In this document: positions 1 through 47,173 of the stretch, in pieces
Layout of the letters: each line of letters opens with the position of its first letter
How positions within the stretch are numbered: the first letter of the stretch is position 1
DNA from: Myxococcota bacterium
GTDB lineage: Bacteria > Myxococcota_C > UBA6777
Length of the DNA stretch: 47,173 bases
Direction: 5' to 3'
Assembly (NCBI GenBank): GCA_023150835.1
Contig: JAKLKB010000038.1
Span: forward strand, 1-47,173
Program-made: the position numbers and the translations under genes
The notes under the pieces: generated by a model
What the model was told of the DNA's origin: nothing
Databases searched by the model: none
The model's input: only the letters and a program-made list of their open reading frames with translations

Positions 1-551
1 ACAGGATGGCTTTTCCCCGAACAACGAAAGATCGGCGCATCCCCCAGATACGCCGCGATGCTCTCCGAGGGCAATGTCGCCGACATCACCACGATCCGTA
101 GATCCTCTCGCACCTCCCGCTGGATCTGCATCAACATCCCCAGCACCAGATCTCCCACCAGATGCCGCTCGTGAAACTCATCCAAGATCACCACCCCCAC
201 CCCCACCAAAAATGGATCGGCCACCAAACGGCGTAACGCCAAACCCTCGGTCGTCACCAACAAACGCGTTGCTTCGCTCGCACACGAAGCAAAACGCACC
301 TGATAACCGACTTCTTCCCCCAACCGCCCTCCCCGCTCCCATGCGATGCGTTCGGCAGCTTGACGGGCCGCGATCCGACGCGGCTCCAACACCAACACCT
401 GCCCCTGCGCCAACCCCGCATCCAACAAAGCCGGCGGCACTCGCGTCGTCTTTCCTGCCCCGGGCGCTGCCTCCAGCACCATCCGAGACGATTCGCGCAA
501 AAGCTCCACAATCCTCGGAATATACGGATCGATCGGCAAGCCTTCTTTCAT
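1..551 (-). CDS. hrpB: ATP-dependent DEAH-box RNA helicase HrpB, N-terminal part (runs off the left edge)
   Basis: Absent from the ORF track. Manual translation from ATG at 551 gives MKEGLPIDPYIPRIVELL..VLEAAPGAGKTTRVPPALL..VLVLEPRRIAARQAAERIA..GEEVGYQVRF..TEG..VVILDEFHERHL..IVVMSATL, containing Walker A, motif Ia, DEFH and SAT motifs. Confidence 0.95.
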   Translation of the reverse strand, partial: MKEGLPIDPYIPRIVELLRESSRMVLEAAPGAGKTTRVPPALLDAGLAQGQVLVLEPRRIAARQAAERIAWERGGRLGEEVGYQVRFASCASEATRLLVTTEGLALRRLVADPFLVGVGVVILDEFHERHLVGDLVLGMLMQIQREVREDLRIVVMSATLPSESIAAYLGDAPIFRCSGKSHP

Positions 552-772
552 CACACCCCCTTCCATTTTGGACGAAAACACCTGTTCGGATGACGATACA
601 CAAGCGGCATCTTTTTTGCCAGAGCAACCCAACGCGCAGATCAAGCATCTACTCTATCCGCGCAGACGGCCAAAAAGACCGAGCAGGCCGCTTCTCGGCG
701 TGTCATCTTAACGATCTCGGTTGCCTTTGCAACGGCAACCCTACTTACCCCTCCCACAAAGGAGTCCTTCTC

Positions 773-1180
773 ATGAAGAAAGCATTGTTTTTGTTCGCCG
801 TATTGTCTGTTGTCTCCGCCCAATCGGGCTGCAAAACCATCCAATCTATGGACGAAAAAGCCAGCTCGATGGTCTCCGATCCCAACACCAAACAAAGTAT
901 CATGAGCAAACTCGTCGGATTGCTCGGCAAACAATCGGGCGATCAAAAAGAATCTACCATCAGCAAGATCGCTGCCTTCGGCTCCCGAGCTGTCCCCTCC
1001 CTTGTCAACGCCCTCAAAGGCGGCGACAAACCCACCAAACAAGGCGCGCTCGAAACCCTCGGTCGCATCGGGCCTGCCGCCAAACCCGCCGAACCCGAAG
1101 TCCAAAAAGCCGCCCAAAGCACCGACCCCGACATCAAAAGTGCCGCCACCTCCGCCCTCTCCAAAATCCTCGGCAAATAG
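773..1180 (+). CDS. Small HEAT-repeat lipoprotein
   Basis: AAAGGAG RBS at 758-764. Signal peptide MKKALFLFAVLSVVSAQSGC ends in a lipobox-like Cys. HEAT-like repeats AVPSLVNALK..ALETLGRIGPAAKPA..IKSAATSALSKI. Confidence 0.8.
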   Translation: MKKALFLFAVLSVVSAQSGCKTIQSMDEKASSMVSDPNTKQSIMSKLVGLLGKQSGDQKESTISKIAAFGSRAVPSLVNALKGGDKPTKQGALETLGRIGPAAKPAEPEVQKAAQSTDPDIKSAATSALSKILGK

Positions 1181-1320
1181 CATCCTCTTCTTTCCTCCTC
1201 CTGCTCTTCTTTCCTCCCCCTCTTCTTTCCTCCTGCTCTTTTTTCCTCCCCCTCTTCTTTCCTCCCCCTCCTCTTCTTCTTCTTTCCGTGCCTTCCGTGT
1301 TTTCCGTGGACTCTTCTTCG
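1181..1320. repeat. Polypyrimidine low-complexity tract ending in a TTCCGTG 9-mer motif
   Basis: ~100 nt of almost pure C/T followed by ttccgtgccttccgtgttttccgtggactcttctt. The 26-mer ttccgtgttttccgtggactcttctt recurs at ~6051-6076. Confidence 0.7.
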
Positions 1321-1390
1321 GCGGAGTGAGATCTCCACCATCTCATTTCAAGACACTCCCCCACGACCCCAAGCCAAGGCCCCGATTCAC

Positions 1391-1419
1391 TTGACGTCTT
1401 TGTGGGGCTTCTCTACACT
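1391..1419 (+). promoter_or_regulatory. Putative sigma70 promoter
   Basis: TTGACG-N17-TACACT about 60 nt upstream of the 1479 ATG. Confidence 0.55.
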
Positions 1420-1478
1420 CCAACCCGCTCACGCAACAAGCTCTCTCCGCAAAAATCAATCATGATCAGGATTTGTGT

Positions 1479-4400
1479 ATGCGCAAACACCGCCGAAAAA
1501 CAAAAGGCAGCCTTCAACTATTCCAAACACAACCAACACAAACGCCCGTATGTAGGGGGCGTTGGTTGGCTTTGATTGGTGTATTTGTTTTTTGGGTGCT
1601 GCTGTTTCCGACGCCAGCGCCTGCGCAAACAGCGTTTTCTTACGAAGGCTTTCCCGGCCTATCCGACTTTGAATTGAGCGGATCTACCGAAGAAGCGGCC
1701 AAAGACCCCAAACGTGGGAAGGCATTGCGCATCACCAACGCGTACAGCAGCGCAGGGGGCGCGTTCTACAAGAAGCCGATCGATTTGTCTCAAAACAGTT
1801 CTTTTAGCTCTTACTTTTCATTTCGCCTCCACGAACCACGCGGCGAGATCGACGGAGCAGACAAATTGCAAGGAGCGGACGGACTGCTGTTTGTGGTTCA
1901 GACAACCAGCAACCAGATCGGAGAAGGTGGCGCAGGCATCGGATATGGCGGTCTCAAAAACAGCCTTGCGATCGAATTCGATACATGGAAAAACGACTAC
2001 GATCCAGACGGAAACCACGTTGGCATCAACACCAACGGTGAGATGAAGTCGATTGTCACAAAACACATCCAAACGCCCCTAAACAACGGAAAAGTCTGGC
2101 ATACGTGGGTGGATTACGATGGCAAACGGCACATCCTTGAAGTGCGCCTCTCCACCACGGAACAACGCCCGTACAAGCCGACCCTTCGCCACAAGCTCGA
2201 TCTCCAAAAGACCTTAAAGCAGCAGCGTGTCTATGTCGGATTCACCGCAGGCACCGGTGCATCGGGCAATATACACGATGTCTTGCGCTGGCATTTTCGC
2301 GGCCAATTTTCTCCCATCGGCGGAGAACAGAGCCTCCAAGTCATCGAAGACATACCGCACACGCTCATCCCTGATCAGCTTGGCATCATCTTCGATGCGT
2401 CGGGTTCGATGCGTGCGCGAATCTCAAAAAAAGAAACCCGCATGATGCTTGCCAAGCGCGCAATGCGCGATGTTCTCGACGAGATCCCCGATCACGTGCA
2501 GATCGGTTGGATGGCTTTTGGACATCGCTATCGCTCCACCCCCCATGCCCGTAGTTGCGGTGATATCGAGATGTTGGTGCCTTTTGCCGATAACAACAAA
2601 GCCGCGATTCAACGCGCCATCGAAAACATCCGACCGCGTGGCGAAACTCCTATCGGTCGGGCTTTGTGGCAGATAGGACAACAATTTCAGCGCAACCGCA
2701 CGAAAAAGTGGATCATCGTCCTCACCGATGGGATCGAGACTTGCGACCCCACCCCTCGCCATCCTCACTACCCTCTGCGAGTCATCCGCGATCTTCGCAA
2801 ACAAGGCATCGATCTGCGCGTCAACCTCGTGGGCTTCGGCATCCGCCAAAAAGCCACCCATCGCTTGTTGTACCGCATCGCCCAACAAGGCGGCGGCATC
2901 TATCTTCAAGCCCAAAAAGAACAAGACCTCCGCCGATCTCTTCGCAACGCGCTTACAGTACCCGTCCTCATCCGCGATCATCAAGGCCGCCTGCTCGCCC
3001 AAACCTCGCTCAACGGTTCCAAAGTCGCCCTCGAATCAGGCGATTACCGCATCGACGTGATGACACAGCCACCTGTCCTCGATCAGCCCGTCTCCTTGCA
3101 CAAAAACCAGCAGCTTCGACTCCGCCTCTCCCACTCAAACGGCTCCTTCCGGCTTCTTCTCCCCCCGCCACCACCCCAAATCATCGCAGCCACAACCCCC
3201 CGACATGCCGCGATCTCCACACCACACCACACCCACTCCCCCACAAATCCCCGAACGACCGAAACCATCCCACCCAACACCACAACACCTCCCACAAATC
3301 CCCGAACGACCGAAACCATCCCACCCAACACCACAACACCTCCCACAAATCCCCGAACGACCGAAACCATCCCACCCAAAACCTCGACGCCACCCACAAC
3401 CCCCCGAACGGCTGAAGCCGCCCCGCACAAAGCCACTCCACCCAAAACCACCACTCCATCCAAGGAGGCCCGTCCCTCCGTGCCCACCACAACCCAAACG
3501 GCTGTGCCAACGACCGCTCCGCTCGGCGGCTGCCCAGCGGCCCCAAAGCACAGCAAAGCGTTGTATACGTGGTTTGTGAAGCAATTTTCATTTGAGGTGT
3601 ACGAGGGCTCACTGCGCGGCGTATCGGGCGTTTGCGAAAGCAAGGCAGGAAACAGCGTCGATCTATCGCTCTTGTTGGCGACATGGCTCAAAGAACGCGG
3701 AAAGACGGTGCGGATCGCAACAACGAAACTTTCTGACGCAGAACAAGCAGCGGTCTTTCGAGCCTTTGTGCAACAAAAAGCGCAGCGATGGAAAACATAT
3801 CAAGAAGCCATCAACGCGAATCGCTCTTTTGAAGAGGCCATTGCAACCCTGATCGAGCGCATGGATACATTTGCGGATATCCCTTATCTGCGAGGATTGT
3901 TGCAAAGCACACCTTCGCTTCGGGAAGTCTGGACAGCCCTTGCTCTGCAACGATTTTTGCGAGAACGCCCCGAAGATCTTTATCAAGGATTGATGGAAGA
4001 AGTGGAAAAAGTCTGGCCTCCACAAGCAGAGCAAGCCAAACAGGCTTTTTCTGCACAAACGGGCGCTTTGCGTGCGATGCTGCGCGAACACACATGGGTT
4101 CAATACAAACAAGGCGAGAAATGGGTGGATCTTGATCCGGCGCTCCGTCTTCCGATAGGCCGATCGCTGCGGGCTGCACAACAACATCGCTCACTCGATG
4201 CTTTTTTGCAAACACTCCCCACTCATCGCCTTCGCTTCGAGCTAACCGCCACTTTTCAAGCAGGAAATCAGCGCAAAGACATCACACTCCTTGAGACCTC
4301 CGCCCCTGCGCATGAATGGGCCAAAGCCCCGATCATCTTGCGCTTTTCTCCCACCGATCAAAAGTTCGACCAATCCCCCCTCACTTCGGCAATCCAAAAC

Positions 4401-5861
4401 GTACTCTCCGCCAACGAAGGCGGCTTGCCTTACCAACCGCTCCTCTTGTTCGGCAAGAAAGTGATCACAGGAGCGCCTCTTCGGATCAAAGACTGGCGTC
4501 CCACCAAAGCCAGCGATCCCTTTTTCTCAGGACTCGACGAAAAAGTACCGCCCCCCTCCCAACGCCCCGAAATTGCACGCATTGTGCTTACGCTACACCG
4601 CACTTCTCCAGACGGTCAGACGAACACCACACGCCGCATCCTCTTGGACCGCGTCGGCGCAGAACAAGCCCTCTCAACGGGGGCTTGGGCGCTCGCCCCC
4701 CTTCAACCTCATCACTTCTCCGCGCTGCGCCTCATCCGCGTGTATCATGCTTCTGTTGGATCTTCCACCTCAAGCAGCCTCCCCTCACAAAAGCTCCTCT
4801 CGAATCCCTTCCTACGGGGGCTTTCGACGATCGCGGAAATCTTCCAACGCTATATCGATCACCAACACAACCTCGGATCCGACGGTCTTTCCTTCGGTTA
4901 TCGTGCTGCGCCTTCGGTCGTTGCGGTCGTTGCCTCGCCACATGATCTCCCCAATTCCCCGCCTCCAAAATACACGCATCTACCGCTGCTTTCGCTCGAT
5001 ATCTTGCGCCAAGGTTGGCAGCCGCTTCAATACGATTCTCCTGCACGCTCAGGACTACAAGCCGCTGCCGTCGAACACGCTTGGATGGAGCTTTTGCGCT
5101 CCGCCCTTCCATCGCCCTACCAAACCGCCCAAGCCTCGGTCTTCTCCATCTTTTACGAAGCCAAACAACAAAAGATCCCCTTGCGCCTCATCCACGACGC
5201 TTCGCAACTCGCCAAACTTGCCCTCTCTTCCGAACAAAAAGCCTTGCTCGCACCACATCTCCACAAACACAAGATCATCGTCCCTGAGCGGCCTGTCCTC
5301 TTCCACAACCAGCCTCGCATGGCTTGGCTGCGGATACATCGCACGCTCCACCAATGGAGCGATCACCTCGATACAGACGGACGTTCCGCTTGGACCGAGT
5401 ACGCGACAAAATTGGGACAAGAACTCAAAACCGCGCCCTTTTGGGGCTGCTTTTTTGCGCTCAACGCGGCACTCGCCAGTTTTGCAGCCTCTCGTTTTTC
5501 AAACGATCCAGCAGTGTCAAGCAAACTCAATACAGCAACGTTTGTATTGGCCACCGCTTCGCTTCTCTTGGGAACAACAGGTTGTGAAGCTTCCACATCA
5601 CGCCAAGTCACGGCTCTGCTTTGGGCCAGTTTGCTTGCTGAATACCGCTTCCTTCTGTCACCTTCCACCACACCACCCGCCTCCACAACACCACCCACCT
5701 CTAACACACCACCTGCCTCTAACACACCACCTGCCTCCAACACTCCGCATCCACCGCCCCCTCCAAGAAGGCACCGACGCAGCAGCCCCCAACAGCGAGG
5801 CCCGCAACGCATTCAATACCAACACCGATCCTCCGGCACTTACGAGATCCAACATCGCTAA
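1479..5861 (+). CDS. Large secreted multidomain protein: legume (L-type) lectin + vWA + Pro/Thr linker + transglutaminase-like domain
   Basis: N-terminal hydrophobic signal. Lectin motifs GADGLLFVVQ, SLAIEFDTWKN..DPDGNHVGIN, VYVGFTAGTG. vWA MIDAS DASGSM, GETPIG, VLTDGIETC. TGase-like YEGSLRG..GNSVDLSLLLATWL..HTWVQY..WVDLDP. Confidence 0.85.
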   Translation: MRKHRRKTKGSLQLFQTQPTQTPVCRGRWLALIGVFVFWVLLFPTPAPAQTAFSYEGFPGLSDFELSGSTEEAAKDPKRGKALRITNAYSSAGGAFYKKPIDLSQNSSFSSYFSFRLHEPRGEIDGADKLQGADGLLFVVQTTSNQIGEGGAGIGYGGLKNSLAIEFDTWKNDYDPDGNHVGINTNGEMKSIVTKHIQTPLNNGKVWHTWVDYDGKRHILEVRLSTTEQRPYKPTLRHKLDLQKTLKQQRVYVGFTAGTGASGNIHDVLRWHFRGQFSPIGGEQSLQVIEDIPHTLIPDQLGIIFDASGSMRARISKKETRMMLAKRAMRDVLDEIPDHVQIGWMAFGHRYRSTPHARSCGDIEMLVPFADNNKAAIQRAIENIRPRGETPIGRALWQIGQQFQRNRTKKWIIVLTDGIETCDPTPRHPHYPLRVIRDLRKQGIDLRVNLVGFGIRQKATHRLLYRIAQQGGGIYLQAQKEQDLRRSLRNALTVPVLIRDHQGRLLAQTSLNGSKVALESGDYRIDVMTQPPVLDQPVSLHKNQQLRLRLSHSNGSFRLLLPPPPPQIIAATTPRHAAISTPHHTHSPTNPRTTETIPPNTTTPPTNPRTTETIPPNTTTPPTNPRTTETIPPKTSTPPTTPRTAEAAPHKATPPKTTTPSKEARPSVPTTTQTAVPTTAPLGGCPAAPKHSKALYTWFVKQFSFEVYEGSLRGVSGVCESKAGNSVDLSLLLATWLKERGKTVRIATTKLSDAEQAAVFRAFVQQKAQRWKTYQEAINANRSFEEAIATLIERMDTFADIPYLRGLLQSTPSLREVWTALALQRFLRERPEDLYQGLMEEVEKVWPPQAEQAKQAFSAQTGALRAMLREHTWVQYKQGEKWVDLDPALRLPIGRSLRAAQQHRSLDAFLQTLPTHRLRFELTATFQAGNQRKDITLLETSAPAHEWAKAPIILRFSPTDQKFDQSPLTSAIQNVLSANEGGLPYQPLLLFGKKVITGAPLRIKDWRPTKASDPFFSGLDEKVPPPSQRPEIARIVLTLHRTSPDGQTNTTRRILLDRVGAEQALSTGAWALAPLQPHHFSALRLIRVYHASVGSSTSSSLPSQKLLSNPFLRGLSTIAEIFQRYIDHQHNLGSDGLSFGYRAAPSVVAVVASPHDLPNSPPPKYTHLPLLSLDILRQGWQPLQYDSPARSGLQAAAVEHAWMELLRSALPSPYQTAQASVFSIFYEAKQQKIPLRLIHDASQLAKLALSSEQKALLAPHLHKHKIIVPERPVLFHNQPRMAWLRIHRTLHQWSDHLDTDGRSAWTEYATKLGQELKTAPFWGCFFALNAALASFAASRFSNDPAVSSKLNTATFVLATASLLLGTTGCEASTSRQVTALLWASLLAEYRFLLSPSTTPPASTTPPTSNTPPASNTPPASNTPHPPPPPRRHRRSSPQQRGPQRIQYQHRSSGTYEIQHR
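3240..3410 (+). repeat. In-frame 51-bp tandem repeat (PTNPRTTETIPPNTTTP, ~3 copies)
   Basis: cccacaaatccccgaacgaccgaaaccatcccacccaacaccacaacacct repeated. Confidence 0.9.
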
Positions 5862-5910
5862 AGCCTCCGCCAAGAGACCTCCACGTTCTCATACTTCCCT
5901 ACTTCCCTAC

Positions 5911-6006
5911 GTGATCGTGCGAGAGTGCGTAGACGCCCGATTGTTGGGCAGCCACAGGGGGCTGCCCCTACCTCTTTACGATCACACAGCCGGCGGATTT
6001 CGTATT
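5911..6006. repeat. GTAG-type REP-containing dispersed repeat (family A)
   Basis: gtagacgcccga..gggcagccacagggggctgcccctac..cgatcacac..gcggatttcgtat. Homologous copies at 12729, 12881, 19227, 26235 and 45028. Confidence 0.85.
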
Positions 6007-6115
6007 ACGAAGCGTGAAACTCCCTCTAGTCGTATTATATGATATCTCCTTTCCGTGTTTTCCGTGGACTCTTCTTTCCTTGGACTTTCTATGATGGAAA
6101 CCAAAGACAAACCCA

Positions 6116-6300
6116 TCACACTGATCGCACCAACCGAACAGAGCGGGCCACGCCTTCTTCAAGCAACTGGATCAGCACAGGATCCATCCGCTCGAATTCA
6201 TCGGGGATATCCAAACACACGAGCTTTTTGTCCCTCAGCATCTCCCGAAACTGCTTGGCAACCTTGTTGCGGTGGTAGCGTTCCATCACAAAGATCACAT
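6116..6300 (-). pseudogene. C-terminal fragment of a small low-molecular-weight phosphotyrosine phosphatase-like protein
   Basis: VIFVMERYHRNKVAKQF..LVCLDIPDEFERMDPVLIQLLEEGV resembles the C-terminal half of this family. The N-terminal CxxxxxRS P-loop is missing. Confidence 0.7.
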
Positions 6301-6548
6301 TTCCAACAAGCAACGCAACTTCAATCTCATGGCGCGGAGGCTTTGCCGCGCTTTGTCAACGAAGCCCTCGGAGATTATCGCCCTACAGCAGGAAGTGCGA
6401 TGATCGACCAAGGACAACGGATCGACGGGATCAATTCGACAGAAACCCCTCTGCCCAACGAGCTCCCAACGCAACAAGAGGCCCCTGTATCGGACGAAAA
6501 CGCAAACCAAGAAGCCCCTGCATCGGATGGAAACACAAAGCAACCAAT
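6301..6548 (+). pseudogene. Fragment of the C-terminal cap of a right-handed beta-helix (choice-of-anchor Q-like) protein
   Basis: PRFVNEALGDYRPTAGSAMIDQGQRIDGIN resembles the P.FV....GDY.L..GSPAID.G motif. No start codon or upstream beta-helix body is visible. Confidence 0.5.
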
Positions 6549-8159
6549 TTATTTGCCCAACAAAGCCACGCACAACCTAGCGCGGGACACTGTGCCGACG
6601 ATTTGGTTGTTGACAGCGACCGGCAAGCGGCGGATCTGCTTGGACACCATGATATCAGCCACCTTCATCAAATCGTCTTCTGGCGATAGCACGATAGGAT
6701 GAGTGATCACCAAGTCAGAAATACGCTCGGGAGCGCGCACTCGTCCATTAATCGAAAGCAATTCAAACCTTTCCAACAACGAATCGGTTTGATTTTGATC
6801 CGATTGTGGCAAGAGATAACGGATCAAATCTCCCTCGGACAATACGCCGATAAATTCACCCTTGCCGTCCACAACGACGAGATCGCTCGCAGACGTGCGC
6901 TCCACGATCTCTGCCGCTTGACGAAGTGTCGCATCCATCCGGATGGTCTCGACGTTTGTGGACATGATATCGCGAACCTTCAAAGAACCTGTATGCGAAG
7001 TGTGGTAAGCGCTCACCATCTCTTTGGCGGACGAAGGTCGGAATTGCTGGATCGCCGCTTCGTGGATATCGACCCACTCTGCCTCTTTTGCTTTGGCTGC
7101 GATCACCGAAACAATCAACTCCTCTCCGATCATCAAGCCACGCGACGTTCCATGATCCGCGATGCCAACGCCCTTGTATTCGCTTGGGCTGTAAAATGGA
7201 AATCCGCCAAACAAGCGAAATCCTACCCGTTGCAATCGCGCCACCCAACTGCTTGTTAGCTCATGCCGTTCGGCACGCAATTCTTCTTTGTTTGCCAAGA
7301 TATCGTCGATCTCTCTGGAAAAAAACAACTTCATCGCGCTTTTGTCGCGCTCTGGGATCGCCAATCGATCGATGTAATCGAACATTGTATGAAAATGCCG
7401 CCAGCAAGCCTTGTATCGAACGAAAAAATCGGGATGAAAGTGGTCGGAATTCGGTTCAACCAAAACAAAAACGGTGGGATCGAGTGCCTTGATCCGCGCA
7501 AAAACTTCATCTCGCGCCACAGCAGCACCGTTGCCGTTGCTTTGGATGTGATGCGCTGCAAAGGCTGAGTTCACAACCAGTTCAGACGAACCGACAACAT
7601 CAGAAATCTTCGACCAATCAGCCTCTGTTAACTCTTCACCTGCCTTCAAAAAGCCAATTACCTCGATCGACAAACCCAAGAATTGCGCTGTGCTTTTCAA
7701 GGAATGTTCGGCTTCTTGCAAACTGCTTTGCCCCGGCTCGATCGCGATCACTGTAAGCTTTCTCGGCAAGGCTTGGTGTTGATGCAAAAGCTTCAGCAAA
7801 GCAACTTCTTGTTGGGCTGTTCCGATGCCTAAATCCATAAGAACGACATGATCTCGATTCGCAAGATAACCCGCCAAAAGTTCATTGGCGATCTGCCCGC
7901 TCATCGTCACCATCGGATAATTCTGAGCAAGTAGATTAAACAAAGAGATCTGAGACAGATTTAATTCCCGTAAATATAAATTAACCGCAGCTAAGTCCCG
8001 TTGGATTCGCCTTGCCAAAGCGTTCACAAAAATAGAAACGCTTAAATCCTTTGGCAACATCATGGCTTGGGCCGTTTCGTCGATGAGCCGACTCGCATCC
8101 ATTCGTCGGTCTTCGTCGATGGCTTGGGCGATCCGATGCAAATTGGATTCAATGGACAT
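6549..8159 (-). CDS. GRAS-family domain protein fused to a C-terminal CBS domain pair
   Basis: GRAS motifs FVNALARRI, ANELL..HVVLMDLGIGTAQQ (VHIID region), VVNSAFAAHHI, LDPTVFVLVEPNSDH..F..R...CWRHFHTMFD (PFYRE region), REIDDILA..RAERHE..SWVARLQRVGF (SAW region). Then CBS motifs VRDIMS..LVVVD..GVLSEGDL and RRLPV..VGTVSR. GGAGAG RBS upstream. Confidence 0.88.
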   Translation of the reverse strand: MSIESNLHRIAQAIDEDRRMDASRLIDETAQAMMLPKDLSVSIFVNALARRIQRDLAAVNLYLRELNLSQISLFNLLAQNYPMVTMSGQIANELLAGYLANRDHVVLMDLGIGTAQQEVALLKLLHQHQALPRKLTVIAIEPGQSSLQEAEHSLKSTAQFLGLSIEVIGFLKAGEELTEADWSKISDVVGSSELVVNSAFAAHHIQSNGNGAAVARDEVFARIKALDPTVFVLVEPNSDHFHPDFFVRYKACWRHFHTMFDYIDRLAIPERDKSAMKLFFSREIDDILANKEELRAERHELTSSWVARLQRVGFRLFGGFPFYSPSEYKGVGIADHGTSRGLMIGEELIVSVIAAKAKEAEWVDIHEAAIQQFRPSSAKEMVSAYHTSHTGSLKVRDIMSTNVETIRMDATLRQAAEIVERTSASDLVVVDGKGEFIGVLSEGDLIRYLLPQSDQNQTDSLLERFELLSINGRVRAPERISDLVITHPIVLSPEDDLMKVADIMVSKQIRRLPVAVNNQIVGTVSRARLCVALLGK

Positions 8160-8275
8160 AACGCTCTCCCTTGTGATGAGAGGATGACGCTGCAGTCTCG
8201 TATGAGAACATGACGATCACCCGAAGATTTTCTGCATGGGTACGGGGTATAGACAACAAGATCAGCGAAGTCAAG

Positions 8276-8391
8276 ACTCGTCCTCTTGGATAGCGCAAGA
8301 CGGATACGGTGGGTGCGGGCCTTGCGGGGGGAGGCGAGCCCCTCGGTTCGAGTACTCGTCCTCTTGGATAGCGCAAGACGGATACGGTGGG
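8276..8391. repeat. Two perfect 38-bp direct repeats separated by a 40-bp spacer
   Basis: actcgtcctcttggatagcgcaagacggatacggtggg at 8276-8313 and 8354-8391. Confidence 0.9.
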
Positions 8392-8392
8392 A

Positions 8393-11359
8393 CTAAAGGA
8401 TTTCCTGCATCGGCGTCACCAAAGCCCCATTGACGAGGCGGCCACTTTCGAGACGAAGGATCTGCCAAGTCGCAGGAGTCACACCCAGTAGGTGCGAAAA
8501 AACTTCGGAAGGACGGGGGCTTTTGCCTTGCGTATCTTGGAAGGTGATCACCAAACCATCGCCCAACCACGGTCCCCACGAGGTCGGAATGCGTGTTCCC
8601 CCGACCACGATCTCCCACGAAGGGACAACCGTTTGCAGATCAGCCGTGTAGGTTTGTTCCTTGCGAACAAAAGAACAAGGCTGAGATATCCGCTGCGAGA
8701 TGATCTCTTGCCACGCTTCGGGGCGTTGCGTCGTGGGCAACAAGCAAAAGTATTGCCAAGCAGAGATCACTTTGCTGATGCCCAAAAGACGCGCATGAAG
8801 CGGCACCACCGAAAGAAACGACAACCCCTCGATCGCGTGCTCTTGTAGGCGTGCAAGCATCGTATCCAGCGCAGGCATCGTATAAAACGACAGATCGACG
8901 TACTCCGCCAACGAAGAGGCCCCCAACGGTAAGTCATGGGCAAAGCGCACCGTCACCGTGTCGCCCGTCTCGCGCAAAAAGGGAAGCCCGCTGCGTCGAA
9001 ACGTCGCGTGCAACATCGGGAGAAAGTCTTTTTGCGTCATCAACGTGGCGTAGCCTGTACGCGCATAACGCAAACGGCAGCGATATTGATTCGGATTGTT
9101 GGGGATGATCACCGCTGGGGCCTCACGTTTGGCCCGCTCTTGCGGCACAAGGATCCGATCGGCGTGTTCGCGCAACACAAGCAAAAGACCGCGCATCTCT
9201 TCGTGCGAAGTGCCACAAGCCAAACAATGCGCTCCTAGAAATTCCGATGATCGCGATAGCTCCGATGATCGTGATAGCTCCGATGATCGTGATGGCTCCG
9301 ATGGTTTCGACGGCTCCAACGATCGCGATGATTCCGGCTGTTTCAATGGTTCCGACCGTTCCGAATCTTTCGATCGTGCCGGCGGCCTCGGTAGTTGTAA
9401 TGGATTCGTATCTTTCGAGATATCCCGATCGACCGAGGGGATATCTGCCCTCCACGCTTGCAAGCATATTTGCCAGATGGACTCCGCCTTTGTGTCGTCC
9501 TCTTGAAGATCGATCGCAGCACGAGACAACCTCTCGGCCAACAAAGCACAGCCCGCAACATCGGTCAAAACCATCGCCGCAAACGTCCGCCGCCACGCAG
9601 CAGGTGCTTTGATCCGAAAGTCCCACGCCTCGGCCAATTGTTCGAGAGCCGCAAGCCTCTCCTTCCATTCGTCATGCGAAAGCAGCGGATATTGCGTCGT
9701 CTCTGAAATATTACGCGGCAGCCAAGGATGCACAAACAGCCGCACTCTCCCGTTGCGCTGGTAAAGTTTGCTGATCTGTGTCGCTTTTCTACCGATCCGC
9801 GCCCATGCCAGCGCCTCTTGTGGACCTCTGCTCGGAACACCCAACAACAGATCCAACGGAACTCGCGTGTGACGCTGCGCCATCCGCTCTCGCCACATAC
9901 ACGGCCAAAAAGCGATGGTGGAGTCGTACCAGACCTCTTCTTCTTGCTCTTGTGAACCCTCTAAGCCCGATGGATAGGCATCCCACGCCATACACAATGC
10001 CCATTCATCCTGCCGATACATCATCCGATCCAGCCAACCATCCAGCCCCAACGCACTCAAGGCCTCCTTCCATCGTTGCTTTTCAAATGATCTCGCCGTG
10101 ATATCTTTTGTATCAGAAAAACTGGCCTCGCTCCCCTCCGCTTGTACCGCAGAAGCGGCCTCGCTTCCCTCTGCTTGTACCGCAGAAGCGGCCTCGCTTC
10201 CCTCTGCTTGTATCGCAGAATAGGCCTGTATCGCAGAAGCGGTTTCGATTTCCGCAACCTGTATCGCAGGGACGGTTTTTTTAGGCCGCACAAGCGTCGG
10301 GCGATGGATGGCCCCAAAAGACCGAGACATCGCGTCACGATGGTCTTGTTGAGCCTGTGCAAGCCAAAGCTCCCAACGTTCCCAAGCAGGTGTCTGTGGC
10401 CCGGGTTGGAGCAGATCGAGAAAACATTGCAACAAGCGAGACAGCGTTGTATCGGCTGTTTCACGCAACAACGCATCTCGGCAAAAAGCACAGCCTTGAA
10501 GATGCCATTGGCCCAACGTCCACAAAAGCGCACGTTCCGGATCAGACAGCGCATCCATCGCAGGGATCGCAAGCTGCTTCGGCCAGACCGATGCGGTCCG
10601 GATCGCATCGGTGGGTAGCTCGTACGCGAGCTTGGCTTGCTTTTGCGCTTGCCAACGCGGCGCATACATCAACAACAACGTCAGCGGATCGCCGATCAAA
10701 AACGCATCCAACCACCCCCACAAAACAGATGGCGATGAAACCTCCAAACCATCCGTATGTTCCGTATGTTCCGTATGTTCCGTATGTTCCGTATGTTCCG
10801 TATGTTCCGTATGTTCCGTATGTTCCGCATCATGCACATATTCCGTATCACACGCATGATCCGTATGCTCCGTATCATGCGTATGTTCCGTAGGTTCCAT
10901 ACGGCGTCCCAAACGGCCCACGCCATACAACAACGGCTTTTTCTTGCGATGTTCGGCCATCACAGGGATCTTTGCTTGCTCCAAGATACGCAACAGACGC
11001 AAGATATCTTCAGGTTGATCAAGGATCGCAAGCAAGATATCAAAGTCCTCTAACGGAGAGGCACTTTCCATGCTGCGTAAGACTTCTCCTTGTTCAAACA
11101 AATCGGCAGATTCTTCGGGCGAGATCGCAACAACACGCTCGACTTGGATCGAAGGGAGCGTATTGAGCAAACGGTACATCCAAAGGTGTTGTAGCTCGCG
11201 GTGGGAAGTATCTTCGCGCACAGGTAGCAGCAACGCGAGACGCAGCGATTGGGCGTCGGGCGTGATCGTCAAAGCTTCGTGCTCACCTGCAACACAGCGA
11301 TAAGCCTGATACCAGCGAAAAAGTGCGTCGCGGTAGGGATGCGAATACAGATCAAACAT
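8393..11359 (-). CDS. Degenerate TIGR03960-like radical SAM protein with C-terminal TIGR03936/DUF2344 radical-SAM-linked domain
   Basis: C-terminal YRCRLRYARTG..QKDF..FRRSGLPF..FAHDLPLGASSLAEYVDL is DUF2344-like. N-terminal LRSMESASPLEDFDIL..ILEQAKIP..DAFLIGD resembles TIGR03960. Only GCAFC remains of the CxxxCxxC motif. Confidence 0.7.
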   Translation of the reverse strand: MFDLYSHPYRDALFRWYQAYRCVAGEHEALTITPDAQSLRLALLLPVREDTSHRELQHLWMYRLLNTLPSIQVERVVAISPEESADLFEQGEVLRSMESASPLEDFDILLAILDQPEDILRLLRILEQAKIPVMAEHRKKKPLLYGVGRLGRRMEPTEHTHDTEHTDHACDTEYVHDAEHTEHTEHTEHTEHTEHTEHTEHTDGLEVSSPSVLWGWLDAFLIGDPLTLLLMYAPRWQAQKQAKLAYELPTDAIRTASVWPKQLAIPAMDALSDPERALLWTLGQWHLQGCAFCRDALLRETADTTLSRLLQCFLDLLQPGPQTPAWERWELWLAQAQQDHRDAMSRSFGAIHRPTLVRPKKTVPAIQVAEIETASAIQAYSAIQAEGSEAASAVQAEGSEAASAVQAEGSEASFSDTKDITARSFEKQRWKEALSALGLDGWLDRMMYRQDEWALCMAWDAYPSGLEGSQEQEEEVWYDSTIAFWPCMWRERMAQRHTRVPLDLLLGVPSRGPQEALAWARIGRKATQISKLYQRNGRVRLFVHPWLPRNISETTQYPLLSHDEWKERLAALEQLAEAWDFRIKAPAAWRRTFAAMVLTDVAGCALLAERLSRAAIDLQEDDTKAESIWQICLQAWRADIPSVDRDISKDTNPLQLPRPPARSKDSERSEPLKQPESSRSLEPSKPSEPSRSSELSRSSELSRSSEFLGAHCLACGTSHEEMRGLLLVLREHADRILVPQERAKREAPAVIIPNNPNQYRCRLRYARTGYATLMTQKDFLPMLHATFRRSGLPFLRETGDTVTVRFAHDLPLGASSLAEYVDLSFYTMPALDTMLARLQEHAIEGLSFLSVVPLHARLLGISKVISAWQYFCLLPTTQRPEAWQEIISQRISQPCSFVRKEQTYTADLQTVVPSWEIVVGGTRIPTSWGPWLGDGLVITFQDTQGKSPRPSEVFSHLLGVTPATWQILRLESGRLVNGALVTPMQEIL
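10752..10823 (-). repeat. In-frame 9-bp microsatellite, 8 copies (poly-HTE)
   Basis: (tccgtatgt)x8 on the + strand encodes HTEHTEHTE on the minus strand. Confidence 0.95.
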
Positions 11360-11374
11360 GCCTTGTTTTCGTTC

Positions 11375-12706
11375 TCACTCGATGGCTCCGCCACAAGAGC
11401 TTCCTGCGCCTGCGGTGCAACCGAAGCAATGGCGGCCTGTGACGATCCGCCTCGATTGGAGAGGTAAGACGTTAAAATGTCGGATATCTGGAGAAACCGC
11501 ATCGGTCATCTCACAGGAAAGCTCCAACATTTGATTAAAATCACAATCGTACAAACGCCCGTCCCACCCGACAGAAAGCGTGTTTCGGCACATCACCCCC
11601 GCAACGGTTGAAGGGTTGAAGGCCCGCAACAGCACTTCCATATACTCGGCCAGTTGATCACGTTCGATCAACCATTCGAGATAGCGAGCGATCGGCATAT
11701 TGGCGAGTGCGATCAGACGGTCAAAAGCGACGCAGTGGTTGCGCAACAAAGCTTCTTTCCATTCGCGCTCCATCGCACACTGATCGCCCGGTAGATAGGC
11801 CCCCACAGGATTCACCATCAAAGTCAAGCGGCGTGCGGGAACTCCTTGTCCATACCCAGCGGCGTTGAGTCGGCGCAAAGCATCCAGCGATCTCTCGTAG
11901 GTTCCATCGCCGCGCTGCGCATCGGTGTTGCGCTTGCGGTAATGCGGCAACGAGCAAACCACTTCCACGCCCCGCTCCGCCAGCCACGCAGGAAGATCAC
12001 GGCAACGCTCTGTCAGCAGCACCGTGAGGTTGCAACGATCGATCACATGCTTCCCCATCTTGACGCATTCATCGACAAGATAGCGAAAATGGGGATTCAG
12101 TTCGGGGGCTCCGCCTGTGATATCGACCGTGTGTGCGGTGCTTTGGCGCAAAGCCGCAAGGCAAGCCTCCACGATTTCACGATCCATATTTTCCTTGATG
12201 CGGTCGGGACCTGCGTCGACATGACAATGACGGCAGGTCATATTGCACAGTTTTCCGATATTGATCTGGAAGATATCTAGTGTACTCGGTCGCAATGGCT
12301 GATAACCTGCGCTCGCCGTAGCCGCATCAAAATCTCCACCAAACGGAAGTCCCGCCATCGGCAAAGCCTCAAGCGTCGCGATCTGGGCCGATGCCGCCGC
12401 CAACGGCGAAGCACGCCGCACCAGACTCTCCAGACGCTGCCCACGTTCGTCTGCTTTTGGCCCGCCCGAAGAGGCTGATGACACCGACGATACCGATGAC
12501 ACCGATGACACCGATGACACCGACGATGCCGATGATGCCGATGATGCCGATGATGCCGATGATGCCGACGACACCGACGACACCGACGATGCCGACGAAG
12601 GATGCGTGACCGTGCGATCAATTCCGAGTGATGGGGTTGTTTTCCCTTCGTTGTTGCGTGGGAGTGAAGTTGCAGGCACCACGCCAAAGCGTTCAAGAAT
12701 CGACAT
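11375..12706 (-). CDS. arsS: Arsenosugar-biosynthesis-type radical SAM (seleno)protein ArsS (radical SAM + DUF3641)
   Basis: QINIGKLCNMTCRHCHVDAGP, VDITGGAPELNP, QRGDG, VMCRNTLSVGWDGRLYDCDFNQML, C-terminal HCFGCTAGAGSSCGGAI. AAGGAG RBS before the ATG at 12706. Confidence 0.9.
   Translation of the reverse strand: MSILERFGVVPATSLPRNNEGKTTPSLGIDRTVTHPSSASSVSSVSSASSASSASSASSASSVSSVSSVSSVSSVSSASSGGPKADERGQRLESLVRRASPLAAASAQIATLEALPMAGLPFGGDFDAATASAGYQPLRPSTLDIFQINIGKLCNMTCRHCHVDAGPDRIKENMDREIVEACLAALRQSTAHTVDITGGAPELNPHFRYLVDECVKMGKHVIDRCNLTVLLTERCRDLPAWLAERGVEVVCSLPHYRKRNTDAQRGDGTYERSLDALRRLNAAGYGQGVPARRLTLMVNPVGAYLPGDQCAMEREWKEALLRNHCVAFDRLIALANMPIARYLEWLIERDQLAEYMEVLLRAFNPSTVAGVMCRNTLSVGWDGRLYDCDFNQMLELSCEMTDAVSPDIRHFNVLPLQSRRIVTGRHCFGCTAGAGSSCGGAIE
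12477..12598 (-). repeat. In-frame 9-bp repeats (SSA/SSV, ~13 copies) in the ArsS N-terminal extension
   Basis: gatgccgat/gatgacacc tandem units. Confidence 0.9.
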
Positions 12707-12728
12707 CTTGGCTCCTTGCCAGACTACA

Positions 12729-12985
12729 GGCCAGATCATACGAGATCCGCTCATCGTGTGATCGCAAAACGTAGGGGCAGCCCCCTGTGGCTGCCCAACT
12801 ACAGGGCGTCTACAGCGGATCGCATGACCCTTCGATCACATCTCTTGGATATCGTTGCGTCGCCAGATCACAGGCCAAACGGCCAGATCATACGAGATCC
12901 GCTCATCGTGTGATCGCAAAACGTAGGGGCAGCCCCCTGTGGCTGCCCAACTACAGGGCGTCTACAGCGGATCGCATGACCCTTC
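12729..12985. repeat. Two identical 105-bp copies of the family A REP element
   Basis: 12729-12833 equals 12881-12985; each carries gtaggggcagccccctgtggctgccc. Confidence 0.95.
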
Positions 12986-12987
12986 AC

Positions 12988-13326
12988 TTACATCGAAGCC
13001 TTTTTGACATGATCAAGCATCTGCAAGCCGTGTATCAACGAAGCCCCACCACGGATCGCCGTAGCGACATGTACCGCCTCTGTCATCTGTTCGAGATCCG
13101 AGCCTTGCTTGAGCGATTCTTGGCTGTAAGCATCGATGCAATAAGGACATTGGACGGCATGGGCCACCGCCAACGCGATCAAAGACTTTTCCCGAGCAGA
13201 CAAAGCCCCGTCCGCAAAGACTTCGCCGTAGTACTCGAAAAACTTGGCCGCCAGCTTGTCGTTGCCTTCGCTGATCTGACCAAAACGCGGAAGATGCTCG
13301 GGTTTATAATAAGAACTCTCACTCAT
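12988..13326 (-). CDS. AhpD/CMD-family peroxidase-like partner of ArsS-type radical SAM
   Basis: SYY.PEHL..F..KFFEYYGEVFADGALSAREKSLIALAVAHAVQCPYCIDAY..EQMTEAVHVATAIRGGASLIHGLQM. AGGAG RBS. Confidence 0.9.
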   Translation of the reverse strand: MSESSYYKPEHLPRFGQISEGNDKLAAKFFEYYGEVFADGALSAREKSLIALAVAHAVQCPYCIDAYSQESLKQGSDLEQMTEAVHVATAIRGGASLIHGLQMLDHVKKASM

Positions 13327-13361
13327 CAAAAAGGACTCCTTTTTCTCCTCGACCAAGGCAC

Positions 13362-14405
13362 CTAAAAATGCTTCCAACCTTGCGGAGAGACAGCTTGAAG
13401 GCTGGTGTCGGTGCGTTCTAGCAGATACCCATCTTGCGCACGAGTGATCTCGCCAATCCAAGAGACCGAAACACCGGCCTCTTGGTGGAGGGCTTCTGCG
13501 ATCGCCTGCTTTTGATCAGAAGCAGCGCAAAACAACAAGCTGTAATCGTCACTTGGCGCAAACAGCGTTTCCAACAGCCCGCGCTTTTGCTCGATAGACC
13601 AACGTTTGAGCGTATCGCTGCAAGGGATCTGCGTCTCGACGAGGCGCGCCCCCACACCCGAGGCTTTCAGCAGATGATCCAGATCCGCCAAAAGGCCGTC
13701 GCTTACATCGATCATCGCATGGGCATACAACGAAAGTACCCGTCCAGCCGCCAAAAACACTGCTGGTTGGAGATACGACCGCACCAACGGATGACAGGTC
13801 GCAAGCTCAAGAGCCTGCCAGTCTTGGGGTGAAAACGCCTGCAGGATCGCCAAGCCAGCCGCCGAAGCTCCACAAGCACCGATCAAGCCGATGCTATCGC
13901 CGAGCTGAGCCCCACTTCGGCGCACGAGTTGAGCCGCCTTGGCTTGGCCGATCAGCGTGATATCGACAAACAACGGACCCTCTGTGCTTGTTAGATTTCC
14001 GCCGACGATCTGCACTCCTGTCTCGGTGAAGGCTTCGACAAGCCCCCGATACAACGCCTCAACCGTCTCGACCGCGATCTTCTCCGTCAGGCCGAGACTC
14101 ACGAGCGCCAAACGCGGCTGTGCGCCCATCGCTGCGATATCACTCAAGTTCACAGCAGCACAACGTCGCCCCAAACAAGCGCTCAAATCGGCTCGTTCAA
14201 GCATCTGCGGAAAAAAGTGGCGCCCCATGACTTGCACATCGCAAGTCAATACCGCGTCTTCGCCGAAGGTTGGACGCCAGATCGCGGCATCATCGCCGAT
14301 CCCAAGAGGCAGATCAGCGCGTGGACGTGATGCCCACGGCGCTTCGCACAAGCGTTTGATACGTTCGATCAGACCGAACTCTCCGACCTCTTTGAGTGTG
14401 GTCAT
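13362..14405 (-). CDS. thiL: Thiamine-monophosphate kinase
   Basis: GEFGLIERI, GIGDDAA, AVNLSDIAAMG, VGGNL, AMIDVSDGLLADL, DDYSLLF, GWKHF. Confidence 0.96.
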   Translation of the reverse strand: MTTLKEVGEFGLIERIKRLCEAPWASRPRADLPLGIGDDAAIWRPTFGEDAVLTCDVQVMGRHFFPQMLERADLSACLGRRCAAVNLSDIAAMGAQPRLALVSLGLTEKIAVETVEALYRGLVEAFTETGVQIVGGNLTSTEGPLFVDITLIGQAKAAQLVRRSGAQLGDSIGLIGACGASAAGLAILQAFSPQDWQALELATCHPLVRSYLQPAVFLAAGRVLSLYAHAMIDVSDGLLADLDHLLKASGVGARLVETQIPCSDTLKRWSIEQKRGLLETLFAPSDDYSLLFCAASDQKQAIAEALHQEAGVSVSWIGEITRAQDGYLLERTDTSLQAVSPQGWKHF

Positions 14406-16213
14406 CCCAACAGCCCTTCGAGTTCATCAAGCAAAGCACGAAAACGATCCAGCGAAGACTCGATCGGAGCGGGCGTGGTAAGATCGACTCCCGCGTCGCG
14501 CAAAAGCTCCAGCGGATACTTCGATCCACCCGCACGCAAAAAGCAAAGGTAGCGCTCGACCGCAGGCGGCCCCTCCTGCAAGATCTGTTGACTCAACGCC
14601 GTCGCTGCCGCCATCCCCGTCGCGTACTTGTACACATAAAAGTTGTAATAAAAGTGCGGGATGCGCGACCATTCCCACGCGATCATCCGATCTTCGTCTT
14701 CCCATGCCACCGCATCGCCAAAATACGTCTTGATCATCGCCTCATAGCGTCGATCCAGATCTTCGGCGGTCAAGGCCGCCTCGCCTTTTTCGACGGCTGC
14801 GTAGATATCGCGCTCAAACTCCGCAAACATCGTTTGGCGAAACATCGTCGAACGAAAATCATTGAGGTATTGATTCAACAGATACGCTCGGATCTTTGGG
14901 TCATTCTTTTGCTGCAACAAAAAGTGCATCAACAATGCTTCGTTGGTCGTCGAGGCGACTTCTGCCACAAAGATCCGATATTCGGCGGTTTGGTAAGGCT
15001 GTGTGCGATTCGCAAGCGCCGTGTGCATCGAATGGCCCATCTCATGCGCAAGCGTAAACACCGAGTGCAGCGTGCCGTTGTAGTTATGCAAGATGTACGG
15101 CGAAGAATCGTAGCACCCCGAAGAATAAGCCCCTGATCGCTTACCTTTGTTTTCGTAACGATCGACCCAGCCGTCCGAAAATCCCTGCTGTGCGAGCTTT
15201 TGATACGCTTCTCCCAACGGCGCAAGAGAGGCCATCACCAGATCTTCGGCCTGCTTCCATTCATAAGAAAGCTCCACATCCGAGACCAAAGAAACAGACG
15301 TATCGTAAAGATACATCTTGTCCAACCCCATCACCCGCTTGCGTAAGTGCATATAGCGGTAAAAATCCCCCAGACGACTGTGGATCACTTGGATCAAGTT
15401 GTCGTAAACGTCGGTCGATACGTTGTCTGCAAACAACGCAGCCTCTCGTGCGGAAGCATAGTTGCGCGCTTTGGCTTTGAAGATGCCGCTTTTGATCTTG
15501 CCATCAAGGGCCGCCGCCATGCTGTTTCGGCTACCTTGAAATGTCCGATAATAGGCCGAAAAAGCTTCGCGACGCACTTCGCGCTCTTTGGATTGCAACA
15601 GCTTTTGGTACGTTGCGTGTGACAGTTGTGTCTCTTTACCGCCGTCGCTGTGGACTTTGGGAAAGCGCTCGGGGATCTCGATGTTGTTGATCATCCCAAA
15701 GATTTTTTCTGTTGCGGAGAGCGGTTCTTCTGCCATCGCAAGCAAACGCTCTTCGGAAGGCGTCAACGTATGGGGCTTACGACGCAAGAGGTCTTGGAGA
15801 TAAACGCGATACGGCACCAAGGCGGGATGTTCGATCCACGTAGCCAGACGATCCGCATCCATCGAAAGGATCTCAGGGGCCACATACGCCGTCGCGGTGG
15901 ACAGTTGGTGAGACAAGCTGCGAGCGCGTTCATACAAGCCCTGCATCGCGTGATTGGACAAGTCTTCATCGTGCCGCAAGTGCGTATACACATAGACTTT
16001 TTCCATCTTTCGATAACTTGCGAACATCATCGCGAGGGCTTGGCTCAAGATCTGTTCACTTTCGCTCAATCTCCCCTTCCATTGGGCCACTTCCACAGGG
16101 AAGGTCGCGGCTGTCTGAAAATCCGCTTCCCACGCTTCGACAGAAGCGTACATCGGTTCAAGATTCCATTGTTCTTGGCGCGGGACGTCTTTGCGTTCTC
16201 GGATCTCGGACAT
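14402..16213 (-). CDS. pepF: Oligoendopeptidase F (M3B)
   Basis: GKRSGAYS, TLAHEMGHSMH (HExxH), FVAEVASTTNE, RQTMFAEFE, WSRIPHFYYNFYVYKYATG. GGAGGA RBS. ATGA overlap with thiL. Confidence 0.97.
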   Translation of the reverse strand: MSEIRERKDVPRQEQWNLEPMYASVEAWEADFQTAATFPVEVAQWKGRLSESEQILSQALAMMFASYRKMEKVYVYTHLRHDEDLSNHAMQGLYERARSLSHQLSTATAYVAPEILSMDADRLATWIEHPALVPYRVYLQDLLRRKPHTLTPSEERLLAMAEEPLSATEKIFGMINNIEIPERFPKVHSDGGKETQLSHATYQKLLQSKEREVRREAFSAYYRTFQGSRNSMAAALDGKIKSGIFKAKARNYASAREAALFADNVSTDVYDNLIQVIHSRLGDFYRYMHLRKRVMGLDKMYLYDTSVSLVSDVELSYEWKQAEDLVMASLAPLGEAYQKLAQQGFSDGWVDRYENKGKRSGAYSSGCYDSSPYILHNYNGTLHSVFTLAHEMGHSMHTALANRTQPYQTAEYRIFVAEVASTTNEALLMHFLLQQKNDPKIRAYLLNQYLNDFRSTMFRQTMFAEFERDIYAAVEKGEAALTAEDLDRRYEAMIKTYFGDAVAWEDEDRMIAWEWSRIPHFYYNFYVYKYATGMAAATALSQQILQEGPPAVERYLCFLRAGGSKYPLELLRDAGVDLTTPAPIESSLDRFRALLDELEGLLG

Positions 16214-16516
16214 CAGCAATTCCTCCAAAAGCGAACGAGTCGATGGCTGTCGTGCAGTCGATGCTCGGCGTTACACGGTCGGCATGACAAGGCCGCCGAG
16301 CGGTGGCATAGTGCGCAAGGCTCGGCAACGAAGCAAGAGGACTCCCCATAAAGGTCTGTGTTTGGCGGATTTTTTGTGCGGTGGCTTGTCAAGCAGCGTT
16401 TGTGGTGGCATCTTTGCCCGCTCGAAATGTCGGGCGTATCTTGCGTCCGACCCGATCTCAAGGCAGACCCAAGCAGAAGAATAAACACTCGTTGACAGAG
16501 AGGAGCGTCTTTCACG

Positions 16517-17602
16517 ATGGGACGAATCTATAACTTTTATCCCGGACCTGCGGCCTTACCCTTGTCTGTTTTGCAAAAAGCCCAAGAAGCTCTGTTCGAT
16601 TTTCGTGGCATGGGCGCTGGCGTGATGGAGATCAGCCACCGCTCTGCCGAGTTTGAATCTGTCCTGCTCAGTGCCCAACAACGGCTCAAGCGCTTGCTTG
16701 GCCTCGATCCAAGCACCCACATCTTGTTTATCCAAGGCGGTGCGCGCTTACAGTTTGCGATGGTTCCGATGAACTTCTTGCAAACAGCAGCGGCTTACAT
16801 CGAAACAGGCAACTGGTCCGAAGGCGCGATCAAAGAAGCCCGTCGTGTGGGAGAAACCCGTGTGATCGGCTCCAGCGCAGATCGACAATACGCCTACATC
16901 CCGTCCTTCGACAAAAGCCAACTGCGTGGCGATGAAGACTACCTGCACATCACCACCAACAACACGATCTACGGGGCGCAATGGCACTCCATCCCTGACA
17001 CAGGCAAGATCCCACTGGTTGCGGATATGTCTTCGGATATCGCCAGCCGTCCTCACGACTACAACCGTTATGACCTGATCTACGCAGGCGCACAGAAAAA
17101 TCTCGGCCCTGCCGGAGTGACCGTCGTTTTGGTCAAAGACAGCTTCGCACAAAAAGCCAACCGCAGCGACAAACTCTCTCCCATGCTGCGTTATCAAACA
17201 TACATCGATAAAAACTCGCTCTACAACACACCTCCCGTCTGGAGCATCTTTATGTTGGATCTTGTTCTCGAATGGCTCGAAGACGAAGGCGGACTCGCGG
17301 AGATCGGCGCTCGCAACCAAAAGAAAGCCGAGATGTTGTATCGCTTTTGCGACGAACGGCCTGATTTTTACAAAGGCTGTATTGATCGGCCTGACCGCTC
17401 GTTGATGAACATCACGTTGCGCTTGCCCACCGAAGATCTCGAAAAGAAACTGGTGGCCGAAGCCAAACAAGCCGGTTTTCTCGGACTCAAAGGACACAAA
17501 CTCAGCGGTGGCATCCGCATCTCCAATTACAACGCCATCCCCGTCGAAGCCGCCGAAAAACTGGCCGGCTTCCTTGATGAGTTTGCACGCAAAAACGCCT
17601 GA
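16517..17602 (+). CDS. serC: Phosphoserine aminotransferase
   Basis: YNFYPGPAALP, MEISHRS, QGGA, NNTIYG, ADMSSDI, YAGAQKNLGPAG, NTPP, RSLMN, GLKGH. Confidence 0.97.
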   Translation: MGRIYNFYPGPAALPLSVLQKAQEALFDFRGMGAGVMEISHRSAEFESVLLSAQQRLKRLLGLDPSTHILFIQGGARLQFAMVPMNFLQTAAAYIETGNWSEGAIKEARRVGETRVIGSSADRQYAYIPSFDKSQLRGDEDYLHITTNNTIYGAQWHSIPDTGKIPLVADMSSDIASRPHDYNRYDLIYAGAQKNLGPAGVTVVLVKDSFAQKANRSDKLSPMLRYQTYIDKNSLYNTPPVWSIFMLDLVLEWLEDEGGLAEIGARNQKKAEMLYRFCDERPDFYKGCIDRPDRSLMNITLRLPTEDLEKKLVAEAKQAGFLGLKGHKLSGGIRISNYNAIPVEAAEKLAGFLDEFARKNA

Positions 17603-17658
17603 CCTCCGCCTCAAAGCCCACCTCGTCTCTTGCCCCACAATCACGGAGATATCTTCGC

Positions 17659-19101
17659 ATGTTCGCATGGATCTTCTCGCAGCTTGTCGCTGCTCGCGGC
17701 GACCGCCACCTTCGCACCGCGACAACACAGCTTCTTCAACGGCCCTCTCCGTATCCCAAAAGCCGATACAGCGGTTTTTTTTCGATATTGGCGCTTGGGT
17801 GGCTCGGCGTTTGTCTTTGCGCTTGCCAACTCCCCGACGAAGGATCTGGACGCATCGGCCCGATCAAACAGTGGGGACTCGATCTCAAGTCGGCGATCCA
17901 CTCGCTTCCCGCGATCGATCAAAACGGAAACCTCTACGTCGGGACAGCAGACGGTCGGTTTCTTTCGTTGACGCCTCGTGCAAGTATCCGTTGGGAGACC
18001 AAACTCGAAGGTATCGTCTTGAGTCCGTCGATCTCTCCTTCGGGTGTGCTGGTCGTCAACACCCACGAAGGCTTCATTGAAGCCTTTCACCTTGATGGAC
18101 GCTCGCTTTGGAAGCATCAACCTCGCAAGTTACTCTTCGGTTGCCCCCCTGCTTACGGCAAAAACGAAAAGAACGAAGAAGTGGTCTTTACGGCAGGTGA
18201 TCTGGTCTTGGTGGCTTACACGACGCAAGACGGCAAACCCTACGTCTTGGGCAAAGATCTGCCCTTGGTGTATACTTGCCCTTCTGTTGGGCCTGACAAC
18301 ACCTTGTATTATGGCGATCGCGAATATGTCTATGCTTGGGATATCAAAACCAAGACAGAACGCTGGCGTTATTTCTTTGGCAAACGCACCTCAAGCCCTG
18401 CTGTGGATCGCGCAGGAAACCTCTATTTTGGAACGACGGATGCGCGTCTGGTGAGCCTCACCGCCCAAGGCCGATTTCGCTGGCATTACCTCCCGCCCGA
18501 TATCGCGAAGACTTGGAAGCCCGCCTCTCGCCCCACCTCCCGCAGCGCTACCTCCCCCGCCGACGAACTCCCCAAAGCGCTCACCAAAGAACAACTCCGC
18601 GAACAATTGATGAAGCGCATCCAAGAGATGATGAACAAACGCGCAAGTACCCGCCCACCCGGCTTACAAAAACCACCACGCCCTCCCACCCACCTTTCTC
18701 CTTATCAAAAACTTCCTGCCTTTGGCCCCGCCGCCAAACAAGCCTACAAAAAGATCTTCCCGATGACTTGGCCAACCCTCCGACCCGATGGTGAAATCCT
18801 CACCGTCCGCCACGACAAAGGCGCCTACATCATCACCCCCCAAGGGCGACTGCGAAAGTTCATCCACCAAGCCGAAGGCTCTTTCCGTGGCCGCCCACTG
18901 ATCGACCGCAAAGGTCGCTTTTTCCTCGGCTCACCCGCTGCCCTCTTCTTCGCCTACACCCCCGACGGAACACTTGCTTACGACTTTTTTACGGGCGGCG
19001 AAGCCATCACAGGCGCAGCCTTTTCTCCCGACCAAAACACCGTATACTTCGGCACCATGAGCGGCCACCTCTACGCACTCCACGCTCAAAAACAAAAATA
19101 G
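17659..19101 (+). CDS. PQQ-like (BamB-type) beta-propeller lipoprotein
   Basis: LCAC lipobox-like motif. Repeated SPAI/VD..G.LY.GT.D..L..L...G..RW blades. Pro-rich insertion. Start codon uncertain. Confidence 0.8.
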   Translation: MFAWIFSQLVAARGDRHLRTATTQLLQRPSPYPKSRYSGFFSILALGWLGVCLCACQLPDEGSGRIGPIKQWGLDLKSAIHSLPAIDQNGNLYVGTADGRFLSLTPRASIRWETKLEGIVLSPSISPSGVLVVNTHEGFIEAFHLDGRSLWKHQPRKLLFGCPPAYGKNEKNEEVVFTAGDLVLVAYTTQDGKPYVLGKDLPLVYTCPSVGPDNTLYYGDREYVYAWDIKTKTERWRYFFGKRTSSPAVDRAGNLYFGTTDARLVSLTAQGRFRWHYLPPDIAKTWKPASRPTSRSATSPADELPKALTKEQLREQLMKRIQEMMNKRASTRPPGLQKPPRPPTHLSPYQKLPAFGPAAKQAYKKIFPMTWPTLRPDGEILTVRHDKGAYIITPQGRLRKFIHQAEGSFRGRPLIDRKGRFFLGSPAALFFAYTPDGTLAYDFFTGGEAITGAAFSPDQNTVYFGTMSGHLYALHAQKQK

Positions 19102-19127
19102 CTTTCCTTCTGTCCCTTCCCCGATTT

Positions 19128-19200
19128 GACTTACGTGGCGGGTTTTGTGGGGTTTTACCCCATACGCGCCTTGTTAAGCGATGGTTGGCCCCCCACCCCG
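19128..19200 (-). repeat. Partial family B MITE-like repeat
   Basis: gacttacg..gttttgtggggttttaccccatacgc matches the reverse complement of the family B end. Confidence 0.55.
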
Positions 19201-19226
19201 AACACTCGGACACTTCGCGTAAAGAC

Positions 19227-19348
19227 GTAGGGGCAGCCCCCTGTGGCTGCCCTATAATCGGGTGTCTACGTACTCTCCTTTGCTGTGTACATCACCCGGA
19301 TATCGTATCATGCCGACGTTTCGATCACACATCGCTCGGATATCGTAC
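19227..19348. repeat. Family A REP element
   Basis: gtaggggcagccccctgtggctgccc..gggtgtctac..cgatcacacatc..ggatatcgta, lying between convergent genes. Confidence 0.85.
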
Positions 19349-19367
19349 AAAGCTGTTTTTGCATAAA

Positions 19368-20300
19368 TCAGAAATACCAGAAAAAATTAAGCGTCGGAAG
19401 AGGAAGAAAAGGTAGGGTTGTTTTCGGATCGAAGTTATAGACAAAACTGATGCCTGCGGTAAAAGAAAAGCTATTTTCTGCCAGAAAATGCACTCCGAGA
19501 TCGAAGTGCAACACAGGCTCGGGAAACGATGCGCTCAACACGCCTGTCCAACCTTTCAAAGGCATCATCATACCGCCGCCGATATACGGAGACCATGCGA
19601 AACTGCGCAAAGGGATGACGCGAAACGAGATATCAAGGGACGGAGAAAGTGGAGCGAATGTCACCACAGGATTGATCAGGCCCCACAACAAAAGGCTGAC
19701 TTGAATCCCCCCCAAACCTTCGATGCCTGCGCTCAGTCCCGCTCCAAGGTTCCACACGCGCTGTTTGCGGGTCAACAACAGCGGCGCAGAAGGTTTTGCA
19801 AGATCGTGTGTTTGAAGCTGTTTGTAGTGAGCCACGAATTGAGGATCTTCGAGCAGTCTCGGATCTTCTTTGAGGGCGCGTTGATAAAAGCGCCGCTGTT
19901 GGGGCGCATCGCCTTGTTTCGCGTATTGCTCCGCCATGCGCAGATAAGCGCGTGCGAGATAATAACGCAGCAATGGGCGTGTTGGATTGTTCTTTCGAGC
20001 TTTTTCGAGGGCCTCGATCGCCGAAGATATCTCACCCTTTTGATAAAACTGCACACCTTCGCGGATATCCGCCTCGATCGTGGAGGGGACACGCTCTGCA
20101 CACGGCTCAGATGGAGAGAGTTCCAACAAAGCGACGGTGCCTCCGACGGACTCCGCAAGACGCGGGGGCGGACAAGGCATCGCATGAACGCGCCAAGGCA
20201 TCCCCCACGCACAAAGGCCCAATATCCCCCAAAAAGCGGCAAGAAGAGAGCTACAGCGTGGGGCTTGTGGAAGGAATCTTACGACGAGGCATGATATCCC
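19368..20300 (-). CDS. TPR-containing exported protein with putative C-terminal beta-barrel (start uncertain)
   Basis: Hydrophobic leader LLAAFWGILGLCAWG. TPR-like GVQFYQKGEISSAIEALEKA..YYLARAY. Amphipathic strands ending in LNFFWYF. The ORF extension to 20867 runs through repeats and is unlikely to be coding. Confidence 0.65.
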   Translation of the reverse strand, partial: GISCLVVRFLPQAPRCSSLLAAFWGILGLCAWGMPWRVHAMPCPPPRLAESVGGTVALLELSPSEPCAERVPSTIEADIREGVQFYQKGEISSAIEALEKARKNNPTRPLLRYYLARAYLRMAEQYAKQGDAPQQRRFYQRALKEDPRLLEDPQFVAHYKQLQTHDLAKPSAPLLLTRKQRVWNLGAGLSAGIEGLGGIQVSLLLWGLINPVVTFAPLSPSLDISFRVIPLRSFAWSPYIGGGMMMPLKGWTGVLSASFPEPVLHFDLGVHFLAENSFSFTAGISFVYNFDPKTTLPFLPLPTLNFFWYF

Positions 20301-20363
20301 CGAAGCAGCAGCCCCAAGCTGACACGGAGCGACTCCGAAGCAACCCAAAAACAGACCGTAGAG

Positions 20364-20535
20364 AGGACTTACGCAGTTGCCCAAAAAAAGCCGTGTTCGC
20401 GGGATTTCAACAAGCGGCTGTGCCGTTTGTGTGAAACACCATCGATCACCCCGCCAACACGGGGTCAAGCGAGCCGCGCTCCCTTGCAGGGTGTGGGGTG
20501 GAACCCCACAAAAACCATCCCGTTGCGTAAGTCCT
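20364..20535 (+). mobile_element. MITE-like element (family B) with perfect 12-bp terminal inverted repeats
   Basis: AGGACTTACGCA (20364-20375) ... TGCGTAAGTCCT (20524-20535). Internal ggggtcaag..gtggggtggaaccccac hairpins. Confidence 0.8.
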
Positions 20536-20763
20536 ATGTAGATTCGGCGCAACATCACGTGCTTTGTTCTCGTACCTGTGTGCTTCTCGAATATCGCGAT
20601 CCCATCGGATCGATCGCAGACCTGTTTTCTCAAAGCGCCCTCTTTCCCTTGCGCCGCATTGCACAAACAAGGCCACCTACCCACCCATCGTCTTCGGTTG
20701 CCCTGATCTCCTTTCCTTTGCGCCGCCAACTTAGCACACCTTCGCCGCCGCACGTCAACAAGT

Positions 20764-20853
20764 GACTCCGACCTGTATCTGAGATCCACCAAGAAGCGAC
20801 TCCGACCTGTATCTGAGATCCACCAAGAAGCGACTCCGACCTGTATCTGAGAT
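20764..20853. repeat. 34-bp tandem repeat (2.6 copies)
   Basis: gactccgacctgtatctgagatccaccaagaagc at 20764, 20798 and partially at 20832. Confidence 0.9.
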
Positions 20854-21010
20854 TCACACCGAGACACGCAAGATCACACCACAGCAAGCACGCAAAAGAA
20901 CCCAAACAAGAATAGATCGGATCGCAAAGAACCCCGTTGCAAGCATCCGAAAAAACCGCTTCGCTCGCCCCAGCACACAAACCCAGCGGCTTCACGCCTC
21001 AACCCCCAAC

Positions 21011-21178
21011 AGGAGCGACGCAGTTGCCAAAAAAGCCGTGTTCGCGACACTTCAAGCGACAGAGCCGTTGTTTTGAAAGACCTGTGATCTGTTCGCCAAC
21101 ACGGGGTCCATAGAGCCGCGCTAAGGAAGTGGGGCGTGGGGTGACACCCCACAAAACAAGCCCAACCACGTAAGTCCC
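21011..21178 (+). mobile_element. Family B MITE-like copy
   Basis: aggagcgacgcagttgccaaaaaagccgtgttcgc..gccaacacggggtc..ggggtgacaccccacaaaac..cgtaagtcc. Confidence 0.75.
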
Positions 21179-21199
21179 AACCAAAAAAAGGATTTTTCG

Positions 21200-22063
21200 A
21201 TGAAACGAGCTTCTCTGCTTACACTTTTTTTAAGCCTTAGTCTCTTTATTTTGCATGCTTTTTTCTTTACAAAAGCCCACGCACGCCAGCCCAAGGCTTT
21301 TCCTTGCCTGCGCGTTGTGCCCGGACAATCCATCGGGAGCGTGCGGATCGGCATGACACGACAAGAGATCCACCAACTCAACAAACAAGGCATCTCTGTT
21401 CGCCTAGAACAACCGAGCCTTCCGCACATCTATCTTGTCTCAAAGCTGCGTGTCATCTTGACGCAAACAACCAACCCAACGGTTTGGTTCATCGACGCGA
21501 CCATCTACCCTGCTGATCAGACTTGCGTGCAGATCGATGACAAGATCATCCATCCCGCCCGAAATTGGCTTCATACCGCCGCAACCTACGGGATATGCGA
21601 GCCGATCGAGAGGCGAACAGGTGGAAACGCCATCTCTTGCGCCAGCAAGGGCATGATGTTGCTCAAAAGCCGCAGTCCGGGCTTTCGGATCACCGTATCC
21701 CCGACCACTCGCTCCATCCAACATCCCCGATGCGACGGGTATATCCAACGCGGCATGGGCATCGCCGCTCACGGACAATGGACTCCTGCGTTCCCGAATT
21801 TTCCCGCAGAGTGGACACTTCAACAAGGAAAAACGTACTGCATGGATCATCTTCTTCTCAACACCCAGACCACCCCCTCACAGATCCCGACGATGGGCGA
21901 ATGCACGACCCTACGCCGAAGAGGCGGAAGCATCGTCTATTGCAACCACTCTGGCCTAGCCTTGTTTTTTGCAGGCCCTTACGAAAAGCTCGAACGCCTC
22001 GTCCTCTACCACCAAAGCCACCTCCCGCTTTCGATCCACTACCCGCCCCAAATCAAGAAATAA
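21200..22063 (+). CDS. Secreted Cys-containing hypothetical protein
   Basis: Signal peptide MKRASLLTLFLSLSLFILHAFFFTKAHA. VVPGQSIGSVRIGMT motif. Internally duplicated C....RR.GG....C module. Confidence 0.75.
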   Translation: MKRASLLTLFLSLSLFILHAFFFTKAHARQPKAFPCLRVVPGQSIGSVRIGMTRQEIHQLNKQGISVRLEQPSLPHIYLVSKLRVILTQTTNPTVWFIDATIYPADQTCVQIDDKIIHPARNWLHTAATYGICEPIERRTGGNAISCASKGMMLLKSRSPGFRITVSPTTRSIQHPRCDGYIQRGMGIAAHGQWTPAFPNFPAEWTLQQGKTYCMDHLLLNTQTTPSQIPTMGECTTLRRRGGSIVYCNHSGLALFFAGPYEKLERLVLYHQSHLPLSIHYPPQIKK

Positions 22064-22071
22064 CTCCCCAT

Positions 22072-22238
22072 AGCACTTACGCAGTTCGATGGTTTTTATG
22101 GGGTTTCACCCCACACCCCACTTCCTTAGCGCGGCTCCCTTGACCCCGTATTCGCGGGACCGTCGATGGTGTTTCAAACAAACAACACAGCCGCTTGAAG
22201 TACTGCGAGCACAGCTTTTTTGGCAACTGCGTAAGCTT
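22072..22238 (-). mobile_element. Family B MITE-like copy (inverted orientation)
   Basis: cttacgcagtt ... aactgcgtaag termini. Internal sequence is the reverse complement of the 20364 copy. Confidence 0.8.
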
Positions 22239-22388
22239 TTTTGTTTTTGTAGAGCTTGGCTCCACACCCCGCCCGTCTGATTGACGTCGTCTTGCAAGAA
22301 GACGACACTCAGCCAAAGCGATCATGTTGTTGTACTGCAACAGCAACCTGCAAAACCCCACCCATCCGCCGTAATAGAAGGAGCGAAG

Positions 22389-24209
22389 ATGCGATATCCC
22401 ACGTTTTTGTTTGGAGCGTCTCTTACTTTGTTCTTGTCTTTCTCTTGGCTTGGATGCGACCCGATGCCCCCCACCGAGGCCACCCAACAAGAGACCACGT
22501 CTTCTCAGGAAAATAGCCGCGAATCCTCTCAAGAACAAACCACCCCCAACGAGATCTCGAACCCACCCGACGGAAGCAACGAACCGATCACACCACCCGA
22601 CGGAAGCAACGAACCGATCGCACCACCACCTGACGGAAGCAGCGAACCGCTCACGCCCGAATTTGACGAACCAACCGAGCCTTCGGGAAATGAAACGTCC
22701 AACGACAGCTCTCCCGAACCTCTCATGGAAGCTGCAAACGAGGCCACTCCCGAAACCACCGCAGAAGCGTCACCCGAGCTTGCACAAGAAACCACTCCCG
22801 AAACCACCCCAAAGATCCCCACCCAAGCCCTGCTCGGACCGATCACTCAGATCGGCAAACCCATGCTGCCCTACTCGCCGTCGGGAATTTATGGCCAAAA
22901 GCCCCAAATCATCGGGATCTCACGCACAGACGGAAGCGTCGACGTGGCTTGGCTTGACCAAACCTCACCTTCCCCGATCTTCGTCACGCACATCCGCCCC
23001 GATAGCAACGGATACAAAGCGGCGTGGCATCTCAAGTCCCATTCCCTCGGATTACTCGCAGGTTTTGCACGCACAGAAAACGATCACTTTCTCGTCCTCA
23101 CAGCCATCAAAGAGGATATCGGTCGCAACACAACCCCCAACAAGCAACATCGCGACAAGATCTTGCAGTTGGTTCGGCTCGATGACGAAGGCAAGCAGAC
23201 CTACCTCACAGAGATGCGCACAGATCTGTTCAAAGCAACGGAACTCCCCGTATACGAGCCGCTTTCCTTTGGCACAGGACGACTGGCCTACGGAAACAAC
23301 CGCTTTTTGATCCACATCGCACAACGCACAGAGTACGATGCCGCCGTCAGCCAACGCCACCAGATCGCCAGCTACATCTGGGGAAATGCCACCACAGGGC
23401 TTTTGACGGGTCGGATGCAAGGCATCAGTCACTCGTTCCAACAGCGCCTTCTTTTCGATGGGACGGTCTTTATCGGGAGTGCGCTGGGTGATGCTTCGCT
23501 GCGTGGGATCTCCATGCGAAAGTTTTCCAACCAAACCCAACACCTCGGCGTCAAAACCGCTTTTGCCGTCAAAGGCGGAAGTCAAGACACAGGGGGCGGA
23601 TACAACAACACCTTCTCGCGTCACGGTCAGATCGCTGTGGGCGACAAAGGTTATGCGTTGTTGTTTTCAACCGAAAATACGGACGTTTACCTCAATGCAA
23701 CCAACGCTGCACGCAATCTGGCCTTTTTGCACATCGTCAAAGAATTTCAGTCCGCCAAGGCCCCTGATGGAAACAGCTATAACGTCCATATCACCGACAC
23801 TTCCACCAGTAATCCCAACACCAAAACGCTGGAAGTGGCGATCAAAGATTATTGGGGCAAAACCTTTGCAGGAAAAAACAAAGATATCGCTTGGCTCACG
23901 CAGTACACCACATCGACCGAACACGCCGAATGTCCGAAGATCGTGCGCGTTGGCACCAACCGCTATCTGGTCGTGTGGGAAAAATGGACCAACGGACAGC
24001 ACACATCGAGCTTTGCGATGTTGGTGGACGAGTATGGAAACACAGTCAAAGCCGCGAAAGATATCGGAAAGCTGAGGCTGCACAAAGACGATGATGCGTT
24101 TGCGCTTGGAGACAAAGCTGCGTGGGTGATCGGAGCTGCAAACCCCGCAAGGCTGGTCTTGATCACCGTCGACCAAAATCTCACACCGAGATCCTACGAC
24201 ATCCCCTAA
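22389..24209 (+). CDS. Lipoprotein with acidic Pro/Thr linker and beta-rich C-terminal domain
   Basis: AAGGAG RBS. MRYPTFLFGASLTLFLSFSWLGC lipobox. PPDGSNEP repeats. ~450-aa beta-strand-rich domain. Confidence 0.8.
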   Translation: MRYPTFLFGASLTLFLSFSWLGCDPMPPTEATQQETTSSQENSRESSQEQTTPNEISNPPDGSNEPITPPDGSNEPIAPPPDGSSEPLTPEFDEPTEPSGNETSNDSSPEPLMEAANEATPETTAEASPELAQETTPETTPKIPTQALLGPITQIGKPMLPYSPSGIYGQKPQIIGISRTDGSVDVAWLDQTSPSPIFVTHIRPDSNGYKAAWHLKSHSLGLLAGFARTENDHFLVLTAIKEDIGRNTTPNKQHRDKILQLVRLDDEGKQTYLTEMRTDLFKATELPVYEPLSFGTGRLAYGNNRFLIHIAQRTEYDAAVSQRHQIASYIWGNATTGLLTGRMQGISHSFQQRLLFDGTVFIGSALGDASLRGISMRKFSNQTQHLGVKTAFAVKGGSQDTGGGYNNTFSRHGQIAVGDKGYALLFSTENTDVYLNATNAARNLAFLHIVKEFQSAKAPDGNSYNVHITDTSTSNPNTKTLEVAIKDYWGKTFAGKNKDIAWLTQYTTSTEHAECPKIVRVGTNRYLVVWEKWTNGQHTSSFAMLVDEYGNTVKAAKDIGKLRLHKDDDAFALGDKAAWVIGAANPARLVLITVDQNLTPRSYDIP

Positions 24210-24212
24210 CCA

Positions 24213-24767
24213 TTACAGATCCGTTTTTTCGAGAAATGCGGGAGGGATCGGTTCAGAAAGGAAGTGTTCTTGATCGGGCTGAAAGAACTTGACGCCCGAA
24301 TCATGGGCCTTTTCAGCATGAATGCGCAAGATCAGGGGGTGGGGGGTGTAGCGACGGGCCACCGAACGGGCGCGTTCGAGTTCGATCGTCAGGTGGACAT
24401 ATTGGCGCTGCATCGGCAAAAGTCCGGTCTGTTGGATCTTTTGCCATGCTTCGGGGGTGGTGCCGTGGTACAAAAACGCGGGTGGAGCGGCCTCTTCGTA
24501 GACAATCGGGGTCACTTTGCTGTGGCCGTAAAAAGCGCGGATCTTCCCATCGATCCGCTCAAATCGCTTCTTTCCATCTTTGTCCCCTGCCAAGACTTCG
24601 TCGAGGTCGTCCTGTGTAAAACGCTTTCCATAGCGATCTTCGACACAACACCAGACCGCATCGAAGTCTGCGAAGCCTTGATCATCCAAGACAAGGCCGA
24701 ACTCTTCGGCACCGTGACGCAAAAGAAAAGAAAGAAATTTGGAGAGTTGAAGTGTGGGTTTCGACAT
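24213..24767 (-). CDS. kptA: RNA 2'-phosphotransferase (Tpt1/KptA)
   Basis: LSKFLSFLLRH, KKRFE, IRAFYGHS, LYHGT, GLLPMQRQYVHLT. Confidence 0.95.
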   Translation of the reverse strand: MSKPTLQLSKFLSFLLRHGAEEFGLVLDDQGFADFDAVWCCVEDRYGKRFTQDDLDEVLAGDKDGKKRFERIDGKIRAFYGHSKVTPIVYEEAAPPAFLYHGTTPEAWQKIQQTGLLPMQRQYVHLTIELERARSVARRYTPHPLILRIHAEKAHDSGVKFFQPDQEHFLSEPIPPAFLEKTDL

Positions 24768-24819
24768 CAGGTATCCCTTTGCAAAAGCTCTATGGTTCGA
24801 AAAGATCCAAGGCAGGTGG

Positions 24820-24910
24820 TTTGTTTAAAAGGCGACAGATCAGCCCGCCCCTCTTGGGGTCAAGGGGGCGCACTACGGAGGCGTGGCGTGGGTGGCCCCC
24901 CACAAAAACA
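24820..24910 (+). repeat. Partial family B repeat
   Basis: ggggtcaagggggcg..ggcgtgggtggcccccacaaaaac. Confidence 0.55.
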
Positions 24911-25059
24911 GCCCAACAAGTCCGTCCTCTGCTCGGACAGTTGCGTTGCTTGACGGGGTGAGTCTAGGATAAGTTTGCAGACGCCAGAGAAATCTTTGGC
25001 TTGTCAGAGAGTGCCCGAGAAAAACGCCGATTCTTCGGCTCAAACGGAGACGTTGTTTT

Positions 25060-26217
25060 ATGAAGTTTACGCAAGAGCATCAGATGTTTCGCCAAAGTGT
25101 ACGAAAGTTCGTGGAAAACGAGATCAACCCACACGTCGACGCATGGGAAGCTGCCGAAGAATTCCCCTCGCACGATCTGTTCAAAAAGATGGGTAGTCTG
25201 GGCTTTTTGGGTGCATCCTATCCCGAAGAGTACGGTGGTTTGGGCCTCGACTACTCTTATAACGTGGTTTTGGCCGAAGAGATGGCGCGGATCAAGTGCG
25301 CGGGTGTTCCGATGGCGATCGCTGTTCAAACCGATATGGCGACACCAGCGTTGGCGGCGTTTGGCAGCGATGAACTCAAGCGAGAATTTTTGGCTCCTGC
25401 GATCCGAGGCGAGATGGTCGCTGCGATCGCGGTTTCGGAGCCGGGTGCGGGTTCGGATGTTGCAGCGATCGCGACACGCGCAGACAGCGATGGGGACGAC
25501 TACATCATCAACGGCAGCAAGATCTACATCACGAACGGCTGCAAAGCGGATTGGTTGTGTTTGTTGGCGCGCACGTCACCCGGGACGGGATTTCGGGGGA
25601 TGTCGCTGATCGTGATCCCCACCCAAACTTCGGGAGTCAGCGTCAGCCGCAAACTCAAAAAGATGGGCAATCTATCGAGCGATACGGCAGAACTGCATTT
25701 TGAAAATGTGCGCGTTCCCAAACGCTACTGTATCGGGGAAGAAGGGATGGGCTTCATCTTGCAGATGCAGCAATTCCAAAAAGAGCGACTGATCGGCTCG
25801 ATCATGGGGGCCGAAGGGGCCGAACAGATCGTGCGTATGACGATCCGCTATTGCAAAGAACGCAAGACGTTCGGGCAACCGCTGATCGACAACCAATGGA
25901 TCCACTTCCATATCGCCGAATTATTGACGGAGATCGAGTGCTTGCGGCAGCTCAACTATTCTTGTGCGCGGCGGTTGATTGAAGGCGAAGACGTCACCCG
26001 CGAAGTCTCGATGGCAAAGCTCAAAGCAGGTCGATTGGTCCGCCAAGTGGCTGATACGTGCATCCAATTTCACGGTGGGATGGGCTATATGGAAGATTAT
26101 CCGATGGCCCGCTATTACCGCGATGCGCGGTTGATCTCGATCGGCGGCGGGGCCGATGAGATCATGCTCGGCATCATCGCCAAATACGAAGATATCCTCC
26201 CCAGTCGCAAAAAATAA
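25060..26217 (+). CDS. Acyl-CoA dehydrogenase (citronellyl-CoA dehydrogenase AtuD-like)
   Basis: AVSEPGAGSDVA, INGSKIYITNG, SDTAELHF, FQKERL, RKTFG, QFHGGMGYM, RDARLISIGGGADEIM. Confidence 0.93.
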   Translation: MKFTQEHQMFRQSVRKFVENEINPHVDAWEAAEEFPSHDLFKKMGSLGFLGASYPEEYGGLGLDYSYNVVLAEEMARIKCAGVPMAIAVQTDMATPALAAFGSDELKREFLAPAIRGEMVAAIAVSEPGAGSDVAAIATRADSDGDDYIINGSKIYITNGCKADWLCLLARTSPGTGFRGMSLIVIPTQTSGVSVSRKLKKMGNLSSDTAELHFENVRVPKRYCIGEEGMGFILQMQQFQKERLIGSIMGAEGAEQIVRMTIRYCKERKTFGQPLIDNQWIHFHIAELLTEIECLRQLNYSCARRLIEGEDVTREVSMAKLKAGRLVRQVADTCIQFHGGMGYMEDYPMARYYRDARLISIGGGADEIMLGIIAKYEDILPSRKK

Positions 26218-26234
26218 TACGATATCCGTGTGAT

Positions 26235-26331
26235 GTGTGATCGTAAGATATTGCGTAGACGCCCGATTCTTGGGCAGCCACACCTGTCTGCCCCTACGTT
26301 TTCACGATAACACTACGGGCGGATTTCGTAT
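26235..26331. repeat. Family A REP element
   Basis: gtagacgcccgattcttgggcagccacacctgtctgcccctac..gcggatttcgtat, between convergent genes. Confidence 0.85.
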
Positions 26332-26386
26332 AACCTGCGCGATCGATCCGCGAAAGCACCGTATTATCGGTCTGTTTACGCCTTTA

Positions 26387-27490
26387 TTAGCGGGGCGTTT
26401 GGGCCAAAGCTGCTGCGTTGGCGTCGAGAAAAGCGCCGAGTCGTTGGTTGAAAAGAGCGGATTCTTCAAACATCGGCATATGTCCCGATTCTTCGAAGAG
26501 ATAGAACTGAGATTGCGGGATCGCTCGTGCAAGGCGCTGTCCCATCGTAGGCAACAACAGCGGATCGTGTTTTCCCCAAAAGACCGCAGTCGGCATACGC
26601 AAGGCTTGGAGCTGTTCGGGAGAAAGGAAGCGTTCGGAGAGATACCGAGCGATGCGTGTGCGTTGTTCTTTGTTCTTCCAAAAGATCTGTTTGAGAGTCG
26701 CGTCAAGCGCAAAGTCGGGGACACCGCTTGGTTTATGGAAAACTCTATCCAAAAACACCCGTAGATGCTTGGTGTTTTGAGGGATCAACAGATCAGGAAC
26801 ATTGCCGTTGGCATAAGCAAAAGCCTTTTTGATGCGTTCTTGTTCTTCGGCAGAAGGCGAAAGCCCCGCAGCATCGACCACCACAAGCCGCGCCACTTTT
26901 TGAGGATGTCGCAAGGCAAAAGCCAGCGAGATGTATCCCCCAAACGACACACCCACAACATGAGCGCGGGCGATGCCATGCCGATCGAGTAATTCAGCGA
27001 TGGCATCGGCTTGTTCAAATGGGTTGCCTGTGAGTTCGGAACTTTTCGGAAGGCTATCACCAAACCAATAGATATCGGGGGCATAGACCCGATAAGACTT
27101 GGAAAAATGGTGTAATTGAGATTTCCATGTTTGTGCAGCATCCCCGCCAAACCCATGAACGAACATGATCGGGAACCCATGTCCGCCAGAAAAATAACGC
27201 ATACTCCCGTTGCTTAGCTCGATGGTGCGGGCATGAATCCCGTTTCCACGCAGTTGACCTTCCATGTGATCTTGGTGCATCTTAATGAAGTTGCAGCCAC
27301 CCAGTCCAACCGCCAACCCACCCACCAGCCCAGCCCGAAACAACGGCCCCATACACCACCCCAACGCTATCCCCGCAAGATGACGCCACCAAAGTACTGC
27401 AACACGGATCATACTCTTTGCCCTTTCGCCCAAAATTACGGTCGCCTTTTTCTGATGACCACGCACCAAAAAAACCAACACCTTCGTCAT
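26387..27490 (-). CDS. Alpha/beta hydrolase, probably membrane-anchored or lipoprotein
   Basis: FVHGFGG, APDI.WFG.S, VGVSFGG nucleophile elbow, WGKHDPL, SGHMP. Start is 27490 (ATGA overlap with upstream gene) or 27412. Confidence 0.9.
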   Translation of the reverse strand: MTKVLVFLVRGHQKKATVILGERAKSMIRVAVLWWRHLAGIALGWCMGPLFRAGLVGGLAVGLGGCNFIKMHQDHMEGQLRGNGIHARTIELSNGSMRYFSGGHGFPIMFVHGFGGDAAQTWKSQLHHFSKSYRVYAPDIYWFGDSLPKSSELTGNPFEQADAIAELLDRHGIARAHVVGVSFGGYISLAFALRHPQKVARLVVVDAAGLSPSAEEQERIKKAFAYANGNVPDLLIPQNTKHLRVFLDRVFHKPSGVPDFALDATLKQIFWKNKEQRTRIARYLSERFLSPEQLQALRMPTAVFWGKHDPLLLPTMGQRLARAIPQSQFYLFEESGHMPMFEESALFNQRLGAFLDANAAALAQTPR

Positions 27491-28263
27491 GGCTGTGTGC
27501 GAAGAGCAGGATAGCGTTTTACAAGTTCTTGAAAAGGATCTTTGCCAACCAACGTGACGATATCCTTGGCAGCTTCGATGGGATCGAGTACCAGCAACCC
27601 CACAGGCAACTGATGGCGCGTGCTGACTTTGGCTCCTGTCGCCAGCGTCTTCCATCCCTCAAAGCTCGCTTCGACCCCACCCACGGGGATGATCGACACC
27701 CACATCCACCACTTTTTCGGCAGACCCGCTTCGTCAAGCTCGTAAAGATAGCTATCCCCGGGCGTCACACCGCCGCTACTGAAAGTAACCAACAACATCT
27801 TCTTCCCGTCTTTTTGCACAACGCGACGTGTGACACTGCTTTCAAAGACTTTTTCCATCGGGTTCAGCCAATAACTATCGTTGCACCAAAACGCATACGC
27901 CGTACGCAAGAGCTTTTCCCGCTCGGCCCCCGACACTTCCTTGCCTGCGCGCAGAGCGATGCCCTTGGTGGGTTCCAACAGAGACAGCGTCACTTCGACC
28001 GCGCTGCTGCCTTGCCCCCAACCAACTTGGGCAAACCAACGCTTGCGATCCCATAGATGGCGGTTTTTCCCCCAAAACACCCATCGGATCGCCCCCGTTT
28101 CTTTCCATGCTTTGTCGTGGATCGCTTGCAGCATCTTGCGCGCAAGCTGCTCCGCTTCGGGACCTGTACGGCCTTGTGGCAACGCTCGATGAAACAACAC
28201 ATACACGCCGCCCACTCCTAACAACACCAACAACAGTAGCCCCAAACCGATCTTTTTGATCAT
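27487..28263 (-). CDS. Conserved hypothetical membrane-anchored protein
   Basis: N-terminal TM segment IGLGLLLLVLLGVGGVYVLF. Motifs AYAFWCNDSYWL, SGGVTPGDSY, WWMWVSIIPVGG. Confidence 0.75.
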   Translation of the reverse strand: MIKKIGLGLLLLVLLGVGGVYVLFHRALPQGRTGPEAEQLARKMLQAIHDKAWKETGAIRWVFWGKNRHLWDRKRWFAQVGWGQGSSAVEVTLSLLEPTKGIALRAGKEVSGAEREKLLRTAYAFWCNDSYWLNPMEKVFESSVTRRVVQKDGKKMLLVTFSSGGVTPGDSYLYELDEAGLPKKWWMWVSIIPVGGVEASFEGWKTLATGAKVSTRHQLPVGLLVLDPIEAAKDIVTLVGKDPFQELVKRYPALRTQP

Positions 28264-28410
28264 GCAGATCTGCTCCTTCTTTTCGCGATCTCCGTGATTG
28301 CCCATCGCAACCCAAAACCACCGCGCTGATCTCGTACCACATCAGAATGACTCGTCGATTGTTTTTTAGCGCGGATAGGTCGAAATAATGATAAAATTAA
28401 GCATTTTGGA

Positions 28411-28557
28411 GTTTTTGCGGGGCTTTGCCCCACACCCCGCCATAGGCTATCGCCCCTTGACCCCGTGAGGGGCGAAGAGAGCACAGGTTTTCCAACACAA
28501 CGGCTCTGTCGCTTGAAGTGTCGCGAACACGGCTTTTTTTGGCAACTGCGTCACTCC
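28411..28557 (-). mobile_element. Family B MITE-like copy
   Basis: ggggctttgccccacacccc..ccccttgaccccg..gcgaacacggcttttttggcaactgcg-like reverse complement of the 21011 copy. Confidence 0.75.
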
Positions 28558-28767
28558 GTTGAGAAGTTTCGAACTTTCGCATCCGCGCTCCGTAGTCGGG
28601 CAGGTCGACGAGCCATGACTTCGCTCGCCACCAACGAAAGGGTAGCCAAACGGTAAGGCGTCGGGAAACACGCGTGTTTTGTACAAAACACCACAGCAAA
28701 ACCAAAAAACTGAAAGACCCGATATCTGGGAGTTCGAATCTCTCCCCTTTCACTTTTTCTTCCTCCT

Positions 28768-28887
28768 GATAGGACTTACGCAGTTCGATACGAAAAAGGC
28801 CCATGTTCGGGCGCGGGCGGTTCGCGAACCGCCCCTACAAAGGGTTGATTCTTCACGGTTTCCCTCTTCAACTGCGTAACTCCTATC
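28768..28887. mobile_element. Short TIR element: family B termini enclosing a GTAG-type REP
   Basis: gataggacttacgcagtt ... aactgcgtaactcctatc (18-bp inverted repeat, 1 mismatch) around gggcggttcgcgaaccgcccctac. Confidence 0.75.
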
Positions 28888-28918
28888 CTGATCTTTTTCT
28901 GCGTTGCGTTGCAAAACA

Positions 28919-28947
28919 TTGACATTTTGTTTGGATGCGATTACACC
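28919..28947 (+). promoter_or_regulatory. Putative sigma70 promoter for prs
   Basis: TTGACA-N17-TACACC. Confidence 0.45.
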
Positions 28948-29027
28948 GCTGCATGAATCGGGCTTCAGCGAAAAATTTTGCGTGTTTGGATGCGGAAGCA
29001 AGAAGCGCGAAACACAAGGAGATGGTG

Positions 29028-29969
29028 ATGATCGGAGAGTTGAAGATCATATCAGGGAGCGCCCACCCCGAGCTGACGGCGGAGATCTGCAAGTATCTGG
29101 GGATGCAGCCAGGGGAGACGGAGAGAACGCGATTTTCCAACGAAAACATGATGATCCAGATCAAAGACAACGTGCGGGGACGAGATGTGTTTGTGGTACA
29201 GCCCTCGTGTGCTCCTGTCAGCGATGGGATCATCGAGTTGCTGATCACCTTGGATGCGCTGCGTTCGGCCTCTGCGGGTCGGATCACAGCGGTGATCCCG
29301 TATTTTCCGTATGTTCGTTCGGATAAAAAAGATCGTCCACGCATCTCGATCTCGGCGCGATTGATGGCGGATCTGCTCGAAACATCGGGAGCAGAGCGCG
29401 TATTGACGATGGATCTGCATGCACCCCAGATTCAAGGATTTTTCCGTGTTCCTGTGGATCAACTCAGCGCAGCACCGTTGCTTTGCGACCATCTGCGACG
29501 TCGAGACTTGACGAATACGGTGTTGGTGGCGGGAGATGTAGGCGAAGCGAAGGATGTGGGGGGCTTTGCACGCCGTCTTGGTCTGCCCGTTGCGATCATC
29601 GATAAGCGCCGTTATGACGACAGCGAGCGAGCGATCCCGACGCATCTTGTGGGCGAAGTAGCCGGGATGAACGCGATCATCGTGGACGACGAAGTGTCAA
29701 CGGGTGGAACACTCACCGAAGCAGCAGAGTATTTGATCCAAAAAGGCGCAAAGCGTGTCAGCGCGGTCGCAACACATCCGATCTTTGTCGGTCCAGCGAT
29801 CCAACGCATCGCAGACTCGCCACTTGAAGAAGTGATCGTCACCAACACCGTCCCCGTTCCTGAAAGCAAGCGCCATCCGAAGATCACCGTCCTCTCGATC
29901 GCCAGCTTTTTTGCCGAAGCCATCCGCCGCATCTATCACAACGAATCCGTCGGCGCGATGCTTGGTTAA
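29028..29969 (+). CDS. prs: Ribose-phosphate pyrophosphokinase
   Basis: FSNEN, VRGRDVFVVQ, VIPYFPYVRSDKK..R, MDLHAPQIQGFF, DKRR, IVDDEVSTGGTL. AGGAG RBS. Confidence 0.96.
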   Translation: MIGELKIISGSAHPELTAEICKYLGMQPGETERTRFSNENMMIQIKDNVRGRDVFVVQPSCAPVSDGIIELLITLDALRSASAGRITAVIPYFPYVRSDKKDRPRISISARLMADLLETSGAERVLTMDLHAPQIQGFFRVPVDQLSAAPLLCDHLRRRDLTNTVLVAGDVGEAKDVGGFARRLGLPVAIIDKRRYDDSERAIPTHLVGEVAGMNAIIVDDEVSTGGTLTEAAEYLIQKGAKRVSAVATHPIFVGPAIQRIADSPLEEVIVTNTVPVPESKRHPKITVLSIASFFAEAIRRIYHNESVGAMLG

Positions 29970-29984
29970 GTGACTGCTGCGTGA

Positions 29985-30569
29985 TTATTTGATGGGTTCA
30001 AAATAGAACCAATCGAGGGGCGTAGGGCCACCGTCGATCAAGACGCCGAACAAGCGCATCCGCGAGCGTTCGGTTAAGACGATGCGTTCGGGGTCTTTTT
30101 CATCGCGTGCGAGTTGGAAACACAAAAAGCCTTCAGCCCGTTGTTTGGGTCGGATCTCGCCCATTGGAAAGTAGTACTTGCCCCAATAGTCGACGGGTTG
30201 TTGTTTGGAGAGTTTGTGATAGTCCCGAACCATCGCCCGAAACGCTTCCTCACGGGCAACCTCTGTTCGTTTCATGGAATAGATACCGAGATGTTTGTTT
30301 TTTCCGATCTGCTTGCCCACAAATTGAATTTTGTGGGGGTCGATGTAGATCTTGGATTCGCCTTGCGTATTGTCGAGTTCAAAAACACCGCAAAAGATCG
30401 TCGGATCAACAAAAGTGCGTAATACCCGCAATCGAGAGCCACCCAACAAACTCATCTCTTGCATGGTGGGCTTGACTTCGCCCCATCCTGTCGTCTTGCA
30501 TCCTGCCCCCCAACACAACACACCGATCCACCACAAAAAACACCAACATCCAATGCGTTTTAGCCTCAC
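29985..30569 (-). CDS. Hypothetical lipoprotein
   Basis: GTG start with GAGGTGG RBS. RLKRIGCWCFLWWIGVLCWGAGC lipobox-like leader, then an Ig-like/beta-rich body. Confidence 0.65.
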   Translation of the reverse strand: MRLKRIGCWCFLWWIGVLCWGAGCKTTGWGEVKPTMQEMSLLGGSRLRVLRTFVDPTIFCGVFELDNTQGESKIYIDPHKIQFVGKQIGKNKHLGIYSMKRTEVAREEAFRAMVRDYHKLSKQQPVDYWGKYYFPMGEIRPKQRAEGFLCFQLARDEKDPERIVLTERSRMRLFGVLIDGGPTPLDWFYFEPIK

Positions 30570-30715
30570 CCTACCACCTCGCCTTGCTATAATTTGACAA
30601 GATTGCTGTAAAACTCTGCTAACACGCCCCCACATCTCTGTCAATTTTTTGTGGTGCGGGGGCGCTTTGTGTAGGGTATGGTTTTTCCAAACCCAAGCAC
30701 AAGGAGTTTGTTGCG

Positions 30716-31897
30716 ATGAGAGTTCGATACAAGACGAGATATGTTGCGGTAGGAGCGATGGGGGCTTTTCTTGCCCTTTGGGTGGGAAATCAAGCCATTG
30801 CCGAATCCGCGAATTGGACGATAGAGCAACACATTCGGGCACTGACAAAAAAAGATCCCACCGTTCGGATGAACGCAGCGAAAGCGCTAGGAAAGATGGG
30901 AAAGGCTGCCACATCGGCTATTTCTGCTCTTGTCCAACGGTTGGAGGACGAGGATCAGGATGTCCGTTATGAAGCGATCCACGCACTCGGCAAGATGGGA
31001 GAAGCGGCTTCTTTTGTGGCTCCTGCGTTGATCAAGATACTGAGCCACAACGATGACGATACACGGTCTTTTGCTGCCAGCGCGTTGAGTTGTATGGGAA
31101 GGAAGATCCTTCCTTTGCTTTTGAAAAGCTCGAAAGATCCGAATCCATGGATTCGTTCGCATGTCTTTGACGCTTTGGGGGGGATGGGAGCGATTGCGAT
31201 TCCAGCGCTCCCTTGGATGGTGCGCGCTCTGCGTGATCCATCCGAAGAAGTTCGCTCCTCCTCTGTTCGGGCATTAGGGGAGATGGGAGCGGCTGCCCTT
31301 CCTTCCGTTTCTGTAGTCATACAAGCCCTTCGCGATCCATCTGACGATGTTCGCTACTTTGCAGTCCAATCGTTAGGGAAAATGGGGGCCAGAACCGCTT
31401 CGGTACTCCCTGCATTGGCAAAAGCTTTAGAGGATTCTTCTGAAAGTGTTCGTCATGAAACAGCTTTCGTTTTAGGAGAGATGAGAAATTTTGCGGTTCC
31501 TCTCCTTTCTTTATTGATCCAAAAACTTCGCGATCCACATGAGCGTGTTCGCACCCAAGCAGCTTGGGCGCTGGAAAAGATCGGGGTAGAAGCGAGAGTT
31601 GCTATCTCTTTTTTAATACAAAACCTTGAAGACAAAGAGGCATCGGTGCGTGTTCGTGCTGCCTCCACGTTGCTCTCTTTTGGAAAAGCAAAGTTTGTTT
31701 TGCCTGTTCTGATCAAAGCACTTGATGACAATTACTGGCACACAGTTATCGAAGCAGCCGAAATATTGGGGAGGATGGGCGAAAAAGCGAAAAGCGCGAT
31801 TCCTGCGTTGGTGCTTGTTGCTCGGGGAGAAAACAGGTTGGTTCGAGACAGCGCAAGGAAAGCGCTCAAGAAGCTGGGCTATCGCGGCAAGGATTGA
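30716..31897 (+). CDS. HEAT/PBS-lyase-like repeat protein with N-terminal signal
   Basis: AAGGAG RBS. About 11 repeats of L..D....VR..A..ALG.MG..A...P.L. Confidence 0.9.
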   Translation: MRVRYKTRYVAVGAMGAFLALWVGNQAIAESANWTIEQHIRALTKKDPTVRMNAAKALGKMGKAATSAISALVQRLEDEDQDVRYEAIHALGKMGEAASFVAPALIKILSHNDDDTRSFAASALSCMGRKILPLLLKSSKDPNPWIRSHVFDALGGMGAIAIPALPWMVRALRDPSEEVRSSSVRALGEMGAAALPSVSVVIQALRDPSDDVRYFAVQSLGKMGARTASVLPALAKALEDSSESVRHETAFVLGEMRNFAVPLLSLLIQKLRDPHERVRTQAAWALEKIGVEARVAISFLIQNLEDKEASVRVRAASTLLSFGKAKFVLPVLIKALDDNYWHTVIEAAEILGRMGEKAKSAIPALVLVARGENRLVRDSARKALKKLGYRGKD

Positions 31898-32070
31898 GAA
31901 GAAGGCTCACGTTGTGTTTTGAGGTCTTTTTCGAAAAACGTGGTATCCTCGGGCTTCATGGCTTGTTTGCCCTTGACATGAGAGGTCTCAGAGGAACGTC
32001 TCGCGACATGACAGTTGAAGAAAACAACGAAAACTCGATGGGTTCGTTCAAAACAGATAGCGATGAAGAG

Positions 32071-32330
32071 GTCAGCGACGCAACAGAGATCGGGCAGGCA
32101 CACCTGTCTGCCCCTACAAAACACCGTGTGATTTCCAACACGTAGGGGCAACCCTGTGTACCTGCCCTCGCTGAGGTTGGTTTGAACGGACCCACTCGAT
32201 GTCACCGACGCAACAGAGATCGGGCAGGCACACCTGTCTGCCCCTACAAAACACCGTGTGATTTCCAACATGTAGGGGCAACCCTGTGTGCCTGCCCTAG
32301 CTGAGGTTGGTTTGAACGGACCCACTCGAT
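32071..32330. repeat. BIME-like module: two tandem 130-bp units, each with an inverted pair of GTAG-type REPs
   Basis: 32071-32200 is nearly identical to 32201-32330. Each contains gggcaggcacacctgtctgcccctac and gtaggggcaaccctgtgtRcctgccc. Confidence 0.9.
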
Positions 32331-32383
32331 CAAAAACGTCGCTCATGAGGTACCTTAGAAGACCTCAAAACACAACATGAGCC

Positions 32384-32695
32384 GAAAAGCAACCCCTTGG
32401 GTACCTCCTGCACTTGAAAAGCTACCCCGAAGGGTACCTTCTGCACTCGAAAAGCTACCCCGAAGGGTACCTCCTGCACTTGAAAAGCTACCCCTTGGGT
32501 ACCTTCTGCGCTCGAAAAGCAACCCCTTGGGTACCTCCTGCGCTTGAAAAGCAACCCCTTGGGTACCTCCTGCACTTGAAAAGCAACCCCTTGGGCTCCT
32601 TCTGCACTCGACAAGCTACCCCGAGGGCTCCTTCTGCACTCGACAAGCTACCCCGAGGACTCCTTCTGCGCTTGGACGGCTACCCCTCGGGTCAC
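32384..32695. repeat. Spacer-less tandem array of ~10 x 32-33 bp units
   Basis: Consensus gaaaagcWaccccttgggtacctYctgcactY. Unit starts at 32384, 32416, 32449, 32482, 32514, 32546, 32578, 32610, 32642, plus a partial unit. Confidence 0.92.
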
Positions 32696-32835
32696 TTTTG
32701 CGGGATGTGTGTTGTGGGGAGGTGTGTTTGATTGACTTGGGCATCGTGGTGTGTGACATTTTTTGGACGATGAAGCGTCAAGCGTGCCGCAGATTCGACG
32801 CTTTTCGCAACAACAAGCGCAGGAGTATCGTTAGC

Positions 32836-33906
32836 ATGGTCGCTCTTTATAGAGAACCAACTCTTGAAAATGTGGTGTTATCCACCCTCCCATACCAAGT
32901 GGAAAGAAGCCGCCTCCCGAGCAAAGCACAAGACCATCGCGCTCTCTTTTCGTCGAAAAGCCCACATATACGCGAGGGAGAGTCGTATCCAAAACAACCC
33001 TTGAGCAGTCAAGAGCTTTTGTTGCAAAAAACCTACGCAGCTCTCGATCTGGAGATCGAAAAAATCGTCTCCAGCAAGTCCGTAAGCGAATTGCACTCCA
33101 GCATGACGCAGGGACTCTCTGCATCGTTTGAGTATTCGGTGGCCTATGCAAAGTTTCTGTTATCCATCGACGAAGAGAGTGTCGTTGCTTTTCTAACCCC
33201 ACCGCCGTCGCTGGTAGAAGAAAAAGATTTCGCAGAACATCGAATGCCAGAGCGGTTTCGCCGCAGTGTTCTACAGACTTTCAAAAAAATGTTGGACAAC
33301 GCGAGTCTACAAATTCTCTACTTACAAAAAGTAGCCCAAGATCCGATCTCACCAAAGACAGCAAACCAACCCCAAGGCCACTTTTTGCGCTCTTTTATTG
33401 GGTACTCTTTGCGATCAGAGGAAGATTGGCGACGAGAGGTTCTTTCGTGGTCTCAGGGCGAAGTCCCAACACATCACCTCATGGCAAGTTCTCTTTCCTA
33501 CCAAATGGCTGTGTTGTCTTTTTTTAAGACGGATCGCTCTAATCTGGAGTATCCGCTTGCGGTAGTCGAAGAGATACACGCGCAAGCCGTCCGCCAAAGC
33601 CACACGAACACAAAAACGTTGGATTTCTTTTACAGACAAGTTTTTGCTGAACTTTTCATTCAAAAAGTTTCGGAGATTCCGTGCGTTCTTGGTGTTCTCA
33701 AAAATACCAAACACATCCAAACCGATTCGTTTTATGTCCGAGTAAAGCACGCTGCAACAGATGAAGAAATCGATCCGATCTATGATGCTGAAGCTGAGTA
33801 TCTGTTGCCGTTGAGGAATCCTCCAAAGATGGAGATCACTTTTTCTTCCGCAGACAAGTTTTCCCACTACTCGCCCGTATGGCAGCGCGAAGAGATTTCT
33901 TTATGA
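32836..33906 (+). CDS. Hypothetical protein, probable partner of the downstream HEPN protein (C-terminus possibly degenerate MNT-like)
   Basis: AGGAG RBS at 32821. AT-richer than flanking genes. C-terminal FYVRV....DEEIDPIYDAEAEYL..MEITF. ATGA overlap with the HEPN gene. Confidence 0.65.
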   Translation: MVALYREPTLENVVLSTLPYQVERSRLPSKAQDHRALFSSKSPHIREGESYPKQPLSSQELLLQKTYAALDLEIEKIVSSKSVSELHSSMTQGLSASFEYSVAYAKFLLSIDEESVVAFLTPPPSLVEEKDFAEHRMPERFRRSVLQTFKKMLDNASLQILYLQKVAQDPISPKTANQPQGHFLRSFIGYSLRSEEDWRREVLSWSQGEVPTHHLMASSLSYQMAVLSFFKTDRSNLEYPLAVVEEIHAQAVRQSHTNTKTLDFFYRQVFAELFIQKVSEIPCVLGVLKNTKHIQTDSFYVRVKHAATDEEIDPIYDAEAEYLLPLRNPPKMEITFSSADKFSHYSPVWQREEISL

Positions 33907-33981
33907 TCGCGGAAAAATACAGAGAAATCGCCCTTTGCAATGAACGCCTATTTGAAAGCCTTCACTCCCAAGCAACCTGCG

Positions 33982-34255
33982 GTCAACGACCCACCCCTAA
34001 AGGGGCGGGCTTGTGAAAGCAAGCCCAGTTGACCAGACGACAACAGAGGAAGTGGCGCAAGCCAAGTTGTTGTGAACGATAGAGAGCATGTAGAGACCCT
34101 CGGATGCCGCCTCAGTTCGGGGCCCTCTCGTGGCACTGTAAACATCTGCTTGGGTGAGCGGAAGTCAACCACAATGCGAAGGCTCTTCTATCCCGTCGAG
34201 AGGATGTCGGATTCTGTGCTTGCCTCAAAAAGCACAGATACGCACGACCTGAAAA
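33982..34255 (+). ncRNA. omegaRNA (HEARO-like) scaffold of IscB
   Basis: Structured region between the element end and iscB with characteristic segments cccagttgaccagac, accctcggatgccgcctcagttcggggccctc, ctgtaaaca and gtcgagagga. 3' limit approximate. Confidence 0.8.
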
Positions 34256-34266
34256 GGAAAAACGTC

Positions 34267-35502
34267 TTGTTCGTTTTTATTCAAAACCAACACGGAACTC
34301 CCTTGATGCCTTGTTCTCCGGCCAAGGCTCGCCGTCTGCTCAACGATGGCAAAGCCAAGGTACTGCGAAAAACCCCCTTTACGCTCAAGCTGTTGTATGG
34401 CAGTTCGGGATACAAACAGCCTGTAGTCGCGGGCATGGATGCGGGAACGCACACCCTTGGATGCGCGGCGGTCACGAACGGCCAAGTCGTGTATCAGTCG
34501 GAGGTCAAGCTCCGAACCGATGTCTCCAAAAAGATGCAGCAAAGGGCGGTGTATCGGCGGAATCGGCGAGGACGCAAAACCCGCTATCGCAAAGCTCGCT
34601 GGCGCAATCGTGCGAGTCTGCGCAAAAAAGGTCGGATTGCGCCGTCGGTGCGCTCGAAGATCGAGAGCCACTTGCGTGAGAAAAAGCAGGTGGAGTCCAT
34701 ACTTCCCGTGACGAGATGGAAAGTCGAGACCGCGAGTTTCGATATACACAAGCTCACGAACCCCGAAGTGTCGTCTTTGGGCTATCAGGAAGGCGCTCAA
34801 AAGGGATACTACAACGTGAAAGCGTACGTACTGGAGCGAGATGGGTATCGCTGCCAATCGGGGCGAAAAGCGGAACACGACAAGGTATTACAAGTGCATC
34901 ACAAGGTGTATCGCTGTCAGGGCGGGACAGATACGCCCGACAATCTCGTCACGTTGTGTCGAAGGTGTCACGAGGACTTGCACGCTGGGATGTTTGAACT
35001 CAAGGCAAAAAAAAGCAAAACCAAACACGCGACAGAGATGGGGATCGTGAAAGCGCAGTTGAAAAAACGTTGGAGGTTTGAAGAGACGTATGGCTACGAG
35101 ACGAAGTACAAGCGAGAACAGTGTTTGGGCTTGTCGAAGAGCCATGCCAACGATGCGGTGGCGATCTGCTGCGAAGAAGGAGAGACGGTGAAGTTGGACG
35201 AAGTGTTGTACTTGAAGCGGCATGTTTCGGCAGGGGATTACCAACAAACGATGGGCAGACATTCACAAACACGTATCCCCACAGGAAAACTGTTTGGGCT
35301 ACGCAAACACGACTTGGTCAGGACAGAAAAAGGCACAGGATGGGTCAAAGGCAAGCGCAGTACGGGCTTTTTCGTACTCGAAACCATCGACGGCCAAACC
35401 CTCACCACTTCCGTCAATGTCAAGAAGGCCACCACTCGGCTGGCCGCACGAACCACCACCCTCACAACACAAAGAAAGAGCGGCGCTTCCTCCCCCCTCT
35501 AA
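34267..35502 (+). CDS. iscB: RNA-guided endonuclease IscB
   Basis: TTG start after AAAAGGA. PLMP motif, RuvC-I GMDAG, Arg-rich bridge helix RRNRRGRKTRYRKARWRNR, RuvC-II VETASFD, HNH QVHH..GGTDTPDNLVTLCRRCH, RuvC-III SHANDAVAI. Confidence 0.97.
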   Translation: MFVFIQNQHGTPLMPCSPAKARRLLNDGKAKVLRKTPFTLKLLYGSSGYKQPVVAGMDAGTHTLGCAAVTNGQVVYQSEVKLRTDVSKKMQQRAVYRRNRRGRKTRYRKARWRNRASLRKKGRIAPSVRSKIESHLREKKQVESILPVTRWKVETASFDIHKLTNPEVSSLGYQEGAQKGYYNVKAYVLERDGYRCQSGRKAEHDKVLQVHHKVYRCQGGTDTPDNLVTLCRRCHEDLHAGMFELKAKKSKTKHATEMGIVKAQLKKRWRFEETYGYETKYKREQCLGLSKSHANDAVAICCEEGETVKLDEVLYLKRHVSAGDYQQTMGRHSQTRIPTGKLFGLRKHDLVRTEKGTGWVKGKRSTGFFVLETIDGQTLTTSVNVKKATTRLAARTTTLTTQRKSGASSPL

Positions 35503-35887
35503 AGAAGGGGGTCTCCGCGCCTTAAAAACGATGAAGATCGGCGGTGGGTGATTACGATCATGTTTTATGCCGCGCTTCACTGGGTGAATACTGTGATGGC
35601 AGTTTGCGGGATAGAAACCGACGAAGAAGGCAGCCATGCGCTGCGTTCTCGTTTTTTAAACGATCGAAACTTTGAGCTTATAGGGATCGCGAAAGCCTAC
35701 AGAAATCTGCTTTCCGCAAGCAAAGACGCAAGATACCGAGGCGAGACATTCACCGCGCAAGATGTGCAGTCAAGACGTTCATCTTACGACAAGATCAAAA
35801 GCACTTGCATTCAATGGACTCAGGATCACCCCCACCCCACAGATGCGCAGAAATTAGCAGCCCAAGCACTCTAGATCGTAATAGGAC

Positions 35888-36036
35888 AGGAGCCCCCGCA
35901 GTTGGCCAAAAAAACCCGTGTTCGCACCCGTCCAAGCGAGAGCGTCGTGGGTGTGAAAAACAGTGATCAGTTCGCCAACACGGGGTCAAGGGGACGCAGT
36001 TCCCTTGCGGGGCGTGGGGTGGAACCCCACAAAACC
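35888..36036 (+). mobile_element. Family B MITE-like copy
   Basis: cgcagttggccaaaaaaacccgtgttcgc..gccaacacggggtcaagggg..cccttgcggggcgtggggtggaaccccacaaaac. Confidence 0.75.
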
Positions 36037-36067
36037 AAAAGCCAGAAAAAGACGAGCGGATGGGGGC

Positions 36068-36319
36068 TCAAAAACCGAGGGCTTGTTGGAGGTGGGTATC
36101 GCAGAGGGCGCTGGGGTCGTTGGATTCTTGTTGTGCGAGGAGACAGGCTGGGCAGGAGTCGGCTTGGGCGTAGACTTTTTGATTTTTGATCTCTTGATCG
36201 AGGCCGCGCAATTGTTCGTGGGCATCGGCGCGAACGTGCTTTGCGGGATCCCAACCTGCTTTTTGCTTGAGGCGTTGGACATCCGAACCGAGGTGTTTGG
36301 GTGGTTTGTTGTGACTCAA
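36068..36319 (-). CDS. Small hypothetical protein with CxxC...CxxH putative Zn-binding C-terminus
   Basis: TTG start 5 nt after GGAGGA. 83 aa ending SCPACLLAQQESNDPSALCDTHLQQALGF. Confidence 0.6.
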   Translation of the reverse strand: MSHNKPPKHLGSDVQRLKQKAGWDPAKHVRADAHEQLRGLDQEIKNQKVYAQADSCPACLLAQQESNDPSALCDTHLQQALGF

Positions 36320-36346
36320 AGCGATCCTCCGATCTTTTCTTGTGTG

Positions 36347-36491
36347 GGAGTGGCGCAGTTGCCAAAAAACCCCGTGTTTTGGGAGGTTCAAGCGAGAGCG
36401 CCGTTGGTTTGGAAGACGGTGCTCTGTTCGCCAATACGGGGTCAAGGGGGCTGTCACCCCTTGCGGGGCGTGGGGTGGAGCCCCACAAAAC
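36347..36491 (+). mobile_element. Family B MITE-like copy
   Basis: ggagtggcgcagttgccaaaaaaccccgtgtt..gccaatacggggtcaagggg..ggggtggagccccacaaaac. Confidence 0.75.
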
Positions 36492-36497
36492 GTTCCA

Positions 36498-38252
36498 TCA
36501 AGAGAGGCCGAGGATCTCGCCTGTGGTGGTATCGATATCGATATCCATGAAGGCGGGATGTGTAGCGAGTCCGGGCATGGTGCTCATCTCACCGACGAGG
36601 GGGTAGAGGAAGCCAGCGCCGACGCTTGCGCGGATCTCGCGGATCGGCAAGACAAAGCCGGATGGAGCGCCTTTTTGGTTGGGGTCATGGCTGAGACTGA
36701 GATGGGTTTTGGCCATACAGATCGAGAGGTGCTGGAGTCCGAGGGCTTCGTAGCGTTGGAGTTGCTGTTGTGCGGTGGGGCTGAAAGAGACGGAGGAAGC
36801 GAGGTAGATCTCGCGGGCGATGGTTTCGATCTTTTCGGCCAAGGGGGCGTGATCGGGATAAAGAAGTTGGAAGGAGTTGGGGGCTTGGGTGGCATCGAGG
36901 ACGGCGTGAGCGAGTTCAGCGGCTCCTGCGCCACCTTCGGCGAAGTGGTTGGAGGGGACAGCAGCGAAAGCGCCCTTGGTTGCGGCGTATTGTTGGATCA
37001 AAGCGATCTCTGCGGGTGAATCTTCGGCAAAGCGATTGATCGCAACGACGACGGGAACCCCGAAGCGACGGACGATATCGATATGCCGCCCGAGGTTCGG
37101 GAGTCCAGCGGCGAGCAAGTCGAGGTCTTCGCGGGTGTAGGCGGGATCGAGGGGTGCGCCCGGGGAGACGGCGGGTCCACCGCCGTGCATCTTGAGGGCG
37201 CGGATGGTGGCGACAAGGACAGCAGCATCGGGCTTGAGGCCAGAAGCGCGGCACTTGATGTCGCAAAACTTTTCAAAGCCGATATCGGCGGCAAATCCGG
37301 CTTCGGTGATCACGATATCAGCGAGTCGAAGGGCGATCTGATCGGCGAGGATGGAGGAGTTTCCATGAGCGATATTGGCGAAGGGTCCGGCATGGATGAT
37401 CACGGGCTGACCTTCGCGGGTTTGGAGCAAGTTGGGTTGGAGGGCATCGCGCAAGAGGACGGTGACAGCGCCCGCAACACCGAGATCTTCGAGGGTGACG
37501 GCACGCCCTTGTCGGTCGAGAGCGACGACAGCGCGCCCGACGCGAGAGCGCAGATCGGCAAGGCTTGTGGAGAGCGCAAGGATCGCCATCAACTCACTTG
37601 CGGGCGTGATATCAAAGCGGGTTTTTCGCGGAAAATAGGGGCTGGGTGAACCGTCTGCAAGCGTATCCTCATCGAGACCGACTTGGATATCCCGCAACAC
37701 GCGATCGGTGACATCGAGGACACGGGTCCAAGAGATCGTCTCGGGGTCGACATCAAGGCGTCTCGCAAGACCACGCTTTTGCAACGAAGCATCGCTCTGA
37801 CGGGACTCGTGATAGAGGCGAGTGTCCAAAGCCGCCGCAGCAAGGTTGTGTGCGGCTGTGATGGCGTGCATATCGCCTGTCAGGTGGAGATTGAGGGCGG
37901 AGGAAGGGACGATCCGCGCCTTTCCACCGCCTGCTGCACCGCCTTTGATGTTGAAGGTCGGCCCCATGCTGGGCTGTCGCAAGGTGGCGATCACGCGCTT
38001 TTTGAGAACACTTCCGAGGGCTTGGGTCAATCCAAGAGCGGTGGTGGTTTTGCCTTCACCGAGCGGGGTGGGCGTGATGGCGGTGACGACCACATAACGC
38101 CCGAGCGGCTGGTCTTTTTTGCGCGAAAGGATAGAAAGAGAGAGTTTGGCCTTTTCGGGTCCGTAGGCAAAGACTTCTTCATCGAGAACGCCCATCTCAC
38201 GGGCGACATCACGGATCGGCAAGAACGGTTCATGGCGTGGAGCAGCGGTCAT
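36498..38252 (-). CDS. fhs: Formate--tetrahydrofolate ligase
   Basis: TAITPTPLGEGKTTT, LRQPSMGPTFNIKGGAAGGG, NLHLTGD, HAGPFANIAHGNSS, TEAGF, CMAKTHLSLSHDP, MPGL. Confidence 0.97.
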   Translation of the reverse strand: MTAAPRHEPFLPIRDVAREMGVLDEEVFAYGPEKAKLSLSILSRKKDQPLGRYVVVTAITPTPLGEGKTTTALGLTQALGSVLKKRVIATLRQPSMGPTFNIKGGAAGGGKARIVPSSALNLHLTGDMHAITAAHNLAAAALDTRLYHESRQSDASLQKRGLARRLDVDPETISWTRVLDVTDRVLRDIQVGLDEDTLADGSPSPYFPRKTRFDITPASELMAILALSTSLADLRSRVGRAVVALDRQGRAVTLEDLGVAGAVTVLLRDALQPNLLQTREGQPVIIHAGPFANIAHGNSSILADQIALRLADIVITEAGFAADIGFEKFCDIKCRASGLKPDAAVLVATIRALKMHGGGPAVSPGAPLDPAYTREDLDLLAAGLPNLGRHIDIVRRFGVPVVVAINRFAEDSPAEIALIQQYAATKGAFAAVPSNHFAEGGAGAAELAHAVLDATQAPNSFQLLYPDHAPLAEKIETIAREIYLASSVSFSPTAQQQLQRYEALGLQHLSICMAKTHLSLSHDPNQKGAPSGFVLPIREIRASVGAGFLYPLVGEMSTMPGLATHPAFMDIDIDTTTGEILGLS

Positions 38253-38296
38253 GGCGGATCATCCAATACGGTTGACGCGAACCCGAAACTATCGGA

Positions 38297-40918
38297 TCAG
38301 CGGGGTGTTGGGGGCAATATCTCCATGTTGACAAAGCCGGGGGCGATGCGGCGTTTTCCAAGGGAGCCAAAGTCGATCACCAAGCGAAGATTGCTGTTGA
38401 CTTCAAAGACTTCAAGGATCGTCCCCATCCCATAACTGGGGTGACGGACACGTAGCCCGACCGCGTAGTCCTCCTTGGAGGGGATCTGTCCCAAGACAAA
38501 AGGACTTTTGGAGACATCGGGAGAACCATTGCGGTGCGGCGAGGCTGTCGCAGAGATCCCGACGAGGCGTTGGATCTCCTCGATGGTGGTTGCGTCGGGG
38601 AGTTCGTCAAAGACGCCGAACTCTTCCCAGTAGGCCAGATTGTTCTCGTCGAGGTCGAGCTTTTCAAGCCATTTCTTTTGGAGCGCCAGTCGAAAGATCT
38701 TCTGGATCTCGCGTGCGAGGGCGGTTTTTTGCTCGTGGTGGCCTTGCCACCAAAAGCTGAAATAACGTTCGAGTTGAAGTTTTTGGGTGTGTCGAGCGAT
38801 GGTCAACAAGTGTTCGACACGCCAAGAGTGAGGAGAAGATTCCAAGACGTGGCGGATCTGTTCGATATGTTCGAGCGTAGAGATGTAGTTGGCTTCGAGG
38901 AGAAAAGGAGAGGTGCGGTTTTTACGCAAGATATACAGATGAAGCTCGCGCTTGGTGCGTGTGACGGCCACATAAAGCAGTCGCCGTTCTTCTTCGAGAT
39001 TGTCCTGATTTCCGCGAAAAGGGATGGTGCCATCGTTGCAATCGGGGATAAAGACGATCGGCCATTCGAGGCCTTTGGCCCGAAAGATCGTCAAGATCGA
39101 CACAAAGTCCCCTTCGTCGGACTGGAGCTTTTGTTTTTCAAAGGAGATGCGGGCGATATGATCGAGCAGTTCGATCGGCGTGCCTTTGCCATCGGCGTAC
39201 TCGATCAAGCCCTCGACGTTTCGCACCCGTCCTTCGGCATTTTCAGGAAACCCGCTACTGCGCGACAAAAAGCGGTTGTATTCAAGGCGCAGTTCGAGTT
39301 CTTGGAGGACGGAAGAAGCCAGCAGTTGATCTTCAAAGGGCGGATGCAGCGCGTAGGGCGTAGGTTGCGAAAGGATGGAGAGTTGCTCTTGTCTATCGGG
39401 ATCGGTCTCAGGGCCGAGACGTGTCGCCAGCCACAACAAGTTATCGGCCAGCTCTTCGAGGTGTTTGCGCTGCCACGAATGGACTTCTTCAGCGTGTCTT
39501 TGGATGGATTGATTCAAGGAGATGCGGTGATAGCGGACATCTTGGAAGATCTTCTCTGCAAGTTCGCTGGAGATGTAGCGCACAGGCCGATTAAAGATCG
39601 TGCGCCACATCTGGCCGAGTTCGTTAAACTCTGCGTCCGAAAGCGGAGCGCCTGCGATCAGCAGCCGATTGAGACGCGCAACCCGCAGATAACAAAGCAA
39701 CACGCGCACTTCGGGACGATCATAAAAGGGCGTTGAGCCGATGATCTTGTAGGGGATCTGCTCTTCGATCAGAGGGTGTTCGATGTGGGGGGTTTGGGCA
39801 TAAAGGCGAACAAGGATCGCCATATCGCGCAAGGGCGTATTTTTTTGGCGAGCGGCTTTGATCTCGGAGACGATCTGCCGCCCCATCATCGGGATGCTTT
39901 CGGCGTCATGGGCAAAAGTACGCCCGTCAAATCCGCGTGTGAGATGAAGGCTTTTGCGCTCGCGTTGTTTGTTTTGGGCGATGATCTGATTGGCGAGGAC
40001 CACTTGAGAGGCTTTGCAACGAAAGTTATCGCTCACAAAATAGCGCTTGGCCCCGTATCGTTCGGCAAAATGGAGGATAAAGTGAGGTCGCGCACCACGC
40101 CATTCGTAGATGGTTTGGTCATCGTCCCCGATCACCATGTAGTTGCGGTGGCGGAAAGAGAGGATATCCAAGATCTCGGATTGAACGAGGTTAACGTCTT
40201 GGAACTCGTCGACGATCAAGCAATCAAAAGCCGCCTGCCACTCGCTGCGAAGGGCCGGATGGCGCACCAACATCTCCCACGCCCCAAGCAACATATAATC
40301 GAACGTCAACGCACGTCGTTCGCGCCGCACTTGCTCGAAGATCCGATACAGATCGAGATACCAAGGAAGATGGCTCGGAGCCACGGCTTGGGTGGCCCAT
40401 TGCAGCGCCTCAGAAGGCAGATCGGCAGCCAACAGATCGGGATACTGGAGATTGCCCATGCAGGCGCTGACAAAGGTTTGGAAGTCTTCGCGGTCGATAT
40501 TGCGGCCTTCGTTTTTGTCAACGATGCCGCTGTCTCGGGCGATCCCCAACGCATGGTTCATCAAAGATTCGGAAAGTCGGTCAGGATCGCTGTTTTTATC
40601 AAATTGCAATTGGATCAAGCCGAGAGATTGGGCGCGATTCAACACCCGCCAGCCCAAACTATGCAGTGTCACGGCTTGTACACGCGAACAACTCGGCCAC
40701 GCCTTCAAGGCTTTGCTGATATCGTCGACGGTTGCGCGGCTAAACGATGTGGCAAGGATGCGTTCGGGCCGAAATATCCGCTCCCGAACAAGGCGTTCGA
40801 TGCGGTGAACCATCGCGGTAGTCTTGCCTGCCCCTGCGACGGCAAAAACCAAAGCGGGGCCTTTGTCATGAGCAACAATGGCTTGTTGTTCGGGCGTCAG
40901 TTGCAACATCTTATCCAT
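38297..40918 (-). CDS. UvrD/Rep/PcrA-family ATP-dependent DNA helicase
   Basis: AVAGAGKTT, LIVDEFQDVN, IGDDDQTIYEWRGA, NFRC, TIFRAKGLEW, EEERRLLYVAVTR. C-terminal Tudor-like VRHPSYGMGTI. Confidence 0.95.
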   Translation of the reverse strand: MDKMLQLTPEQQAIVAHDKGPALVFAVAGAGKTTAMVHRIERLVRERIFRPERILATSFSRATVDDISKALKAWPSCSRVQAVTLHSLGWRVLNRAQSLGLIQLQFDKNSDPDRLSESLMNHALGIARDSGIVDKNEGRNIDREDFQTFVSACMGNLQYPDLLAADLPSEALQWATQAVAPSHLPWYLDLYRIFEQVRRERRALTFDYMLLGAWEMLVRHPALRSEWQAAFDCLIVDEFQDVNLVQSEILDILSFRHRNYMVIGDDDQTIYEWRGARPHFILHFAERYGAKRYFVSDNFRCKASQVVLANQIIAQNKQRERKSLHLTRGFDGRTFAHDAESIPMMGRQIVSEIKAARQKNTPLRDMAILVRLYAQTPHIEHPLIEEQIPYKIIGSTPFYDRPEVRVLLCYLRVARLNRLLIAGAPLSDAEFNELGQMWRTIFNRPVRYISSELAEKIFQDVRYHRISLNQSIQRHAEEVHSWQRKHLEELADNLLWLATRLGPETDPDRQEQLSILSQPTPYALHPPFEDQLLASSVLQELELRLEYNRFLSRSSGFPENAEGRVRNVEGLIEYADGKGTPIELLDHIARISFEKQKLQSDEGDFVSILTIFRAKGLEWPIVFIPDCNDGTIPFRGNQDNLEEERRLLYVAVTRTKRELHLYILRKNRTSPFLLEANYISTLEHIEQIRHVLESSPHSWRVEHLLTIARHTQKLQLERYFSFWWQGHHEQKTALAREIQKIFRLALQKKWLEKLDLDENNLAYWEEFGVFDELPDATTIEEIQRLVGISATASPHRNGSPDVSKSPFVLGQIPSKEDYAVGLRVRHPSYGMGTILEVFEVNSNLRLVIDFGSLGKRRIAPGFVNMEILPPTPR

Positions 40919-41035
40919 CAGATTCCTGCGGCATCCAATAATGGTTTCTGAGGACTCCCCTTCCGATATGCCGTACGGAAGGTCGAAAAAACGAATGTAC
41001 GCGAAGACTCTGGCAGAGCGCGACACAGGCGATAT

Positions 41036-42367
41036 CTACCCAATCGAACGATAACGCCGAACGATCGCGAAGGTCAACACCAACCAAGCACCAAGCAAAA
41101 ACACCGTGATCGCGCCCAACCATCGGCTCCATTGCCAATACACCAAAAACAACAGCAACAACGACGCAAAACCTTTGGCCGCCCGATAAGAAAAAACATC
41201 CACAACGGCCTTGCCTTGCGTCTTTTCTTCGTGCGAAAGCGGAAGATAAAGTAACTCTTTCGCCGCACGAAACAACGAATACCCCATACTTTTATCAAAG
41301 ATCTTCGCAAAGGCGATCATGCCGAACGTCGGAACCACAAAAAACCCACACAACGCCACCAACAACGTCACAGGGATCAACACCAACGTCGCGGATACAC
41401 CGACAAAACGCAGGATCAAACCCGTCGAAAACTGAAACACCATCGACACCACATCGATGATCGCATACACCTGCCCCACCACCGCCGTCCGCTGATCGGT
41501 GTTTGGATACGTCTTTTCGAGCATCTGGTTGTATTGATAATCAAGGCTGTTCGTGGCGATCTGCGAACACAAGATCAACAAAAACACCAACCACAAGTAC
41601 GAACTCCGCCACACAACACCAAACCCATCCCCCCATGCCGCCTTTTTCGATGGTGTTTCTGCCACAGCAGTTTGCGAAGATGCCGATGTTTCGGACGTTT
41701 TCGATGATGCTTTTGTGTCGGTACGTTGAGGCGCTCCTTGGGAAGCAGCAGAGACGGTGGGTTCATGTCCGACCCAGCGCACAAAGGCCCACGCAGCAAG
41801 CCCCATCCCCACCAACATCGGGACCAACAGATACGCGGTGTGTGCTGTTCCCCACCAACGCGCCATCGGCCCGACACCCAAGTTTGCGACCAGTCCGCCC
41901 AAAGACCCCATCACACAAAACAAACCATACAACCATCGGGCTTTTCGCAGGTCAAAGACTTGGTTGGCATAGCCCCAAAAGATCTCGACCAACACCACAA
42001 TATACACGTCTTTCCAAACATACAAAGCAAACGTACCCGCCCGTACTCCCGCGATATGCAAGCCGATCAGCCCCCAAACCAGCAAGCCGCTCCCCACGCT
42101 CACCCAACCAAAAAGCTGCAACATCGGCATCCATGACGCATGACGATTGTACAGCGCCACCACCCCCAACGCGACCGCCGCCACCACCATCCACACCGTC
42201 GGAAGAGCCTTACTGGTATACTCTTTTAGAAACAAAGACTCGCTCACAGGCCGCGCCACCGCATAAGTCGCCAACAAGACAAAGGCCAACCCACACAACC
42301 CCACCGCCCGATGGATATCCACACGCGCCCACGCATCCCGACTGGTTTCTTGATCCGCTCTCAACAC
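41036..42367 (-). CDS. Npt1/Npt2 (TLC ATP/ADP translocase-like) MFS transporter
   Basis: YAVARPVSESLF, VEIFWGYANQVF..ARWLYG, LDYQY, KSMGYSLFRAAKELLYLPL..K..GKAVVDVF.YR; ~12 hydrophobic segments. GTG start inferred. Confidence 0.85.
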   Translation of the reverse strand: MLRADQETSRDAWARVDIHRAVGLCGLAFVLLATYAVARPVSESLFLKEYTSKALPTVWMVVAAVALGVVALYNRHASWMPMLQLFGWVSVGSGLLVWGLIGLHIAGVRAGTFALYVWKDVYIVVLVEIFWGYANQVFDLRKARWLYGLFCVMGSLGGLVANLGVGPMARWWGTAHTAYLLVPMLVGMGLAAWAFVRWVGHEPTVSAASQGAPQRTDTKASSKTSETSASSQTAVAETPSKKAAWGDGFGVVWRSSYLWLVFLLILCSQIATNSLDYQYNQMLEKTYPNTDQRTAVVGQVYAIIDVVSMVFQFSTGLILRFVGVSATLVLIPVTLLVALCGFFVVPTFGMIAFAKIFDKSMGYSLFRAAKELLYLPLSHEEKTQGKAVVDVFSYRAAKGFASLLLLFLVYWQWSRWLGAITVFLLGAWLVLTFAIVRRYRSIG

Positions 42368-42434
42368 CGCACTCTCCCGTCCTCCCTCCCCAAAAAACGA
42401 CGATCTGCCCGATGCAGCGTTGGTTTGCGAGTCA

Positions 42435-43445
42435 TTACGACTTGCCCGATGCAGCGTTGGGTTGCGTCGTACTTGAGGAGGAAGCATTGGCTTGAGAAGC
42501 GCTGCTTTGTGAAGCGTGGACTTGGGCGGGTGAATGGACTTGATCGGCGAAGTGCTTTTGCAAAAAATGAAGCATACGGAGCCAAAACAGATCGGGGTGT
42601 TCGACCATGGCGGCGTGGCTGCCGTCTTGGACCCATTGGAGTTCGGCGTTTGGGATGCGTGCGTGCATCTCTTGGGAGACTTCGGGGGGCGTAAACAGAT
42701 CCTTTTCGCCCGCAAAGATCAAGGTCGGGATGGCGATGCTTTCGAGCAGATCGTCGGCAGAGTGTTCTTGAAGAGAGCGCGCAAGAGAGAAGAACACCAA
42801 GGGAGACATCTTGCGCAAGTGTCCGAGATACATCTCGATCTCGCTTGCTGGAAAATAGCGTCGATTCACGATGCCGGCGACACGGGCAAACGGATCGGCG
42901 ATCCACGTCTGGAACAGCTTGGGCCAGACTTCGGCGGTCATCTCGGGATGCTCGAAGATCCACGAAGAAACACGCTCGAAGATATCGGAGGCGTAGCGAA
43001 AGCGCATAAAGGTATCAAATGGGCGTTGAAACGTCCCAAGCATCGGGATAAATCCTTGGACGCGATCAGGATACCGACGCAAACATTCAAGGCCGATCTG
43101 CACCCCCATCGAATGCCCCACCAATACCGCCTGTGCGAGGCTGTAATGATCCATCACTCGCATCAAGTCATCCACACAAACCCCCAACGTCATCGCCGTG
43201 TCGGGATGGGGCGACTCGGAGCGCCCATGTCCTTGGTAATCCCAATTGATCGTCCGAACATACGCCCCCAAAGGCCGACAGATCGCAGGCCAAAAGCTTT
43301 CTGCGGCCACTCCCAAGCCATTACAAAACAGCAGCGGAAGCCCGTTGCCTCGGCTGACCGAGTACAAGCGAACGCCTTGCGCGTTGATCACCCAAGACTC
43401 GGTGGTTTGCGTCGTCGCGTGTTCGTGCGGAGGATATGTCGTCAT
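42435..43445 (-). CDS. Alpha/beta hydrolase
   Basis: CNGLG, WDYQGHGRS, GHSMG nucleophile, GEKDLFTP, GSHAA. Confidence 0.93.
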   Translation of the reverse strand: MTTYPPHEHATTQTTESWVINAQGVRLYSVSRGNGLPLLFCNGLGVAAESFWPAICRPLGAYVRTINWDYQGHGRSESPHPDTAMTLGVCVDDLMRVMDHYSLAQAVLVGHSMGVQIGLECLRRYPDRVQGFIPMLGTFQRPFDTFMRFRYASDIFERVSSWIFEHPEMTAEVWPKLFQTWIADPFARVAGIVNRRYFPASEIEMYLGHLRKMSPLVFFSLARSLQEHSADDLLESIAIPTLIFAGEKDLFTPPEVSQEMHARIPNAELQWVQDGSHAAMVEHPDLFWLRMLHFLQKHFADQVHSPAQVHASQSSASQANASSSSTTQPNAASGKS

Positions 43446-43628
43446 CGCCCTCTTCTTCTCTATCGTGGGGTTCGGAAACATCAGTCGCCCCAAGTGGAGT
43501 CCATCTCGGCTCGCGCTGGGGTGTGTCGTGGAGTTCGTTTGGCAGCGCGTCCGACAAGATATCGCCGATGGATGCGCGCTGTTTTTCCCTTGCTCGCGAA
43601 GGGCGAGAGTAGATCATCTGCCAAGAGG

Positions 43629-43657
43629 TTGACAAGTGATTTCGCCTCGCCGATACT
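43629..43657 (+). promoter_or_regulatory. Putative sigma70 promoter
   Basis: TTGACA-N17-GATACT upstream of the PP2C gene. Confidence 0.55.
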
Positions 43658-43778
43658 CCGTTTTCTTGGTGTGCGAAAAGCAAAGCCATTCTTTGTAGAG
43701 TGGCCGAAGAAAACGGCGCGGCGGGCGAGCATTGGAAACGGCACGCGAGCATTGAAACAGACGCAGGCGAGAGTAGAT

Positions 43779-45029
43779 ATGACGCAAAAGCGAGAACAGC
43801 TTCGGATCCGAGCGTGGGCGAAAACAGACGTCGGTCGCCAACGAAAACACAACGAAGACAACTACATTGTAGATATGGATCTCGGCTTATTCGGTGTGGC
43901 CGATGGGATGGGGGGTCACGCTGCCGGCGAAGTCGCCTCCGAAACCGCCCTCACAGTCCTTCGGACAACGCTCGAAGAACGCATCGAATCCCTTCGCGCC
44001 CTGATCGAAGAAAGCCCTGAAAAAAATCGCCCCAAGATCCTCAATCACATCGACGAAGCTGTCCAAGCTGCCGCAAAATCCGTCTATGATATGTCCAAAA
44101 AGAAAGCCGATGCACGAGGCATGGGGACCACCCTCTCGATGATGATGGTCCTCGGAAACAAAGCTGTCGTCGGGCACGTCGGAGACAGCCGCATCTTTTT
44201 GTTGCGGCAAAACCAGATCTTCCAACTCACCGAAGATCACTCCCTCGTCAAAGAACAACTGCGGATGGGCTTGATCACCGAAGAAGAAGCCGAACGCTCT
44301 CCCTACAAAAACGTGATCACCCGCGCTGTCGGCGCTTCCGATACCGTCAAAGTCGACACCTTGTTCGTCGACCTTCATGATGGCGATCGCTTCTTGTTGT
44401 GTTCGGACGGACTACACGGCTACTTCCAAGAAGGCGAAGTCGGCCCCCACATGGCCGAAGAAGATATCGAAAAGATCCCCGAGCGCCTGATCAATCTCGC
44501 CAACGAACGCGGCGGAAAAGACAACATCACCGCCATCCTCGTTTGGGCCGGAACCGACTCCCCCAAAAGTGACAAAACCAAAAAAACCGAGATCACCTTG
44601 CGGATGGATCTCCTTCAAAAAGTCCCCCTCTTCCAACACATGACCTATCAAGAACTCGTGAAGGTCATGAATATCACTTACCTCAAAACCTATCACAAAG
44701 GCGAACGTGTCGTCGAAGAAGACGAAGTCGGCGATGTCCTCTACATCATCTTCAAAGGCAAAGCCAGCGTACAACGCAAAGGCAAACAAGTGGCCATGCT
44801 CCGCGAAGGCGATCACTTCGGAGAGATGGCTCTCGTCGACAAGATGCCCCGCTCCGCCACCGTCATCATCGAAGACGAATCCCAACTCCTCACCATCACA
44901 CGCAAAAACTTCATCGAACTGATGCGCGTCGAACAAAGCATCGCCGTCAAGATCCTCTGGGGCTTCCTCAAAACCATGTCCTCCCGCCTCCGCAACACCA
45001 CCGCCTCCCTCGTCGAAGAGATCGAATAA
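43779..45029 (+). CDS. PP2C (Stp1/IreP-type) Ser/Thr phosphatase fused to a C-terminal cyclic-nucleotide-binding domain
   Basis: TDVGRQRKHNEDN, VADGMGGHAAGEVAS, GMGTT, HVGDSR, TEDHS, LCSDGL, GGKDNIT, then GDHFGEMALVDKMPRSATV. Confidence 0.93.
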   Translation: MTQKREQLRIRAWAKTDVGRQRKHNEDNYIVDMDLGLFGVADGMGGHAAGEVASETALTVLRTTLEERIESLRALIEESPEKNRPKILNHIDEAVQAAAKSVYDMSKKKADARGMGTTLSMMMVLGNKAVVGHVGDSRIFLLRQNQIFQLTEDHSLVKEQLRMGLITEEEAERSPYKNVITRAVGASDTVKVDTLFVDLHDGDRFLLCSDGLHGYFQEGEVGPHMAEEDIEKIPERLINLANERGGKDNITAILVWAGTDSPKSDKTKKTEITLRMDLLQKVPLFQHMTYQELVKVMNITYLKTYHKGERVVEEDEVGDVLYIIFKGKASVQRKGKQVAMLREGDHFGEMALVDKMPRSATVIIEDESQLLTITRKNFIELMRVEQSIAVKILWGFLKTMSSRLRNTTASLVEEIE

Positions 45030-45143
45030 TACGAGATCCGCTCATTGTGCGATCGCAAAACGTAGGGGCAGACAGGTGTGGCTGCCCAAGAATCGGGCGT
45101 CTACGCACGACCCTTCGATCACACATCACACGGATATCGTATA
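45028..45143. repeat. Family A REP element
   Basis: atacgagatccgctcat..cgtaggggcagacaggtgtggctgcccaagaatcgggcgtctac..cgatcacacatc..ggatatcgta, between convergent genes. Confidence 0.85.
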
Positions 45144-45192
45144 ACACCCACCGTTGTTTGTCAGACAAAAATCAAATCAGCGAGGCCTGTGT

Positions 45193-46620
45193 TTAAGAGG
45201 GGGTGGTCTTGTTGTCTTGTTCGCCCGATAGAGGGGCATGGGAGAGGCTTGGCGGGGGAGTTTCGGGTTCTTCGATGGAGATGCGTTTGATCTCGATCAT
45301 CCGAACGTGGCGTTCGTCTGCTTCAAGCACGCGGAAGGTAAAATGGAAACGTTCTAGGGTTTCGCCGATCTGTGGAACACGGCCTGATTCGGAGGTCACG
45401 AATCCACCAAGCGTCTCGTAATCCCCTTCGTTCGGGAATTCGATCTCCAACATCTCTTCGAGTTCGCGGATGCTGACTTGTGCGCGGACGCGCCATTTGC
45501 CGGGTTCGATCTCCACAAAATCTTTTTCGTCATCTTTGTCGTACTCATCGTGGATCTCTCCGACGATCTCTTCAAGGATATCTTCGAGTGTGACCAAGCC
45601 CATCGTTCCGCCAAATTCGTCCACCACGATCGCCATGTGACTTTTTCGGCGTTGAAACTCGCTCAACAGATCCGAGACTTTCATCGTACTCGGAACAAAG
45701 TAGGGAGCGCGCAAAAGAGAGCTCCAATCCTCGCCCACCCCGCTGTCTCCGTTGGATGTGTGCATCCGAAACAGATCGCGCAAATAAAGAATCCCCACGA
45801 TCTGATCCATACTTTCACGATAGACGGGGATGCGACTGTGGATCGCATCACGCGCCATCTCCAACAGCTCTTTTCGGGACATATCGACCGACAAGGCGAC
45901 GATCTTGATACGCGGGATCATAATCTCGCGCAGCGTGATGTCGTCGAACTCAAGGACCGATTTTAACAGCTTCTCTTTTTCGTAGTGCAGCACTCCCTCG
46001 CGTGTGCCGATGCTGATCATGTATTCGAGATCTTCTTCGCTCATAAACGGCCCGCTGCGGTGGATATCTCCCCCAAAGATCCGAACAGCCCACGCCGCGA
46101 TCGCCACCAAAAACCCCGTCAATAGGTAAAATCCCCAATACGAAAGTTGCAGCACAGGAAAAACCAGATGCGCGACTTGGGTGGCATGGTGCTTCGCGTA
46201 GGTCTTTGGCACAATCTCCCCAAAGATCAAGATGATCAGCGTCATCACCCCCACAGCGATCGCCACACCTTGGTTGTCGAAGATATGCTGCGCGATCGTC
46301 GTCGCCACCGCAGAAGCAAGGATGTTTACGATGTTGTTGCCCACAAGGATCGTCGTCAATACGCGGTTGGGATGCTCCAACCACAGCTTCAATCGCCCGT
46401 ACCGAGCAGAGTCCTTGTCCATCAATTGCTCGATTTTCGGACGAGCAAGAGCTGTCAGCGCCGTTTCACACGCGGAAAAGATGGCCGACAACACCAAACA
46501 CAAAAGGATCAACAACCACTCCCATGTGGGAACGCTTGCAAGTTTCTGCATCCAAGAGGCCGAGGTATTTGTCGCCACAACCATCCCGAAAAGACCCTGT
46601 GCTAGGGGAACACTGTCCAA
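45193..46620 (-). CDS. HlyC/CorC (CNNM-CBS-CorC) family Mg2+/Co2+ transporter-like protein
   Basis: SAIFSACETAL, TILVGNNIVNI, FGEIVPK, IMIPR, HSRIPVY, VVDEFGGTMGLVTLEDILEEIVGEI.DEYD, YETLGG. Confidence 0.95.
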   Translation of the reverse strand: MDSVPLAQGLFGMVVATNTSASWMQKLASVPTWEWLLILLCLVLSAIFSACETALTALARPKIEQLMDKDSARYGRLKLWLEHPNRVLTTILVGNNIVNILASAVATTIAQHIFDNQGVAIAVGVMTLIILIFGEIVPKTYAKHHATQVAHLVFPVLQLSYWGFYLLTGFLVAIAAWAVRIFGGDIHRSGPFMSEEDLEYMISIGTREGVLHYEKEKLLKSVLEFDDITLREIMIPRIKIVALSVDMSRKELLEMARDAIHSRIPVYRESMDQIVGILYLRDLFRMHTSNGDSGVGEDWSSLLRAPYFVPSTMKVSDLLSEFQRRKSHMAIVVDEFGGTMGLVTLEDILEEIVGEIHDEYDKDDEKDFVEIEPGKWRVRAQVSIRELEEMLEIEFPNEGDYETLGGFVTSESGRVPQIGETLERFHFTFRVLEADERHVRMIEIKRISIEEPETPPPSLSHAPLSGEQDNKTTPS

Positions 46621-47118
46621 GGTACTCCAGCTCCTTTGATGGGGGCGTTTTCCCGTCTTTCATCGCCCGCCGAAAAGGCTCGTGAGACGATGCACCTGCT
46701 CAACGCGCAAGAGCAGCGTTGGGTCGCCAAAAATCCGCACACACAAGCGTTCAAACCACCCACCCATCCGTCCTTTTGTTCATCTGCTTTGTCGGTGGGT
46801 CTTTCTGCCTGTAAGTGCGGAGTGTAGCCCTATCGCAAAGTCGGCGTCAAGCGCGCCCCCTTCCCCATCCATCCATTCCGTCCAATCTACGGCCTTTTGA
46901 GCAAAATGCGTCACGCACACGCCACAAAAAATCAGAGCACGCGACAAAGCAAAAGGATGGAGGGAAAAGGTGTGGCGGATAGAAGGAAAACGATAGGAAG
47001 AGCAGGCAGGGGAAAAGGTGTTGTGGACAGGAGGGAGCTTACTCTAGGTCTTGCTTTTTTGATCACAAGTGATGAGAGTTGATCACAGTTGAGGATTTTT
47101 ATGTGATCGAGAGAGCAG

Positions 47119-47173
47119 ATGACAGAGAAAAGATATACCATCGGACAATTCGCCAAAGAGATCAACAGATCAA
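47119..47173 (+). CDS. 5' end of a MerR-type HTH protein, possibly IS607-family serine recombinase (runs off the right edge)
   Basis: MTEKRYTIGQFAKEINRS.. matches the Y.IG.FAK..G/N.S start of MerR/IS607 TnpA. Only 18 codons are visible. Confidence 0.45.
   Translation, partial: MTEKRYTIGQFAKEINRS

Follow-up and report, generated by a model that had tools for sequence, protein, structure and literature searches.

A GRAS domain fused to a CBS pair in a Myxococcota bacterium: a probable ligand-tuned methyltransferase gained by gene transfer

A gene on the minus strand of the window, a 47,173-nt stretch of Myxococcota DNA (contig JAKLKB010000038.1), encodes a GRAS domain fused to a pair of CBS domains. 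On balance, the protein seems to be a small-molecule methyltransferase of the GRAS family that depends on S-adenosylmethionine (SAM), is tuned by its CBS pair, and was recently transferred as a self-contained unit. Its parts are known: CBS pairs occur on many enzymes, and the bacterial GRAS family has been described. The combination is unstudied in the literature searched, where no paper on GRAS-CBS was found, in line with an earlier note on this DNA that did not know the architecture as characterised. Plant GRAS proteins (DELLA, SCARECROW, SHORT-ROOT, NSP1/2) are central growth regulators acting as transcriptional co-regulators, and the bacterial GRAS family is the stock from which they derive. 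Zhang, Iyer and Aravind (Bioinformatics 28:2407) reportedly predicted in 2012 that stand-alone bacterial GRAS proteins are small-molecule methylases. PMC4279901 cites this prediction. Neither a biochemical study of any bacterial GRAS nor a bench test of enzymatic activity in these ancestors was found in the literature searched. The fusion protein is a compact, soluble-looking subject for testing whether bacterial GRAS proteins are enzymes.

The gene (6549..8159, minus strand) is a single intact frame of 536 aa in the list of open reading frames. A Shine-Dalgarno-like GGGAGAG lies at 8164-8170, 4 nt 5' of the ATG. The earlier note had read a GRAS domain and two CBS domains from the letters, and the profile searches bear this out. 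The N-terminal part matches Pfam GRAS (PF03514) with E=1.5e-35 and 123.3 bits, against a curated cut-off of 27 bits, over aa 4-315 and profile positions 2-325 of 374; in a search of the whole genome with the same profile, the protein scores 124.1 bits. The C-terminal part matches Pfam CBS (PF00571) in two stretches (E=6.7e-23), both CBS motifs are present, and the fold agrees. NCBIfam returned CBS fragments alone, each far under its cut-off. A search of the ESM Atlas returned GRAS clusters only, with scores of 0.75-0.82, which are leads at best. Three parts can be delimited, all on the minus strand. The GRAS or class-I methyltransferase-like domain covers aa 1-356 (7092..8159) according to DSSP, Foldseek, and phmmer. 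Alignment and model place a variable linker at aa 357-392 (6984..7091), with low model confidence at residues 377-387. The CBS pair, or Bateman module, occupies aa 393-534 (6558..6983), as seen by Pfam, Foldseek, and alignment.

The AlphaFold model of the protein has a pLDDT of 92.1. In its DSSP assignment, the GRAS domain consists of an N-terminal helical cap and seven strands, from beta1 (104-110) to beta7 (347-356), with an inserted helical lid at residues 245-311. Foldseek ranks plant GRAS structures best, CBS pairs next, and SAM methyltransferases third. The best 10 matches are plant GRAS throughout (E 1e-21 to 3e-17, TM(target) 0.64-0.79), and the plant structures align with the model across 377-403 columns. 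The fold is thus common to DELLA RGA (9o4j, 9lum), SCL3 (6kpb), SCR/SHR (5b3g, 5b3h), and SCL7 (5hyz), but the plant proteins have N-terminal disordered or DELLA regions and lack a C-terminal CBS pair. The likeness to RGA is also detected by phmmer (E=1.9e-13). The methyltransferases SgvM and BelI are matched with E about 1e-8 to 3e-8 and TM(query) of 0.27-0.29. The Rossmann methyltransferase-like fold given in the earlier note stands, the domain being class-I methyltransferase-like by Pfam, phmmer, and Foldseek of the model. Pfam methyltransferase families gave no match to the protein at E<=1, and 11 of 20 longer relatives show sub-threshold matches to Methyltransf_12/25/31/28 at the motif I region.

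These searches can also be read differently. Every one of the nearest relatives of solved structure is a plant regulator and not an enzyme, and no methyltransferase profile reaches threshold, as would be expected if the GRAS domain were a non-catalytic binding platform and the CBS pair reported energy status to a partner protein. Such a sensor or scaffold is unlikely, and the cofactor residues argue against it. Motif I of class I methyltransferases is an E/D-x-G-x-G-x-G loop following beta1, and the acidic residue ending beta2 binds the ribose hydroxyls. The protein carries D109-L-G111-I-G113-T-A-Q116-Q117-E118 (7806..7835, minus strand), as located by alignments. D109, G111, G113, Q116, Q117, and E118 are invariant in all 13 fusion proteins aligned, and G111, G113, and Q117 are conserved at 90% or more across 90 bacterial GRAS sequences. 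The third glycine position of the loop, residue 115, is Ala in 8 of the 13 fusions, including the present protein, and Gly in the other 5. E141 follows strand 134-140 in the model, at the end of beta2; it is likewise invariant in the fusions (13/13) and at least 90% conserved in the 90 sequences. RGA has S, N, and G where the fusion protein has G111, G113, and E141. Plants lost both this loop and the acidic residue of beta2, but neither varies within the fusion clade, which counts against a scaffold. As judged from the alignments, the fusion protein retains the putative cofactor motifs that plant GRAS have lost, and the DLGIG motif pointed out in the earlier note is indeed D109-L-G111-I-G113, with S and N for the two glycines in RGA.

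The remaining GRAS motifs are less discriminating. V-V-L-M-D109 lines up with V-H-V-I-D of RGA, i.e., with its VHIID-type Asp, and RAERHE (295-300) with RVERHE. A SAW-like region had also been claimed. The model has the beta6-beta7 hairpin, but there is no literal S-A-W, and the domain ends in ...VIAAKA; the region has no sequence match because the Pfam alignment reaches no further than position 325 of the 374-position profile. At the equivalent end, the consensus of the 90 bacterial GRAS sequences is VxVxCA. The conserved polar set comprises H203, H204, E235, H240, R248, H255, and R295-x-E297-x-H299-E300. The equivalents of H203, E235, H240, R248, H255, and R-x-E-R-H-E are also kept in RGA. 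Since many of them are shared with this non-catalytic protein, their conservation is no proof of catalysis, and the overlap counts in favor of a scaffold.

The two CBS motifs differ. In the CBS motif G-h-h-S/T-x-x-D, the Asp contacts ribose. CBS1 carries G438-V-L-S441-E-G-D444, which is invariant among the aligned relatives. CBS2 carries G522-T-V-S-R-A-R528, in which Arg528 replaces the Asp found in all 11 relatives that cover the position. By fold, the CBS half resembles CBS pairs such as AcuB and CBSX2 with bound AMP, ADP, or ATP (TM(target) up to 0.84). Together with the NCBIfam fragments, this likens the protein to enzymes regulated by a CBS pair. A Bateman module is likewise joined to a catalytic domain in cystathionine beta-synthase, IMP dehydrogenase, CBS-pyrophosphatase, AcuB, and KpsF/GutQ; the difference is that the catalytic partner here is of the GRAS-type methyltransferase fold. 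A complex prediction that docked the CBS pair onto the GRAS domain, SAM included, scored 0.00 against a mark of 0.32 and weighs neither way.

From the sequence, we infer a ligand-gated methyltransferase function. The GRAS domain would bind SAM in the pocket formed by D109-x-G111-x-G113 and E141. The substrate, a small metabolite, would sit beneath the helical lid among the conserved His, Glu, and Arg residues and be methylated there. The CBS pair may bind an adenosyl ligand such as AMP/ATP or SAM, chiefly at the CBS1 site with D444, so that the activity would be tuned to the energy or methyl-donor status of the cell. The protein contains neither a DNA-binding nor an output domain, and no neighboring gene is conserved that could be its partner; both points speak against a scaffold. 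No conserved operon partner was found among the present locus and the GRAS-CBS loci L002, L003, L004, L005, and L094. In contrast, other GRAS clades have an aminotransferase or PTE-family gene directly downstream, and the fusion or adjacency of other bacterial GRAS to such enzymes fits a role in metabolism better than one in scaffolding.

The fusion is rare, as the architecture census proposed in the earlier note shows. It makes up some 7 clusters in a set of 1.84 billion representatives, accounts for 4 of 80 loci among the matches listed from 185,579 species genomes, and was seen in 2 of 80 metagenome loci. All GRAS-CBS fusions fall in a single clade nested within the stand-alone bacterial GRAS (SH-aLRT 99), and they are 39-61% identical to each other. 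The fusion clade is old and has a single origin. Its neighbors among the stand-alone proteins are sequences source-labelled Longimicrobium or Gemmatimonadota. The stand-alone bacterial GRAS (about 360-410 aa) are homologous to the N-terminal 356 aa throughout (37-50% identity), with the same motif I and the same conserved His/Glu/Arg set. Unlike them, the fusion adds a C-terminal CBS pair through the variable linker. C-terminal small-ligand domains recur in bacterial GRAS. GRAS+TerB fusions (about 512-542 aa) are laid out alike, with a putative ligand-binding domain of about 150 aa behind the GRAS domain, but they carry TerB/DUF533 in place of CBS. They are commoner than GRAS-CBS (11 vs 1 among the 20 longer relatives scanned) and scattered across the tree, whereas GRAS-CBS forms one clade.

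Horizontal and recent acquisition of the gene into a variable slot is well supported. The earlier note had suspected such a transfer, and the comparison with a same-genus genome (G001) turned the suspicion into a lineage-specific insertion. Genome searches found one GRAS copy in the source genome and no copy in the 5 others from its phylum or in 55 further genomes. In G001, a retropepsin-like gene occupies the slot instead. By blastn, the DNA that is novel relative to G001 comprises the gene and the 232 bp upstream of it, and nothing else. The left breakpoint lies at 6535..6548 (homology to G001 locus L092 ends at 6534-6543), 5-14 bp past the stop codon of the gene. On the right, homology to G001 stops at 8392. 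The gene is AT-richer, as noted before, with 49.5% GC against 55.2% for the genome; among genome windows of 1611 bp, this is the 2.3rd percentile. Three same-genus genomes have three different genes in the slot, and the locus is a clean natural case of single-gene replacement.

The flanks are also as the earlier note had described them, with gene fragments on one side and a direct repeat on the other. The fragments are pieces of two genes that are intact in G001. The first is left over from a right-handed beta-helix gene of 800 aa (6300..6534, plus strand; L092 4434..6836 in G001). The second consists of the last 65 of 145 aa of an LMW-phosphatase-like gene (6116..6313, minus strand; L092 7750..8187). 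On the other side, the 232-bp segment co-inserted with the gene (8160..8391, minus strand) holds two exact 38-nt direct repeats (8276-8313 and 8354-8391) with a period of 78, separated by 40 nt of GC-rich sequence. The breakpoint at 8392 directly adjoins the second copy, and contigs from other sequencing runs break at the repeat region. Neither the segment nor the repeats have another copy in the 7.56-Mb genome according to blastn. A tRNA-like reading of the repeat region was discarded, as the window has no tRNA by ARAGORN and blastn found no other genome copy. A permissive Rfam scan of 8100-8460 for a riboswitch or other RNA in the leader gave only a chance snoRNA match (E=1.2), and no sigma-70-like site was found in the 232-bp segment. 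Scans of 6300-8500 for promoters (1 site, inside the gene, vs 1.6 expected) and terminators (5 sites vs 2.7 expected) were uninformative.

A recent insertion into a slot with neighbors already broken raises the question of whether the gene matters to its host. It might be a decaying passenger with no current role there, which would be compatible with the biochemical readings of the protein; we consider this quite improbable. In its favor, the contig of run X4 has a 1-nt deletion at codon 67 of the gene, a frameshift, and all 3 of its other changes are nonsynonymous. The gene may be dispensable in the X4 population, or the X4 contig may be in error. The D528R change in CBS2 and the RNA data point the same way. 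RNA-library contigs from a single sample (X15 and X16) map to 6508-6677, 6912-7611, and 7714-8203, but they equally cover the adjacent pseudogene stretch (6018-6542). They do not establish transcription, because of this equal coverage and because DNA can occur in such libraries. The passenger reading is opposed by the intact frame with its Shine-Dalgarno-like site, by the differences from the strain variant of run X12 (13 synonymous and 5 nonsynonymous of 18 in the gene, a sign of coding constraint), and by the retention of the same stretch in sludge or wastewater runs from 11 studies.

Within the enzymatic readings, another SAM or nucleotide-cofactor chemistry on the same fold, e.g., aminocarboxypropyl transfer or a decarboxylated-SAM reaction with the CBS pair as regulator, would fit a Rossmann loop that indicates just an adenosyl or nucleotide cofactor and the unusual His-rich pocket (H203, H204, H240, H255), but it is very improbable given that, outside GRAS, the closest matches by structure and by profile are genuine methyltransferases with bound SAM, SAH, or MTA. 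For a GRAS-family methyltransferase, the preferred reading, the relatives give some indication of the substrate. SgvM-type enzymes partner an aminotransferase to make beta-methyl amino acids. Among non-GRAS methyltransferases, SgvM comes first both in Foldseek, where it takes ranks 29 and 33 with E about 3e-8, and with the GRAS profile, which reaches it at E=0.02 (profile 194-267 vs chain 227-299); the similarity is marginal. According to PMC10502145, the SgvM/MppJ type (8ftr) comprises zinc-dependent alpha-keto-acid C-methyltransferases, with H244 and H296 as the zinc ligands of SgvM. By offset, H244 of SgvM falls on the invariant H203, and H296 lies 1-2 positions off H255. Furthermore, a class I/II aminotransferase is linked to GRAS in another clade (16 of 40 loci and, as a fusion, P0142). 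Unlike in SgvM-type systems, the GRAS-CBS genes examined have no aminotransferase in their vicinity. These observations hint at a 2-oxo-acid-like substrate as a lead at the level of the family. The search for a substrate is narrowed to 2-oxo and amino acids, as SgvM is the nearest methyltransferase and aminotransferases are linked in another clade.

A bolder version of this reading, which we regard as a long shot, is a SAM-gated "methyl sink": a metal-dependent methyltransferase of 2-oxo-acid-like compounds whose Bateman module binds SAM and whose gene spreads as a bare ORF. Cystathionine beta-synthase is activated by SAM, and the enzyme would similarly be switched on by high SAM levels only. 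A gene spreading in this way would need a transfer mechanism whose cuts fall no more than a few bases from its start and stop codons. An integron gene cassette was considered for such ORF-tight boundaries and rejected as unsupported, as no cassette scaffold is shared with the genome and just 5-14 bp separate the stop codon from the resumed synteny. At locus L002, the ORF adjoining the gene has only sub-threshold transposase matches (MULE, E=3.6e-4). ORF-tight boundaries occur in four contexts: the window against G001, the mutual comparisons of the Actinomycetota fusion loci L003, L004, and L005, whose 92-95% identical DNA is limited to the ORF itself, and the alternative joint at 6549 in the contig of run X12.

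The GRAS-CBS protein of the window is best read as a bacterial GRAS-family enzyme that is predicted to methylate small molecules with SAM and that carries a putative adenosyl-ligand-sensing Bateman module. Its gene (6549..8159, reverse strand) is a single open frame of 536 codons for amino acids, preceded by a GGGAGAG run 4 bases upstream of the ATG. The Pfam GRAS profile (PF03514) matches residues 4-315 with E=1.5e-35 and 123 bits (cut-off 27), and two CBS motifs (PF00571) are matched with E=6.7e-23. CBS matches from NCBIfam were fragmentary only and far under their cut-offs. In phmmer searches against PDB sequences, the DELLA protein RGA matches residues 42-313 (E=1.9e-13), and residues 393-533 match CBS-pair proteins. 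The AlphaFold2 model, computed from an input alignment of 90 rows, has a mean pLDDT of 92.1 and a pTM of 0.75 and is poor only at linker residues 377-387. Its ten top Foldseek matches in the PDB are plant GRAS proteins (RGA, SCL3, SCR, SHR, SCL7; E 1e-21 to 3e-17, target-normalised TM 0.64-0.79). They are followed by CBS pairs, several with bound AMP, ADP or ATP, and then by two SAM methyltransferases, SgvM bound to MTA and alpha-ketoleucine and BelI bound to SAM. The agreement of Pfam, phmmer, model and Foldseek therefore shows that the earlier note correctly recognised a GRAS-CBS protein. Its SAW-like region stood in part: the last, SAW stretch of the Pfam profile (positions 326-374) finds no match in the sequence, but the model does contain the corresponding pair of strands.

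In the model, the strands follow the order of a class-I methyltransferase core from beta1 (104-110) to beta7 (347-356), and residues 245-311 form a helical lid. In sequence and model, beta1 is followed by D109-L-G111-I-G113-T-A-Q-Q-E118, which bears out the SAM-binding-like DLGIG motif reported earlier, and E141-P142 stands after beta2. D109, G111, G113, Q116, Q117, E118, E141 and P142 are invariant in the 13 aligned GRAS-CBS proteins; G111, G113, Q117, E141 and P142 are conserved at 90% or more in 90 bacterial GRAS sequences. RGA has S, N and G in place of G111, G113 and E141 in the HMMER alignment; the putative cofactor-binding features kept by the bacterial proteins are therefore exactly those lost by the plant regulators. 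Zhang, Iyer and Aravind reportedly predicted in 2012 that bacterial GRAS proteins are small-molecule methylases. The proposal is cited in PMC4279901, and the retention of the motif agrees with it. Weak, sub-threshold Pfam methyltransferase matches occur at the motif I region in 11 of 20 longer relatives, unlike the window's protein, which has no Pfam methyltransferase match. A second conserved polar set (H203, H204, E235, H240, R248, H255, R295-x-E297-x-H299-E300) is mostly shared by RGA and therefore cannot tell catalysis from structure.

Leads to the substrate, at the level of the family only, come from fold and gene neighbourhood. Among non-GRAS methyltransferases, SgvM is the best match by fold and again with a profile built from 66 GRAS-only sequences (E=0.02; profile positions 194-267, chain positions 227-299). 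PMC10502145 describes SgvM as an alpha-keto-acid C-methyltransferase that depends on zinc, with H244 and H296 as ligands of the metal. By simple offset, not residue alignment, H244 falls onto the invariant H203 and H296 lies 1-2 positions off H255. The comparison of stand-alone GRAS loci covered 40, excluding L023, L097, L098, L100 and L103, which were too short or lay at a contig edge. In 16 of the 40 (L012, L016, L024-L030, L032-L036, L104, L105), GRAS is followed directly, on its own strand, by a class I/II aminotransferase gene. All 16 come from a single Bacteroidota lineage of family level (Emticicia, Runella, Arsenicibacter; Spirosomataceae-level). A PTE-family gene is downstream in 8 of the 40, and a 200-aa ORF without Pfam match occurs in 6. 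Moreover, the relative P0142 is a natural fusion of GRAS with a class I/II aminotransferase. By analogy, these neighbours would fit 2-oxo or amino acid methylation in the aminotransferase-linked clade. No aminotransferase neighbour was found in the GRAS-CBS clade; for the window's protein, we can therefore only infer such a substrate.

As for the CBS half, the CBS1 motif G438-V-L-S-E-G-D444 is invariant across the GRAS-CBS clade, and the CBS2 motif reads G522-T-V-S-R-A-R528. Position 528 is Asp in all 11 relatives that cover it and Arg in the window's protein. The Asp of this motif usually binds the ribose of an adenosyl ligand. If this rule holds, the pair would have one canonical and one altered putative ligand site. 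Domains, fold and retained motifs support, at the computational level, the earlier reading as a putative ligand-gated methyltransferase or signalling protein.

The architecture is uncommon. When all of 1.84 billion cluster representatives were searched with HMMER, 5357 matched at E<=1e-3, 170 of them at E<=1e-30. Among the 150 best, seven clusters matched through both halves (P0001, the window's own, P0007, P0008, P0010, P0072, P0013 and the partial P0014), none was a longer form with both GRAS and CBS, and P0141 and P0195 were C-terminal fragments spanning only the linker and CBS end. A word-indexed search of 5.8 billion proteins found at least 14 GRAS+CBS clusters at 90% identity (P0001-P0014). 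The 80 best loci from 185,579 species genomes comprised four full fusions, three of them in Actinomycetota MAGs (L003-L005, one in each) and one, L002, on a contig of 4.8 kb that bears the label Polaromonas, together with 33 stand-alone GRAS loci and 43 with a related CBS pair only. The 80 best loci from 241 million metagenome records held two (L094 and the partial L095). For the GRAS domain, a quick maximum-likelihood tree (88 rows, SH-aLRT support only, two CBS-only fragments of alignment A2 left out) places all 14 CBS-bearing rows in one clade with support 99. It is joined by two shorter sequences, P0073 and P0076, which may be truncated, and nests among stand-alone proteins source-labelled Longimicrobium or Gemmatimonadota. 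The sister of the window's protein is P0002 (61% identity, support 99). Census and tree thus mark GRAS-CBS as a rare, old, single-origin sub-family. The C-terminal partners in 20 longer GRAS proteins were TerB in 11, an aminotransferase in one (P0142), CBS in one (P0072) and nothing recognisable in seven; a small-ligand domain appended to bacterial GRAS is a recurrent theme, and both the parts and the fusion logic are already familiar. In the literature covered, subscription papers being outside it, only papers on gene families of plants came up, none of them about this architecture or the biochemistry of bacterial GRAS proteins; this agrees with the earlier remark that the architecture is not known as characterised. 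The protein is a handy starting point for testing the function of the ancestors from which plant GRAS proteins derive.

The gene is best read as acquired recently and as a single gene, in line with the horizontal origin suggested before. The window spans an entire contig from a draft genome (7.56 Mb, 93% complete) in which GRAS occurs once, and no GRAS was found in the five other species genomes of its small phylum (64-94% complete) or in 55 further genomes searched. The same-genus genome G001 is collinear over the upstream radical-SAM-associated gene (8393..11359); its homology ends exactly at 8392, 1 base past that gene's stop codon, and picks up again at 6534-6543. Between these points lie 922 bp in G001, with a retropepsin-like ORF of 221 aa and the final part of a beta-helix gene; in the window they are about 1850 bp apart, with the GRAS-CBS gene and 232 bp upstream of it filling the space (6544-8391). 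Beyond the slot, G001 carries intact genes for an 800-aa beta-helix protein and a 145-aa LMW-phosphatase-like protein as well as a 205-aa ORF, and comparison with it identifies the flanking fragments noticed earlier as mere pieces of the beta-helix (6300-6534) and LMW-phosphatase-like (6116..6313, reverse strand) genes. The gene is also AT-richer, its 49.5% GC being the 2.3rd percentile of same-sized genome windows. The direct repeat on the other flank proved to be two exact 38-nt copies (8276-8313, 8354-8391) at the edge of the inserted DNA, with no further copy in the genome. In another same-genus genome, G002, the slot holds an IscB-type RRXRR-HNH gene (L093 8736..9968).

Neighbours differ in every context compared, with no common partner gene: LysR, YCII and PrpF in L003; HisA, HisF and DUF222 in L004; S15 peptidase, DUF2975 and a nitrilase-family gene in L005; SRPBCC, flavin reductase and aldehyde dehydrogenase in L094; and an ORF with weak transposase matches in L002. 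In L003, L004 and L005 (around 7824-9515), DNA of 92-95% identity reaches only from 70 bp or less ahead of the ATG to a point no more than 18 bp from the stop, and the contexts are otherwise unrelated; in L005 the common DNA begins at the ATG itself and extends about 18 bp past the stop. No support was found for an integron cassette as the vehicle of this ORF-tight transfer.

In a strain variant from DNA run X12, position 6549, where the stop codon ends, is joined directly to a dispersed repeat. Because 13 of the 18 differences of the gene from this variant are synonymous, the comparison argues for probable purifying selection. In the X4 contig, from which the 454-aa P0001 derives, codon 67 carries a 1-nt deletion, and each of three changes is nonsynonymous; the gene may be decaying in that population, or the contig may be wrong. 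A single sample gave RNA-library contigs on the gene and on the adjoining pseudogene stretch alike, so they do not mark the gene as transcribed.

The window also holds a dispersed repeat about 95 bp long with a GC-rich hairpin core, present in high copy, at 5905-6015 and at about 12738-12813, 12890-12965, 19218-19277, 26237-26334 and 45027-45108. In its own genome it gives 894 blastn alignments, and G001 has it at over 40 sites; within it, contigs from other runs break or rejoin.

The 8393..11359 gene (reverse strand) encodes a 988-aa Radical_SAM_N2 and DUF2344 protein swollen by low-complexity repeat inserts (units TEH, SEAASAVQAEG, SRSSEL), and the length of these inserts varies among the window's genome, G001 and G002. 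Adjoining it are genes for a DUF3641 radical-SAM (ArsS-like) protein (11375..12754, reverse), an AIR-synthase-family (SelD or HypE-like) protein (13362..14405, reverse) and a class-V aminotransferase (16517..17602, forward). The genes around 8393..17602 may form a selenium- or sulfur-related cluster. Further along, a HEARO RNA (RF02033, 33982-34208, forward; 91 bits, gathering score 83) lies directly upstream of, and overlaps the start of, a gene for a 476-aa RRXRR and HNH protein (34072..35502, forward); together they are an IscB / omega-RNA element, to which the RRXRR-HNH gene in the G002 slot is related. On the other side of the slot, 1473..5861 (forward) encodes 1462 amino acids with legume-lectin and VWA domains, proline/threonine-rich repeats and a weak transglutaminase-core match. 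TLC-type nucleotide transporters are unusual for a genome of free-living size; a TLC-type ATP/ADP transporter homologue (41036..42715, reverse) adjoins the gene for an 831-aa PP2C phosphatase with a cyclic-nucleotide-binding domain (42534..45029, forward).

What the first reader, a model, noticed from the sequence alone, without database searches (positions are those of the whole stretch)
33903..35874. Intact IscB-omegaRNA element inserted in a HEPN toxin-like gene, with guide and TAM readable from sequence
Seen: deleting 33982-35530 joins ..acc tgc g|at gaa gat cgg cgg tgg gtg.. and restores a stop-free 140-aa HEPN-like ORF, which fixes the element ends. The bases 3' of the element are ATGAA. 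Both ends have CTAAAG-loop hairpins and iscB keeps PLMP, RuvC I-III and HNH motifs. Known: IscB takes its guide from the DNA flanking the omegaRNA 5' end and needs a 3' TAM; ATGA/ATGAA-type TAMs are reported for IscBs. Inference: this is an active OMEGA nuclease whose guide (about TCACTCCCAAGCAACCTGCG, 33962-33981) is HEPN coding sequence. It would cut intact HEPN alleles and act as a drive disabling a putative toxin/defence gene. It is also a compact (411 aa) nuclease candidate.
Basis: partly seen in the sequence, partly recalled or inferred. Interest (0 to 1): 0.85.

Follow-up and report, generated by a model that had tools for sequence, protein, structure and literature searches.

The report
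IscB transposon splitting a HEPN gene
A known type of bacterial jumping element that carries its own RNA-guided DNA cutter has recently landed inside a small toxin-like gene; this is mostly textbook biology, but a related bacterium has a separate copy in the same gene, hinting that losing this gene is tolerated or favoured.

Summary
A 1,549-bp ISC element (33982-35530) with a HEARO/omegaRNA and an intact 411-aa IscB sits at an N|ATGA site inside a 140-codon HEPN-T-type gene. Frame restoration alone does not fix the ends. Sibling copies do (21 of 22 right ends abut ATGA, one GTGA), as do the empty allele in two other studies and intact proteins in databases. The target is ATGA; the fifth base varies. 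Activity, guide length and TAM are inferred. The 'anti-toxin drive' is the published generic retention mechanism: the guide is whatever flank the element hit. Two populations carry family copies beside an intact HEPN gene. Toxicity is unshown: no Rx4-6H motif, weak partner match. Two additions: a congeneric genome has an independent copy at another ATGA 42 bp upstream in the same gene (post hoc chance about 1e-3). Most copies sit at host start codons (13 of 17 mapped sites vs 3.4% background); this scan saw that before on other DNA. No intact TnpA was found in this 93%-complete genome. Verdict: new member of a known kind.

The parts
33982..35530 (+). Non-autonomous ISC (IS200/IS605-superfamily) element, 1,549 bp, termini GTCAA...AACG, no target duplication
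   Evidence: sibling ends; empty allele skipping 1549 bases in X5 and X9
33982..34208 (+). omegaRNA scaffold (HEARO, RF02033); probably extends to a further hairpin near 34240 (inferred)
   Evidence: 91 bits, gathering 83, full model 1-211; fold
33962..33981 (+). Predicted guide source: host flank (HEPN codons ~20-26) 5' of the omegaRNA; length not determinable
   Evidence: position by known IscB biology (Meers); no other genomic site matches 12 or more guide bases plus ATGA
33990..34013 (-). IS right-end hairpin (33990-34009) with TnpA DNA guide CAAG (34010-34013 on the bottom strand) that fits the terminal TGAC
   Evidence: sequence, fold, pairing rule from IS608, (this copy only)
34267..35502 (+). 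iscB, 411 aa, TTG start, PLMP, RuvC I-III, bridge helix, HNH; stop codon in the terminal hairpin loop
   Evidence: NF040563 326 bits; PF14239, PF01844; alignment to solved IscBs and to five G002 copies
35473..35530 (-). IS left end: hairpin 35492-35511, bottom-strand DNA guide GAGA (35512-35515) that fits the TCAT target; on the top strand an SD-like purine run (AGAAAGG in most siblings, AGAAAGAG here) before a GGCGC/GCGCC stem
35531..35534 (+). ATGA: transposition target and predicted IscB TAM
   Evidence: 21 of 22 right ends in G000 followed by ATGA; Kapitonov N|ATGA; GstIscB TAM TTCAT
33903..33981 (+). 5' part of the interrupted HEPN-T-type gene (codons 1-26); start overlaps the upstream stop (ATGA)
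   Evidence: intact P0114, P0001, L071
35531..35874 (+). 3' part of the interrupted HEPN-T-type gene (codons 27-140); residual 108-aa ORF from GTG 35548 lacks helix 1 and the invariant W32
33940..33943 (+). Second internal ATGA, 42 bp upstream in empty-allele coordinates; occupied by an independent same-family element in G001
   Evidence: L025, L071 empty
32836..33906 (+). Upstream 356-aa ORFan, translationally coupled to the HEPN gene; its C-terminal ~100 aa weakly resemble the conserved upstream partner of this HEPN family
   Evidence: P0112/P0116; rank 1 of 4,882 proteins searched but E 0.9; partner family in 74 of 75 loci

Best explanation
An ordinary, recently mobile, non-autonomous ISC element of the N|ATGA-target type landed in a dispensable HEPN-T-type gene of a two-gene, toxin-antitoxin-like operon. 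A Y1 transposase acting in trans (not found in this assembly) inserted it at ATGA through the element's own DNA guides (inferred). Host transcription of the operon reads into the element, making an omegaRNA whose 5' guide is HEPN sequence (inferred from known IscB biology). IscB then cuts any copy of the locus that has lost the element (guide match plus ATGA), and repair from the occupied sister copy restores it: retention, as published for GstIscB. The knockout is a by-product. Most family copies survive at start codons, where they get host transcription without breaking a gene; copies inside genes survive where the gene can be lost, and this HEPN gene has been hit twice independently. Shown here: ends, target, intact coding features, polymorphism, second insertion, start-codon bias. 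Inferred: RNA expression, cleavage, TAM, repair, dispensability.
For: HEARO at 33982. IscB equivalog 326 bits. 21 of 22 right ends before ATGA, the target and GT..CG termini described for ISC1-1_MA, with N|ATGA also listed for ISC2-1_HM and ISC2-1_MS. Empty allele in 2 of 4 runs, inserted allele in the other 2. Near-identical sibling ends (five at 98.5-99.3%) and five full-length copies in G002. Left-end DNA guide GAGA/GAAA in 18 of 19 G000 ends, fitting TCAT by the IS608 rule. 13 of 17 G001 insertion sites mapped to empty G000 sites are called gene starts, against 1,258 of 37,020 ATGA sites (3.4%) and 21% if only starts and intergenic sites were allowed (p 1.9e-6). Both HEPN insertions and a receiver-domain insertion (C218 + C87) are co-oriented with the host gene, as the published orientation bias predicts. 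Toxin genes of TA pairs are commonly pseudogenised first (185 toxin-only vs 8 antitoxin-only in Photorhabdus).
Against: No intact TnpA in G000: only a deleted tnpA on C42 with other ends and a weak hit on C113, none in G001. TnpAs of G002-G005 gave no tblastn hit in G000, though only 4 of 7 were extracted and searched. Nothing shows expression or cleavage by this copy; it differs from the main subfamily by about 6% (33 changes in 568 bases). Two hits in one 423-bp gene are unlikely under pure tolerance (about 2e-4 to 1.6e-3 for 1-5 intragenic copies in G001 and three genes at risk), so neutrality may not be the whole story. The gene caller is my own rough script (4,881 genes, 81% coding).
Confidence: 0.75

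Rival explanations
1. Selected, IscB-locked knockout. The HEPN protein is a costly toxin or abortive-infection effector; insertions in it are favoured, and the element's own nuclease guards the knockout against precise excision and against re-acquisition of the intact allele by recombination. This is the defensible form of the first reader's 'drive'.
For: Two independent insertions 42 bp apart in two haplotypes: the G001 copy is about 93-94% identical to ours over 463 aligned bases and its empty allele L071 is identical over the rest of the gene. Post hoc chance about 1e-3. HEPN fold with the alternative conserved His (H62) that Anantharaman et al. propose as an active site for AF0298-like HEPN-T. 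A conserved upstream partner family in 74 of 75 related loci that have an adjacent upstream ORF. The second haplotype has a silent ACGAA in place of ATGAA at our site, 1 of only 5 differences in 423 bp, which would resist this copy's IscB.
Against: Intact alleles persist: X5, X9, P0114 on 6 contigs, L071, so there is no sweep. No Rx4-6H, no PADLOC hit. The local partner is only weakly recognisable (E 0.9). n = 2 and the test is post hoc; other genes are also hit internally (receiver domains in both genomes). Only the right junction of the G001 copy is assembled: none of 28 G001 left ends has the HEPN flank. The ACGAA variant cannot be polarised.
Confidence: 0.17
2. Local hot spot or local hop. 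The site is unusually accessible to TnpA (for example, exposed single-stranded DNA), or one copy hopped 42 bp and was later converted to another subfamily sequence. The gene's function is irrelevant.
For: The two sites are only 42 bp apart; both are sense-strand ATGA near the 5' end of a gene within an operon. A multicopy palindromic repeat family lies just downstream (35931-36035; 560 hits in the genome).
Against: The two copies differ at 28 of 463 aligned bases plus 8 gap positions and have different loop variants; they sit on different haplotypes, each with its own intact allele. The gene's own start ATGA, the usual parking site, is unused in both.
Confidence: 0.1
3. This particular copy is already inactive: inserted recently, but IscB or the omegaRNA no longer cuts, or the operon is too weakly transcribed to make a guide.
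For: It is the divergent copy of the family (about 6% from the main subfamily); its SD-like end motif is altered; a few residues differ from all five G002 copies, e.g. DAG(T) in RuvC-I and RCQGG in HNH. Several siblings are decayed (C87, C135, C37, C180).
Against: Open 411-aa frame with all catalytic motifs; full-length HEARO match above gathering score; both DNA guides intact. G001 and C87 copies share the DAG(T) and several other variants.
Confidence: 0.15

Closest known systems
ISC transposons with the N|ATGA target: ISC1-1_MA, ISC2-1_HM, ISC2-1_MS (Kapitonov, Makarova, Koonin 2016, PMC4810608; passages read)
   Same: Non-autonomous, IscB only, subterminal hairpins, no target duplication, insertion 5' of ATGA; ISC1-1_MA has the same 5'-GT and CG-3' termini; ends proven by empty sites.
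   Different: Host is a Myxococcota lineage (phylum from the record title of the G001 contig). The passages read do not mention start-codon parking or repeated hits on one gene.
ISGst5 / GstIscB of Geobacillus stearothermophilus (Meers et al., bioRxiv 10.1101/2023.03.14.532601; passages read)
   Same: Guide from the flank outside the element, TAM equal to the transposition target (TTCAT, the reverse complement of ATGAA), cleavage of the donor joint to retain the element, need for host transcription and co-orientation with upstream genes.
   Different: Activity there is measured, here inferred. Sibling flanks here conserve four bases (ATGA), not five. No cognate TnpA found in this genome.
HEARO RNA (Rfam RF02033) and HEARO/IscB nucleases such as MG35-1 and OgeuIscB (PMC9755519 passages; PDB hits)
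   Same: RNA family match above gathering score; same domain order.
   Different: 411 aa against 495-496 aa for the OgeuIscB chains; untested.
HEPN-T family, AF0298-like (PF05168; PDB 2hsb, 1ufb, 1wol; Anantharaman 2013, PMC3710099, passages)
   Same: Fold (Z 16.1, rmsd 2.3, 120 aligned to 2hsb); no His in the Rx4-6H position; a conserved His between helices 2 and 3 (H62).
   Different: The protein itself has no Pfam hit; 20 of 96 relatives hit PF05168. The upstream partner family has no Pfam name, and here it seems fused to a long unknown N-terminal region.

Membership tests
ISC / IscB OMEGA element (IS200/IS605 superfamily) | IscB with PLMP, split RuvC, bridge helix and HNH | tested here: met
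   NF040563 326 bits vs cut-off 175; PF14239, PF01844; motifs align to solved IscBs
ISC / IscB OMEGA element (IS200/IS605 superfamily) | omegaRNA/HEARO beginning at the element boundary upstream of iscB | tested here: met
   RF02033 33982-34208, 91 bits
ISC / IscB OMEGA element (IS200/IS605 superfamily) | Fixed short target, no target duplication, subterminal hairpins with DNA guides | tested here: met
   21 of 22 ATGA; clean skip of 1549 bases; guides GAGA/GAAA in 18 of 19 ends; the pairing of guide positions 1-2 is, position 4 is recalled
ISC / IscB OMEGA element (IS200/IS605 superfamily) | Mobility (multiple copies, polymorphic sites) | tested here: met
ISC / IscB OMEGA element (IS200/IS605 superfamily) | Y1 TnpA available in trans | tested here: inconclusive
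   none intact in G000 (93% complete) or G001 (86%); present in G002-G005, with ends only weakly like these
ISC / IscB OMEGA element (IS200/IS605 superfamily) | RNA-guided cleavage of the empty junction next to a TAM | not testable with these tools
   needs an interference or TAM-library assay
Autonomous ISC2Y | tnpA (iscA) inside the element | tested here: not met
   the element holds only the omegaRNA and iscB
IStron (self-splicing IS) | group I intron inside the element that would splice out and rescue the host gene | tested here: not met
   HEARO is the only Rfam match at gathering score in the whole window
HEPN superfamily, HEPN-T type | HEPN helical fold | tested here: met
   pLDDT 94.9 model; top five structural matches are HEPN-type or unnamed proteins, best Z 16.1 to 2hsb
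HEPN superfamily, HEPN-T type | alternative conserved His between helices 2 and 3 | tested here: met
   H62 and R65 at least 90% conserved in 96 relatives; described for AF0298-like proteins
HEPN-MNT toxin-antitoxin system (HepT/MntA type) | Rx4-6H RNase motif in the toxin | tested here: not met
   the family ends helix 3 with S-x-x-A-R-Y; no conserved His follows
HEPN-MNT toxin-antitoxin system (HepT/MntA type) | adjacent MNT antitoxin gene | tested here: inconclusive
   one partner family in 74 of 75 loci, no Pfam or PDB sequence name; 'MNT-like' is my recalled resemblance; the local gene matches it only at E 0.9
HEPN-MNT toxin-antitoxin system (HepT/MntA type) | toxicity rescued by the partner | not testable with these tools
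   needs a kill-rescue assay

The most novel reading that the evidence does not exclude
IscB elements of this family normally park between a host Shine-Dalgarno sequence and its ATG, borrowing host transcription for their guide and handing translation back through an SD-like run looped over the terminal hairpin. The exceptions that persist are locked knockouts: insertions in a costly HEPN toxin gene that are selected repeatedly and defended by the element's own nuclease against excision and re-acquisition, with a silent TAM change (ACGAA) in the sister haplotype as an escape allele.
Probability: 0.15. Interest if true: 0.6.

Novelty: new member of a known kind. Interest (0 to 1): 0.3.

Why it matters
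As it stands this is a clean natural test case of a published mechanism: both alleles are known, the junction is exact, and guide and target can be read for a cheap interference assay with a short IscB from a little-sampled phylum. If the repeated hit on the HEPN gene reflects selection, it would show OMEGA elements acting as self-guarding gene knockouts of addiction or defence modules in wild populations. The start-codon bias helps to settle whether the known co-orientation of IscB elements comes from targeting or from retention.

Tried and rejected
Frame restoration as proof of the ends: rejected, 7 of 20 positions work. ATGAA as a five-base motif: rejected, the fifth base varies. Self-splicing rescue (IStron): no intron match. 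Autonomous element or cognate TnpA: two family searches in G000 gave only fragments. An apparent end match beside TnpA in G004 is an IS605 tnpA-tnpB element with other termini. Other genomic targets of the guide: none with 12 or more matching bases plus ATGA; one 10-base match. Expression: RNA run X15 holds element contigs at depth about 99-198 against about 4-5 for the flanks, but these are contigs of the main subfamily and the tool warns that depth cannot rank expression, so it is not used as evidence. Whether the X5/X9 empty alleles keep ATGA could not be read: each has one difference in the right flank whose place was not listed. Upstream ORFan: no relatives beyond its own cluster, uninformative atlas hits, single-sequence model unusable (pLDDT 35), no profile match to three metagenome partners. 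HEPN-partner complex prediction gave no answer (0.27, mark 0.32) and is not used either way. A promoter scan found nothing above chance (1 vs 1.9 expected). The G001 and G002 right ends were found with a pattern that includes RTGA, so they are not counted as a test of the target. In one search I gave the second HEPN site as 33942; it is 33940, and it is counted as a non-start either way. Literature: searches for start-codon parking or host-promoter use returned 0, 1 (unrelated, listing only) and 0 papers. The 2021 OMEGA paper and the 2009 HEARO paper were not held, so they may already note it; no supplements were read.
Full report
Observation. The window holds a full HEARO RNA match at 33982-34208, the only Rfam match at gathering score in 47 kb, followed by a 411-codon iscB at 34267-35502 (NF040563, 326 bits against a cut-off of 175). 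The PLMP motif, RuvC-I Asp, RuvC-II Glu, HNH and RuvC-III His/Asp align with solved IscBs. The missing second Cys in 'CQSG' is shared by all five full-length copies in the congeneric genome G002, four of which have ATG where this copy has TTG.

The ends are fixed by other evidence. In the window's genome (G000, 7.56 Mb, 93% complete) blastn finds 14 left ends, 13 starting GTCAA, with unrelated flanks, and 19 right ends, 18 followed by ATGA and one by GTGA. A profile search adds three more ATGA ends and one partial match without an end, giving 21 of 22. Of four runs laid (4 of 24 listed), X5 and X9, from two studies, have contigs that skip exactly 1549 bases. X1 and the RNA run X15 have contigs running from the flank into the element. 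A protein identical to the joined ORF (P0114) stands on 6 Logan contigs. There is no target duplication. The fifth base varies (A 11, C 5, T 2, G 1 of 19), so the readable motif is ATGA. On the bottom strand the four bases before the left-end hairpin are GAGA or GAAA in 18 of 19 ends and fit the target TCAT; CAAG fits the terminal TGAC in this copy. The pairing of the first two guide bases is in He et al. 2011 (PMC3201880, passages); that of the fourth is recalled.

Known kind. Kapitonov et al. 2016 (PMC4810608, passages) describe non-autonomous ISC elements with GT...CG termini inserted 5' of ATGA. Meers et al. (bioRxiv 2023.03.14.532601, passages) show that GstIscB uses TTCAT, the reverse complement of ATGAA, cuts the donor joint left by excision and so retains the element. 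They also state that the guide lies outside the element, so host transcription is needed, and that IscB elements are co-oriented with upstream genes. No other site in G000 matches 12 or more guide bases plus ATGA. In X5 and X9 the element family lies at roughly 4-6 times flank depth beside an intact HEPN gene (depth is a rough figure), so other copies do not act on this gene. A drive could work only in cells with this copy, on sister chromosomes or incoming DNA. Guide length is open: published spacers run from 14 to 26 nt (PMC11666462, passages) and MG35-1 prefers 24 nt (PMC9755519, passages). No intact TnpA was found in G000 or G001; 4 of 5 relatives have one.

The host gene. P0001 has 110 other hits among 50%-identity representatives. 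A model from 96 aligned sequences (pLDDT 94.9) matches the HEPN protein AF0298 best (Z 16.1, rmsd 2.3, 120 aligned; Foldseek E 0.039). The protein has no Pfam or PADLOC hit itself; 20 of 96 aligned sequences hit PF05168. There is no Rx4-6H motif, but H62 and R65 are conserved, the alternative site proposed for AF0298-like HEPN-T proteins (PMC3710099, passages). Of 79 related loci from other genomes (the best 80 of 138, less the G001 locus), 75 have an adjacent upstream ORF and 74 of those form one family, the layout of a toxin-antitoxin pair. That family has no Pfam name. The upstream 356-aa ORFan here is the best match to its profile among 4,882 proteins, but only at E 0.9. So 'toxin-like' is a fair label and 'toxin' is unshown. 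The remnant ORF from 35548 lacks helix 1 and the invariant W32, and no intron was found, so the insertion is very likely a null.

A second insertion in the same gene. The congeneric genome G001 (a Myxococcota record) has the right end of a same-family element at the other internal ATGA of this gene, 42 bp upstream (window 33940). That copy differs from ours at 28 of 463 aligned bases plus 8 gap positions. Its empty allele is the metagenome contig L071: no difference over the rest of the gene, 99.8% over 1,832 bases, upstream gene intact. This haplotype differs from ours at 5 of 423 bases, one of them a silent change that turns our target ATGAA into ACGAA. So each haplotype exists both intact and interrupted, at different sites. 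With 28,773 intragenic ATGA sites, 1-5 intragenic copies in G001 and three genes at risk, the chance is about 2e-4 to 1.6e-3. The count of intragenic copies is rough (one search suggests several in each genome, among them receiver domains), the test is post hoc, and none of 28 G001 left ends carries the HEPN flank, so only one junction is seen. Toxin genes of chromosomal TA pairs are often lost first (PMC13617665, passages), which fits tolerance or mild benefit.

Where the family sits. Of 23 G001 right ends, 17 map to an empty G000 site at the junction, 2 to sites occupied in both genomes, 3 map only away from the junction and 1 not at all. Thirteen of the 17 are gene starts called by my own dicodon script, blind to the element (4,881 genes). 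The background is 1,258 of 37,020 ATGA sites (3.4%), or 21% if only starts and intergenic sites were survivable (p 1.9e-6; 1e-4 at 30%). Two of the 17 read ATGG or GTGA in G000. In G000, 14 of 22 right ends open frames of 100 codons or more (background 31.5%), for example a metK-like start (name recalled), and 8 of 19 left flanks hold an SD-like word against 11% of all ATGA sites. All five full G002 copies precede long ORFs. The likeliest cause is inferred: the guide needs host transcription, and a start codon is the place that gives it without breaking a gene. Whether the element restores translation is open. AGAAAGG lies just before a stem that would bring it about 10 nt from the ATG in 13 of 18 ends listed, and the iscB stop is 28 nt upstream, but the motif also codes for the IscB C-terminus. 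I noted this pattern before looking up earlier findings; the scan had reported it in another genome (e1-7796505) and for a stub in this genome (e1-7291036). Three searches found no paper on it, but two founding papers were not held.

Verdict. A real, intact-looking, recently inserted ISC element: a new member of a known kind. Shown: ends, target, polymorphism, HEPN fold, second insertion, start-codon bias. Inferred: expression, cleavage, TAM, retention, and any benefit of losing the gene. Interest 0.3; the locked-knockout reading has about 15% and would merit 0.6.

Noticed in passing
G000:C225:36677-36854: Two head-to-tail copies (89 bp apart) of an IscB element's right end, each followed by ATGA, before an HPF/RaiA-like start (name recalled); a tandem end duplication.
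   Followed up: partly
G000:C37:582-646: A ~65-bp stub of the element's 5' end between an SD and an ATG; reported earlier as e1-7291036.
   Followed up: partly
G000:C218:140 (-) and C87:653 (+): Left and right flanks join into a response-regulator receiver domain: a second intragenic, sense-strand insertion; G001 locus L178 looks like another receiver-domain hit.
   Followed up: partly
G000:C172:53768-55399; C226:6681-8211; C135:2434-3340: A second IscB subfamily (about 30% protein identity) shares the same DNA ends and target; the C172 site is also occupied in G001; C135 is internally deleted.
   Followed up: partly
G000:C42:13500-15250: IS605 element with an internally deleted tnpA and a long tnpB frame; its ends differ from the ISC ends.
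   Followed up: partly
window 35931-36035 and 36354-36491: Palindromic REP-like repeat with 560 blastn hits in the genome (434 of 80 bases or more) just downstream of the HEPN gene.
   Followed up: no
window 32071-32692: Tandem arrays (130-bp x2, 32-bp x8.4) directly upstream of the ORFan-HEPN operon.
   Followed up: no
L076-L154, upstream of the HEPN match: An unnamed 100-200-aa partner family precedes this HEPN family in 74 of 75 loci across Acidobacteriota, Chloroflexota and others; no Pfam name; possibly a degenerate nucleotidyltransferase fold.
   Followed up: partly
L008, L012, L016, L020, L024 (G004): A same-family genome has related right ends with a longer tail that also end before ATGA and apparent gene starts.
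   Followed up: no
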